DNA of 32,000 nucleotides. It comes from Nostoc punctiforme PCC 73102. GTDB taxonomy: Bacteria; Cyanobacteriota; Cyanobacteriia; Cyanobacteriales; Nostocaceae. The notes under the pieces are model-generated. The model saw nothing but the letters and a program-made list of their open reading frames with translations. It made no database searches and had not been told where the DNA came from. This document shows positions 1 to 32,000 of this stretch, piece after piece (positions within the stretch are counted from its first letter, which is position 1; each line of letters opens with the position of its first letter). The DNA lies in contig NC_010632.1 of assembly GCF_000020025.1 (NCBI RefSeq), positions 60,001 through 92,000 of the forward strand, written 5' to 3'. The translations under genes and the position numbers were made by a program.

Positions 1-37
1 TCTAATTACAGTTGCCCAAGCCCTATTTCCGATTTCG

Positions 38-592
38 TTAAAACGCTATCTCATTCGCAGCTTTTGTTACAGCGATTGCTTGTTTACTGATTTCTCGCCA
101 ATCGCTTTGCTCGTTGTAGGATGCCATTACTAACTCACTATTTACCCACACACGACAGAACAGCACACTTTCGTCAGTCGTTCCTGGCTGTGGCTGTAGC
201 GTAATTGGAGAATACAACTGTTCTGGGGTCAAAGTTGCGATCGCTGCAAGTATGCACTTTGAGAAATGGGTATCGTAGCCTGATTCTAAGATATATGTCC
301 GGTCTGCTTGAACAGTAATTAACAACTTGCAAGATTCTTTTTTACGCCGTTCTGTATTCTCGAACCGCAGTTCTTTAAGATACCCTGTTAAAGCAGTTTG
401 GGGAATATCACTCGGTTCACCGTTTAATGTGTACCACAGCCCTCCATGCTGACGATTACAGTAGATTCTGCAATTGCCAGCTTCCGAGTGTAATCCCAAT
501 TTCGGCTTATTGATTGCTGCAACCAACTGCTTGAGTAGCTCCTCTTGACGCATCAGGACAGCAAGTAATTCGGCATTTTCTTGAGGGGACAT
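38..592 (-). CDS. hypothetical protein (184 aa)
   Basis: Uninterrupted 184-codon ORF with an ATG start. No catalytic or binding motif that I can assign by eye. Confidence 0.45.
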   Translation of the reverse strand: MSPQENAELLAVLMRQEELLKQLVAAINKPKLGLHSEAGNCRIYCNRQHGGLWYTLNGEPSDIPQTALTGYLKELRFENTERRKKESCKLLITVQADRTYILESGYDTHFSKCILAAIATLTPEQLYSPITLQPQPGTTDESVLFCRVWVNSELVMASYNEQSDWREISKQAIAVTKAANEIAF

Positions 593-726
593 TGTTCAAT
601 ACCAATACATTTCACTTTCGCATTGGCGAAGCCATTGCCTACAGATGTATCTATCAAGTGTAGAGCCAATAAAACAGCGCTCCTGTTGATACAAAAGCGC
701 TTTATAAAACAGTTATTTGATTAAGA

Positions 727-1620
727 TTATCCGTGTGAATTAAATCTGACCAACAACTCTTCACGGGATAACTGAAGGCATAGCGGAGTAAATTCTTCTG
801 GTGTTAACTGCAATAAACTATCGACTACTCTCGCTAATTCTTCATCCACAGAACCAAACCGGAATCTCAACAAGTTTTCTACAACTTGACGGCGTTCTTG
901 TTGCACTCCTTGCTGTTTAGTAGTTTCTTCCCACTGCTGATAAGCTTGCGACAAATTCATAATTAATTCCTGCTCATCTTCCGTTAAAGTTTCTTGCTGT
1001 TGAACTATAATGACCCGCAAATTAGTAATCAGTTTGAGAGTATTCTGTCTTAATTGGTTGCTTTCGGGTAGTGCCAGCAATTCATCAATGGCAGTACGTT
1101 GCGTTTCGCCTCTACCCAAAATTCTCAGCCATAATGTTTCTTCTGTTACTGGTAGCTCGTTAACCGCTACTATTGCTGCCCTAAAACATTTCTGGAAAAA
1201 GTAAACTCCCCTGCTCCACTTTTCTAAATCTAGTTTAACCTCTAAATCCTCCAACAGAGAGGCGGAAGTACTGGGCGATATAATCCACAAACGAGCTAAA
1301 CTATCTTCTGGTAAGCTGGTTTTCTCTCGCTTGGCTTTGCGTTGTGAGTCTGCAATCACGGTGAACAGTTTCAGAAAACAGTTGCGTACCTCTGACCTAG
1401 TGGGTTGATTGCGAAATGGTTCCAAGAGTGCCGTATTTAGTACAGCGATTCTACCTAATAATCCAAGATTTTGAGCTTGGGCAGTTGGTGTGCTTGTAAA
1501 CAAAACGTCAACAAATCTGGCTTCATCAGTGACTTGTTTGTTAACTTCTACTCTACCTAAAGGAGACAACAACTCCTCTAATAATTCCTTAGAAAACTGA
1601 TCGTAAGGCTTGCTAGTCAT
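727..1620 (-). CDS. Rpn / PD-(D/E)XK-like putative transposase-nuclease family protein with a DUF4351-like C-terminus
   Basis: 297 aa. The N-terminus (YDQFSKELLEELL...GRVEVNKQV.DEARFVDVLF) and the C-terminal LLRFRFG...LLQLTPEEF segment resemble the cyanobacterial Rpn/DUF4351 family. Assignment is from memory of the family, not from a search. Confidence 0.5.
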   Translation of the reverse strand: MTSKPYDQFSKELLEELLSPLGRVEVNKQVTDEARFVDVLFTSTPTAQAQNLGLLGRIAVLNTALLEPFRNQPTRSEVRNCFLKLFTVIADSQRKAKREKTSLPEDSLARLWIISPSTSASLLEDLEVKLDLEKWSRGVYFFQKCFRAAIVAVNELPVTEETLWLRILGRGETQRTAIDELLALPESNQLRQNTLKLITNLRVIIVQQQETLTEDEQELIMNLSQAYQQWEETTKQQGVQQERRQVVENLLRFRFGSVDEELARVVDSLLQLTPEEFTPLCLQLSREELLVRFNSHG

Positions 1621-1698
1621 GTTTTAAAGACAAACTGTATTTTATTTTACAAGGATTGGTTATGGTTGCATGGTGGGTTTTAATACCCACCATTTCAG

Positions 1699-2499
1699 TT
1701 ACGCTGCTACTAACTCCCGACAAACTTGCGGCAGTTCAATCGGAGCAGTTGTCCTGGATAGAACCTCTACAGCCTCTTTCACACTCCAGTACCGTACTCC
1801 ATCGCCACAGCGCCAATAGTAAGTCTTGGGGTCGTTTTCCCATAACTCATCAGCGTTTCTAACCTTGAAGAGTATGCCCAAAAACTCACCATCTAGATAG
1901 ACGTTGTGAGCCGTCTGGAGGTCAGTGCGTCCTACATAAGTTAGTCGATAGCCGTCCACTGGTTTGCACAAGTCTTCTGCGCGAGTACCGCGATACCCAC
2001 AGTTACCGCACCCATGCCCACCACAATCTGGACAGATGGCAGCAGGCATATTCCACTTCGGCAGGGTGAAATCCCATTCAGCAAGTGGGGTTAATAGTTG
2101 AGGCTTCTGCGAAGTGTAGCAACCAGCGTGACCGATTACTTTATCGGGATAGTATTGGACGCTCAACGATAACCAGTCACAATCACCCAACAAGCCAATT
2201 TTCTCAGCAGCTTGTTTCAATTCCCTTTCTTCTTTGTGATTGCACTTTACTGGAGCAGAAAGACTCGCTTTTACCTCTGCAACAGCGCGTTTGAAAGATT
2301 GTTTGTGGTAACGAGCATAGCCGTGGATCATTTTTACCCAAACCGTGGTGTCATCTTCACTAATCCAAATAGTCACTACATCTTCGGGCTTGCAGTTTTT
2401 GGAGTAGTCCGACTGATTGACGATGGTTGCAATGATTTGGCGATCCTGTGTGGTTAGCGGATCTTTTGTTAGCGTAGGGGCTGAAAGTTGTGTCATCAT
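1699..2499 (-). CDS. hypothetical protein with two adjacent CxxCxGxG zinc-finger motifs
   Basis: 266-aa ORF. Contains CPDCGGHGCGNCGYRG, which is two back-to-back DnaJ-type CxxCxGxG units. Confidence 0.5.
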   Translation of the reverse strand: MMTQLSAPTLTKDPLTTQDRQIIATIVNQSDYSKNCKPEDVVTIWISEDDTTVWVKMIHGYARYHKQSFKRAVAEVKASLSAPVKCNHKEERELKQAAEKIGLLGDCDWLSLSVQYYPDKVIGHAGCYTSQKPQLLTPLAEWDFTLPKWNMPAAICPDCGGHGCGNCGYRGTRAEDLCKPVDGYRLTYVGRTDLQTAHNVYLDGEFLGILFKVRNADELWENDPKTYYWRCGDGVRYWSVKEAVEVLSRTTAPIELPQVCRELVAA

Positions 2500-2886
2500 T
2501 AGAAATACCTCTTAAATGGGTAAAAGGGCGATCGCGAGTTTTCCAGACGCAGCGATCACCTTATTTTCATTGGTCAGTTTGTTGTGCTTGCACAACACTC
2601 TCAATCTAGATTTGGCGAAGCCTTATAGAACCCATTTGGGAATCAGGTTTCTGCGATGCGATCTGCTTTGCAGCAACGCTAGGCTAACGCCTCGCTTCGC
2701 TAACGTGATCGCTTTGGTCCCCTACTCATCTCTACTCAATCTTCCAATCAGGCATATAACCAGAAGTAACTTGGCTATACATTTGCAAGACCGATGCAGA
2801 AATACGTCCTGAGAGTTTTGCGATCGCCCATAGCGCTCTTGTAAAATCATTTTCAATTGTTGAGAATTCGCAAGAGAAAAAAGTTT

Positions 2887-3231
2887 ATGGCAGATAAGTC
2901 CGGTCAAGACCCCTCGGAAATCACAATGGCAACGGTTGATGAAGAACGAAAAGGCGCAACTTTCAGAGGTACGGTCATCCTTGGGATAGATCCTGATGCT
3001 GGGGAAGTCGTTTTCTTTAGAGACTTTTTAATTGAAGATTATAAAGGCGAACTTACCGCAAATCTTGCAACAGATGGCGATATAACGAAAAGCATTGATT
3101 TAGGCGAACTCGATCATAAAAGCCCCAGTTTTAGGCTGCCAATTCCGTTGGGAACGGATACATTACCCTACAATACAGTCGTGTTGAGCGACAAAAAAAG
3201 CAAGAAAAAAATCCTGACGATCAATCTATAA
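2887..3231 (+). CDS. hypothetical protein (114 aa from the first ATG)
   Basis: The track ORF 2857..3231 starts at TTG. The first ATG is at 2887 (MADKSGQDPS...). No recognisable domain. Confidence 0.35.
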   Translation: MADKSGQDPSEITMATVDEERKGATFRGTVILGIDPDAGEVVFFRDFLIEDYKGELTANLATDGDITKSIDLGELDHKSPSFRLPIPLGTDTLPYNTVVLSDKKSKKKILTINL

Positions 3232-3705
3232 AATTTGTAACTTAGCTCCTAGTTCAGCCAAATTCGATTGCCCTCCTGTATATATCTCAAATGGGTTCTA
3301 CAAAAGTGTTCAATGGTAAAGCGTATCAACTGATGGTCAAAACACCAGACAGTAAAAAGCTGTAGAGAAGATATTGGATTTATCGTGCCCTCTGTACAGC
3401 CACAGCCATGTCGAAACAATTGAAAAGGCGATTACATACTGAGGAGTAATAATCGCCTTAATTCTAAAAAGATTGAAGTTTTTACAACCAGTTTTTAGAC
3501 GTGGTAGGTCATCGGAATCATCTCGCGGTGGCTTGGCCATTACAAGTTTTAGGCTGCGGCTACTTATCCCGCCGGCTATTGGTTTCTAATAGTTTTGTTG
3601 CTAATTCAATTTGATTGGTTTGAGTTTTGAGCGCTTCTTCCTTTCTCTGAGAGGCATCGCGCTCAATTCCTCTCTTGTATATATAATTTGCAACACGGTG
3701 TTGTA

Positions 3706-4017
3706 TTATGTCAATAGAGTTTTGCATATTTCTTGTAAACTTTCAGGATTGATTACTAACGCTGGAAATAACTTCCAAATAGGTACATTAAGCGCATTAC
3801 AAATAGCAAACGCATCTTCTTTGGAAATTGATTCTGGTCTATTTCCAGGGTTTGCCCATTCAAGGTTTTGGATAAAAGTATTGCTGCGACCAGCTTGAAT
3901 CGCTAATTTATCTCGGCTAGTTTTACCCCGTAGTTTTCTCAATCGCTGTGCTGTTTCTTCATCCCAAGTAAAACGAGATACATAGGACAGTTTCACAAAG
4001 CAGACCTCCTCTGTCAT
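3706..4017 (-). CDS. XRE-family helix-turn-helix transcriptional regulator
   Basis: 103 aa with an HTH_3-like core: LRKLRGKTSRDKLAIQAGRSNTFIQNLE...SKEDAFAICNALNVP. Confidence 0.6.
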   Translation of the reverse strand: MTEEVCFVKLSYVSRFTWDEETAQRLRKLRGKTSRDKLAIQAGRSNTFIQNLEWANPGNRPESISKEDAFAICNALNVPIWKLFPALVINPESLQEICKTLLT

Positions 4018-4089
4018 TTAGCTCTCCTCTAATTTACAACACCAACTTGTGTTTTTAGAGTTTTTTGATTACACTGAAATAGTGATAAC

Positions 4090-4131
4090 GCAAAAGCGAT
4101 CGCCAGCCAGGAAGCAACGCGATCGCTTTGC
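4090..4131. repeat. imperfect inverted repeat built from two HIP1 octamers
   Basis: GCAAAAGCGATCGC (4090-4103) faces GCGATCGCTTTGC (4119-4131) across a 15-nt loop. It lies in the XRE upstream region. Confidence 0.7.
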
Positions 4132-4163
4132 AAAACTCATTTACAAAAAGTAAGCCAATTACA

Positions 4164-4301
4164 ATGCTGACACACTTTTGGCGTGTTTCAGAAATCAACC
4201 AAATGCCTCAGTCTGGGCAGATAGGCAAATACGCGATACCCAAGGGCTATGTTAATGCCACCCAGATGGCTAAAGCTAACCGTAAACTTTTGTCAGACTA
4301 A
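4164..4301 (+). pseudogene. possible KilA-N domain N-terminal remnant (45 aa)
   Basis: Short ORF below the track cutoff: MLTHFWRVSEINQMPQSGQIGKYAIPKGYVNATQMAKANRKLLSD. The GYVNATQMAKA segment resembles the start of KilA-N domains. The ORF stops far too early for a full domain. Confidence 0.25.
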
Positions 4302-4410
4302 ATAATACGATAGCTTCATTCTTCCCTTAACACTCTTTTTAGTTATTTCAGCTTACAATTTGTCCGACTTCTGCTTCCAAAGATTGTTCAAAATCTTCTT
4401 AAAATCACAT

Positions 4411-5101
4411 CTACCGTTCACATCCAATGCCATCACCATCTCGGTCAAACCCATGAGGATCGGGTGACAGCACTTTAAACCTTCTTTGGGTGATGTCTCG
4501 GCAATCTAAGTCTGGTGAATTCTTTGGAATGCAAAAATCTGGGTAAGAGGGATCGCAGTTATTCTGTTGCTGCGGTTGGATCGGTTGTGAAGTTGTCTTT
4601 TGGGTAGCTCTGTGGCGGAAGTCCCAAGGCATTACAGGATTGGCCTGACTCCAAAATGCTAAACGCTGTTGTTTAGCGATATTTTCACCCTGCAACAAAC
4701 TATCTTTAGATTGTGGACAGCCTTTGAGATACTGACGATAAACTTTCATATTGTCCCTCTTGCACCATCTTGAGATTGACACTGCGATTCTCGACAAACA
4801 CCTCTGCAACCAAGCGCTTATATTTGTCAGTTTCAATAGCACGTAGGGTAATTCCTTGTCCCACTGGCAGCAATTGTTTAAGTCTTGCAGATGATTGTTG
4901 ACCCCAAGGATTCTGTTTCATTTCTGGTGCATCAATGCAAGCAAGGCGGACTGTTACAGTTTTGTTACCAGTTCTCACCCGTATGGTGTCACCGTCACCT
5001 ACGCTTACAACTGTAGCGGTAAGATTGTTGGCAAATACGGGTAACGCCGTTTGAGCTAGAAGCAAAGCCGCAACACCAATCAAGCGAAATTTAAAAACCA
5101 T
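4411..5101 (-). pseudogene. secreted thermonuclease (SNase-like) with an Excalibur-like C-terminus, frameshifted
   Basis: ORF 4706..5101 has a signal-peptide-like N-terminus and the SNase motifs GDGDTIRV...VRLACIDAPE, running to MVQEGQ. The continuation (K)VYRQYL...CDPSYPDFCIP...DRDGDGIGCE is in another frame (ORF 4411..4842). The junction is around 4745-4760. Confidence 0.75.
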
Positions 5102-5189
5102 TTGTACTAAAAATCACTCTTAACTTCTTCTTTTAGGATTCCCAATTTCAGCCAAGCGATCGCTTGTGATAAAGCAGTACACTGGTACT

Positions 5190-5345
5190 ATGCCAAAAGT
5201 TCCAGAGTGCGATAACTGTCTCCTCTATTCACATAACCCCCACCTCGTCTGTGTCGTTCACCCTGATGGGGTAGAGGGTGAGAGCTGCTTGGACTTTCGA
5301 CTTGACCCCAACGCCAAAGCATTGGTAATTAGAACTAACACTTGA
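5190..5345 (+). CDS. small Cys-rich protein (51 aa)
   Basis: ATG ORF below the track cutoff: MPKVPECDNCLLYSHNPHLVCVVHPDGVEGESCLDF... The CxxC...P.LxCxVHP...C.DF pattern recurs in cyanobacterial proteins as far as I recall. Confidence 0.3.
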   Translation: MPKVPECDNCLLYSHNPHLVCVVHPDGVEGESCLDFRLDPNAKALVIRTNT

Positions 5346-5432
5346 ACTCTTTAATTTAATTAACGCCGACGCTTCACAAGGATGAATAGAGCGATCGCAC
5401 TTCGAGAGTTAAGATATCTCTTAAAAAGTAAT

Positions 5433-5948
5433 TTAGGCAGGAATGATTAAAGCGATTAGTGAACGCTTATCAAGTGATTGAACTTTTCCTACAGAGTTGA
5501 GATCACTTACAACCCGGTCTAGTAGTTCTCCAGCTTGGTCACGATATTGATGTTCTCGACCTCGTAAACGAACGGCAAACTTCACCGAATCACCTTTACT
5601 CAACCACCCAACTGCTTGTTCAATACGTAACTTATAATCAGCTACACCTATATTCAAACCAAACCGAACTTCTTTTACTACTGGTCTAGCACTTTGTGCC
5701 TGACGCTTTTTCTTTTGATACTGAAGCTTGCCATAATTCAGAATCTTTGCAACTGGAGCCTCTTTTCCTTCAGACACTAACACTAGGTCTAACTCTAGGC
5801 TTTCGGCTAGCTGTAATGCTTCATTGGTATCGGTTAAACCACGATTATTATTCTCATGGTCAATCAAGAAAACTTGGGGTGACTTGATTTGCGAGTTTAT
5901 TAATTGTTTTGGAATTGCGATAACGTTTGACTCCCAGATATTACAAAT
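5433..5948 (-). CDS. infC: translation initiation factor IF-3 paralogue, non-canonical start codon
   Basis: C-domain: KEVRFGLNIGVADYKLRIEQAVGWLSKGDSVKFAVRLRGREHQ. N-domain: ALQLAESLELDLVLVSE. The track start is a TTG at 5867. The frame stays open upstream to a TAG at 5949-5951 and encodes IAIPKQLINSQIKSPQVFLID, the conserved IF-3 N-terminal strand. That stretch has no ATG/GTG/TTG, only ATT/ATC/ATA codons (ATT at 5946-5948, ATC at 5937-5939). The exact start is uncertain. Confidence 0.75.
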   Translation of the reverse strand: MCNIWESNVIAIPKQLINSQIKSPQVFLIDHENNNRGLTDTNEALQLAESLELDLVLVSEGKEAPVAKILNYGKLQYQKKKRQAQSARPVVKEVRFGLNIGVADYKLRIEQAVGWLSKGDSVKFAVRLRGREHQYRDQAGELLDRVVSDLNSVGKVQSLDKRSLIALIIPA

Positions 5949-6193
5949 CTATAAAGTATTAGTCATGCCGACTGTTGACAGCCTTGTTGTCTAAATCTAT
6001 CGTCACCTAATCTTTTGCTTCTCTCTATTTACAAAACCTGCATGGCATGGAGCGCTTCTATTGAGAATCTCATACATACTTTGGCTTTGACTGATTATAT
6101 AATCACTTTTAACAGGAAATTGTGTGAAGCTGTAAGAGAATGAAGAATTAAACTTTCTTCTACTAATCAGTGTTAACTTACATAATTGTAAAT

Positions 6194-6382
6194 ATGCCTT
6201 CAATTTTCTACAACCGTACCGATAGCCAGCAGCCACAAAGCATTACCATTCAAGGTTATATTATCCGTCCCGGATTACACATTCTCACTTACGAGCAACT
6301 CAAGTTGCTACGGGAGCAAACACAGCACCATTCTCAGCTTGAACATTTAGTCAGCCAAGGCGTGATCAAGTTGACTGGTTAA
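6194..6382 (+). CDS. hypothetical small protein (62 aa from the ATG)
   Basis: The track ORF 6170..6382 starts at GTG. The first ATG is at 6194 (MPSIFYNRTD...). No recognisable domain. Confidence 0.25.
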   Translation: MPSIFYNRTDSQQPQSITIQGYIIRPGLHILTYEQLKLLREQTQHHSQLEHLVSQGVIKLTG

Positions 6383-6402
6383 TAGTCGCCAGCACGAAAA
6401 TC

Positions 6403-6909
6403 CTAACTCGCTACATCTAATTCCATTGTTGCTGGCTGTTGTTGCTCCTTGACAGCACCCAGTTCCTCAATAAAAGCGTCAATTGCCTTGGCTGCTGACT
6501 GCTTACCTGTTTTCAATTTAGAAAGGATATTTTCGCGTATTGCTGAATAATCTGGTAAGACTTGCTGCTCAACAGAGATAGCCTCTTGCTTTGGTAGGGC
6601 AACTCCACCATCACGCTTTTCTATTAAGTCCTTTATCTGAGCGATCGCATCTGCCATCTCTTGCTTAATCACCTGTTTTATGTCTTCCCCATCAGGTGTA
6701 AACACAGCTAAAGCATTTACTTCCTGTTTAACTATTTCCTTAATCTCATCACCATTAGATAACGCTAGCCCAGGTTGTGTCTGACCCAGGATTCCCTGGA
6801 GCAATCTTGTTGCTGTATGATTCAATGACTCATTTTCAGAAATCTGCATTGCCGATAAAGCTTTGACTTCTGTATCAGTTAGCGCAATTGAAATTGTTAC
6901 CTTAGCCAT
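6403..6909 (-). CDS. hypothetical protein with an internal duplicated acidic/Lys-rich segment
   Basis: 168 aa with an ATG start. Contains GDEIKEIVKQEVNA and GEDIKQVIKQEMADA, an internal repeat. Confidence 0.45.
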   Translation of the reverse strand: MAKVTISIALTDTEVKALSAMQISENESLNHTATRLLQGILGQTQPGLALSNGDEIKEIVKQEVNALAVFTPDGEDIKQVIKQEMADAIAQIKDLIEKRDGGVALPKQEAISVEQQVLPDYSAIRENILSKLKTGKQSAAKAIDAFIEELGAVKEQQQPATMELDVAS

Positions 6910-7382
6910 ACTTTTAAAGCTTGTAAATATTAATCTTGTACATAGCTAGTTCTGGGTTATACCGTTTGCATACAGTTTCTTTGACAGTATTTTTATTGCT
7001 TACCACGAATCCTGTATAAATAACTTATCAATGACCCAATTATTAAACTTTGCCCTGTGAGCAACTTTTACCCTCGATTTTTTAATTTAGCTTCAAATTA
7101 GTCAAGTTGCCACTCATTCAATTCTAACGCACACTTACCTGATATCCATCTTAAAAATGAGGGCACATCTGCCCTGATGTAAACTTTTGACTTTTAAATA
7201 TTGCCCTACATCCGCTACCCTTGCAGTTTTATAACTAGAACTTACTTGTTCGGTTCGTTGCACTGTGTAAAGTCAGCGCAGTCAGGATAGTTTACATCTG
7301 CTATAAATACTCAACTTCGACAGCAAAATCACCTGTTAATACAAATGTATTATAGTAGTGGTAAATTAAACTATGCACCTTT

Positions 7383-8630
7383 ATGCACCTTCTATGGTTT
7401 CGTCGAGATTTGCGTTTAACTGATAACGAAATTGTCACCTCTTCATCTGGTAACGATGCAAGAGTTTTGCCATTCTTCATTATTGACCCTTGGTTTTATA
7501 CCTGGGCTGATGTCGGGACTGCTAGAGTCCGGTTCTTGTTTGAGTCTTTGGAAAAACTCAACTCAAATCTGCAAAAGTTAAGTAGTCGGCTGTACTTATT
7601 TGAAGGTAATTCTACAGGCATCGTGCAAGAGTTGACTAGACAGTTAACCGAGCGAGGATATAAACCCAAGCTTTTCTTTAACCGTGATGTACAGGTAGAG
7701 TATGGTATCAACCGGGATAAAACTATAGTTGATTTTTACAAACAGTTAAATCTTGATTATCACATTGGACTAAACAACTTTCTGCAATCAGCAGAGCAAC
7801 GTGACGAGTGGGTTAACGAATACTACACCTATCAAAGACAATCCCAGTATAAAACACCAGCAATTATTAATACGCCTCAAATCACACTCAATCTACCACA
7901 GCTAACATTTGAAGAACTTAAACAGAAATACCATCGCTTTTGGGCAGTAGAAAAAGTTTATTTCCCAGGGGGTGAAACACAAGCACAAGCTCAACTGGAC
8001 TCATTTCTCAAAAAAAGATATTACGGATACCATTGGAAGCTTTCTCGCCCAATGCTCTCACAGCTTGGGGCAACATCTCATTTATCACCACACCTGACTT
8101 TTGGGACTATTTCAACTCGCACTGTTTACCAAAGCACTAAAGCCTTAGCAGAACAATTAAAAACTCAACCCAAGGCAGAATTCTCCCTCAAAGCATTTCG
8201 AGACCGTTTGCGCTGGCATGATAGTTTTACACAGCGACTCTATTTTCATCCAGAAATTGCTTACACTAATCGTTACAGGGAGTTTGACAAATTATATACC
8301 CCAGAAACATTGTCAGGAGCAAAACAAGAATTGTACCAAGCTTGGCAACAAGGAATGACAGGCTTTCCCTTAGTTGATGCCAGTATGCGGCAACTTCAAA
8401 CAATGGGCTGGATGAATTTTCGCATGAGGGCAATGTGCGCCACTTTTTTAACTATCAATTGTGGGGTTTCATGGCATCACGGAGCTAAACACTACATGAA
8501 CTATTTGGTCGATGGAGATTTAGCAATTGATAATTGGCAATGGCAAATGCAAGCTGGTGTAACTAATCCACTTAGTGATACTTTTCGGATCTATAATCCA
8601 TCAAAAAATATTGCCGAAAAAGACCCACTA
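7383..8630 (+). pseudogene. photolyase/cryptochrome-family gene, 5' part (416 codons), interrupted by a transposon
   Basis: N-terminus LLWFRRDLRLTDN and FAD-binding motifs TGFPLVDASMRQL...GWMNFRMRAMCATFL...DGDLAIDNWQWQMQAG...FRIYNPSKN. The reading frame runs into the transposon IR at 8631 and terminates at 8669. Confidence 0.85.
8626..8630. repeat. target-site duplication CACTA (left copy)
   Basis: CACTA lies immediately outside the left IR. An identical 5-mer lies immediately outside the right IR at 13455-13459. Confidence 0.85.
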
Positions 8631-8679
8631 GGGGTAAATATAGCGAAGCTGTCACCAGGGGCAAGATAGGCTGAAAGTA
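8631..8679. repeat. left terminal inverted repeat of the Tn3-family element
   Basis: GGGGTAAATATAGCGAAGCTGTCACCAGGGGCAAGATAGGCTGAAAGTA is the exact reverse complement of 13406..13454. Confidence 0.95.
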
Positions 8680-8746
8680 CTGCGGTGGATGACTTTCAGA
8701 CTATAAGATTAAGAGACATACGAACAAAGCGTATTTTTAGACACAT

Positions 8747-11700
8747 TTACCCCGTCTCAATTGGCAACCTGACATTAAGATCCAAACGAAAAGTACCATA
8801 GGGATTAACGTGACCCCAAATTAAAGGCGAAAGCGCCCGCAAATCCTCCAACTTCATCAACTTCATCCATTGTGGTTGGGACAAAACCTCCTGAATCATC
8901 AACGTATTTATATATACCAAAGATATCTGGAGTAAATGCAGAGATAACACAGCTAATTCTTGGTCAGACAAACGATTAGTAGCAATCTCCCCACCCTTGC
9001 CGTAAAAAATAAAACTGTTAGCACTATTCCAGTTCTCCACCACGTTGAGTCCAGCATTTATCTCTTGTCGCAGTTCAACCGAATGCAGGTATTTACATAA
9101 AAATATAGTTTTTACAGCCTTGCCCAATTCCGCCAAGGCTTGATAAGTAGGGTGTAATAAATTACCCCTAGTAAAACGCTTTAAGATGGCTTCAGTTTCT
9201 GCCATACCCAAACGCAAAGCAGTAGCATACTTCACCATTTGGTCGTATTGTTGGCGAATTAAATCCCAATTAATAGCGCGAGTTAAAATAGGTTGCAAGT
9301 TTGGATAAGCATCATTATTTCCAGTTGAAGGACGGTATAATTTCTGAACATTGATACGTTTAAGACGCGGCATTAACTGAAAACCCAGTAAATGACAGAA
9401 AGCAAAAGCCACTTCATTTTGACCGTGACTATCCACATAATTTGTCTCCACTTTCATCTCAGTACAGTGGCGTAATAATCCTTCAATCATGGCTGCCACT
9501 TCAGAAGAAGAACAAGTTTTTAACTGTGAATAAATACAAACAGAATTCTTCTCAACGTGCCAATAAATCATCACACCTCTTCCACCATAACGGATGTGCC
9601 ACTCAGTCATTAAGTTTTGATCCCAAGCACCAAACTTTTTCGAGTCAGAAGCACAGGCGGTTGTACCCTCTCCCCAAATAGTAGAAATTCTGGCAGTAAA
9701 AATTGCATTTGCAATACAGGCAATAGCATTACGTAATTGTTCTTTCTGAATAAAATGACGCTTAACATGGAGTAAATCTTGATAATTGTCGCCTTTAATC
9801 TCATCACTTAAACGCTTTAATCCAGTATTCGTTCCTAAACCATATAAACAAAGTAGCAAGCGTTTTTGTAAAGTATATTCGCCTAAAACCTCTCGTGTTG
9901 ATACACTCTGAAAGTGTTGGCTAAACTTAACTCGCAAATCAGTCTCTTTCAGAATATCTAAGAGGCTAGTCATGCGCCAACGCCTAGTAATTTCAGTTTT
10001 CAACCTAGTCAAATTAGTCGGTTCATTTTGAGGATTCAGAGGAGAAACACAAATTCGACTTTTGCCTGTCGTTTTAAGTGTGACTAAACTATTTTTAGGT
10101 ATTCCTTTATCCAGTAAAGTTAATGATTGCTCCAAAGATTGCTGTAAATTAGCAATAAAGACTTCTACATCGGATGGTTGTTTCAAAGCTTGGAAATATT
10201 CTAATCTTTGCGCCTCAAAATCAGCAGGTAAATCTTCTTCAGGGTTTCTGTAACGATTAGCTCCTACAACCCATATTTCCTTGCATCTCAGCTTTTCTCT
10301 CAATGCTTGCAGCACGCTCAACTCATAATTAATGCGATTAACTTTGATTTCATCGTCTGCTCCCGTCTCTAATATAATTTCTTGCCAACCACTACGTAAT
10401 ACCCCCTCAATGGGTATATCTTCTCCAGCATCATAATAACGCTGTTTACTATCAGCATACTTTTTTAGTAAAGATATCGCTTGAATAACTGGACGATGAA
10501 CTTCATTATTTGAACGAAATTCGAGCTTGTTTAAAATTAACGGTAAAATTCGCCGATAATATCCACCATAAGAAGAGCGCATCACCGTATAAACTTTCTC
10601 ACGGTAAGCATTCCCTGTAGATTTATACTCTTTCACTAAATTCTTGAGAGTCACTTCACTTACTACAGGAAAAATCACATCCTTGACTGTGCCATCAGGT
10701 GTTTTCAAGGAAGCTTCTGCCATTTGGTATAGTAGATTATTCTTCCCATGAACCCGTTTAAAATCCTGAATAAGCTCTTTATCTACACGTTTTTCCTGCA
10801 TTCACACCTATGCGATGGACAATCTGAATGAGTAACTCTACTAAATTATCTATAACTTCTTGACTTCTGAGCCAACAAAAAGCTGTAAATAGTGTGTAGC
10901 GAATATGTTCTGGGTGACGGCGTAAGTCACGAGGATGTTCAACAATTACCCGACTTTTATAGACTTGGAGAACTTTGGTAGAGATGTTTTTAAATAAGTC
11001 TGTTGGTAATTCTAATTGCTCAAAAATCTCTAATTTAGCAACTTCCTTTTGAAAACTTTCTACACCAATTCTCCCTGGGTCTGTTTTTAATTCAGCCCAT
11101 GTTAATCTAGTCACTTCAGTGTTTATTTCTGAGTTATTCGTGTCATCTAACTGTTGAGATAATTGGATATCTCCTGGATTATTCAGTTGTTTATCATGAT
11201 TTGTTTGTGTGGTATCATCTAATTCCTGATCGGAAGCTTTCTCTTTCAAAAAATCATTTATCCACTTTTTAGATTGGTTAGATAGTTGGGAAGTTATGTC
11301 CCGAAAAAATTTAGATTCAAAATTTCTGATAGCAGAGCGAATGATACGTTCTAATCTGGAATCTGTCGGTGGTTCAAGTTTTAAATTCCGTAGTCTCGCT
11401 ACTGCTGCAAGTTTTAGCTGTTCAAATTTTAACTCATAAATTAGTGCTTGTTCTGCTAACCAATTAGTTAACTCAAAAGCATCACTAACTTTGGTTTCTT
11501 GAAATCCAAAGAATTCTCTAATTTGAGCGCGATGATATTTTATGGAGCGTCCTTGCCAATCGTAGTAAGAGTACTTTTGGGGGGAAATATCTAAAAGTTT
11601 GGCAACATAATCAACAACATTTTGGGAGATTTCTTGATTATTCTCAGGAAATCTGGCATAAATCTCAAAAAACTTGAGCAATATAGCAAAACCTAACCGA

Positions 11701-11792
11701 TTTTCGTCGTTTTTCTGATTCAGTAGTGCTAATTCAAGAGGGAGTAGCGTCCAATACTCTACTAATTCTTCTGGCTGCCAGGTTTTTTTCAT
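8747..11792 (-). pseudogene. tnpA: Tn3-family transposase TnpA, split by a 1-nt frameshift
   Basis: ORF 10779..11792 (337 aa, DUF4158-like N-terminus) ends ...[15 protein letters not shown] 8747..10801 (684 aa) starts ...[18 protein letters not shown]. Together they give the length and order of a Tn3 TnpA. The frames overlap at an A5 run (plus-strand T5 at 10790-10794); with A4 the frame would read VNAGKRVDKEL continuously. Confidence 0.85.
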
Positions 11793-11913
11793 TAAGTCTC
11801 ACTCTTCAACCAAACAGTATTCTATCTTCTTTGGGGTAACAATCTTTAACTGAGATAAAATGCTGTTTCTCGATGAAAAACATACTGGAACTGAGTGATT
11901 CTATATAATTGCC

Positions 11914-12828
11914 CTAAAGGTCAGCTTTTTGGTCGGAATTAATCAGTATATTCAAGGCATGACGTGCAGCTGATTCTGATTTCTGTGAGGTGACTTTAGC
12001 GTAACGTAAAGTTGTTTGAATGCTTTCATGTCCCATTAATGAGCATAATTCCTCAATACTGATTAACCCCACTCGTTCTGTAGCAAATGTATGTCGTAAA
12101 TCGTGAATGCGAACTCCTTGAAGGTGTGGATACTTATTGGTTGTCTCCCGCCAATAATCATGCAATGTATGGTAGCTGATTCTACTTACTTTTCGGGTAA
12201 CTGGATGTTGTGCTGTAAACAAGGCATTCGTATTTTGATGCCGTGAGTATTTCAAGTATTTAGCAAGCATTGAGGCTGCGTCATCACTGTAAAAACACCA
12301 GCGTTGTTTGTTGCCTTTACCTAATACTTGAAATTTCTGGTTCTTGATATCTACAGAATCTATGTTTAGGGCTAAAAGCTCTCCTATTCTGCATCCTGTG
12401 CGATGCAGTAAATGAACTATCGTACTTAGACGTAAGTCATCTTTTACGGCAGAATATAGTATATTTAGTTGTGATTGTGTTAGATATCTTATTGTCTCGT
12501 CGCTTTTATGTTCGCCTTTCTCTCTTTCAGGTAGACGTTGTTTTAGTCCCCGGATAGGGTTGGATTTTATATACCCTTGTTCTACTGCAAAGTTAAGCAA
12601 ACTTTGTAATATTGCTTGATGCTTGTGGTGTGTTGTGTATTTTAAATGACTGAGATTATTTAGATACTCAACTAATGTTTGCTTACTGATAATTTCTATT
12701 GACCAACTTCCATACTTTTGCAGTAAAAGTCCGAGGGTCAGTTCATAGGTTTCTCTAGTACTTGGTGCTAGACCAGGACGCTCTAGAAATTCGGTCGTGA
12801 CAGTGGCTAAAGTTACAGCCGATTTCAC
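11914..12828 (-). CDS. tyrosine site-specific recombinase (probable transposon resolvase, TnpI-like role)
   Basis: 304 aa with the R..H-x-x-R..Y set: HRTGCRIGELLAL, IHDLRHTFAT, GHESIQTTLRYAKV. It lies directly upstream of, and co-oriented with, tnpA inside the element. Confidence 0.85.
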   Translation of the reverse strand: MKSAVTLATVTTEFLERPGLAPSTRETYELTLGLLLQKYGSWSIEIISKQTLVEYLNNLSHLKYTTHHKHQAILQSLLNFAVEQGYIKSNPIRGLKQRLPEREKGEHKSDETIRYLTQSQLNILYSAVKDDLRLSTIVHLLHRTGCRIGELLALNIDSVDIKNQKFQVLGKGNKQRWCFYSDDAASMLAKYLKYSRHQNTNALFTAQHPVTRKVSRISYHTLHDYWRETTNKYPHLQGVRIHDLRHTFATERVGLISIEELCSLMGHESIQTTLRYAKVTSQKSESAARHALNILINSDQKADL

Positions 12829-12905
12829 GGTTGTTTCTGTATTCTCTCGCTTGGTTTTTTATTGATAAATTATATATCTTTTTATGAGTTAGCCCTGAGC
12901 TTTTT

Positions 12906-13373
12906 ATGGATACTTTTAAAACTCCCAATAGCGATGAATCCCTTGCTAGTTACGTGTCACGGGTCAGGAAGAAACTCAATTTAACTCAGTCTGAGTTGGC
13001 GGATGCTGCTGGTATACATGGACGCTCTGTCGGGAAAATCGAGCGAGGACTTACGCTTAAAATTAATCGTAGGACACTTCAAGGGTTAGCGATCGCACTT
13101 GGCGTACCTCAAGAATATTTTGATGCTGTGATCAAGGGTGAGGAAGTATCTCAGGTTAGAGGGGTTAAGTTTTGTCCCCAATGTTGGAATCCTGGCGCGG
13201 CGGTTGACCCTATGTGGAGTCATATCAAAGCCAAGTTTTGTTATCTCTGCGGTACACCGATTCGAGCTAACTGTGCGAATTGCGGTGAGTTGGTGTTGTC
13301 TTTGAGACACCGATTTTGTCCAATTTGTGGCTGTGCTTATAAAACGCCTGTCAAAACCGCTAAAATCCAATAA
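12906..13373 (+). CDS. XRE-type HTH protein with a C-terminal double zinc-ribbon
   Basis: 155 aa. HTH: LNLTQSELADAAGIHGRSVGKIERG. Then four CxxC pairs: CPQC, CYLC, CANC, CPIC. Divergent from the recombinase and inside the transposon. Confidence 0.75.
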   Translation: MDTFKTPNSDESLASYVSRVRKKLNLTQSELADAAGIHGRSVGKIERGLTLKINRRTLQGLAIALGVPQEYFDAVIKGEEVSQVRGVKFCPQCWNPGAAVDPMWSHIKAKFCYLCGTPIRANCANCGELVLSLRHRFCPICGCAYKTPVKTAKIQ

Positions 13374-13405
13374 TCAACTCTTTTTCTCAAACCCAGACTC
13401 CACAA

Positions 13406-13454
13406 TACTTTCAGCCTATCTTGCCCCTGGTGACAGCTTCGCTATATTTACCCC
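13406..13454. repeat. right terminal inverted repeat of the Tn3-family element
   Basis: Exact reverse complement of 8631..8679. Confidence 0.95.
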
Positions 13455-13459
13455 CACTA
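13455..13459. repeat. target-site duplication CACTA (right copy)
   Basis: Identical to 8626..8630 and abuts the right IR. Confidence 0.85.
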
Positions 13460-13762
13460 GGAGAATTTATTTACCACTGGATACCAGAACTGCGCGGCTA
13501 CAGTTTACTAGAAATTGAACAAGAGAAATATATTGAAACTAGTAATTATCCTAAAGTGATTCTAGATTGGTCAAAAACGCGTAAAGTTAATGGCAAAATT
13601 GTCTCTGACTTACGAAAGCAAACCAAACAGCGATTATTAAGCCAAGGTGGAGATGAATACGATAGTGCGATCGCTGCTAAAGAAACAGTTGATAAATACT
13701 GGCAGCATAAAGACAAAGAATACAAAGAATATCAACAAAAGCTTACTGAGTTGCAGGAGTAA
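13460..13762 (+). pseudogene. photolyase/cryptochrome-family gene, 3' part (100 codons)
   Basis: GEFIYHWIPELRGYS... continues the frame broken at 8630. GEFI..W.PEL is the conserved photolyase C-terminal motif. Confidence 0.85.
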
Positions 13763-13820
13763 AGCATTATCTAGATTTTAAACCAAGCTCCTCTCTCTTT
13801 TTACTAAATAGAATCACCAT

Positions 13821-14102
13821 TCAACAATACTTTGTCGCGTCTTCACCGCATTCATCTACTAAATACAACAAACACTTATAACAAAGACTAATTATTTGTT
13901 CATAGAGAGGATTGATTTTACATAATGGGGGAATGTGAAAAAGTGTCCGCCCTAAAATTGATACAGTTCTTTCAAAAGGACAATGGGATGGAATTAGTTT
14001 ACATAACAGTCTGGCTAACTTGGGATTATGAACTTCTAATATTTCAACCTGATAACGTATCTGGTTTAATAAGTTGTTATTTAAATGGTGTTGTTTAAGC
14101 AA
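13821..14102 (-). CDS. Mo-dependent nitrogenase C-terminal domain-like protein
   Basis: 93 aa. LCKLIPSHCPFERTVSILGRTLFHIPPLCKINPLYEQ...YLVDECGED matches my recollection of the Mo-nitro_C family. TTG is the only plausible start, because a stop lies 3 codons upstream. Confidence 0.5.
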   Translation of the reverse strand: MLKQHHLNNNLLNQIRYQVEILEVHNPKLARLLCKLIPSHCPFERTVSILGRTLFHIPPLCKINPLYEQIISLCYKCLLYLVDECGEDATKYC

Positions 14103-14274
14103 ATTTATATATTAACTCTCTTTTCCGGAATCTATTTCTCTAACATGACAATTATCTTCAAAGAAAAACATCGTAAATTTACGAAACTATTTCTCTTCTT
14201 AAAGAAAGCTAATTGAAATCTCAGTAAAATTCCTTAAAGTCTAGAATAAGTAAGCAATTGTACTTTATATAATG

Positions 14275-14336
14275 AATGTTACGAGCAAAGCTAGTGTCTG
14301 AGGAAGCAGGAGCGTAATGTTACGCGAATGTTTACG
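14275..14336. repeat. three direct copies of AATGTT(T)ACG
   Basis: AATGTTACG at 14275-14283 and 14316-14324; AATGTTTACG at 14327-14336. Related CGTAA/TTACG units are nearby, including the 12-bp palindrome CGTAAATTTACG at 14172-14183. Confidence 0.8.
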
Positions 14337-14528
14337 CACCTCTTGCTTCTGTAACGATTACTGTTTTCTACTTCGAGTGTTTAGCGTCAAAAATCAACAC
14401 TGCGATGCTCCCGTGTAACATCTGCAATTCAACACTCACGTTCCCTCTAACGTTGCCCCACGCTGCCTTGAGAACAGCGAACGCTACAGCTTTGCAGTGA
14501 TTGAATTGCTAGTGGTAAAACAATTCAT

Positions 14529-14804
14529 CTATGGCGCTACTTTTTCTTTAAACTGTTTTCCAGCAGAAAACGCAGGCACTTTGGTCGCTGGAATGGTCAT
14601 TGTCTCCTGGGTTTTGGGATTACGCCCCTCACGCTCGGCACGTTCGCGTCGCTCGAATGAGCCAAAGCCAATGAGCGTTACCTTTTCACCATTAGCTACA
14701 GCCTCAGTAACAACTGACAAAAAAGCGCTAATAACTTCATCGGCTTGCTTTTTTGTGATGTTGGTCTTTGCTGCTACAGCATCCACTAGTTCACCTTTGT
14801 TCAT
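14529..14804 (-). CDS. hup: HU-family DNA-binding protein
   Basis: 91 aa: MNKGELVDAVA...KKQADEVISAF...V.LIGFGSFERRERAEREGRNPKT...IPATKVPAFSAGK, a full-length HU signature. Confidence 0.9.
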   Translation of the reverse strand: MNKGELVDAVAAKTNITKKQADEVISAFLSVVTEAVANGEKVTLIGFGSFERRERAEREGRNPKTQETMTIPATKVPAFSAGKQFKEKVAP

Positions 14805-15087
14805 AAATCACCCTGAAGTATTGCAAATATTGGAAATCTAGCATTACTAGCTTTTATTAGCAAAGGGGGGAAAGGAGTAAAAATCAAGCAACACACGAAA
14901 ATTAATAATGCACGGCTACTATTGCTGTAATAGGATGTTTAACGGAAAAATTCGGTATAATACCCAATTATCCAACAGACTTGTCCGAACATCTTAATCG
15001 CAGTTAAGCGTTCACAGACGGCACGACAACTGTTTCGCAAGCTACTAGGGTGTTAGTATGCTTGTCTTATAAGGGAGCAGTAAGCAC

Positions 15088-15378
15088 ATGGAAAAGATCG
15101 TGATCGTGAAATGGAGAATTTTGGAGTCGGAAACGTCCCGGATACTGAAATTGCTACCGGAGCTGGCCGAGAAGACCAGATCGGAGGAAGGCAACATTTC
15201 CTACACAATTTATCAGTCGGAAAGCGATCCTTGCGAACTCATTCTTTGTGAACACTACACTGACACTGCTGCCGCAGAATCTCACAAGCGCTCGGAACAC
15301 TATAAAAGAATTGTCGCAGAAGAGATCATCCCCCATCTTGAAGCCCGCGAGGTGATATTGGTGAAGAAGCTTGTTTAA
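15088..15378 (+). CDS. ABM-domain (antibiotic biosynthesis monooxygenase / quinol monooxygenase-like) protein
   Basis: 96 aa. Typical size and pattern (E.GNISY..YQS..DP....L.E.Y.D..A...H..SEH). AAGGGAG Shine-Dalgarno about 10 nt upstream. Confidence 0.65.
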   Translation: MEKIVIVKWRILESETSRILKLLPELAEKTRSEEGNISYTIYQSESDPCELILCEHYTDTAAAESHKRSEHYKRIVAEEIIPHLEAREVILVKKLV

Positions 15379-15431
15379 AGCTCTGCCCCGAACCGAACCA
15401 AACAACCGTACTAAGGAAAAGTGGAAAAGTT

Positions 15432-16106
15432 ATGTCAAAGAAGATTCTTATTATCGTATCGAACGCGTGCGTTATTGGTCCGAACAACCGAAGGACGGGA
15501 AATTTTCTGCCAGAGGTTGCACATCCCTATGCTGAATTCGACAGAGCAAAATACCAAATTGATTTCGCAAGTCTCACCGGAGATACGCCGTTTCTGGATG
15601 CGCTCAATCTTGCTGACGACCCTGACAACCTAGCCTTCTTAGTAGGAAAAGGGTGGGCCTCAATGCAGAAAGCGAAGAAGCTCTCAGATGTGGAGGTCAG
15701 CCAGTACGATGCCATCTTTATGCCTGGCGGTTTGGCACCAATGGTCGATATGCCTGAACATCCACTTCTCAAAAAGGTTGTGAAAGAGACATACGAGCGA
15801 GGCGCTGTTGTTGGTGCCGTTTGTCACGGTCCAGCCTCGTTACTGAACGTCAAGTTGAGCAACGACACTCTCCTGCTCGCCGGGAAGAATATCAGTTCAT
15901 TTACGAACGAGGAGGAAGAAAACTACGCAAAAGCTGATGTGCCTTTCGAGTTAGAAACGGCGCTTACCAAACAAGGCGCACTCTTCCACAAGACGGTACC
16001 CTGGCAGGCATTCAGCATCGCCGATAAAAATCTCGTCACCGGACAAAATCCTGCTTCTGCCAAAGGTGTCGCAGAGAAGATGATCGCGCTATTGGAGTCT
16101 GCTTGA
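15432..16106 (+). CDS. DJ-1/PfpI (class I glutamine amidotransferase-like) family protein
   Basis: 224 aa: KILIIVSN...G....E...PY..F....Y.IDFAS, the nucleophile elbow AVCHGPASLL, and the C-terminal LVTGQNPASA. Confidence 0.8.
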   Translation: MSKKILIIVSNACVIGPNNRRTGNFLPEVAHPYAEFDRAKYQIDFASLTGDTPFLDALNLADDPDNLAFLVGKGWASMQKAKKLSDVEVSQYDAIFMPGGLAPMVDMPEHPLLKKVVKETYERGAVVGAVCHGPASLLNVKLSNDTLLLAGKNISSFTNEEEENYAKADVPFELETALTKQGALFHKTVPWQAFSIADKNLVTGQNPASAKGVAEKMIALLESA

Positions 16107-16281
16107 AGCAGCATCCTTAAAACGGTGCTGGGTCGCTGCATAACAGACAGCTTATGGTTGAAAATGCTGTCACTTGAAGGAAAAGATGGCCGGAATTAAA
16201 GAATAAAGTGCCCGCCCTTAAAACCTGGATTACTTATTTTTGCGTTGCCCTATTTTCGCCATACTTTACAAGCAATTGGGA

Positions 16282-16305
16282 ACGATATGGGAATTCCCAT
16301 ATCGT
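16282..16305. repeat. perfect 24-bp palindrome centred on GAATTC
   Basis: ACGATATGGGAATTCCCATATCGT lies between the convergent DJ-1 and UvrD-like genes. A further half-site-like GATATCGTCC is at 16366-16375. No flanking T-run. Confidence 0.9.
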
Positions 16306-16427
16306 CTCTAATAATTGAAATGGAAGGGTGCGGAAAGGAACAAGGTAGTTGGGTTCATTAAATCCGATATCGTCCAACCGAATCTGGAAAGTAATGGGCG
16401 CGGATGGTAGCAGCGATCACCATAAAT

Positions 16428-18356
16428 TTAATTTTCGGCATTTCTACATACTCGAATTTGTGGAATCAGAACAAACCAATTGTCCGAAATTTCTCCTGTT
16501 ATATCATCTCTCTTAGTATGATGATATAGATATCGGACTGTTACTTCACCAAGCTGGAACTGAAACTGTCCAGGGAAAATACCTTTATGCTTAAGAAGCT
16601 GTGTTCCTCTCTTTGATAGACAACCAATTTCATCATTATTGGGTGTGAAAATCCTCCAAGCATTATTATGGTTATTTGCTCTTAACTCAAGAACATCACC
16701 CTCACATAAGTTTTTAATAATATTTTGTCTATTTTTAGTACTTTCATATCCCAAATAAACATTAGCTGGAGCTAAATCAAAGTAACGCATTAACTGAGGA
16801 AGTTGAGTTTCACTATAACCAATAACCTCTGAAGTTAAACAAGCTTGCTGTACAAATAAATTCTGCTGAGTAGAACAAACAATTAATTCTTCTTTGGCGC
16901 GAGTCATAGCAACATAAAAGAGTCGTCGTTCTGATTCGATCTCATTACAATTAGTTTTAAATCCATCACCTAAAAGTATGACTTTACGGAACTCCAGACC
17001 TTTTGAACCATGACAGCTAGTCACTAAAACTGAGTTATCTTCTAAGAAGGATTCACCATTTTCATTAAACTCAAATATAGCAGTCAATATTTCATCAACA
17101 CTAATAGGTAGTACAATATCTTCAGATCCATAGCCTCGTTCTTTATCTAAATCTCTAGCAATATTTATTAAGATTTTAACAGTAGGTTCTGTTAAGATAC
17201 GAGCAGTACGTTCAAAAAACGCCTCAAATCTTTTCTAAACTAATTCTTCAGGATTTAAAACTAGACTATAGTCTTTCTGTAAAGCATTAATTAGTAGACG
17301 AGTACAACGGTTTTTTAGTAGTGGGATAGTATTATTTTTCAGTGCATAAGTAGATATACTTTCTTTTTCTAAAAGCAAGCGGATAGGACTCAAATCATCC
17401 CAACGACTAGCTAAAATAGCGATTTCATGAGGAGCAATCCCTACGTTGACCCAAGATTGAATTTTGTCTTTAATCCATCCTGCTTGTTGTGATAAATTAT
17501 TGAACTTCAAAGCGGAGACTGCCTCTCCTCTTAATTCTTGGCGTTCGGAGTTAATACGAACTTGCTCTTCTGGAGCCTGTTTACAGCGTATTAAGTTATT
17601 TTGTATAAGACAATTAGCAGTTTCAATAATATTTTCTGTAGAGCGGTAATTTTCGTTAAGTAATAATCGTTTTGCTTTATATTCTTCTTGGAATTGAAGG
17701 ATATATCTAGTATCAGCACCTTTAAACGTAAAAACATTTTGATCATCATCTCCAATAACACAGAGATTAATTTGTACTGACTGTGTTTTATCCTCAGATT
17801 GATTTAAGCCAGAAATTGACTTAATTAAACGATATTCTTTCTCAGTGACATCTTGGTATTCATCAACAAAGATATATTCTAATTTTCCTAATAATTGAAT
17901 TCGCCGTGCCTGAGTATCTTCATCTACATCTTCAAATTCTTCGCCTTTTTCAATTAATTCGCAAGCTTCAACCAAAAGCCGATCAAAATTTATTGTCTGA
18001 GTTCCTCTGTATTCACCTACCGTCCGTCCCAAAAGTGATAAGGCTAAACCGTGGAAAGTAAAGACCCGAATTCGTGATGCTTGTTCGCCAATCAAATTAC
18101 GCAACCGCAACCGTAATTCTCTAACTGCATTACGGTTGTAAGCTAAAACAAGAATACGCTTCGGCTCAACTCGCTTAACCTTTACAAGATAAGCAATCCG
18201 GTGAACAATAGTTCTTGTTTTACCAGAACCAGGGCCTGCTATCACTGCCATTGTTGGGTCTGAAGCTAAAACAATTTGTTTTTGAGCAGGGTTAAGCGGT
18301 TCTAGAATACGGTTATAGTCTTCTGGAAGAATCGGTCTGGTAATCTCTTGTGCCAA
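16428..18356 (-). pseudogene. UvrD/Rep-type superfamily 1 helicase with a non-helicase C-terminal tail, interrupted by one in-frame TAG
   Basis: Motifs in order: AGPGSGKTRT, IFVDEYQD, VIGDDDQNVFTFKGA, NYRSTENI, then after the stop SCHGSKGLEFRKVILL and FYVAMTRAKEEL. ORFs 17235..18356 and 16428..17087 share a frame. The only stop in 643 codons is TAG at 17235-17237, and the 49 codons between the two ORFs are open. Confidence 0.85.
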
Positions 18357-18380
18357 AAATTGGTACTTTGAAACGAATTC

Positions 18381-21300
18381 TTATTGATTTGTGCCAAAGT
18401 AATCACGAACAAATTGCTGACGCTGTTCATCTGACTTTAACTGACCATACTTCACCATGTAATGAGTGCGACGAGTTTGTTCATCATAGTGAGCTTCAAC
18501 TTCAGGGTAACGGCGTTTTACTCTGGAAACACTTGCGTTTTTTATTACACGGACTTTCAGCGACTGTTGAAAAAGATTAAGCCCATCACTTAATCGAATG
18601 ATTTTTCTCTGGTGGAGCCACAAAAGAATAACTTCTAACTCTTCATTATCCCAATCAAGTTGAGTTTTTTGAGTAACTTCTTTTGAGAGTTTTCCTAATT
18701 CGTACTTGAGAGGCAACCTTGCCCCAGTTTTATCTTCTAAAGCTTGGTATAAAACTTCTAATACAGTTGTCGTTAAAGTTTTATGCCCAGGTAAGTATTC
18801 TGCAACTTTTATATCTTGTAATCGAACCACGTCACGAGCAATACGCTTTAACTTGACCCATTTTTGAGTAGCCCATCCTTCTAAAATATCTAGAATACTG
18901 GATGCTTTAATTTTTTTACTGTTATCTGGGTCAAGTCGTGAAGCAAGCCCACGCAGATTTATCTGTATTTCATTTTCATCACCAAACAACTTACTAAGTT
19001 CTTTGAGCAATTGGTCTTCTAACTGGCGAATGCGTTGATGGTTATTGCGGGCATCTCCTTTTACACCCTTAGTAATTACAAGTGTGATTGGTATTTCAAA
19101 AGAACATATTTCAGCCCTTTGCAATTCTCGAATTCTAGCAGTCAGGTCATGTAAACTAATGCCAGCTTCATCGCTGAGACGATCTAGGGGAAACGGTTCA
19201 TCATTGCTACTACAATAAGCTTTAGCAACGTGCATTGCCTGAATCAGCCGCTCAAAGTTATCCGCCTCAAACCGAGATAAACTCTTAATCTGGTTATATT
19301 TCTCAAACTGCTCCATAGACTCTGCAAAAGTATTATGGCTCAATTCAAATTGGATAAAGCTGGAAAAGTTCTCGGCTCTTTCTAATAAACCGAAGTTTTC
19401 TAAGTAATGCAAACCTACTTTTATTTTAGTGTTTTGCTGTTCTGAATCTTCCCCAAACTCTTCATCAAAGTCGCCCTCTTGAAAGATTTCATTAGTTGTA
19501 ACCCAAAACCAATCATCTCTGGCACTCCCAAAAGTGCGATCGCGAATATGTCTGGTTGAGATCAAGACATTTTTCAAATCTTGTTCGCTCAATTGGTTCA
19601 AGCTTTGCAAACGAAAAACTGTATCAGCATCTTTTGGGTCAAAGAGTAAAGTACAAACTGCTGGCTCTCCATCACGCCCTGCCCGTCCAGCTTCTTGAAC
19701 ATAACCTTCTAAATTGGCACTCATAGAATGATGAATAACTGCTCGTACATCCTTGCGGTTAATGCCCATACCAAATGCACAAGTTGCAGTAACTACGTTC
19801 AATTTACCTGATTTGAATTCTTGCAAAACTTCCTGTTTCTTTTCTTTGGCAAGTTTCCCATGATAGTATTTAGCTTTAATATGAATTTGGTTGAGAAGTT
19901 CTGCCAGTTTTTCGGCATTCTTGCGTGTAGTAGTATAAACTAGCGTGCTACCCCCTAGCTTAACAGCTTCTTTAACTTGCTCCAGTAAGACTTGCTCTTT
20001 ATTGCCTGCTACTGGAATGACCTGAAAAGTCAGATTTTCTCTGGTTGTTGCCCCATCAATTGTACGATTAATATTTAACTTATATTGAGCAAATAGCTTT
20101 TTAATATCTTCAACAACTTTAACTGTTGCTGTTGCTGTCATCAAAGCTAACAAAGGCATTGCAAGCTGCCGTTCTTGATATAATTCCCGAACAAATTTCG
20201 GTATGTAGCGATAATCTGGTCGAAAATCGTGACCCCATTGGCTGACACAGTGAGCCTCATCAATTACCCAAAGGACGGGAGGACGCTGTTCTAGCAATGC
20301 CCGAATACTCATTGACCGCAGTTGCTCAGGACTGATATACAACAAACCTTTGGAACCAAAACGCAGTTCTTCGAGCCGTTGGCGGCGTTCTGCTGCCGAA
20401 AGATTACCATTAATAAAAGTGGAAAAGAAAAACCCAGCTTGCTCTAAATCTGCTACCTGATCCGCCATTAATGCTTGTAGCGGTGAAATTACAACAGTCA
20501 GCGCTTTGTGCCTTTCGTGGAACATGAAAGCTGGTAATTGATAGCATAAAGATTTACCACCGCCAGTAGGCATGAGAACAAGCGGACGCTCATTATTAAT
20601 AATTGCTTGTACAGCTTCTTCTTGTAAAGAGCGAAAATTAGGGATACCGAAATATTCTAAATAGGAGTTAACCGCAAATTCATCTGTATTTAAAGGGCGT
20701 AAACTCTCAAGTACTGTTTGAAATTCATTTAAATGTTTGAGCCAGTTAGAGAAAGCCTGCTTTGATTCATTGGCATTGCAGTCATAGTTCCAAGCTAGTA
20801 ATCCCGCTACGCATAATCTTGTATCGAAATCATAAGTTTGTGGACTAGACCATATTTGCTGCAAATAGGATTTATTCATCCCTTTCAGCATTGTCTCTGG
20901 CAACATTTCTATAGCAGGTTGTTCAATTTTCCAGTTAAGAATCTCACTGAAAAACTGTTGATATGCACAATCTGCATCTTCGCTACCACAAGTAAGTAGC
21001 CAAGTATATACCTGTTGTACTTCATTAGGCTTTTTAGCTATTGCTTCTAATTGTTGACGGAGCAGTAATCGAGTTGCCTGAGCATCTTCTACAGGATTAT
21101 TACTTGAATACTCACTTTGTTTATAGTCTTTATTTAGTTTGTGTGACTCCTGTAAAGGAAAAGCTAGTATTGACAGTTCTAAAGTATCGATTATGTACCA
21201 AGAAGAGAGTTCCGGCTCTTGCTCAATCAAATAAGGGTAATCAAAGCGGCGGAAGTTATGACCGCATACTGCTACTTTATTATTCTTCAGCTTTCTAATT

Positions 21301-21482
21301 TCTTCGTAAGCTTGGTTTAAAGATTCTTCCAAAAAATCCTTTGTTAAATTAGGGGATACTAATCCTATACGAAATATCTGATTTTCATTGTTAACTTCTA
21401 AATCTAAATAAGTATAAAATAATTCAATAATAGATAAGTCTTCCATATAACCCTTAATAGAATTGCCCAACCGCAATTTCAT
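18381..21482 (-). CDS. RecQ-family helicase with an N-terminal DEDD-type exonuclease-like domain and a long uncharacterised C-terminal region
   Basis: 1033 aa. Exo-like motifs: LDLEV, CGHNFRRFDYPYL, VEDAQATRLL. RecQ core: LMPTGGGKSLCYQLP, VIDEAHCVSQWGHDFRPDY, MTATAT, AFGMGINRKDVRAVIHH, QEAGRAGRDG. The stop lies 24 nt upstream of the UvrD-like start. Confidence 0.85.
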   Translation of the reverse strand: MKLRLGNSIKGYMEDLSIIELFYTYLDLEVNNENQIFRIGLVSPNLTKDFLEESLNQAYEEIRKLKNNKVAVCGHNFRRFDYPYLIEQEPELSSWYIIDTLELSILAFPLQESHKLNKDYKQSEYSSNNPVEDAQATRLLLRQQLEAIAKKPNEVQQVYTWLLTCGSEDADCAYQQFFSEILNWKIEQPAIEMLPETMLKGMNKSYLQQIWSSPQTYDFDTRLCVAGLLAWNYDCNANESKQAFSNWLKHLNEFQTVLESLRPLNTDEFAVNSYLEYFGIPNFRSLQEEAVQAIINNERPLVLMPTGGGKSLCYQLPAFMFHERHKALTVVISPLQALMADQVADLEQAGFFFSTFINGNLSAAERRQRLEELRFGSKGLLYISPEQLRSMSIRALLEQRPPVLWVIDEAHCVSQWGHDFRPDYRYIPKFVRELYQERQLAMPLLALMTATATVKVVEDIKKLFAQYKLNINRTIDGATTRENLTFQVIPVAGNKEQVLLEQVKEAVKLGGSTLVYTTTRKNAEKLAELLNQIHIKAKYYHGKLAKEKKQEVLQEFKSGKLNVVTATCAFGMGINRKDVRAVIHHSMSANLEGYVQEAGRAGRDGEPAVCTLLFDPKDADTVFRLQSLNQLSEQDLKNVLISTRHIRDRTFGSARDDWFWVTTNEIFQEGDFDEEFGEDSEQQNTKIKVGLHYLENFGLLERAENFSSFIQFELSHNTFAESMEQFEKYNQIKSLSRFEADNFERLIQAMHVAKAYCSSNDEPFPLDRLSDEAGISLHDLTARIRELQRAEICSFEIPITLVITKGVKGDARNNHQRIRQLEDQLLKELSKLFGDENEIQINLRGLASRLDPDNSKKIKASSILDILEGWATQKWVKLKRIARDVVRLQDIKVAEYLPGHKTLTTTVLEVLYQALEDKTGARLPLKYELGKLSKEVTQKTQLDWDNEELEVILLWLHQRKIIRLSDGLNLFQQSLKVRVIKNASVSRVKRRYPEVEAHYDEQTRRTHYMVKYGQLKSDEQRQQFVRDYFGTNQ

Positions 21483-21764
21483 TTATCAGAAATTGTTAAT
21501 TTAACGTACCCTAACTTTTTCAGAAGATTTTAACAGTAAGCATTGATTTATCAATAAAATAGTACAAAATTACTATTAATTAACTCACGAATGCGTTGTT
21601 ACTCCTGTTACGTAACCGCGCAACTTGTAACGTTCGGCTGACGAATTAGAGCTAATGTTTTCACAAAGTCTTGTTTTAATTTTTCCCTCAGCAGAGGCTT
21701 TTCTAACGGCTTACTGAGATAGCGAATTTTGGTACAAGATTTTACACCAATACGGCTGATGTCA

Positions 21765-21773
21765 GTCCAATAG
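21765..21773. repeat. 9-bp target-site duplication GTCCAATAG (left copy)
   Basis: Identical 9-mer at 23415-23423. Each copy abuts an IS terminal IR. Confidence 0.85.
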
Positions 21774-21882
21774 CAGCAATTCTCATCATGAGAATGATTA
21801 TAACTATCATTAGCATCTATGCAAAATTTTCAGTTAAAGGTATGGTTTTTGTATCTCAATACTCGCGAACGCAGGAGCTTTT

Positions 21883-23190
21883 TTGAATCAGCCAGGAATT
21901 TTTGACGAAATAGTACAATACTTTCAGTCAATCCTGAAAGATTTACCTGATAAGCGAACAGGCAAAAACAAACGCTATCAAATGAGTGATGCAGCATTAA
22001 GCGCATTCTCCATATTTTTTACTCAGAGTCCTTCTTTTCTTGCCCATCAAAGGTCAATGGCACATAGTAAGGGACATAATAATGCTCAAAGCTTGTTTGG
22101 GGTACACCAAATTCCAAGCGATAACCATATCCGAGATTTACTTGATGAGATAGAACCAACCGTTGTGTTTCCGGTGTTTACCAAGATTTTCAAAGCATTA
22201 GAGAATGGTAAACACTTATCAAAATTTCGTTCTTTTAAAAATAATTTGCTGATAGCTCTAGATGGAACAGAATATTTTTGCTCCAATGAAATTCACTGTG
22301 AACACTGTTCGAGCAGAACTTTTAAAAACGGAACAACTCAGTATTTTCATACTGTGGTGACACCAGTAATTGTTTGTCCTAGTAATTCTCAAGTAATCCC
22401 GTTAATACCAGAGTTTGTTGTCCCTCAAGACGGATATCAAAAGCAGGATTGTGAGAATGCGGCAGCAAAACGTTGGATTCAGAAATATGCCAAACAGTAC
22501 GCATCTCTTGGTATTACCATTTTAGGAGATGATCTTTATTGCCATCAACCTTTATGTGAATTATTACTACAAGAAAAACTAAATTTCATTCTAGTGTGTC
22601 GGTCTAAATCCCATAAAACACTTTATGAATGGTTAGAAGGAATGCCCCTTGATACATTTAGTGTCAAACATTGGAAGGGCAAAGTCTATGAGATTTATAC
22701 CTACCGTTATGTCAACCAAATTCCTTTACGGAATAGCGAGGATGCTTTATTAGTAAACTGGTGTGAATTGGCCATTACTCGCTCTGATGGGACTATAATC
22801 TACAAAAATACCTTTGCGACAAATCATCGAATCACAGATATTAATGTTGAGGCGATTGTGTCAGATGGTCGCAGCAGATGGAAAATAGAAAACGAAAATA
22901 ATAACACTCTTAAAACCAAAGGTTACAACTTAGAACATAATTTCGGACATGGGAAAACGCATTTATCCTCCCTATTAGCAACCTTTAATATCCTTGCATT
23001 TCTGTTTCATACTCTACTTGACATTATAGATGAGAAATACCAATTTATCCGCCAGCATTTACCAACACGCAAGACCTTCTTTGATGATTTACGCGCCTTA
23101 ACTCGTTATCTTTATTTTGATAGTTGGGAAAGTCTGCTTAACTTTATGATCCACGGACTGGAATTAGAATTTCATCCCAACACAAGCTGA
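21883..23190 (+). CDS. DDE transposase (IS4/ISNCY-like)
   Basis: 435 aa. LIALDGTEYF, ILGDDLYCHQP and GRSRWKIENENNNTLK fit a D-D-E triad with the R..E..K signature. Non-ATG (TTG) start; there is no in-frame ATG upstream of the N-terminal region that I recall as conserved in homologues. Confidence 0.8.
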   Translation: MNQPGIFDEIVQYFQSILKDLPDKRTGKNKRYQMSDAALSAFSIFFTQSPSFLAHQRSMAHSKGHNNAQSLFGVHQIPSDNHIRDLLDEIEPTVVFPVFTKIFKALENGKHLSKFRSFKNNLLIALDGTEYFCSNEIHCEHCSSRTFKNGTTQYFHTVVTPVIVCPSNSQVIPLIPEFVVPQDGYQKQDCENAAAKRWIQKYAKQYASLGITILGDDLYCHQPLCELLLQEKLNFILVCRSKSHKTLYEWLEGMPLDTFSVKHWKGKVYEIYTYRYVNQIPLRNSEDALLVNWCELAITRSDGTIIYKNTFATNHRITDINVEAIVSDGRSRWKIENENNNTLKTKGYNLEHNFGHGKTHLSSLLATFNILAFLFHTLLDIIDEKYQFIRQHLPTRKTFFDDLRALTRYLYFDSWESLLNFMIHGLELEFHPNTS

Positions 23191-23228
23191 AAATTCATCT
23201 TACTTTTTGAGAATACTTACAACTCCGT

Positions 23229-23265
23229 GTAATACATGGAATTAGCTTGAATTGCCATGTATTAC
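23229..23265. repeat. 11-bp perfect stem-loop inside the IS, downstream of the transposase
   Basis: GTAATACATGG (23229-23239) pairs with CCATGTATTAC (23255-23265) across a 15-nt loop. Confidence 0.8.
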
Positions 23266-23414
23266 TTGGTAGTTCATTGTGTCTAAAAATCTGTTTGAAG
23301 TAGCCACTCCTAGTTCAAATTTATCATTCAGCAGAATTCTCAACGTCTCCCAGGCTTCATCGGTTAGTTTCGCTCTTAACATATTGATAACCATTCTCAT
23401 AATGAGAATTGCTG

Positions 23415-23423
23415 GTCCAATAG
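23415..23423. repeat. 9-bp target-site duplication GTCCAATAG (right copy)
   Basis: Identical to 21765-21773. Confidence 0.85.
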
Positions 23424-23691
23424 TTAATCTCAGGGGCTTTCAATCAGCTTTAGAGGTTTGAGCCTGGCTGCGATCGCAGAAATTATCACTTGCTCTTGGT
23501 CAAAAGCAGAAATTTTATAAAAAGTGAGTGACTTCCGTAATCTTACTACTTACATTGTACTTAAGCTTACTTTAAAACAGAAAAGACTTGTGAGCATACT
23601 ACTTGCTTGCTCATAAGTATTAATTCAGTAATTACTACTATTTTTACTAATTAATCTGCTGCCAAATTTTCAATACTAATATAGGCTAACA

Positions 23692-26532
23692 ATGGCGCAA
23701 ACTGTGAACCATTCACCCGGTTCCATAGTCACCTGTCGCAGTCGGCAATGGGTGATACTACCTTCAGAAAATCAAGATGTTATTCGTCTACGACCGCTTT
23801 CAGGCAATGAAGATGAAATTGCTGGTATCTACCAAAAGCTTTTAGAAGAAGAGCTAGAGAAGATTGAATCAGCTACATTTCCTCTACCTCAAGCTACTAG
23901 CGTACAAGACCATGCAGCCGCACTTTTGCTCATGGATGCTGCACGTCTTCTACTCCGTAGCGGGGCGGGGCCTTTTCGCTGTTTAGGACGATTGTCACTG
24001 CGTCCCCGTCCTTACCAGTTAGTTCCTTTGTTGATGGCACTGAAGCTAGAGACGGTAAAACTGCTTGTAGCTGATGACGTGGGTATTGGTAAGACCATCG
24101 AAGCTGGATTAATAGCTCGTGAATTGCTAGACCGAGGTGAAGTTAAGCGAATTGCAGTACTGTGTCCACCACACTTATGCGATCAATGGCAGCAGGAATT
24201 ACGTGAAAAGTTTCATATTGATGCCGTGGTTGTGCGTTCTGGCACTGCTTCTAAGTTAGAGCGGAATATACCAAATAATGACAGTGTTTTTAGTTATTAT
24301 CGCCACCTGATTGTGAGCTTAGACTATGCCAAAGCAGAACGTCGTCGCGCCAGCTTTATAACTCACTGTCCTGACTTAGTAATTGTGGATGAAGCACATA
24401 CTTGCGCTCGTCCAAATAAAACTACTACATCCCAGCAGCAGCGACACCAGCTGATTACAGAAATTGCTCAAAAACAAGAACAACATTTACTGTTACTTAC
24501 AGCTACTCCTCACAGTGGGATTGAAGAATCTTTTCTCTCACTTTTAGGTTTGCTGAAGCCGGAGTTTGAGCATTTCAATCTCAATAGCTTAACTGACAAA
24601 CAACGTGACCACTTAGCCAATCATTTCGTTCAGCGCAGACGAGCAGATGTCAAGCTTTGGCTAGGGAATGAAACTCCTTTTCCTGAACGAGAGTCAAGCG
24701 AGGAATCATATAAGTTATCAAAAGAGTACAAAGAACTATTTGATGAAGTCTATGATTTTGCCCGTGGTCTAGTGAAAACGACTACGGCTGATATGAGTCA
24801 TGCTCAACGTCGGGGAAGATACTGGTCGGCTTTGGCTTTGATTCGTTGTGTCATGTCTTCACCTGCGGCTGCGATCGCTACATTAAATCGCCAAGTTAGT
24901 AAATCAGGTGGCTCATTGACTGATTTGGATGAAGACTTGATGAGTTCTTATGTCCACGATCCTACAGAACAGGAACAAGCCGTTGACGCATCGCCAACTG
25001 TAGTAATAGAGCAGGGGCAGCAAAGTTATAAAGACGCAGATAAACGTAAGTTAAAAGCTTTTGTGCAATCAGCAGAGAAGTTACAAGGTGGCAAAGACCA
25101 AAAACTGCAATCGTGCATCGCTACAGTAGAATCTTTGCTCAAAGACGAGATGAACCCTATTGTCTGGTGTCGCTATATTGCTACTGCAAATTATGTAGCT
25201 GATGCTCTCAGGCAAAAGTTACAGAAGAAAGGTAGCCAAATTCGGGTAATTGCCATTACTGGAGAACTTTCAGAGGATGAGCGTGAAATTCGCCTAGAAG
25301 AGTTAAAATCTTATCCCCAACGAGTGCTAGTTGCTACAGATTGTTTAAGTGAAGGGGTAAACCTGCAAACGCACTTCAGTGCAGTAATTCACTATGATTT
25401 ACCCTGGAATCCTAATCGGTTAGAACAACGCGAAGGACGTATCGACCGCTACGGACAAACAGCAACTAAGGTAAAAGCCTGCTTGCTTTATGGTCGAGAT
25501 AATCCTGTTGATGGTGCAGTTCTCGATGTTCTGATTCGCAAAGCTGTGCAGATTCACAAGTCTTTAGGGATTACAGTTCCCGTACCAATGGAAAGCACTA
25601 CTGTAGCAGAAGCAGTATTTAAATCACTGTTTGAAAGGACTACAGAAGTTATCCAGTTATCACTGTTTGATTTTCAGGAAGAATCTGCGGTTGATAAAGT
25701 ACATAAGAATTGGGACAACGCAGTAGAACGCGAAAAAACTAATCGTACCCGTTTTGCTCAACGTGCCATTAAGCCAGAGCAAGTAGAACAAGAACTCATC
25801 GACTCTGACCAGATTTTAGGGAATGAACAGGATGTAGAGCGATTTGTCATCTCTGCTTGCGATCGCATTTCTTGTTATTTGATCAAGAAAAAGCAGGGAT
25901 GGTTATTACCGCAGCCACCAGATTTCCTCAAGTCAACGTTAGGCGATAAGTCTCGTTTACTTACATTTACTACCCCAGCACCAGAAGGTGTGGAATATGT
26001 AGGGCGAAATCACCCTTTAGTAGAAGGTTTAGCGCAATACATTTTAGAAGATGCACTTTCTCTGGCGGTTGAACCAATCGCAGCAAGATGTGGGTTCACT
26101 ACGACTAATGCTGTTCAAAAGCGCACGACTTTGCTGTTAGTACGGTTACGGCATTTGCTAGACAGTTCTAGGCGTACTACAGAGACAAAAAATACTACAT
26201 TACTAGCAGAAGAATGTGCAGTTATCGGGTTTACTGGTTCACCTTCTAGCCCTAATTGGTTGCCGCAGTTAGAAGCAACTAGAGTATTACAAGAAGCAAA
26301 GCCAGTCAGCGATGCTGGTAAAGCTATCAAGCAGGGAGAAATTGCTGAATTACTTCCCAGACTAGAAGAACTACAGCCAGATTTAGAAAAGTTTGCAGGC
26401 CAAAGAGCAGAAGAATTATTACAAAGCCATAAGCGGGTGAGGGACATCACCAAAGAAGGTCGAATCCGCGTTACTCCGCAATTGCCGATGGATGTTCTCG
26501 GTGTTTTTATTCTCCAACCCGGACGCAAGTAA
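23692..26532 (+). CDS. drmD: SNF2-family helicase, DISARM class 1 DrmD-like
   Basis: 946 aa: LRPRPYQL, ADDVGIGKTIEAG, VIVDEAHTCA, LLTATP, ATDCLSEGVNLQ, DLPWNPNRLEQREGRIDRYGQ. Immediately followed by the large MTase and a DELH helicase. Confidence 0.8.
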   Translation: MAQTVNHSPGSIVTCRSRQWVILPSENQDVIRLRPLSGNEDEIAGIYQKLLEEELEKIESATFPLPQATSVQDHAAALLLMDAARLLLRSGAGPFRCLGRLSLRPRPYQLVPLLMALKLETVKLLVADDVGIGKTIEAGLIARELLDRGEVKRIAVLCPPHLCDQWQQELREKFHIDAVVVRSGTASKLERNIPNNDSVFSYYRHLIVSLDYAKAERRRASFITHCPDLVIVDEAHTCARPNKTTTSQQQRHQLITEIAQKQEQHLLLLTATPHSGIEESFLSLLGLLKPEFEHFNLNSLTDKQRDHLANHFVQRRRADVKLWLGNETPFPERESSEESYKLSKEYKELFDEVYDFARGLVKTTTADMSHAQRRGRYWSALALIRCVMSSPAAAIATLNRQVSKSGGSLTDLDEDLMSSYVHDPTEQEQAVDASPTVVIEQGQQSYKDADKRKLKAFVQSAEKLQGGKDQKLQSCIATVESLLKDEMNPIVWCRYIATANYVADALRQKLQKKGSQIRVIAITGELSEDEREIRLEELKSYPQRVLVATDCLSEGVNLQTHFSAVIHYDLPWNPNRLEQREGRIDRYGQTATKVKACLLYGRDNPVDGAVLDVLIRKAVQIHKSLGITVPVPMESTTVAEAVFKSLFERTTEVIQLSLFDFQEESAVDKVHKNWDNAVEREKTNRTRFAQRAIKPEQVEQELIDSDQILGNEQDVERFVISACDRISCYLIKKKQGWLLPQPPDFLKSTLGDKSRLLTFTTPAPEGVEYVGRNHPLVEGLAQYILEDALSLAVEPIAARCGFTTTNAVQKRTTLLLVRLRHLLDSSRRTTETKNTTLLAEECAVIGFTGSPSSPNWLPQLEATRVLQEAKPVSDAGKAIKQGEIAELLPRLEELQPDLEKFAGQRAEELLQSHKRVRDITKEGRIRVTPQLPMDVLGVFILQPGRK

Positions 26533-26556
26533 TTTTTTATTTTTAATTATCTAGAT

Positions 26557-29500
26557 ATGAAAACTACATTAACTGCACTTCAAATCGAAGGAAATCTACT
26601 AGCTCCAGATATGACTGCCCAAATGTTAGAAGGCAGTATCAAAGGGCAATCACCTGAAGACTTTGGGTTTAACAAAACTGACAAATTAGCAGATGAAATT
26701 GCTACTGCTTGGGGCGATGCTAAAGCATATTGGGCAGCATTCCAACGGGCATTGGCAAGGCTAGATGAAAATAACTCGGCTACAAGTATTACTCGTGAAT
26801 TATGGGCAGTGCCATTATTACAGAGTCTAGGTTATGACCCCGTATATACTGCAACTGCCGAGGTAGTGGAGGATAAAACTTATGCAATTTCCCACCGTGC
26901 AGAACCGGGGGAAAATAAACCACCCATCCACATTATTGGTTGTCGGCTAGAAGTTGATAAACGTCCTCCTAGTGGTAATCCCCGGCTATCAGCACACGCA
27001 CTGGTGCAGGAGTATCTTAACAAGACAGAACATTTGTGGGCGATCGCTACCAATGGTTTTCGTTGGCGGTTACTGCGCGATTCTTCGCTGATGACTCGCC
27101 TTACTTACGTTGAATTTGATTTAGAGCAGATTCTTAACGGCGAGAACTTTGCTGAGTTTGGATTATTTTATCGCCTGTTTCATCGTTCCCGCTTGCCTGA
27201 AGGTGTGGATGATGCAAACAAGTGTTTGTTGGAATATTATCACCAAGAAGCACTGCAACAAGGGGGACGGGTACGCGATAAACTTCGGGATGGGGTAGAA
27301 AAAGCATTAATTGGGCTAGGGAATGGTTTTCTACAACATCCCGCAAATGAGCATCTTCGACAAAAGTTTGCAGATGGCAGTTTGAAAGATATTGATTACT
27401 ACCGTCAATTGTTACGGTTGATTTATCGCTTACTATTTTTGATGGTGGCAGAGTCCCGTAATTTGCTATTCGTTACAGATGATTTAGAACAAGTTCGGAT
27501 CTACCGTGAATACTACAGCATTGAGCGACTGCGAGAGTTATCCGAACGTCCCCATTGGCGGCGGGAAGGATTTCAAGATTTATGGCAGGGTTTGTGGGTT
27601 ACTTTCTTACTATTTGATGAAAACTGGCGCGGAGAGGTATTAGGGTTATCTCCCTTAAATGGTGACTTATTCGGTTCTACAACTCTACCAGCGTTAGAGA
27701 ATTGTGCAATTGACAATTATGATTTACTTCTTGCTATTCGCCAATTATCGCTGTACCTAGACAAGGCACAACTGCGGCGGGTGAATTATGAATATCTTGA
27801 CGTGGAAGAGTTGGGCAGTGTTTATGAAAGTTTGCTTGATTTTCATCCCCAAGTAGTACAGAAGCAGGGCAAATACGAATTTGCGTTAGTGTTTGGTAGC
27901 GATCGCAAAACTACTGGTTCTTACTATACCCCACCACAACTAGTACAGCAGCTAATCAAAACTGCGCTAGAACCTGTCATTGAAGATAAATTAGCTCAAG
28001 TTCGTAGCCAAGCTTCTACACCATCCAGCCCGGATGAACTAAAGCATAATTTAGAAAAAGGTTTACTCAGCCTCAAAATTTGCGATCCTGCTTGTGGTTC
28101 TGGACATTTTTTATTAGCAGCAGCGCGTCGTGTTGGTAAGGAACTTGCTAAAGTACGCACTGGGGAAGCAGAACCAGGAAGTGAACCTTTAAAATTTGCG
28201 ATGCGAGATGTTATCCAAAATTGTATTTATGGGGTGGATTTAAACCCCTTAGCAGTAGATTTGTGTAAGGTAGCATTATGGATTGAAGGCTTTCCAGGTA
28301 AATTACCACTTAGCTTTTTAGACCACAGAATTAAATGCGGTAATTCCCTTGTTGGAGTTTCGGACATTAACTGTCTGGATGAAGGAATACCCGATGAAGC
28401 GTATAAAGCTGTGACTGGGGATGATAAGAAGTTAGCTACACAGCTTAAAAAGCGTAATAAGAAAGAACGCGAAAATAAAGGACAATTATCTATAAGTGAA
28501 ACTTTAGAACCTAAACGAACACACTATGCAGAAAGTGTGCGGGAGTTAGGTAATATTGCTGAATTAACTCCGCAGCAAGTAAGAGAAAAGCAAGAACGAT
28601 ATCAACAAACTCGTAGAGATTCAGAATGGTGGCGTGATTATTCAGCCTGTAATTTGTGGACTGCGGCATTTTTTATTCCGTTAACAGAACAAAACTTACA
28701 GTTATTACCGACAACAGAAACGTTAATTCAGCTTTTACGTAGCAGTTTACCAAACCAAATAATAGTAGATGCAGCAAATCAGTTAGCTGAAGAAAAACAT
28801 TTTTTTCACTGGTGTCTAGAATTCCCTGAAGTATTTGAAGTGGGTGGTTTTGATTGTATATTAGGTAATCCGCCTTGGGAACGTATTAAGTTACAAGAAA
28901 AGGAATTTTTTGCTTCTCGTAGTGCTGCAATAGCAAATGCTGTAAACAAAGCAGCACGGGAAAAGTTGATTAAAGAATTACCAAATAAAAATCCTGAGTT
29001 AGCACAAGCTTGGGAAGAGACTAGGCATGATGCAGAAGCACAAAGTAAATTTATCCGCGAATCAAGTAGATTTCCACTGACTGCTGTGGGAGATATAAAT
29101 ACTTATGCTGTGTTTGCTGAGACAACAAGAAAGTTGATTTCAGCCAATGGAAGGATTGGTGTAATTATTCCTACAGGAATTGCTACTGATTCAACTACTT
29201 CAGCATTTTTTCGAGATTTAGTTGAATCATTAAGCCTTCAAGGAATAATAGGTTTTGAAAATGAAAGATTTTTATTCTCAGGAATTGATCACAGAGTATC
29301 CTTTTGTATGATTTTTCTTGGTGGAGCAGAATGTAAATTTAGCAAAATGAACTTCTCGTGGTTTGGTTGGAATATTTCACAAGCAACTCAAGCTGATAGA
29401 CAAGTAACTTTAAGCAAATCGGACTTTAACAAAATAAATCCTAATACATTTAACTGTCCGATTTTTCGTACTAACGCAGATGCTGAACTAACTAAGAAAA

Positions 29501-30432
29501 TTTATCACAGGATACCTATTTTAGAAAATGAAGTTACAGGTATTACACCTTGGAATATTTCATTTATACGTATGTTTGATATATCAAATGATAGTCATTT
29601 ATTTAAAAACAAAGAAGAAAATGGATTACTTACACTCTATGAAGCGAAGATGTTTTATCAATTCGATCATCGTTACTCAAGTTATGAAGGAGCAACTCAA
29701 GCTGATTTAAATGTTGGTATATTACCAAAGCCATCAGTAGAAGCTAAACAAAATCCTCATTTTTTTGTTAAGCCTCGTTACTGGATCAACAAATCTGAGA
29801 TAGAAAATCGGTTAGATAGTAAATGGGAACAAGATTGGCTGTTAGCATTTAGAAGTATTGGGCGTTCAAATAATGAACGAACTGCTATTTTTAGTGTTTT
29901 ACCTAAAGTCGCTGTAGGGCATAAAGCACCACTTACATTAGTTAATAAAATTTTTATTCCATTAATTACTTGTTTATTAGCTAACTTCAATTCCTTAATA
30001 TTTGATTATGTAACTAGACAAAAAATGGGTGGGACTGACTTTAGTTATTTTATTCTTAAACAACTACCTGTTATTCCTCCAGAAGCATATACTCAAGCAA
30101 ATATTGAGTTTATTAACACTCGTATAATCGAATTAGTCTACACCGCCTGGGATATGCAACCCTTCGCCAAAGACATGGGATACAACGGCGAACCCTTTAT
30201 TTGGAACAGCAATAGACGTGCATTATTAAAAGCAGAATTGGACGCATATTACGCCAAACTCTACGGACTTACCCGTGATGAACTGCGGTATATTCTTGAC
30301 CCTGCGGATGTATATGGTGAAGACTTTCCTAGCGAAACATTCCGTGTCTTGAAGAATAACGAAATTAAGCAGTTTGGGGAATATCGTACACAAAGATTAG
30401 TTTTAGAGGCATGGGACAGAATGTTTGGATAA
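26557..30432 (+). CDS. drmMI: large N6-adenine DNA methyltransferase (Eco57I/PglX-like), DISARM class 1 DrmMI-like
   Basis: 1291 aa. GSYYTPPQLV, SAM motif ICDPACGSGHFLL and catalytic ILGNPPWERIK (motif I before motif IV, gamma-class order). Context: between the SNF2 and DrmA-like helicases. Confidence 0.8.
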   Translation: MKTTLTALQIEGNLLAPDMTAQMLEGSIKGQSPEDFGFNKTDKLADEIATAWGDAKAYWAAFQRALARLDENNSATSITRELWAVPLLQSLGYDPVYTATAEVVEDKTYAISHRAEPGENKPPIHIIGCRLEVDKRPPSGNPRLSAHALVQEYLNKTEHLWAIATNGFRWRLLRDSSLMTRLTYVEFDLEQILNGENFAEFGLFYRLFHRSRLPEGVDDANKCLLEYYHQEALQQGGRVRDKLRDGVEKALIGLGNGFLQHPANEHLRQKFADGSLKDIDYYRQLLRLIYRLLFLMVAESRNLLFVTDDLEQVRIYREYYSIERLRELSERPHWRREGFQDLWQGLWVTFLLFDENWRGEVLGLSPLNGDLFGSTTLPALENCAIDNYDLLLAIRQLSLYLDKAQLRRVNYEYLDVEELGSVYESLLDFHPQVVQKQGKYEFALVFGSDRKTTGSYYTPPQLVQQLIKTALEPVIEDKLAQVRSQASTPSSPDELKHNLEKGLLSLKICDPACGSGHFLLAAARRVGKELAKVRTGEAEPGSEPLKFAMRDVIQNCIYGVDLNPLAVDLCKVALWIEGFPGKLPLSFLDHRIKCGNSLVGVSDINCLDEGIPDEAYKAVTGDDKKLATQLKKRNKKERENKGQLSISETLEPKRTHYAESVRELGNIAELTPQQVREKQERYQQTRRDSEWWRDYSACNLWTAAFFIPLTEQNLQLLPTTETLIQLLRSSLPNQIIVDAANQLAEEKHFFHWCLEFPEVFEVGGFDCILGNPPWERIKLQEKEFFASRSAAIANAVNKAAREKLIKELPNKNPELAQAWEETRHDAEAQSKFIRESSRFPLTAVGDINTYAVFAETTRKLISANGRIGVIIPTGIATDSTTSAFFRDLVESLSLQGIIGFENERFLFSGIDHRVSFCMIFLGGAECKFSKMNFSWFGWNISQATQADRQVTLSKSDFNKINPNTFNCPIFRTNADAELTKKIYHRIPILENEVTGITPWNISFIRMFDISNDSHLFKNKEENGLLTLYEAKMFYQFDHRYSSYEGATQADLNVGILPKPSVEAKQNPHFFVKPRYWINKSEIENRLDSKWEQDWLLAFRSIGRSNNERTAIFSVLPKVAVGHKAPLTLVNKIFIPLITCLLANFNSLIFDYVTRQKMGGTDFSYFILKQLPVIPPEAYTQANIEFINTRIIELVYTAWDMQPFAKDMGYNGEPFIWNSNRRALLKAELDAYYAKLYGLTRDELRYILDPADVYGEDFPSETFRVLKNNEIKQFGEYRTQRLVLEAWDRMFG

Positions 30433-30483
30433 GCTAAAATATTATGTTTATTTGCTCACTTGATTAAATTTCAACTTTTTTCT

Positions 30484-30933
30484 ATGTTTAACAACAACGA
30501 TCTTATAGAGAAAAATAAAGAACTCAAAGAACAAATAAAAAATTCTAGAGATGCTTATCAAGCTAGATTCATCCGCAATCAGTACACAAATAATCTCATC
30601 ATAGCTTTATCACTTATATTAAAAGTTCTAATTGCCGTAACTGGTACTAGCCCAGCTTTTAAAGATGCTAAAAACCCTTGGGCTGCTCCACTTGGAGTTT
30701 CAGCCTCAGCTTGGTTAGGGCTAATATCAACTGCACTTGTAAGTATTCAAAGACTTTACAACATTCAAGAAAAAATTGCTTTCTATCCTGCTTATATAGT
30801 TAAAGCTGAAGAACTACTTGAAGATTTTAATGCTATTACAAACCAAGAAGAACTAGAGTCTGTACGCAAGCAATTTAGACAAATGCGTGCAGATGAGGCA
30901 CTCAAGCGACCTATAGAACGTTCAAATATTTAA
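30484..30933 (+). CDS. small two-transmembrane-helix protein (SLATT-like topology)
   Basis: 149 aa from the first ATG; the track start 30460 is a TTG. Two hydrophobic spans, LIIALSLILKVLIAVTG and AAPLGVSASAWLGLISTALVSI, are flanked by charged helical segments. The stop lies 13 nt before the drmA-like ATG. Confidence 0.55.
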   Translation: MFNNNDLIEKNKELKEQIKNSRDAYQARFIRNQYTNNLIIALSLILKVLIAVTGTSPAFKDAKNPWAAPLGVSASAWLGLISTALVSIQRLYNIQEKIAFYPAYIVKAEELLEDFNAITNQEELESVRKQFRQMRADEALKRPIERSNI

Positions 30934-30946
30934 AACTCTAAAAATA

Positions 30947-32000
30947 ATGAAACTCCCAATTAAACTTCAGGACTTATTACAGCAAAATGAAAGTGCAATT
31001 GTAGCAGCCAGCACGTTTCTTAGCCAAAAACTAGCATTGTTAGATTGTACAGGTGTGGTAACTGTCACTTCTGAACAATTAGCTCTGTTATTTTCTAGCA
31101 TTCCTGAAGATTGGGATTTCCAAGAATTTGAAGAACTTCTCAACATATCTACTGTTAATCCTATTTTCTATCACCAACTGCAAGAATGGATTAATCAGCG
31201 ATTAGGAAATACTCAAGCCGAACCTCCAAGTACGAATGAAGAATTAGCAAATACTAACGATCTCGATATTTTTAACTTCCGCAACGAGGTAATAGACGAC
31301 TACCGCCGTTATATAGAAAGCTTTCTCAAAATCCGCGATCGCAAAGTCAAAGAATTTGTAGATGCAGAATTAGACAAGGGACAACTTTGGACTGATCCCT
31401 TAGTACAACTCAATCCCAGTTATAAAAAAGGTGCAACAGCCAAAGAATTAGTACAACAGCAAATTCTTCATCCAGACTCTGAGAAATACTTTTGTAGAAA
31501 AGACGGTACACCTTTTACTTTTCACTACCACCAAAAGCAAGCATTTGAAACTGCACAACGCCAACAACCTTACGTTGTTACCACAGGAACAGGTTCCGGT
31601 AAAAGCATGACTTACGTCGTGCCGATCTTTGATGATTTATTGCGTCATCCCGAAATTTTAGGAGTCAGGGCAATATTGGTTTATCCCATGAATGCCTTGA
31701 TTAACTCACAAAAAGAAGAACTCGACAAATTTTTACGCCAAGTTCCGAATACTCATATTCGTGTTGAAAAATACACTGGGCAAGAAAGTTTAACCAGGAA
31801 AACCGAAATTCAAAACAATCCACCCCATATTTTACTCACCAACTATGTGATGTTAGAGTTAATGCTCTCACGCACTCACGAAAATAAACTGGTAGAGTCT
31901 CCCAATTTAAAATTCCTGGTACTGGATGAATTACACACCTATCGGGGACGACAAGGCGCAGATGTTGCTATATTGATCCGCAAACTCCGTCAGCGTAGCA
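30947..32000 (+). CDS. drmA: DEAD/DEAH-box helicase, DISARM DrmA-like, 5' partial (continues beyond the window)
   Basis: Not in the ORF track because it has no stop in the window. I translated it by hand from the ATG at 30947 and found the frame open to 32000. Motifs: VVTTGTGSGKSMTY, LVYPMNALINSQ, ILLTNYVMLE, LVLDELHTYRGRQGADVA. Confidence 0.8.
   Translation, partial: MKLPIKLQDLLQQNESAIVAASTFLSQKLALLDCTGVVTVTSEQLALLFSSIPEDWDFQEFEELLNISTVNPIFYHQLQEWINQRLGNTQAEPPSTNEELANTNDLDIFNFRNEVIDDYRRYIESFLKIRDRKVKEFVDAELDKGQLWTDPLVQLNPSYKKGATAKELVQQQILHPDSEKYFCRKDGTPFTFHYHQKQAFETAQRQQPYVVTTGTGSGKSMTYVVPIFDDLLRHPEILGVRAILVYPMNALINSQKEELDKFLRQVPNTHIRVEKYTGQESLTRKTEIQNNPPHILLTNYVMLELMLSRTHENKLVESPNLKFLVLDELHTYRGRQGADVAILIRKLRQRS

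Follow-up and report, generated by a model that had tools for sequence, protein, structure and literature searches.

A probable pseudogene of a fused RecQ/UvrD helicase family on a plasmid-sized contig of Nostoc punctiforme

The locus and its gene model

The window analyzed here, a 32,000-nt stretch of DNA from Nostoc punctiforme PCC 73102, sits on a plasmid-sized contig of 254,918 bp. Positions 16428-21482 on its minus strand had been predicted to form a two-helicase operon, in which a gene for an exonuclease-RecQ fusion is followed, after 24 nt, by a gene for a UvrD-like helicase. The ORF coordinates of this original prediction are correct and the internal TAG that it noted in the UvrD-type ORF is present, but the operon itself does not hold. 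Frame arithmetic places the whole segment in a single reading frame of 5055 nt (1685 codons) with two nonsense codons. The stop of the "RecQ gene" (TAA, 18381-18383) and the TTG start of the "UvrD gene" (18356) share that frame. The 24 nt between the ORFs are eight in-frame codons of a conserved linker (TNQ*EFVSKYQFLAQEITRPI in the window versus TNQEEFVSKYQFLTQEITRPI in P0007), and the supposed start is simply the TTG that comes next in frame, encoding a Leu within the inter-helicase linker. The features of the locus, in the order of the corrected gene model and followed by the adjacent insertion sequence (IS), are as follows.

16428..21482, minus strand: probable pseudogene of a fused exonuclease-like/RecQ/winged-helix/UvrD/C-terminal-domain helicase (frame and stop positions; homologs are single proteins)
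21444..21446, minus strand: probable true start, M13 of the listed ORF (close homologs begin MEDL/MQDL here)
20988..21446, minus strand: DEDD (DnaQ-like) exonuclease-like domain, aa 13-165 (NCBIfam and PDB profile matches)
20673..20987, minus strand: linker region without family match, aa 166-270 (conserved within the family)
19563..20672, minus strand: RecQ-type SF2 helicase core, aa 271-640 (Pfam DEAD and Helicase_C; TIGR00614)
18384..19562, minus strand: winged-helix-type array of alternating helices and short strands, aa 641-1033 (AlphaFold2 model)
18381..18383, minus strand: nonsense codon 1, TAA, codon 1034, in the linker between the two helicases (alignment of relatives' DNA)
16818..18320, minus strand: UvrD/Rep-type SF1A helicase core, aa ~1055-1555 (Pfam UvrD-helicase, AAA_19, UvrD_C, UvrD_C_2)
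17235..17237, minus strand: nonsense codon 2, TAG, codon 1416, within the UvrD core (alignment of relatives' DNA)
16431..16817, minus strand: C-terminal beta-rich domain, weakly HIRAN-like, aa 1556-1684 (AlphaFold2 and Foldseek)
21774..23414, plus strand: IS between the helicase gene and a Snf2 gene, not part of the helicase gene (inverted repeats and duplication)
21883-23190, plus strand: transposase ORF within the IS (weak DDE_Tnp_1_assoc match, below the Pfam cut-off)

DNA-level alignment of related loci showed GAA (Glu) at the site of nonsense codon 1 in 17/17 cases and CAG (Gln) at the site of nonsense codon 2 in 10/15, the remaining five having other sense codons. Judged against these relatives, the window carries a G-to-T change (GAA to TAA) that ends translation in the linker and a C-to-T change (CAG to TAG) that cuts the UvrD core. 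Because relatives encode one protein with sense codons at both positions, the window copy appears to have been inactivated recently, and recent decay also follows from catalytic motifs that are otherwise intact. With two nonsense mutations, at least the UvrD part and the tail cannot be made from the window copy, which can yield at most a truncated head-RecQ-winged-helix protein. On the window alone, one of the two stop codons may be a sequencing error. Overall, we regard it as highly likely that the locus is one fused gene that has been pseudogenized here. Translation probably begins at M13 (21446), matching the beginnings of close homologs. A protein 100% identical to the window product (P0001) is annotated by NCBI as 1021 aa, and its annotated end is the same TAA.

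It is unlikely, in our estimation, that this 1021-aa head-RecQ-winged-helix protein keeps a function of its own and that only the UvrD core and tail have been lost. Such a useful remnant would fit the intact motifs of the RecQ half, a stop that falls between domains rather than within one, the annotation of the product as a normal protein and the ~220 nt upstream of the gene that are conserved with relatives. Against it, no relative is cleanly truncated at the inter-helicase linker, conservation of the architecture across several phyla suggests that the parts work together, the second independent nonsense mutation suggests lapsed selection, and an IS lies ~290 nt upstream. That the two ORFs are a functional operon, whose exonuclease-RecQ protein and UvrD-like partner constitute a new defense module, is very improbable: the two long ORFs lie 24 nt apart on one strand beside a DISARM-related system, and UvrD-like partners are known in Gabija (GajB models match) and ARMADA II (ArmD; PMC13463889), but the 24 nt are linker codons, the stop replaces a Glu codon of all 17 relatives, the supposed start is a linker Leu codon, the downstream ORF has its own nonsense codon, and no natural two-gene form was found among relatives that are fused across several phyla. 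Two candidate split forms, L076 and L077, were rejected, one being a frameshifted copy and the other a deleted copy.

The gene model is thus corrected from a two-helicase operon to one broken gene. Since the locus is one broken gene, synteny and expression tests of a two-helicase operon cannot work; there is no gene pair whose synteny could be checked, as relatives encode one fused polypeptide, and mending the TAG alone would leave the TAA in place.

Domain architecture

The domains had been read correctly overall, as an exonuclease-like head, a RecQ core, a UvrD core and a non-helicase tail. DEDDh exonuclease activity requires four acidic residues and a His, distributed over Exo I (DxE), Exo II (D) and Exo III (H-x4-D). 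In the 1033-codon ORF the corresponding motifs are D27-x-E29, H74-N75-x3-F-D80 and N128-x4-D133-A-x-A-T; the head keeps D27, E29, D80 and D133, and Asn128 replaces the Exo III His. Both the motifs and this Asn had been anticipated, and they are borne out by the motif positions and by PDB profile alignment, in which the target's His faces the family's Asn. The head matched the NCBIfam DinG N-terminal model (E 7.6e-10, aa 14-157) and, in PDB profile searches, a DEDDh exonuclease (9mrd, E 0.002) and S. aureus DinG (8zef, E 0.03). The head alone gave no Pfam match. Most of the family retains the four acidic residues of DEDDh enzymes, whereas Asn occupies the His position in the cyanobacterial members (N128) and in the majority of 64 distant relatives. 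With Asn in place of the general-base His, the head may bind ends instead of cleaving them. Pfam and PADLOC searches with the following linker region (aa 166-270) were without match.

The RecQ core retains intact PTGGGKS, DEAH and QEAGRAGRDG motifs, and Pfam DEAD and Helicase_C scored above threshold. At 309.6 bits against a cut-off of 219.8 for TIGR00614 (recQ_fam), it belongs to the RecQ subfamily, and the predicted completeness of this core is confirmed. Identity with canonical bacterial RecQ was rejected, the scores being 347.9 versus 640.2 bits for TIGR01389 and 261.5 versus 1015 bits for PRK11057. The long region after the core had been described as lacking a recognizable RQC/HRDC signature, and this also stands: about 400 residues gave no Pfam match, neither RQC nor HRDC among them, and the sequence has no Cys4 cluster. 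AlphaFold2 modeled this region (aa 641-1033) as the winged-helix-type array with a pLDDT of 86. Foldseek returned weak matches only, to multi-winged-helix proteins such as RPC62, p45C and MarR-type regulators, and Pfam and PADLOC searches with the array were without match.

In the UvrD core the GPGSGKT, DEYQD, GDDDQ and YVAMTRAK motifs are intact. UvrD-helicase scored 147 bits in Pfam and UvrD_C and UvrD_C_2 were above threshold, which places the core among UvrD/Rep/PcrA SF1A helicases. Orthology with UvrD, PcrA, Rep or helicase IV is rejected, as every NCBIfam equivalog score is far below its cut-off. The last ~130 residues, correctly predicted not to be helicase-like, fold confidently as a separate domain (AlphaFold2 pLDDT 89). 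Their best PDB match in Foldseek was 3k2y (probability 0.98, E 0.02, TM ~0.5), followed by the HLTF HIRAN structures 4s0n/4xzf/5bnh (probability 0.5-0.8, TM 0.35-0.4). HIRAN (PF08797) gave no Pfam match in the tail even at E 10, and a PDB sequence profile search found nothing. The modeled fold therefore permits only a weak assignment of the tail as HIRAN-like. A tail that aligns to this C-terminal domain is also present in distant relatives, although they lack the NxYNNGW motif seen in the cyanobacterial branch.

Distribution, mobility and gene neighborhood

Nearly all homologs are one protein of about 1,610-1,910 aa, and the intact form, as predicted from sequence, is a multidomain DNA enzyme of ~1,670 aa. 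The family is found in at least six phyla. Identity is 47-91% in cyanobacteria and ~30% or less in Proteobacteria, Bacteroidota, Campylobacterota, Deinococcota and Desulfobacterota. The domain order is a DEDD-type head, RecQ core, winged-helix array, UvrD core and beta-rich tail of ~130 aa. Most of the best 120 homologs are 1,600-1,800 aa long with both the DEAD/Helicase_C and the UvrD Pfam sets, and the shorter ones among them are mostly partial or broken. An intact single ORF of >1,600 aa is present at 35 of 62 species-representative loci. With the middle region as sole query, a library-wide search yielded only 137 of 1.84 billion clusters; the full-length clusters are mostly about 1,610-1,910 aa and match at the same position. 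In the 64 distant full-length relatives (58 once near-duplicates of two clusters are removed), the motifs DxE, GHNxxxHD, N[DN]PxxD, DEAH and DEYQD and the two Walker A motifs are retained, apart from occasional exceptions. Plasmid-borne copies annotated as single CDSs of 1,540-1,760 aa occur in Allochromatium, Thiothrix, Microvirga, Cereibacter, Rhizobium, Aliarcobacter and Bacteroides, and tblastn matches with 69-93% cover were obtained in Paracoccus, Croceicoccus, Sulfitobacter, Phocaeicola and Deinococcus. Databases label the members only as "RecQ family helicase"; the family-specific parts have no entry in PADLOC, Pfam or the literature, and no study of the family was found.

The family has a patchy distribution, and its copies are frequently carried on plasmids and frequently broken; Nostoc-type copies exchange the C-terminal third as a cassette. 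Nineteen plasmid records cover >=80% of the query, most of the host plasmids being typed as non-mobilizable. Thirteen of 48 complete loci are broken, although assembly errors may account for some of the copies scored as "broken" in draft assemblies and MAGs. An IS interrupts the gene in Nostoc ATCC 53789 and a transposase does so in Pseudanabaena ABRG5-3, and Calothrix NIES-4105 has both a plasmid copy and a chromosomal copy. In Nostoc-type (Nostocales) copies the last ~430 aa are divergent cassettes (42-56% identity) on a backbone that is 80-99% identical.

The window neighborhood is rich in mobile elements and defense genes, as originally described. The immediate neighbors of the helicase gene are a DJ-1/PfpI gene and the IS. 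The supposed operon had been placed directly back-to-back with DISARM, a claim that fails because the 1641-bp IS intervenes; it landed ~290 nt upstream of the helicase gene, has 34-nt inverted repeats (21774-21807 and 23381-23414) and is flanked on both sides by a 9-bp direct target duplication, GTCCAATAG. The adjacent "DISARM" looks more like ARMADA type I. The best PADLOC model for the adjacent Snf2 gene is labeled DpdE. Separate acquisition of the helicase and DISARM-type genes had been argued from 60-nt samples; their G+C values of 0.30 and 0.45 are correct, but the samples are unrepresentative and the argument is therefore unsupported. Over whole regions, G+C is 0.371 for the helicase gene, 0.438 for the drmD-like gene, 0.388 for the methyltransferase gene and 0.396 for the window. 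The possibility that the helicase is an extra component of DISARM class 1 or ARMADA was rejected: Snf2 and methyltransferase genes lie alongside in only two close Nostoc relatives (L010 and L017) of about 60 loci, the orientation is divergent and the IS lies between. A RecQ component is not described in the ARMADA papers (PMC13463889; bioRxiv 10.1101/2025.09.15.676423).

There is no conserved partner gene, no neighbor being kept in more than about 6 of 60 loci. Defense or toxin-antitoxin neighbors at some loci include type I R-M plus HNH, GmrSD, viperin, PycTM, DISARM/ARMADA-like genes, YprA-type helicases, HipA, BrnT and RES; by raw count, only a few of the 100 nearest neighbors match defense families. 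Replication and partition genes adjoin several plasmid copies: parA/parB, rep and a DnaB-like gene in Aliarcobacter pACIB, ssb and ParA/ParG near the Bacteroides finegoldii copy, a MipZ/ParA-like gene near that of pALVIN01, and topoisomerase and RNase HI near that of Microvirga. Many homologs lie among housekeeping genes, and for part of the family this amounts to an outcome that the original prediction had named as speaking against a defense module. Oscillatoria princeps and Kamptonema (Oscillatoriales) share the synteny purL-purF-[gene]-accC-yggT-psbX-ycf66, and other housekeeping neighbors are TIM and PNPase, recR (in Dolichospermum) and miaE, and clpB.

Possible function and comparison with known systems

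Motors of the RecQ and the UvrD type alike travel along single-stranded DNA in the 3'-to-5' direction. Given this shared polarity, a head of the 3'-5' exonuclease kind and a tail reminiscent of the HIRAN fold, which binds 3' ends, we propose that the intact enzyme would load at free 3' ends or at fork/D-loop junctions. With the head holding or trimming the 3' end, the paired motors of this single chain would unwind or remodel the duplex. The weak HIRAN call (TM 0.35-0.5; no sequence-level detection) counts against this mechanism, as does the Asn in the head, which may mean end binding without cleavage. If two motors of the same polarity do cooperate on one chain, the family would be a simple model for coordinated fork or end remodeling.

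The intact family may plausibly have a role in defense or mobile-element conflict. Our leading, still tentative, reading is that it acts as an accessory factor, spread horizontally, when foreign or plasmid DNA is contested, on the side either of host defense or of plasmid establishment and protection. In favor of this reading are the plasmid-borne, duplicated, broken and IS- or transposase-interrupted copies, the divergent C-terminal cassettes and the defense or toxin-antitoxin neighbors at some loci. A role in chromosomal replication-fork or recombination repair is possible but doubtful, and some other role is rather unlikely. Housekeeping genome maintenance (of stalled forks, gaps and recombination intermediates), mostly vertical and with plasmid and defense settings incidental, is likewise possible but on the doubtful side. 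RecQ, UvrD, DnaQ-like exonucleases and HIRAN are all well known from repair and replication, the Oscillatoria princeps-Kamptonema synteny and the housekeeping neighbors elsewhere in cyanobacteria, including recR in Dolichospermum, would be expected of such genes, and neither a match in the phage search nor a PADLOC model was found. However, the family is very rare and scattered (137 of 1.84 billion clusters; 62 species-representative loci), often plasmid-borne and often broken, and its plasmid and chromosome duplicates and cassette swapping are unusual for core repair genes. It is quite unlikely that the family instead serves its replicon, in plasmid or megaplasmid replication, establishment after transfer or protection from host nucleases, and not host defense. 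The par, rep, ssb, topoisomerase and RNase HI neighbors at several plasmid copies and the many plasmid-borne copies point in that direction, but many chromosomal copies lie far from replication and partition genes, and most host plasmids are typed as non-mobilizable. As to a defense role, the par/rep/ssb-type neighbors fit replicon maintenance equally, and the housekeeping synteny in Oscillatoria and Kamptonema, the lack of a widely conserved neighbor and the small number of defense-family matches among nearest neighbors also weigh against it.

A more specific form of the conflict reading, which we consider possible though not probable, is a new single-polypeptide system in which tail and head would sense incoming phage or plasmid DNA by its exposed 3' ends or its replication intermediates, the motors would strip or unwind that DNA, and the swapping of the cassette would stem from an arms race in which target recognition is at stake. 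If this were true, the window would hold a dead copy beside an ARMADA/DISARM-type system in a defense island, and activity against phages or plasmids would add a single-gene system. Intact copies in the tractable hosts Cereibacter, Rhizobium, Allochromatium, Paracoccus and Bacteroides make the question directly testable.

As originally predicted, no named defense system fits, and PADLOC matched generic helicase cores only (DpdF, PsyrT, GajB). The N-terminal 258 aa, middle 409 aa and C-terminal 140 aa had zero matches among PADLOC v2.0.0 systems and candidates (PDC/HEC). GajB models were the top PADLOC matches of the UvrD half (up to 153 bits), for the SF1 core only; Gabija was rejected, no gene for GajA (an OLD-family ATPase-TOPRIM nuclease) flanking the locus or lying in the window. 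DpdF and PsyrT were the best matches of the RecQ half (368 and 303 bits), but these are limited to the helicase core (aa 263-642). The Dpd system was rejected (NF041063, 232 versus 550 bits; no dpd gene among the annotated neighbors), and no PsyrA-like partner is among the annotated neighbors of the window gene. In ARMADA II, the GajB-like helicase ArmD acts together with Snf2 and YprA helicases and a methyltransferase (PMC13463889; bioRxiv 10.1101/2025.09.15.676423). Genes of these kinds adjoin the window locus, but unlike ArmD the window gene has no RelE-like N-terminus, is divergently oriented and does not close the operon.

Among proteins of genome maintenance, Gram-positive DinG is the nearest sequence relative of the head (PRK08074, E 7.6e-10; TIGR01407; 8zef, E 0.03) and likewise has the exonuclease first and an SF2 helicase next. 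DinG, however, pairs its exonuclease with an XPD/Rad3-like rather than a RecQ-like helicase and lacks both a second motor and a comparable tail, and the family head is far from the equivalog cut-off (37 versus 789 bits). WRN also combines, in one polypeptide, a 3'-5' exonuclease-type domain N-terminal to a RecQ-family core with subsequent winged-helix elements. The WRN exonuclease is DEDDy-type, whereas the family head is DnaQ/DinG-like with Asn at the His position; the family has no detected Zn, RQC or HRDC signature and adds a complete UvrD motor and a further tail. We found no evidence for common descent of the two fusions. HLTF/Rad5 resembles the family in joining a motor protein to a small beta-rich domain, the family's predicted fold being nearest to HIRAN structures, and in fork reversal by HLTF the HIRAN domain takes hold of the nascent strand at its 3'-OH end. 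HLTF, however, is a Snf2 double-strand translocase with a RING domain, while the family has RecQ and UvrD motors and a tail only weakly assignable to HIRAN. RecBCD, AddAB and AdnAB share with the family the union of two helicase motors and nuclease-type chemistry in one machine acting on DNA ends. They are multisubunit, with SF1 motors and RecB-type nucleases, and the RecBCD motors are of opposite polarity; the family instead has a single chain in which a DEDD-type head is joined to one SF2 and one SF1 motor, both expected to run with the same polarity.

Gene structure in the window and in relatives

The minus-strand locus at 16428-21482 had been read as a two-gene operon, in which an exonuclease-RecQ protein is followed by a UvrD-like helicase. 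The ORF listing of the window contains three frames across this locus:

18381-21482, minus strand: ORF, 1033 aa
17235-18356, minus strand: ORF, 373 aa
16428-17087, minus strand: ORF, 219 aa

Translation of 16428-18356 in a single frame yields the 643 codons originally assigned to the second gene, with one internal stop. Between the end of the first ORF and the TTG that opens the second lie 24 nt, or eight codons, and the two therefore share a frame. The whole of 16428-21482 spans 5055 nt (1685 codons) and, besides the terminal stop, frame translation shows internal stops at two codons only:

18381-18383, minus strand: TAA nonsense codon, codon 1034
17235-17237, minus strand: TAG nonsense codon, codon 1416

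In DNA-level alignments, codon 1034 is GAA in all 17 of the 17 alignable relatives, and codon 1416 is CAG in 10 of 15, with other sense codons in the remaining five. Homologue sequences continue straight across the "intergenic" 24 nt (TNQ*EFVSKYQFLAQEITRPI in the window versus TNQEEFVSKYQFLTQEITRPI in the database homologue P0007), where the TTG "start" of the UvrD ORF is a Leu codon within the linker. At the second stop, the window reads NPEELV*KRFEAFF versus NPEELVQKRFEAFF in the homologue P0011. Because relatives read through the linker and carry sense codons at both stops, the locus appears to be a single gene struck by two point nonsense mutations, i.e. a pseudogene. Its true start is probably 21446, since close homologues begin at the window's M13. 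All catalytic motifs are intact apart from the two stops, which argues that inactivation was recent, and the copy is predicted to be dead at least from codon 1034 onward. The observation of a two-helicase locus was thus real, while its gene model was a misreading of a pseudogenised single gene. Nor could base composition be retained as a sign of separate acquisition, because G+C is heterogeneous in the helicase gene and in its neighbours alike.

The 1033-aa ORF was used to query a collection of 5.8 billion proteins. The top match was a 1021-aa Nostoc punctiforme protein, 100% identical, on a 254,918-bp contig. The remaining matches listed were mostly 1,600-1,800 aa and combined the DEAD/Helicase_C Pfam set with the UvrD-helicase/UvrD_C set; shorter entries among them were mostly partial or broken. 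Fused homologues with 47-91% identity occur in Nostoc, Scytonema, Calothrix, Oscillatoria, Kamptonema, Leptolyngbya, Nodosilinea, Halothece and others. In a scan of 62 loci, one genome per species, 35 had an intact ORF of >1,600 aa and 13 (13 of the 48 complete loci) had copies broken at assorted positions, some of which may be assembly errors in draft genomes; the remaining loci were cut by contig ends. None of the 13 broken loci was interrupted at the window's junction. Two database proteins resembling natural RecQ-only forms, P0089 and P0061, were rejected by tblastn, one being frameshifted and the other carrying a deletion and frameshifts; the frameshifted candidate still encodes the linker upstream of its called UvrD start. 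No bona fide split two-gene form was found among the 62 species-representative loci and these two proteins.

The breadth of the family was assessed by searching the 409-aa middle region between the RecQ and UvrD cores alone against all 1.84 billion cluster representatives. It was found in only 137 clusters, whose full-length members are mostly about 1,610-1,910 aa and align to it at residues ~640-1,060. This constancy indicates an old RecQ-UvrD fusion that has stayed stable down to 22% identity. A Desulfovibrionaceae MAG is the named source of one distant member. A tblastn search of the phage collection gave no match to the middle region. In a tblastn search of the fused helicase against 72,556 plasmids, 19 records had at least 80% query cover, six of them cyanobacterial; two of the six carry an interrupted gene (Nostoc ATCC 53789 and Pseudanabaena ABRG5-3). 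Non-cyanobacterial plasmid matches, at ~30% identity, came from Allochromatium, Thiothrix, Microvirga, Paracoccus, Cereibacter, Rhizobium, Sulfitobacter, Aliarcobacter, Bacteroides and Phocaeicola, and further long matches from Croceicoccus (79% cover) and Deinococcus (69-72% cover). The plasmid records inspected carry the gene as one annotated CDS (1,540-1,760 aa) under the name "RecQ family ATP-dependent DNA helicase". Intact copies include those of Nostoc sp. C052 (CP040273.1, 241350-246353), Allochromatium vinosum pALVIN01 (WP_223295316.1) and Cereibacter azotoformans pORIO1.

Domain anatomy of the fused protein

Five parts were recognized in the protein encoded on the minus strand:

residues 13-165, minus strand: DnaQ-like exonuclease-type head (NCBIfam PRK08074, Gram-positive DinG, E 7.6e-10)
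residues ~271-640, minus strand: RecQ-family core (TIGR00614 above cut-off)
residues 625-1033, minus strand: predicted winged-helix-type array (AlphaFold2 pLDDT 86; helices alternating with short strands)
residues ~1055-1555, minus strand: UvrD-type SF1A core (Pfam profiles)
last ~130 residues, minus strand: predicted beta-rich C-terminal domain (AlphaFold2 pLDDT 89)

The head profile matched DEDDh exonucleases in the PDB (9mrd, E 0.002) and S. aureus DinG (8zef, E 0.03), with the Exo III His of the PDB target aligned opposite an Asn of the family. D27, E29, H74-N75, D80, N128 and D133 vary little or not at all among 93 close homologues, and DxE, GHNxxxHD and N[DN]PxxD recur with occasional exceptions in 64 distant full-length relatives. 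The Asn noted at the Exo III His position is correct, and most of the family shares it. Conservation of the four acidic residues argues for metal binding by the head. Within aa 120-133 (nt 21084-21125 of the window), an invariant Tyr-Lys pair, Y120-K121, lies 7 residues before Asn128 and is kept in most distant relatives; that it substitutes for the missing general-base His is speculation.

The RecQ part has no RQC or HRDC match and no Cys4 zinc cluster, and it is not the canonical RecQ orthologue. By profile comparison, the UvrD part is not orthologous to UvrD, PcrA, Rep or helicase IV either. Fold matches of residues 625-1033 were to multi-winged-helix proteins only, and weak. For the tail, the best PDB fold match was 3k2y (probability 0.98, E 0.02, TM about 0.5), a member of the HIRAN family, and the HLTF HIRAN domain was matched with a probability of 0.5-0.8 and a TM of 0.35-0.4. 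Cyanobacterial members carry an NRYNNGW-like stretch in the tail that recalls the HIRAN motif NxYDxNA; it is not conserved in distant members. HIRAN is unsupported at the sequence level, because the C-terminal domain, run as a sequence profile against the PDB, returned only chance matches to ribosomal protein L13 (E about 1). A "HIRAN-like" tail is thus a lead from predicted structure and no result. The N-terminal, middle and C-terminal family-specific pieces gave no PADLOC or Pfam match, with Pfam taken even to E 10.

Cassettes, insertions and neighbouring genes

The first ~1,250 residues are 80-99% identical among Nostoc-type (Nostocales) proteins. The last ~430 residues, comprising the end of the UvrD core and the tail, form divergent cassettes of 42-56% identity in the same proteins, with P0002, P0007 and P0013 on one side and P0009-P0012 on the other. 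The window has the cassette of P0009-P0012 (16428-17732, aa >1250), where G+C is 0.337, the lowest of the gene. Such divergent cassettes on a closely similar backbone indicate probable recombinational module swapping. Calothrix NIES-4105 has one plasmid copy and one chromosomal copy. On plasmid pNsp_a of Nostoc sp. ATCC 53789, a 90.7%-identical copy (locus L075, 12001-18746) is split by an IS1634 transposase into halves annotated "DEAD/DEAH box helicase" and "UvrD-helicase domain-containing protein", and a viperin gene lies ~4 kb downstream. The Pseudanabaena sp. ABRG5-3 copy (PLSDB H6) also has a transposase inside the gene; the two insertions are independent knock-outs. The family is patchily distributed with many plasmid-borne copies. 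This patchiness, the plasmid copies, the two-copy strain, the breakage, the IS insertions and the mosaic structure fit, without proving, the pattern typical of genetic-conflict genes.

The following features lie outside the pseudogene in the window:

21774-23414, plus strand: complete insertion sequence, 1641 bp, with 34-nt inverted repeats and a 9-bp target duplication
21883-23190, plus strand: transposase ORF within the insertion sequence
23692-26532, plus strand: Snf2 helicase (DpdE model 690 bits versus DrmD 333 bits)
26557-30432, plus strand: PglX/DrmMI-like methyltransferase, following Snf2
30460-30933, plus strand: 157-aa ORF in the gap between the methyltransferase and the YprA-type helicase, with hydrophobic stretch LIIALSLILKVLIAV
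30947 to past the window end (32000), plus strand: partial YprA-type helicase ORF (DruE models, 144 bits)
10779-11792, minus strand: DUF4158 N-terminal part of a Tn3-family transposase
8747-10801, minus strand: DDE_Tnp_Tn3 part of the same transposase

The insertion sequence, whose terminal inverted repeats are 88% complementary and whose target-site duplication is GTCCAATAG, occupies the interval from which the helicase pseudogene and the Snf2 gene diverge; the spacer at the corresponding site in Nostoc minutum NIES-26 is only 677 nt. The 157-aa ORF has no Pfam or PADLOC match, and the helicase fragment from 30947 has no DrmA model match at E up to 1e-5. Snf2-MTase-YprA is the order reported for ARMADA type I of cyanobacteria, in which the YprA helicases fall together with Druantia (bioRxiv 10.1101/2025.09.15.676423). 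Given this order, the DruE rather than DrmA matches and the higher DpdE than DrmD score, ARMADA type I appears to fit better than classical DISARM, although the window stops before the last helicase ORF does. A divergent system does adjoin the helicase gene, as the original prediction held, but it lies beyond the 1641-bp insertion sequence and may be ARMADA type I.

Elsewhere in the window, the Tn3-family transposase (8747-11792, minus strand) is divided between two overlapping ORFs, which suggests that it is frameshifted and decaying. Beside it are a tyrosine integrase (11914-12828) and an HTH and double-zinc-ribbon protein (12906-13373).

Genomic settings, possible role and known systems

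Clustering of all flanking ORFs at 71 loci revealed no conserved partner gene, no neighbour occurring in more than about 6 loci. The commonest were a YprA-type DEAD+DUF1998 helicase directly downstream and GmrSD upstream (5 species each). The YprA-type helicases (DEAD + Helicase_C + DUF1998/MZB, 948-1907 aa) follow the intact gene in the same orientation, at a distance of ~100 nt, in a minority of loci, namely L002 (15113-17956), L017, L020, L043 and L046. A PADLOC/Pfam scan covering the 100 nearest neighbours, i.e. the first half of the neighbour set, gave few defence or conflict matches: GmrSD 3, caspase/CHAT 3, EAD1 5, helicases 3-5 and PycTM 1. The divergent layout with Snf2 and MTase genes has two further instances only, Nostoc minutum NIES-26 and N. 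punctiforme NIES-2108, both with an intact helicase gene.

Three kinds of setting were distinguished. In the defence or toxin-antitoxin setting, the gene accompanies type I R-M and HNH on pALVIN01, viperin in Nostoc ATCC 53789, UvrD+PDDEXK, GmrSD and PycTM in Nostoc N6, and NERD and SNase in Nostoc C052, with HipA, BrnT and RES at some loci. Plasmid maintenance genes adjoin it on Aliarcobacter pACIB (parAB, rep, DnaB-like), in Bacteroides (ssb and ParA nearby) and in Microvirga (topoisomerase and RNase HI). We tentatively favour, at a little short of even chances, a role of the intact family in conflict with foreign or plasmid DNA, where it could serve either the host or the plasmid. Housekeeping surroundings are also found: Oscillatoria princeps and Kamptonema share purL-purF-[gene]-accC-yggT-psbX-ycf66, and other loci lie beside TIM and PNPase, recR and miaE, or clpB. 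Housekeeping fork or recombination repair is the less likely alternative, and the remaining weight falls to something else. The defence reading of the intact family is neither shown nor excluded; as a working system it is inapplicable to the window copy.

The fused protein is one polypeptide of five parts in fixed order, with conserved motor motifs and acidic exonuclease residues and Asn for His. Motors of the RecQ and UvrD types both move 3'-to-5' along ssDNA; 3' ends are also where DnaQ-type domains act, and HIRAN binds 3'-OH ends. The enzyme may engage free 3' ends, or fork or D-loop junctions; its two motors would then unwind or remodel the engaged DNA while the exonuclease-type head would hold or trim the 3' end.

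Whole ORFs gave only generic helicase-core matches against PADLOC, Pfam and NCBIfam, and the only family criteria that place the fused protein are "RecQ family" and "UvrD-like SF1A". It does not qualify as a canonical RecQ, a UvrD/PcrA/Rep orthologue, DpdF, part of Gabija or a component of DISARM/ARMADA, and PADLOC 2.0.0 has no model spanning the family-specific regions; the claim that no named defence system fits is upheld. The literature searches turned up no description of a RecQ-UvrD fusion: a Desulfonema paper mentions only extra RecQ genes, a polyvalent-protein paper does not cover the family, and a modularity-network preprint makes no mention of RecQ or UvrD. RqlH, with RecQ-like and ComF domains (PMC3378886), was ruled out by its different architecture. 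DISARM-related arrays can need a UvrD-like helicase, ArmD (PMC13463889), but ArmD differs in its RelE-like N-terminus and fixed operon position, and no RecQ component is described in ARMADA. The fused helicase may be likened to an exonuclease-helicase of the WRN or DinG type to which a UvrD motor and an HLTF-like end-binding module have been added. The family, conserved across phyla, varies the helicase-nuclease fusion theme in a form that is so far uncharacterised.

Follow-up and report, generated by a model that had tools for sequence, protein, structure and literature searches.

Within a 32,000-nt stretch of Nostoc punctiforme PCC 73102 DNA (the window), a small open reading frame (ORF) separates a methylase gene from a helicase gene in what appears to be a defence operon, which raises the question of what this ORF encodes and whether its product works with the system surrounding it. 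A sequence-only reading had named the flanking genes drmMI and drmA of a class 1 DISARM operon and had seen in the ORF an inserted, very AT-rich gene for a SLATT-like protein with two transmembrane (TM) helices, possibly a membrane effector or abortive-infection arm. The features discussed below are given in Table 1.

Table 1. Positions of operon genes, spacers and protein segments in the window.
Feature	Position	Strand	Remarks
armA, opening the operon; SNF2/BrxHII-RapA-like helicase, 946 aa	23692-26532	+	Pfam SNF2-rel_dom, Helicase_C
armB, PglX/type IIG-like N6-adenine methyltransferase, 1291 aa	26557-30432	+	Pfam Eco57I, N6_Mtase, MmeI_Mtase
Hypervariable low-G+C segment of armB, probable target-recognition region	28910-29974	+	blastn homology breaks
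Spacer between armB and SLATT-like gene, 51 nt, upstream edge of the slot	30433-30483	+	homology to L030 (empty slot) stops at 30428
Gene for SLATT-like protein with two TM helices	30484-30933	+	149 aa from ATG
Codons of predicted TM helix 1 (aa 36-55)	30589-30648	+	19-residue hydropathy maximum 2.19, aa 38-56
Codons of predicted TM helix 2 (aa 67-91)	30682-30756	+	hydropathy maximum 1.71, aa 70-88; model helix 67-91
Spacer between SLATT-like gene and armC, 13 nt	30934-30946	+	13 nt also in L020, L023 and L123
armC, 5′ part, YprA/DruE-like helicase, runs off the window	30947-32000	+	translation identical to L001

Identity of the operon

An SNF2 helicase and a methylase are common to ARMADA and class 1 DISARM (PMC12458937), and both were found in the operon. 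In PADLOC, ArmA matched DpdE (9e-208), DrmD (1e-99) and BrxHII (4e-55), while the matches of ArmB were DrmMI (8e-81), REase_MTase_IIG (3e-61) and PglX (6e-11). The DrmD and DrmMI matches, and the fact that ARMADA has these two proteins in common with class 1 DISARM, speak for a class 1 DISARM operon (drmD-drmMI-X-drmA...) which has acquired a membrane effector. However, ArmA reached 374 bits with the NCBIfam DrmD model, which is below the 610-bit cut-off of this model, and the third core gene is of the DruE/ARMADA type. In contigs identical to the window the full ArmC comprises 1782 aa with DEAD, Helicase_C and DUF1998(MZB) (3.1e-7) domains and a Vsr-like MTES_1575 match (2.9e-5) that lies below the Pfam cut-off, and its PADLOC matches to DruE3 (1.8e-92) and DruE1 (1.4e-87) by far exceed the one to DrmA (4.6e-13). 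A separate DrmB gene is absent from the operon, with DUF1998 being fused within the single ArmC protein, and no PLD DrmC gene was found in or beside the operon in L001, L020, L023, L121 and L124. ArmC is moreover 89% identical to BAY42014.1 (NIES2111_64100) from Nostoc NIES-2111, which Table S1 of Bell et al. 2025 (PMC12458937) gives as an "ARMADA Type I helicase", and homologues from HK-01, Planktothrix NIES-204 and Chroococcidiopsis PCC 7203 appear in the same table. Class 1 DISARM was rejected as the identity of the system on the DruE3 score, the fused DUF1998, the lack of DrmC and the homologue listed as ARMADA, and a DISARM operon with an acquired effector is very improbable. The names drmMI and drmA consequently had to be given up.

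As the downstream gene is DruE-like and its product 89% identical to a listed ARMADA type I helicase, the operon is, going by its encoded proteins, armA-armB-[SLATT]-armC of ARMADA type I. Its YprA helicase, of the Druantia/ARMADA branch, combines DUF1998 with a Vsr-type PD-(D/E)xK nuclease at the C-terminus, and occurs in one operon with a BrxHII/RapA-like SNF2 helicase and a PglX-like methyltransferase. The gene order helicase-methylase-YprA is also that of cyanobacterial ARMADA (PMC12458937). With class 1 DISARM (drmD, drmMI, drmA, drmB, drmC) the operon shares a homologous SNF2 helicase, an adenine methylase and DUF1998, but it lacks separate DrmB and DrmC proteins and instead fuses DUF1998 and a C-terminal nuclease to a DruE-type helicase. 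The combination of SNF2 helicase, methylase and DUF1998 helicase is thus not equivalent to DISARM, which corrects an annotation trap.

ARMADA was described in 2025 as a non-abortive system of three or four genes, in a study that comprises roughly 52,000 YprA homologues (PMC12458937). The type I systems consist of three, namely those for an SNF2/BrxHII-like ArmA, a PglX-like methylase ArmB and a YprA/DruE-like helicase-nuclease ArmC, as found here, whereas the Nostoc operon contains a membrane-protein gene as a fourth one between armB and armC. No ArmD gene (RelE-GajB-like helicase) follows armC; in L001 a convergent CBASS is located there. Neither SLATT nor transmembrane proteins are mentioned in the ARMADA description (PMC12458937), and a literature search for SLATT together with DISARM or with cyanobacteria yielded nothing relevant.

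The small ORF as a conserved gene

The ORF has the orientation of the operon, as had been read from the letters, and with an alternative TTG start at 30460 it would encode 157 aa. The ATG at 30484 is nevertheless the genuine start as judged by comparison, because the homologues are all about 149 aa long and the extension between TTG and ATG is not conserved in the NIES-2111 copy. Homologous proteins fall into 63 clusters with 45 invariant columns, and dN/dS of the gene is 0.09-0.37. For these reasons the ORF is, on comparative grounds, a real and conserved gene under purifying selection rather than a chance ORF.

The two hydrophobic helices with charged flanks reported before were recovered twice: Kyte-Doolittle analysis places two hydrophobic stretches between charged helical regions, and the AlphaFold model (mean pLDDT 83) consists of helices 12-55, 67-91, 94-116 and 121-141. 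In this model the predicted TM helix 1 is the continuation of the long helix 12-55. TM helix 2 bears the motif PLG..A.AWLG..ST, which is invariant in the family alignment.

Less remained of the base composition argument. The G+C content of 23% given for positions 30481-30540 was reproduced (23.3%), but calling the ORF very AT-rich against neighbouring segments of 45-48% was overstated. The whole ORF has a G+C content of 34.4%, as compared to 34.6% for the neighbouring 3′ third of the methylase gene, 38.8% for the whole methylase gene and 39.6% for the window, and only in a small number of 300-nt windows toward the 5′ end of the methylase gene does it reach 46-47%. As the ORF matches the adjoining methylase segment, AT-richness is a weak argument for foreign origin, and an origin inferred from base composition was rejected. 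When the surroundings of the gene were searched for flanking repeats and scars of an insertion, nothing emerged beyond short matches of the kind usual in AT-rich DNA. The best of them is a 13-nt imperfect inverted repeat (30396-30408 and 30936-30948), which carries no weight as evidence.

Relationship to SLATT proteins

Whether the protein is a member of the SLATT family is less clear-cut. Pfam and PADLOC scans of the window protein gave no significant match. Across 22 family members, NCBIfam SLATT_4 was matched by 20 and SLATT_1 by 19 (best E 4e-6), with the matches spanning most of each profile, while Pfam SLATT_1 was matched by only four, at E ≥ 0.003. The window protein reached 20.2 bits with SLATT_1 (cut-off 41) and 18.8 bits with SLATT_4 (cut-off 55), and its distant relatives, which came from an exhaustive profile search, 28.7-33.5 bits with SLATT_1 (E 1e-6 to 3.5e-8; cut-off 41). 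No family member, the window protein included, thus matched a curated SLATT model at the model's own cut-off. In structure comparisons, the top Foldseek matches in BFVD were annotated SLATT proteins (probability 1.00, TM-score 0.65-0.72, rmsd 3.4-4.2 Å); annotated SLATT proteins occupied ranks 1, 2, 7, 10, 16 and 44, with TM-scores of 0.58-0.71 and probabilities of 0.87-1.0 but E-values of only 0.02-0.8. The PDB yielded neither a meaningful sequence match nor a Foldseek match at E < 0.001.

By hydropathy and AlphaFold the protein has the SLATT architecture, that is, a two-TM hairpin between predicted cytoplasmic α-helices, one of them N-terminal and two C-terminal, and both of its ends are probably in the cytoplasm. 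It resembles SLATT proteins (SMODS and SLOG-associating 2TM effectors; Pfam SLATT_1-6, DUF4231; NCBIfam NF033634, NF033632) in its length of about 150 aa, in the succession of N-terminal helix, two-TM hairpin and C-terminal helices, and in being encoded inside a defence operon. Unlike SLATT proteins with their nucleotide-signal enzyme, TIR domain or reverse transcriptase as partner, most members of the Nostoc family have no conserved neighbour at all, and they score below every curated cut-off. The term SLATT-like stands, although every profile match behind it falls short of the curated cut-offs. As part of the explanation preferred below, which is about evenly balanced as a whole, the product could be a divergent SLATT-fold inner-membrane protein. 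The family forms a narrow cyanobacterial subfamily of its own and is sporadic: it occurs in 11 of 185,579 species genomes scanned and accounts for 25 clusters in a set of 1.8 billion representatives.

A small two-TM protein with charged ends might also be a phage-derived holin or the remnant of a lysis gene. Yet no homologue could be found in 50,697 INPHARED phage genomes (tblastn), IMG/VR contigs or PHROGs, and no phage genes are located nearby in the operon. A phage origin was rejected for this lack of matches, and a holin is extremely improbable. PLSDB plasmids did not contain any homologue either (tblastn).

SLATT proteins were first defined through their association with CD-NTase-type nucleotidyltransferases, and GTPase conflict systems contain them as optional add-ons (PMC7159879), as do some PANGU operons. 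Just past armC, contigs identical to the window encode a CD-NTase (465 aa) and a 1237-aa Metallophos-SAVED protein, which in view of this association might make the SLATT-like protein the cyclic-nucleotide-responsive effector of a neighbouring CBASS. That CBASS, however, lies beyond armC at a distance of 5.3 kb, is encoded on the other strand and possesses a SAVED effector of its own, and none is found beside the SLATT-bearing loci L020, L023, L121 and L124, so that such a role can hardly be expected. Within the operon itself, no nucleotide-signal or nucleic-acid-synthesising partner (SMODS/CD-NTase, SLOG, TIR, reverse transcriptase) was detected.

Hypervariability at the armB-armC junction

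That the gene is an extra one between methylase and helicase, as had been proposed, is borne out by a sister locus in Nostoc flagelliforme, where exactly this junction is 52 bp long and free of cargo. Among 43 loci the shortest armB-armC junction measures 16 bp and the longest 6.4 kb, and the junction is empty or variably filled. Elsewhere it holds Rpn/DUF2887 nucleases (eight loci), Uma2 (four loci), toxin-antitoxin pairs (VapBC/PIN), four-helix-bundle genes, a kinase and radical-SAM pair and 51 singleton ORFs, and seven other loci carry within it a homologue (about 700 aa) of the ArmD-like (ParE + UvrD) protein of L037. The slot resembles P2/P4 hotspots and embedded defence genes in having a fixed site, conserved flanks and swappable cargo; it differs from P2/P4 hotspots in being an intergenic junction within an operon and not the flank of an island. 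Extra restriction genes within BREX loci are an example of defence genes which are embedded in defence operons.

In the window the gap of 13 nt from the end of the ORF to the next ATG was confirmed; the corresponding spacer is 46-55 nt long in L121 and L124. No terminator was found between the genes, the spacer after armB included, and the only promoter-like match at this spacer (30413-40) is no more than shuffles yield; the scan for promoters and terminators performed no better than on shuffled sequence. Further upstream, in armB, the blastn alignments with sister loci are interrupted from about 28910-29220 until about 29433 or 29974, with a G+C content of 31-34% in this segment, and ArmB identity is only 70-81% among loci that share 85-96% identity in ArmA and ArmC. 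This hypervariable segment and the slot make up a fast-changing centre of the operon.

The SLATT-like gene fills the slot in seven confirmed ARMADA loci of Nostoc and Scytonema. The same four-gene cassette is present in L020, L023, L121, L123, L124 (Scytonema) and a JGI contig, with different flanking genes in each. Between loci, the SLATT-like protein is 75-91% identical, ArmA 81-96% and ArmC 83-96%. In the ArmC tree, the SLATT-bearing loci are spread over the crown clade of the Nostocales, with the basal Scytonema branch of this clade among them. The view that the cassette is confined to one small Nostoc clade was dropped after L121, L123 and the Scytonema locus L124 had been found. By contrast, the gene is missing from all 80 ARMADA loci that were retrieved from metagenomes by way of ArmC. 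The more distant family members examined are all stand-alone chromosomal genes in housekeeping surroundings, for example between recR and ftsH or between cbiD and guaA, some adjoining DUF433/PIN toxin-antitoxin pairs, and an all-against-all BLAST of neighbours from 11 genomes revealed no conserved partner. Tolypothrix tenuis PCC 7101 (NIES37_38990) possesses both a stand-alone copy and an ARMADA helicase, which are not linked to each other.

Given that the slot is promiscuous, position alone does not prove functional coupling. As many unrelated selfish or defence genes occupy it in other loci, a serious alternative is an independent passenger: a conflict or selfish gene, complete in itself, which has settled in a permissive slot, uses the transcription of the operon and works without ArmA, ArmB and ArmC. 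The varied cargo, the stand-alone relatives and the empty count among metagenomic loci fit this idea, as does recombination in the centre of the operon: between the window and L121, ArmA and ArmC are both 96% identical, but the SLATT-like protein 81% and ArmB 75%. On the other hand, the gene is under purifying selection and keeps its position, strand and short spacers even among loci whose ArmC proteins have diverged to 83% identity, a promoter signal above chance is lacking, and a lone latent pore protein would need a trigger, of which none is encoded beside the gene. An independent passenger is accordingly possible, though not probable. The preferred reading, in contrast, regards the SLATT-like gene as lineage-specific cargo of the hypervariable armB-armC slot, and as a whole this reading has an about equal chance of being right or wrong.

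Putative function of the SLATT-like protein

The best explanation for the data, with prospects close to even, is that the SLATT-like protein is slot cargo which would serve the Nostoc ARMADA type I system as a membrane effector. The operon strand, the spacers of 51 nt and 13 nt, the lack of a terminator and the exact position kept in seven loci argue for it, whereas the scores below the SLATT cut-offs, the promiscuity of the slot, the metagenomic loci devoid of SLATT, the stand-alone homologues outside the ARMADA-linked clade and the unlinked copy in Tolypothrix tenuis argue against it, as does the lack in the operon of a nucleotide-signal generator, the classic SLATT partner. In addition, the ARMADA system that was tested (type II, in E. 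coli) protects without permeabilising the membrane (PMC12458937).

By analogy, a membrane-effector or abortive-infection role of the protein is plausible. The gene would be co-transcribed with armABC, and its product may be a latent pore-forming or membrane-depolarising effector, as is thought for SLATT elsewhere, which could add an abortive layer to the defence of this ARMADA variant. This arm might be triggered by DNA intermediates that ArmC produces or by a failure of ArmC. A precedent is found in DRT10, where a small SLATT protein is the essential effector of a reverse-transcriptase defence; its activation by accumulated DNA was put forward as a proposal, and the mode of activation was still called an open question in 2026 (10.64898/2026.04.29.721553). 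DRT10/UG17 (reverse transcriptase, ncRNA and SLATT-5) resembles the Nostoc operon in tightly linking a small, stand-alone SLATT protein to a DNA-processing defence enzyme, but it has another enzyme as partner and a SLATT protein of another subfamily. Furthermore, SLATT is a constant core component of DRT10, while in Nostoc ARMADA it is optional and lineage-specific.

The membrane protein could alternatively have a non-lethal role, be it as an anchor or regulator of ARMADA (e.g., near DNA entry sites), as an anti-toxicity factor or as a physiological protein unrelated to defence. Its cytoplasmic helices and short external loop are very strongly conserved, with 45 invariant columns across the family, which fits with specific protein contacts; some stand-alone copies are flanked by housekeeping genes, and ARMADA as tested is non-abortive (PMC12458937). 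Against this, the sporadic occurrence of the family is unlike that of a core physiological gene, all similarity at the family level points toward SLATT, a predicted pore-forming effector, and most ARMADA loci do without the gene. A non-lethal role is hence rather improbable.

Going beyond the membrane-effector reading, it is conceivable, albeit unlikely, that in cyanobacterial ARMADA operons the junction of armB and armC serves as a dedicated cargo slot driven by recombination, and thus as a defence hotspot within an operon, and that at the same time the SLATT-like protein of Nostoc and Scytonema is wired to ArmC. It would then provide ARMADA, which is normally non-abortive and targets DNA, with a membrane-collapsing second tier that responds to DNA processed by ArmC or to ArmC failure. 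If the protein is coupled to ArmC, a DNA-sensing helicase-nuclease would be linked to a membrane effector; if it is not, the slot still brings together, in compact form, a natural collection of small conflict genes from cyanobacteria. Relative to the description of ARMADA, both the conserved membrane-protein gene and the fixed, cargo-swapping slot inside the operon are new.

Identity of the operon

The operon harboring the SLATT-like gene is an ARMADA type I system and not, as the sequence-only reading had assumed, class 1 DISARM. Beyond the window it was read from contigs encoding an identical SLATT-like protein, with the 3′ fragment of the window being identical to contig L001. A single protein of 1782 aa, encoded downstream of the SLATT-like gene, combines DEAD, Helicase_C and MZB (DUF1998) domains, the last being accompanied at the C-terminus by a Vsr-like MTES_1575 nuclease domain. 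Its best PADLOC models were DruE3 (1.8e-92) and DruE1 (1.4e-87), whereas DrmA reached just 4.6e-13, and neither a separate DrmB nor a PLD DrmC was found on the contigs extending beyond the window. ARMADA consists of a BrxHII/SNF2-like helicase, a PglX-like methylase and a YprA-like helicase, which is nearest to that of Druantia and carries a C-terminal Vsr nuclease; in cyanobacteria the helicase-methylase pair lies upstream of the YprA gene (Bell et al., 2025, PMC12458937). The operon in the window shares its SNF2 helicase, methylase and YprA/DruE-like helicase with MZB and Vsr-like domains with ARMADA type I. Furthermore, Table S1 of that study, which also contains proteins from HK-01, Planktothrix NIES-204 and Chroococcidiopsis PCC 7203, enters NIES2111_64100 (BAY42014.1) as 'ARMADA Type I helicase'. 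This protein is 89% identical to the ArmC of the window and is encoded directly after the SLATT homologue NIES2111_64090. ARMADA as published does not include any SLATT or transmembrane protein, and the study does not mention them (PMC12458937); the operon analyzed here differs in having a SLATT-like gene.

The SLATT-like gene and its product

The SLATT-like ORF is a real gene. ORF listing and raw sequence confirmed that it encodes 149-157 aa in operon orientation, separated by 51 nt from the methyltransferase gene (1291 aa, stop at 30432) and by 13 nt from the ATG of the following gene (30947). Homologues begin at the equivalent of the ATG, and the TTG extension shows no conservation. A word-indexed protein search yielded 63 homologous clusters with 57-91% identity, all of them cyanobacterial and nearly all about 149 aa long, and pairwise dN/dS values of 0.09-0.37 likewise speak for a conserved gene. 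In an alignment of 22 family members, 45 columns are invariant; among them are RNQY.NN ahead of helix 1 and GTSP.FK behind it, as well as PLG..A.AWLG..ST within helix 2 and Q.LYN..EK..FYP behind that helix. As an exhaustive HMM search among 1.8 billion representatives returned only 25 clusters at E ≤ 0.001, the family is narrow.

The gene had been described as much more AT-rich than its neighbors. This holds for the 60-nt sample on which the description was based (23.3% G+C), but the whole ORF has 34.4% G+C, practically the value of the final third of the methylase gene (34.6%; window mean 39.6%), and only a few 300-nt windows toward the 5′ end of the methylase gene reach 46-47%. AT-richness therefore characterizes the central part of the operon as a whole and is not diagnostic for the SLATT-like gene.

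Two hydrophobic stretches (aa 36-55 and 67-91; Kyte-Doolittle scan) are preceded by an N-terminus rich in lysine and arginine and followed by a strongly charged C-terminus. The AlphaFold model built from the alignment (pLDDT 83) predicts a single long helix (residues 12-55) leading from the cytoplasm into the membrane, a membrane helix (67-91) and two more helices, which agrees with the two transmembrane helices proposed earlier. The protein had no significant match in Pfam or PADLOC. Its NCBIfam matches, SLATT_1 (E 5e-4, 20 bits) and SLATT_4 (E 1e-3), lie well under the curated cut-offs of 41 and 55 bits, respectively. Nevertheless, SLATT_4 was matched by 20 and SLATT_1 by 19 of the 22 family members (best E ~4e-6), with most of each profile being covered, and distant relatives of the same architecture from the exhaustive HMM search matched SLATT_1 with 28.7-33.5 bits (E 1e-6 to 3.5e-8). 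Foldseek gave no match for the model in the PDB; the best matches among predicted viral structures were giant-virus proteins annotated with a SLATT domain (probability 1.00, TM-score 0.65-0.72, rmsd ~4 Å), with weak E-values of 0.02 or worse. We conclude that the protein probably has a divergent SLATT fold, so that the initial assignment was right in kind although the curated family thresholds are not reached.

Coordinates of features in the window and in compared loci
Feature	Sequence	Positions	Strand	Basis or remark
Split Tn3-family transposase	Window	8747-11792	-	Annotation of similar plasmid DNA
XerD-like recombinase	Window	11914-12828		Annotation of similar plasmid DNA
Two UvrD-like pieces	Window	16428-18356	-	Annotation of similar plasmid DNA
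RecQ-like helicase, 1033 aa	Window	18381-21482	-	Annotation of similar plasmid DNA
IS4-like transposase	Window	21883-23190		IS4 match
Antisense 137-aa ORF	Window	26115-26528	-	Entirely within SNF2 helicase gene; most likely spurious
Second variable block, inside armB	Window	28910-29974		blastn homology to sister ARMADA loci breaks, then resumes; G+C 31-34%
SLATT-like ORF	Window	30460 (TTG)/30484 (ATG)-30933	+	ORF listing and raw sequence
First ~105 codons of armC	Window	30947-31261		Swapped along with the slot in some loci
CBASS	L001	12952-17549		Just past window 3′ end, convergent
SLATT homologue	L019 (Nostoc sp. S4 MAG)	7575-7986		Aligns in two pieces in different frames; probably frameshifted pseudogene or assembly error
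Stand-alone SLATT homologue NIES37_02530	L024 (Tolypothrix tenuis PCC 7101)	8001-8450		Between recR and ftsH
Split methylase gene	L030 (Nostoc flagelliforme pNFSY08)	7807-11952		'Restriction endonuclease' annotation is the methylase C-terminal piece, aligning to 3′ end of window armB
ParE/RelE-N-terminal UvrD/GajB-like helicase (ArmD type of ARMADA type II)	L037	6479-8896		In slot, directly upstream of armC
JukB match, 389 aa (PADLOC, 7.6e-23)	L039 (Candidatus Chlorohelix plasmid)	14116-15285		Between armC and SNF2 helicase gene
Eroded ARMADA	L040 (Calothrix brevissima NIES-22 plasmid1)	8988-16776		Methylase truncated; armC reduced to 112 aa by IS66 transposase

The armB-armC junction as a hypervariable slot

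What this analysis adds is the recognition of the armB-armC junction as a hypervariable cargo slot. Among 43 loci with both edges visible, it ranged from 16 bp to 6.4 kb and was empty in about six. Recurrent cargo comprised Rpn/DUF2887 genes (eight loci), ~700-aa homologues of the ParE-UvrD helicase of L037 (seven) and Uma2 (four), besides 51 singleton ORFs. Nostoc flagelliforme pNFSY08, whose ArmC is 94% identical, has an empty 52-bp junction, while the slot holds an AAA_17 kinase-like and a B12-binding radical-SAM gene in the Lobaria cyanobiont plasmid, an unknown 414-aa protein in Nostoc HK-01, a VapBC pair in Dolichospermum, DUF2513, an Rpn nuclease and a PIN/AbrB pair in Chroococcidiopsis, DUF2887 and Uma2 in Planktothrix, four-helix-bundle and UPF0175/DUF3368 genes in Euhalothece, and, among others, an 805-aa ParE-UvrD (ArmD-like) helicase in Pseudanabaena. 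Breakpoints of blastn homology coincide with the methylase stop codon on one side and with the armC start or its codon ~105 on the other; homology to L031, L032 and L034 restarts only at ~31262, and more distant ArmC homologues align from residue 106 only.

The second variable block, inside armB, is probably a swapped target-recognition region. ArmB identity is 70-81% between loci with 85-96% identical ArmA and ArmC. As the flanks of the window and the JGI contig L121 are 96% identical, compared to 81% for SLATT and 75% for ArmB, recombination or diversification is faster in the center of the operon than toward its two ends.

Homologues of the L037 helicase occupy the slot of six further loci (690-706-aa ORFs in L063, L072, L073, L085 and L088; fragments in L054). 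In described ARMADA type II systems the ArmD-type helicase follows armC, whereas here it lies inside the slot. L039 shows the canonical ARMADA type I order with armC first and, besides its JukB match, has a four-helix-bundle gene between SNF2 helicase and methylase; other ARMADA junctions therefore accept cargo too.

Distribution and history of the SLATT-like gene

The arrangement armA-armB-SLATT-armC was found in six further loci, each with different flanking genes: a plasmid of Nostoc NIES-2111 (L020), a Logan contig (L023), three JGI loci (L121, L123 and one without DNA) and Scytonema sp. PRP1 (L124). SLATT identity to the window decreases from 90% (L023) to 75% (Scytonema, with ArmA at 81% and ArmC at 83%). 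None of 80 additional loci on metagenome contigs scanned with ArmC contained the gene. A neighbor-joining tree of ArmC (without support values) spreads the SLATT-bearing loci across the Nostocales crown clade, its basal Scytonema branch included, where they are mixed among loci with other cargo.

The homologues examined outside the ARMADA-linked clade are all stand-alone genes, with no neighbor being conserved across genera. Those of Tolypothrix and Aulosira, for example, are flanked by recR and ftsH, those of Nostoc FACHB strains lie beside cbiD and guaA, and those of Anabaena and Microcoleus are surrounded by other housekeeping genes. In the SLATT neighbor-joining tree, the ARMADA-embedded and the Tolypothrix/Aulosira copies form one clade nested in the stand-alone majority. 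The simplest reading of these unsupported distance trees would be that a chromosomal SLATT-like gene entered the ARMADA slot once, was retained there for long and was later replaced or lost in some loci; perhaps the gene also escaped back to the chromosome once.

Possible function

The hypothesis that this ARMADA variant uses the SLATT-fold cargo as an accessory membrane effector is given an even chance. No terminator was found around the gene within the operon, and it would be co-transcribed with armABC. With both ends presumably in the cytoplasm, the protein may be a latent pore-forming or depolarizing effector, because SLATT proteins are predicted to act in this manner (Burroughs et al., 2015, as cited in PMC7159879) and because defense by DRT10 depends on a small SLATT protein that was proposed to respond to accumulated DNA (10.64898/2026.04.29.721553). 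Some other operons likewise carry SLATT genes as optional extras.

The gene has been kept for long at the armB-armC position under purifying selection. Against a coupling to ArmABC speak the promiscuity of the slot, the lack of SLATT in most ARMADA loci, the ARMADA type I helicase of Tolypothrix tenuis PCC 7101 (NIES37_38990; Table S1, PMC12458937), which is unlinked to the SLATT homologue of this strain, and the non-abortive behavior of the only ARMADA tested, type II from E. coli (PMC12458937). That the gene is a passenger working independently of the operon, in a slot open to varied cargo, is considered the less likely but serious alternative, and a non-lethal membrane role, together with minor rivals, accounts for the remaining probability.

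Genomic surroundings

The CBASS encodes a CD-NTase of 465 aa (PADLOC Cyclase, 2e-204) and a Metallophos-SAVED protein of 1237 aa. A partnership with the SLATT-like protein is considered very unlikely, as the CBASS runs convergently, already possesses a SAVED effector and is limited to the lineage of the window, being absent beside the SLATT-bearing ARMADA loci L020, L023, L121 and L124; its adjacency is a coincidence of island packing. The upstream context (8747-23190) looks like a plasmid-borne island.
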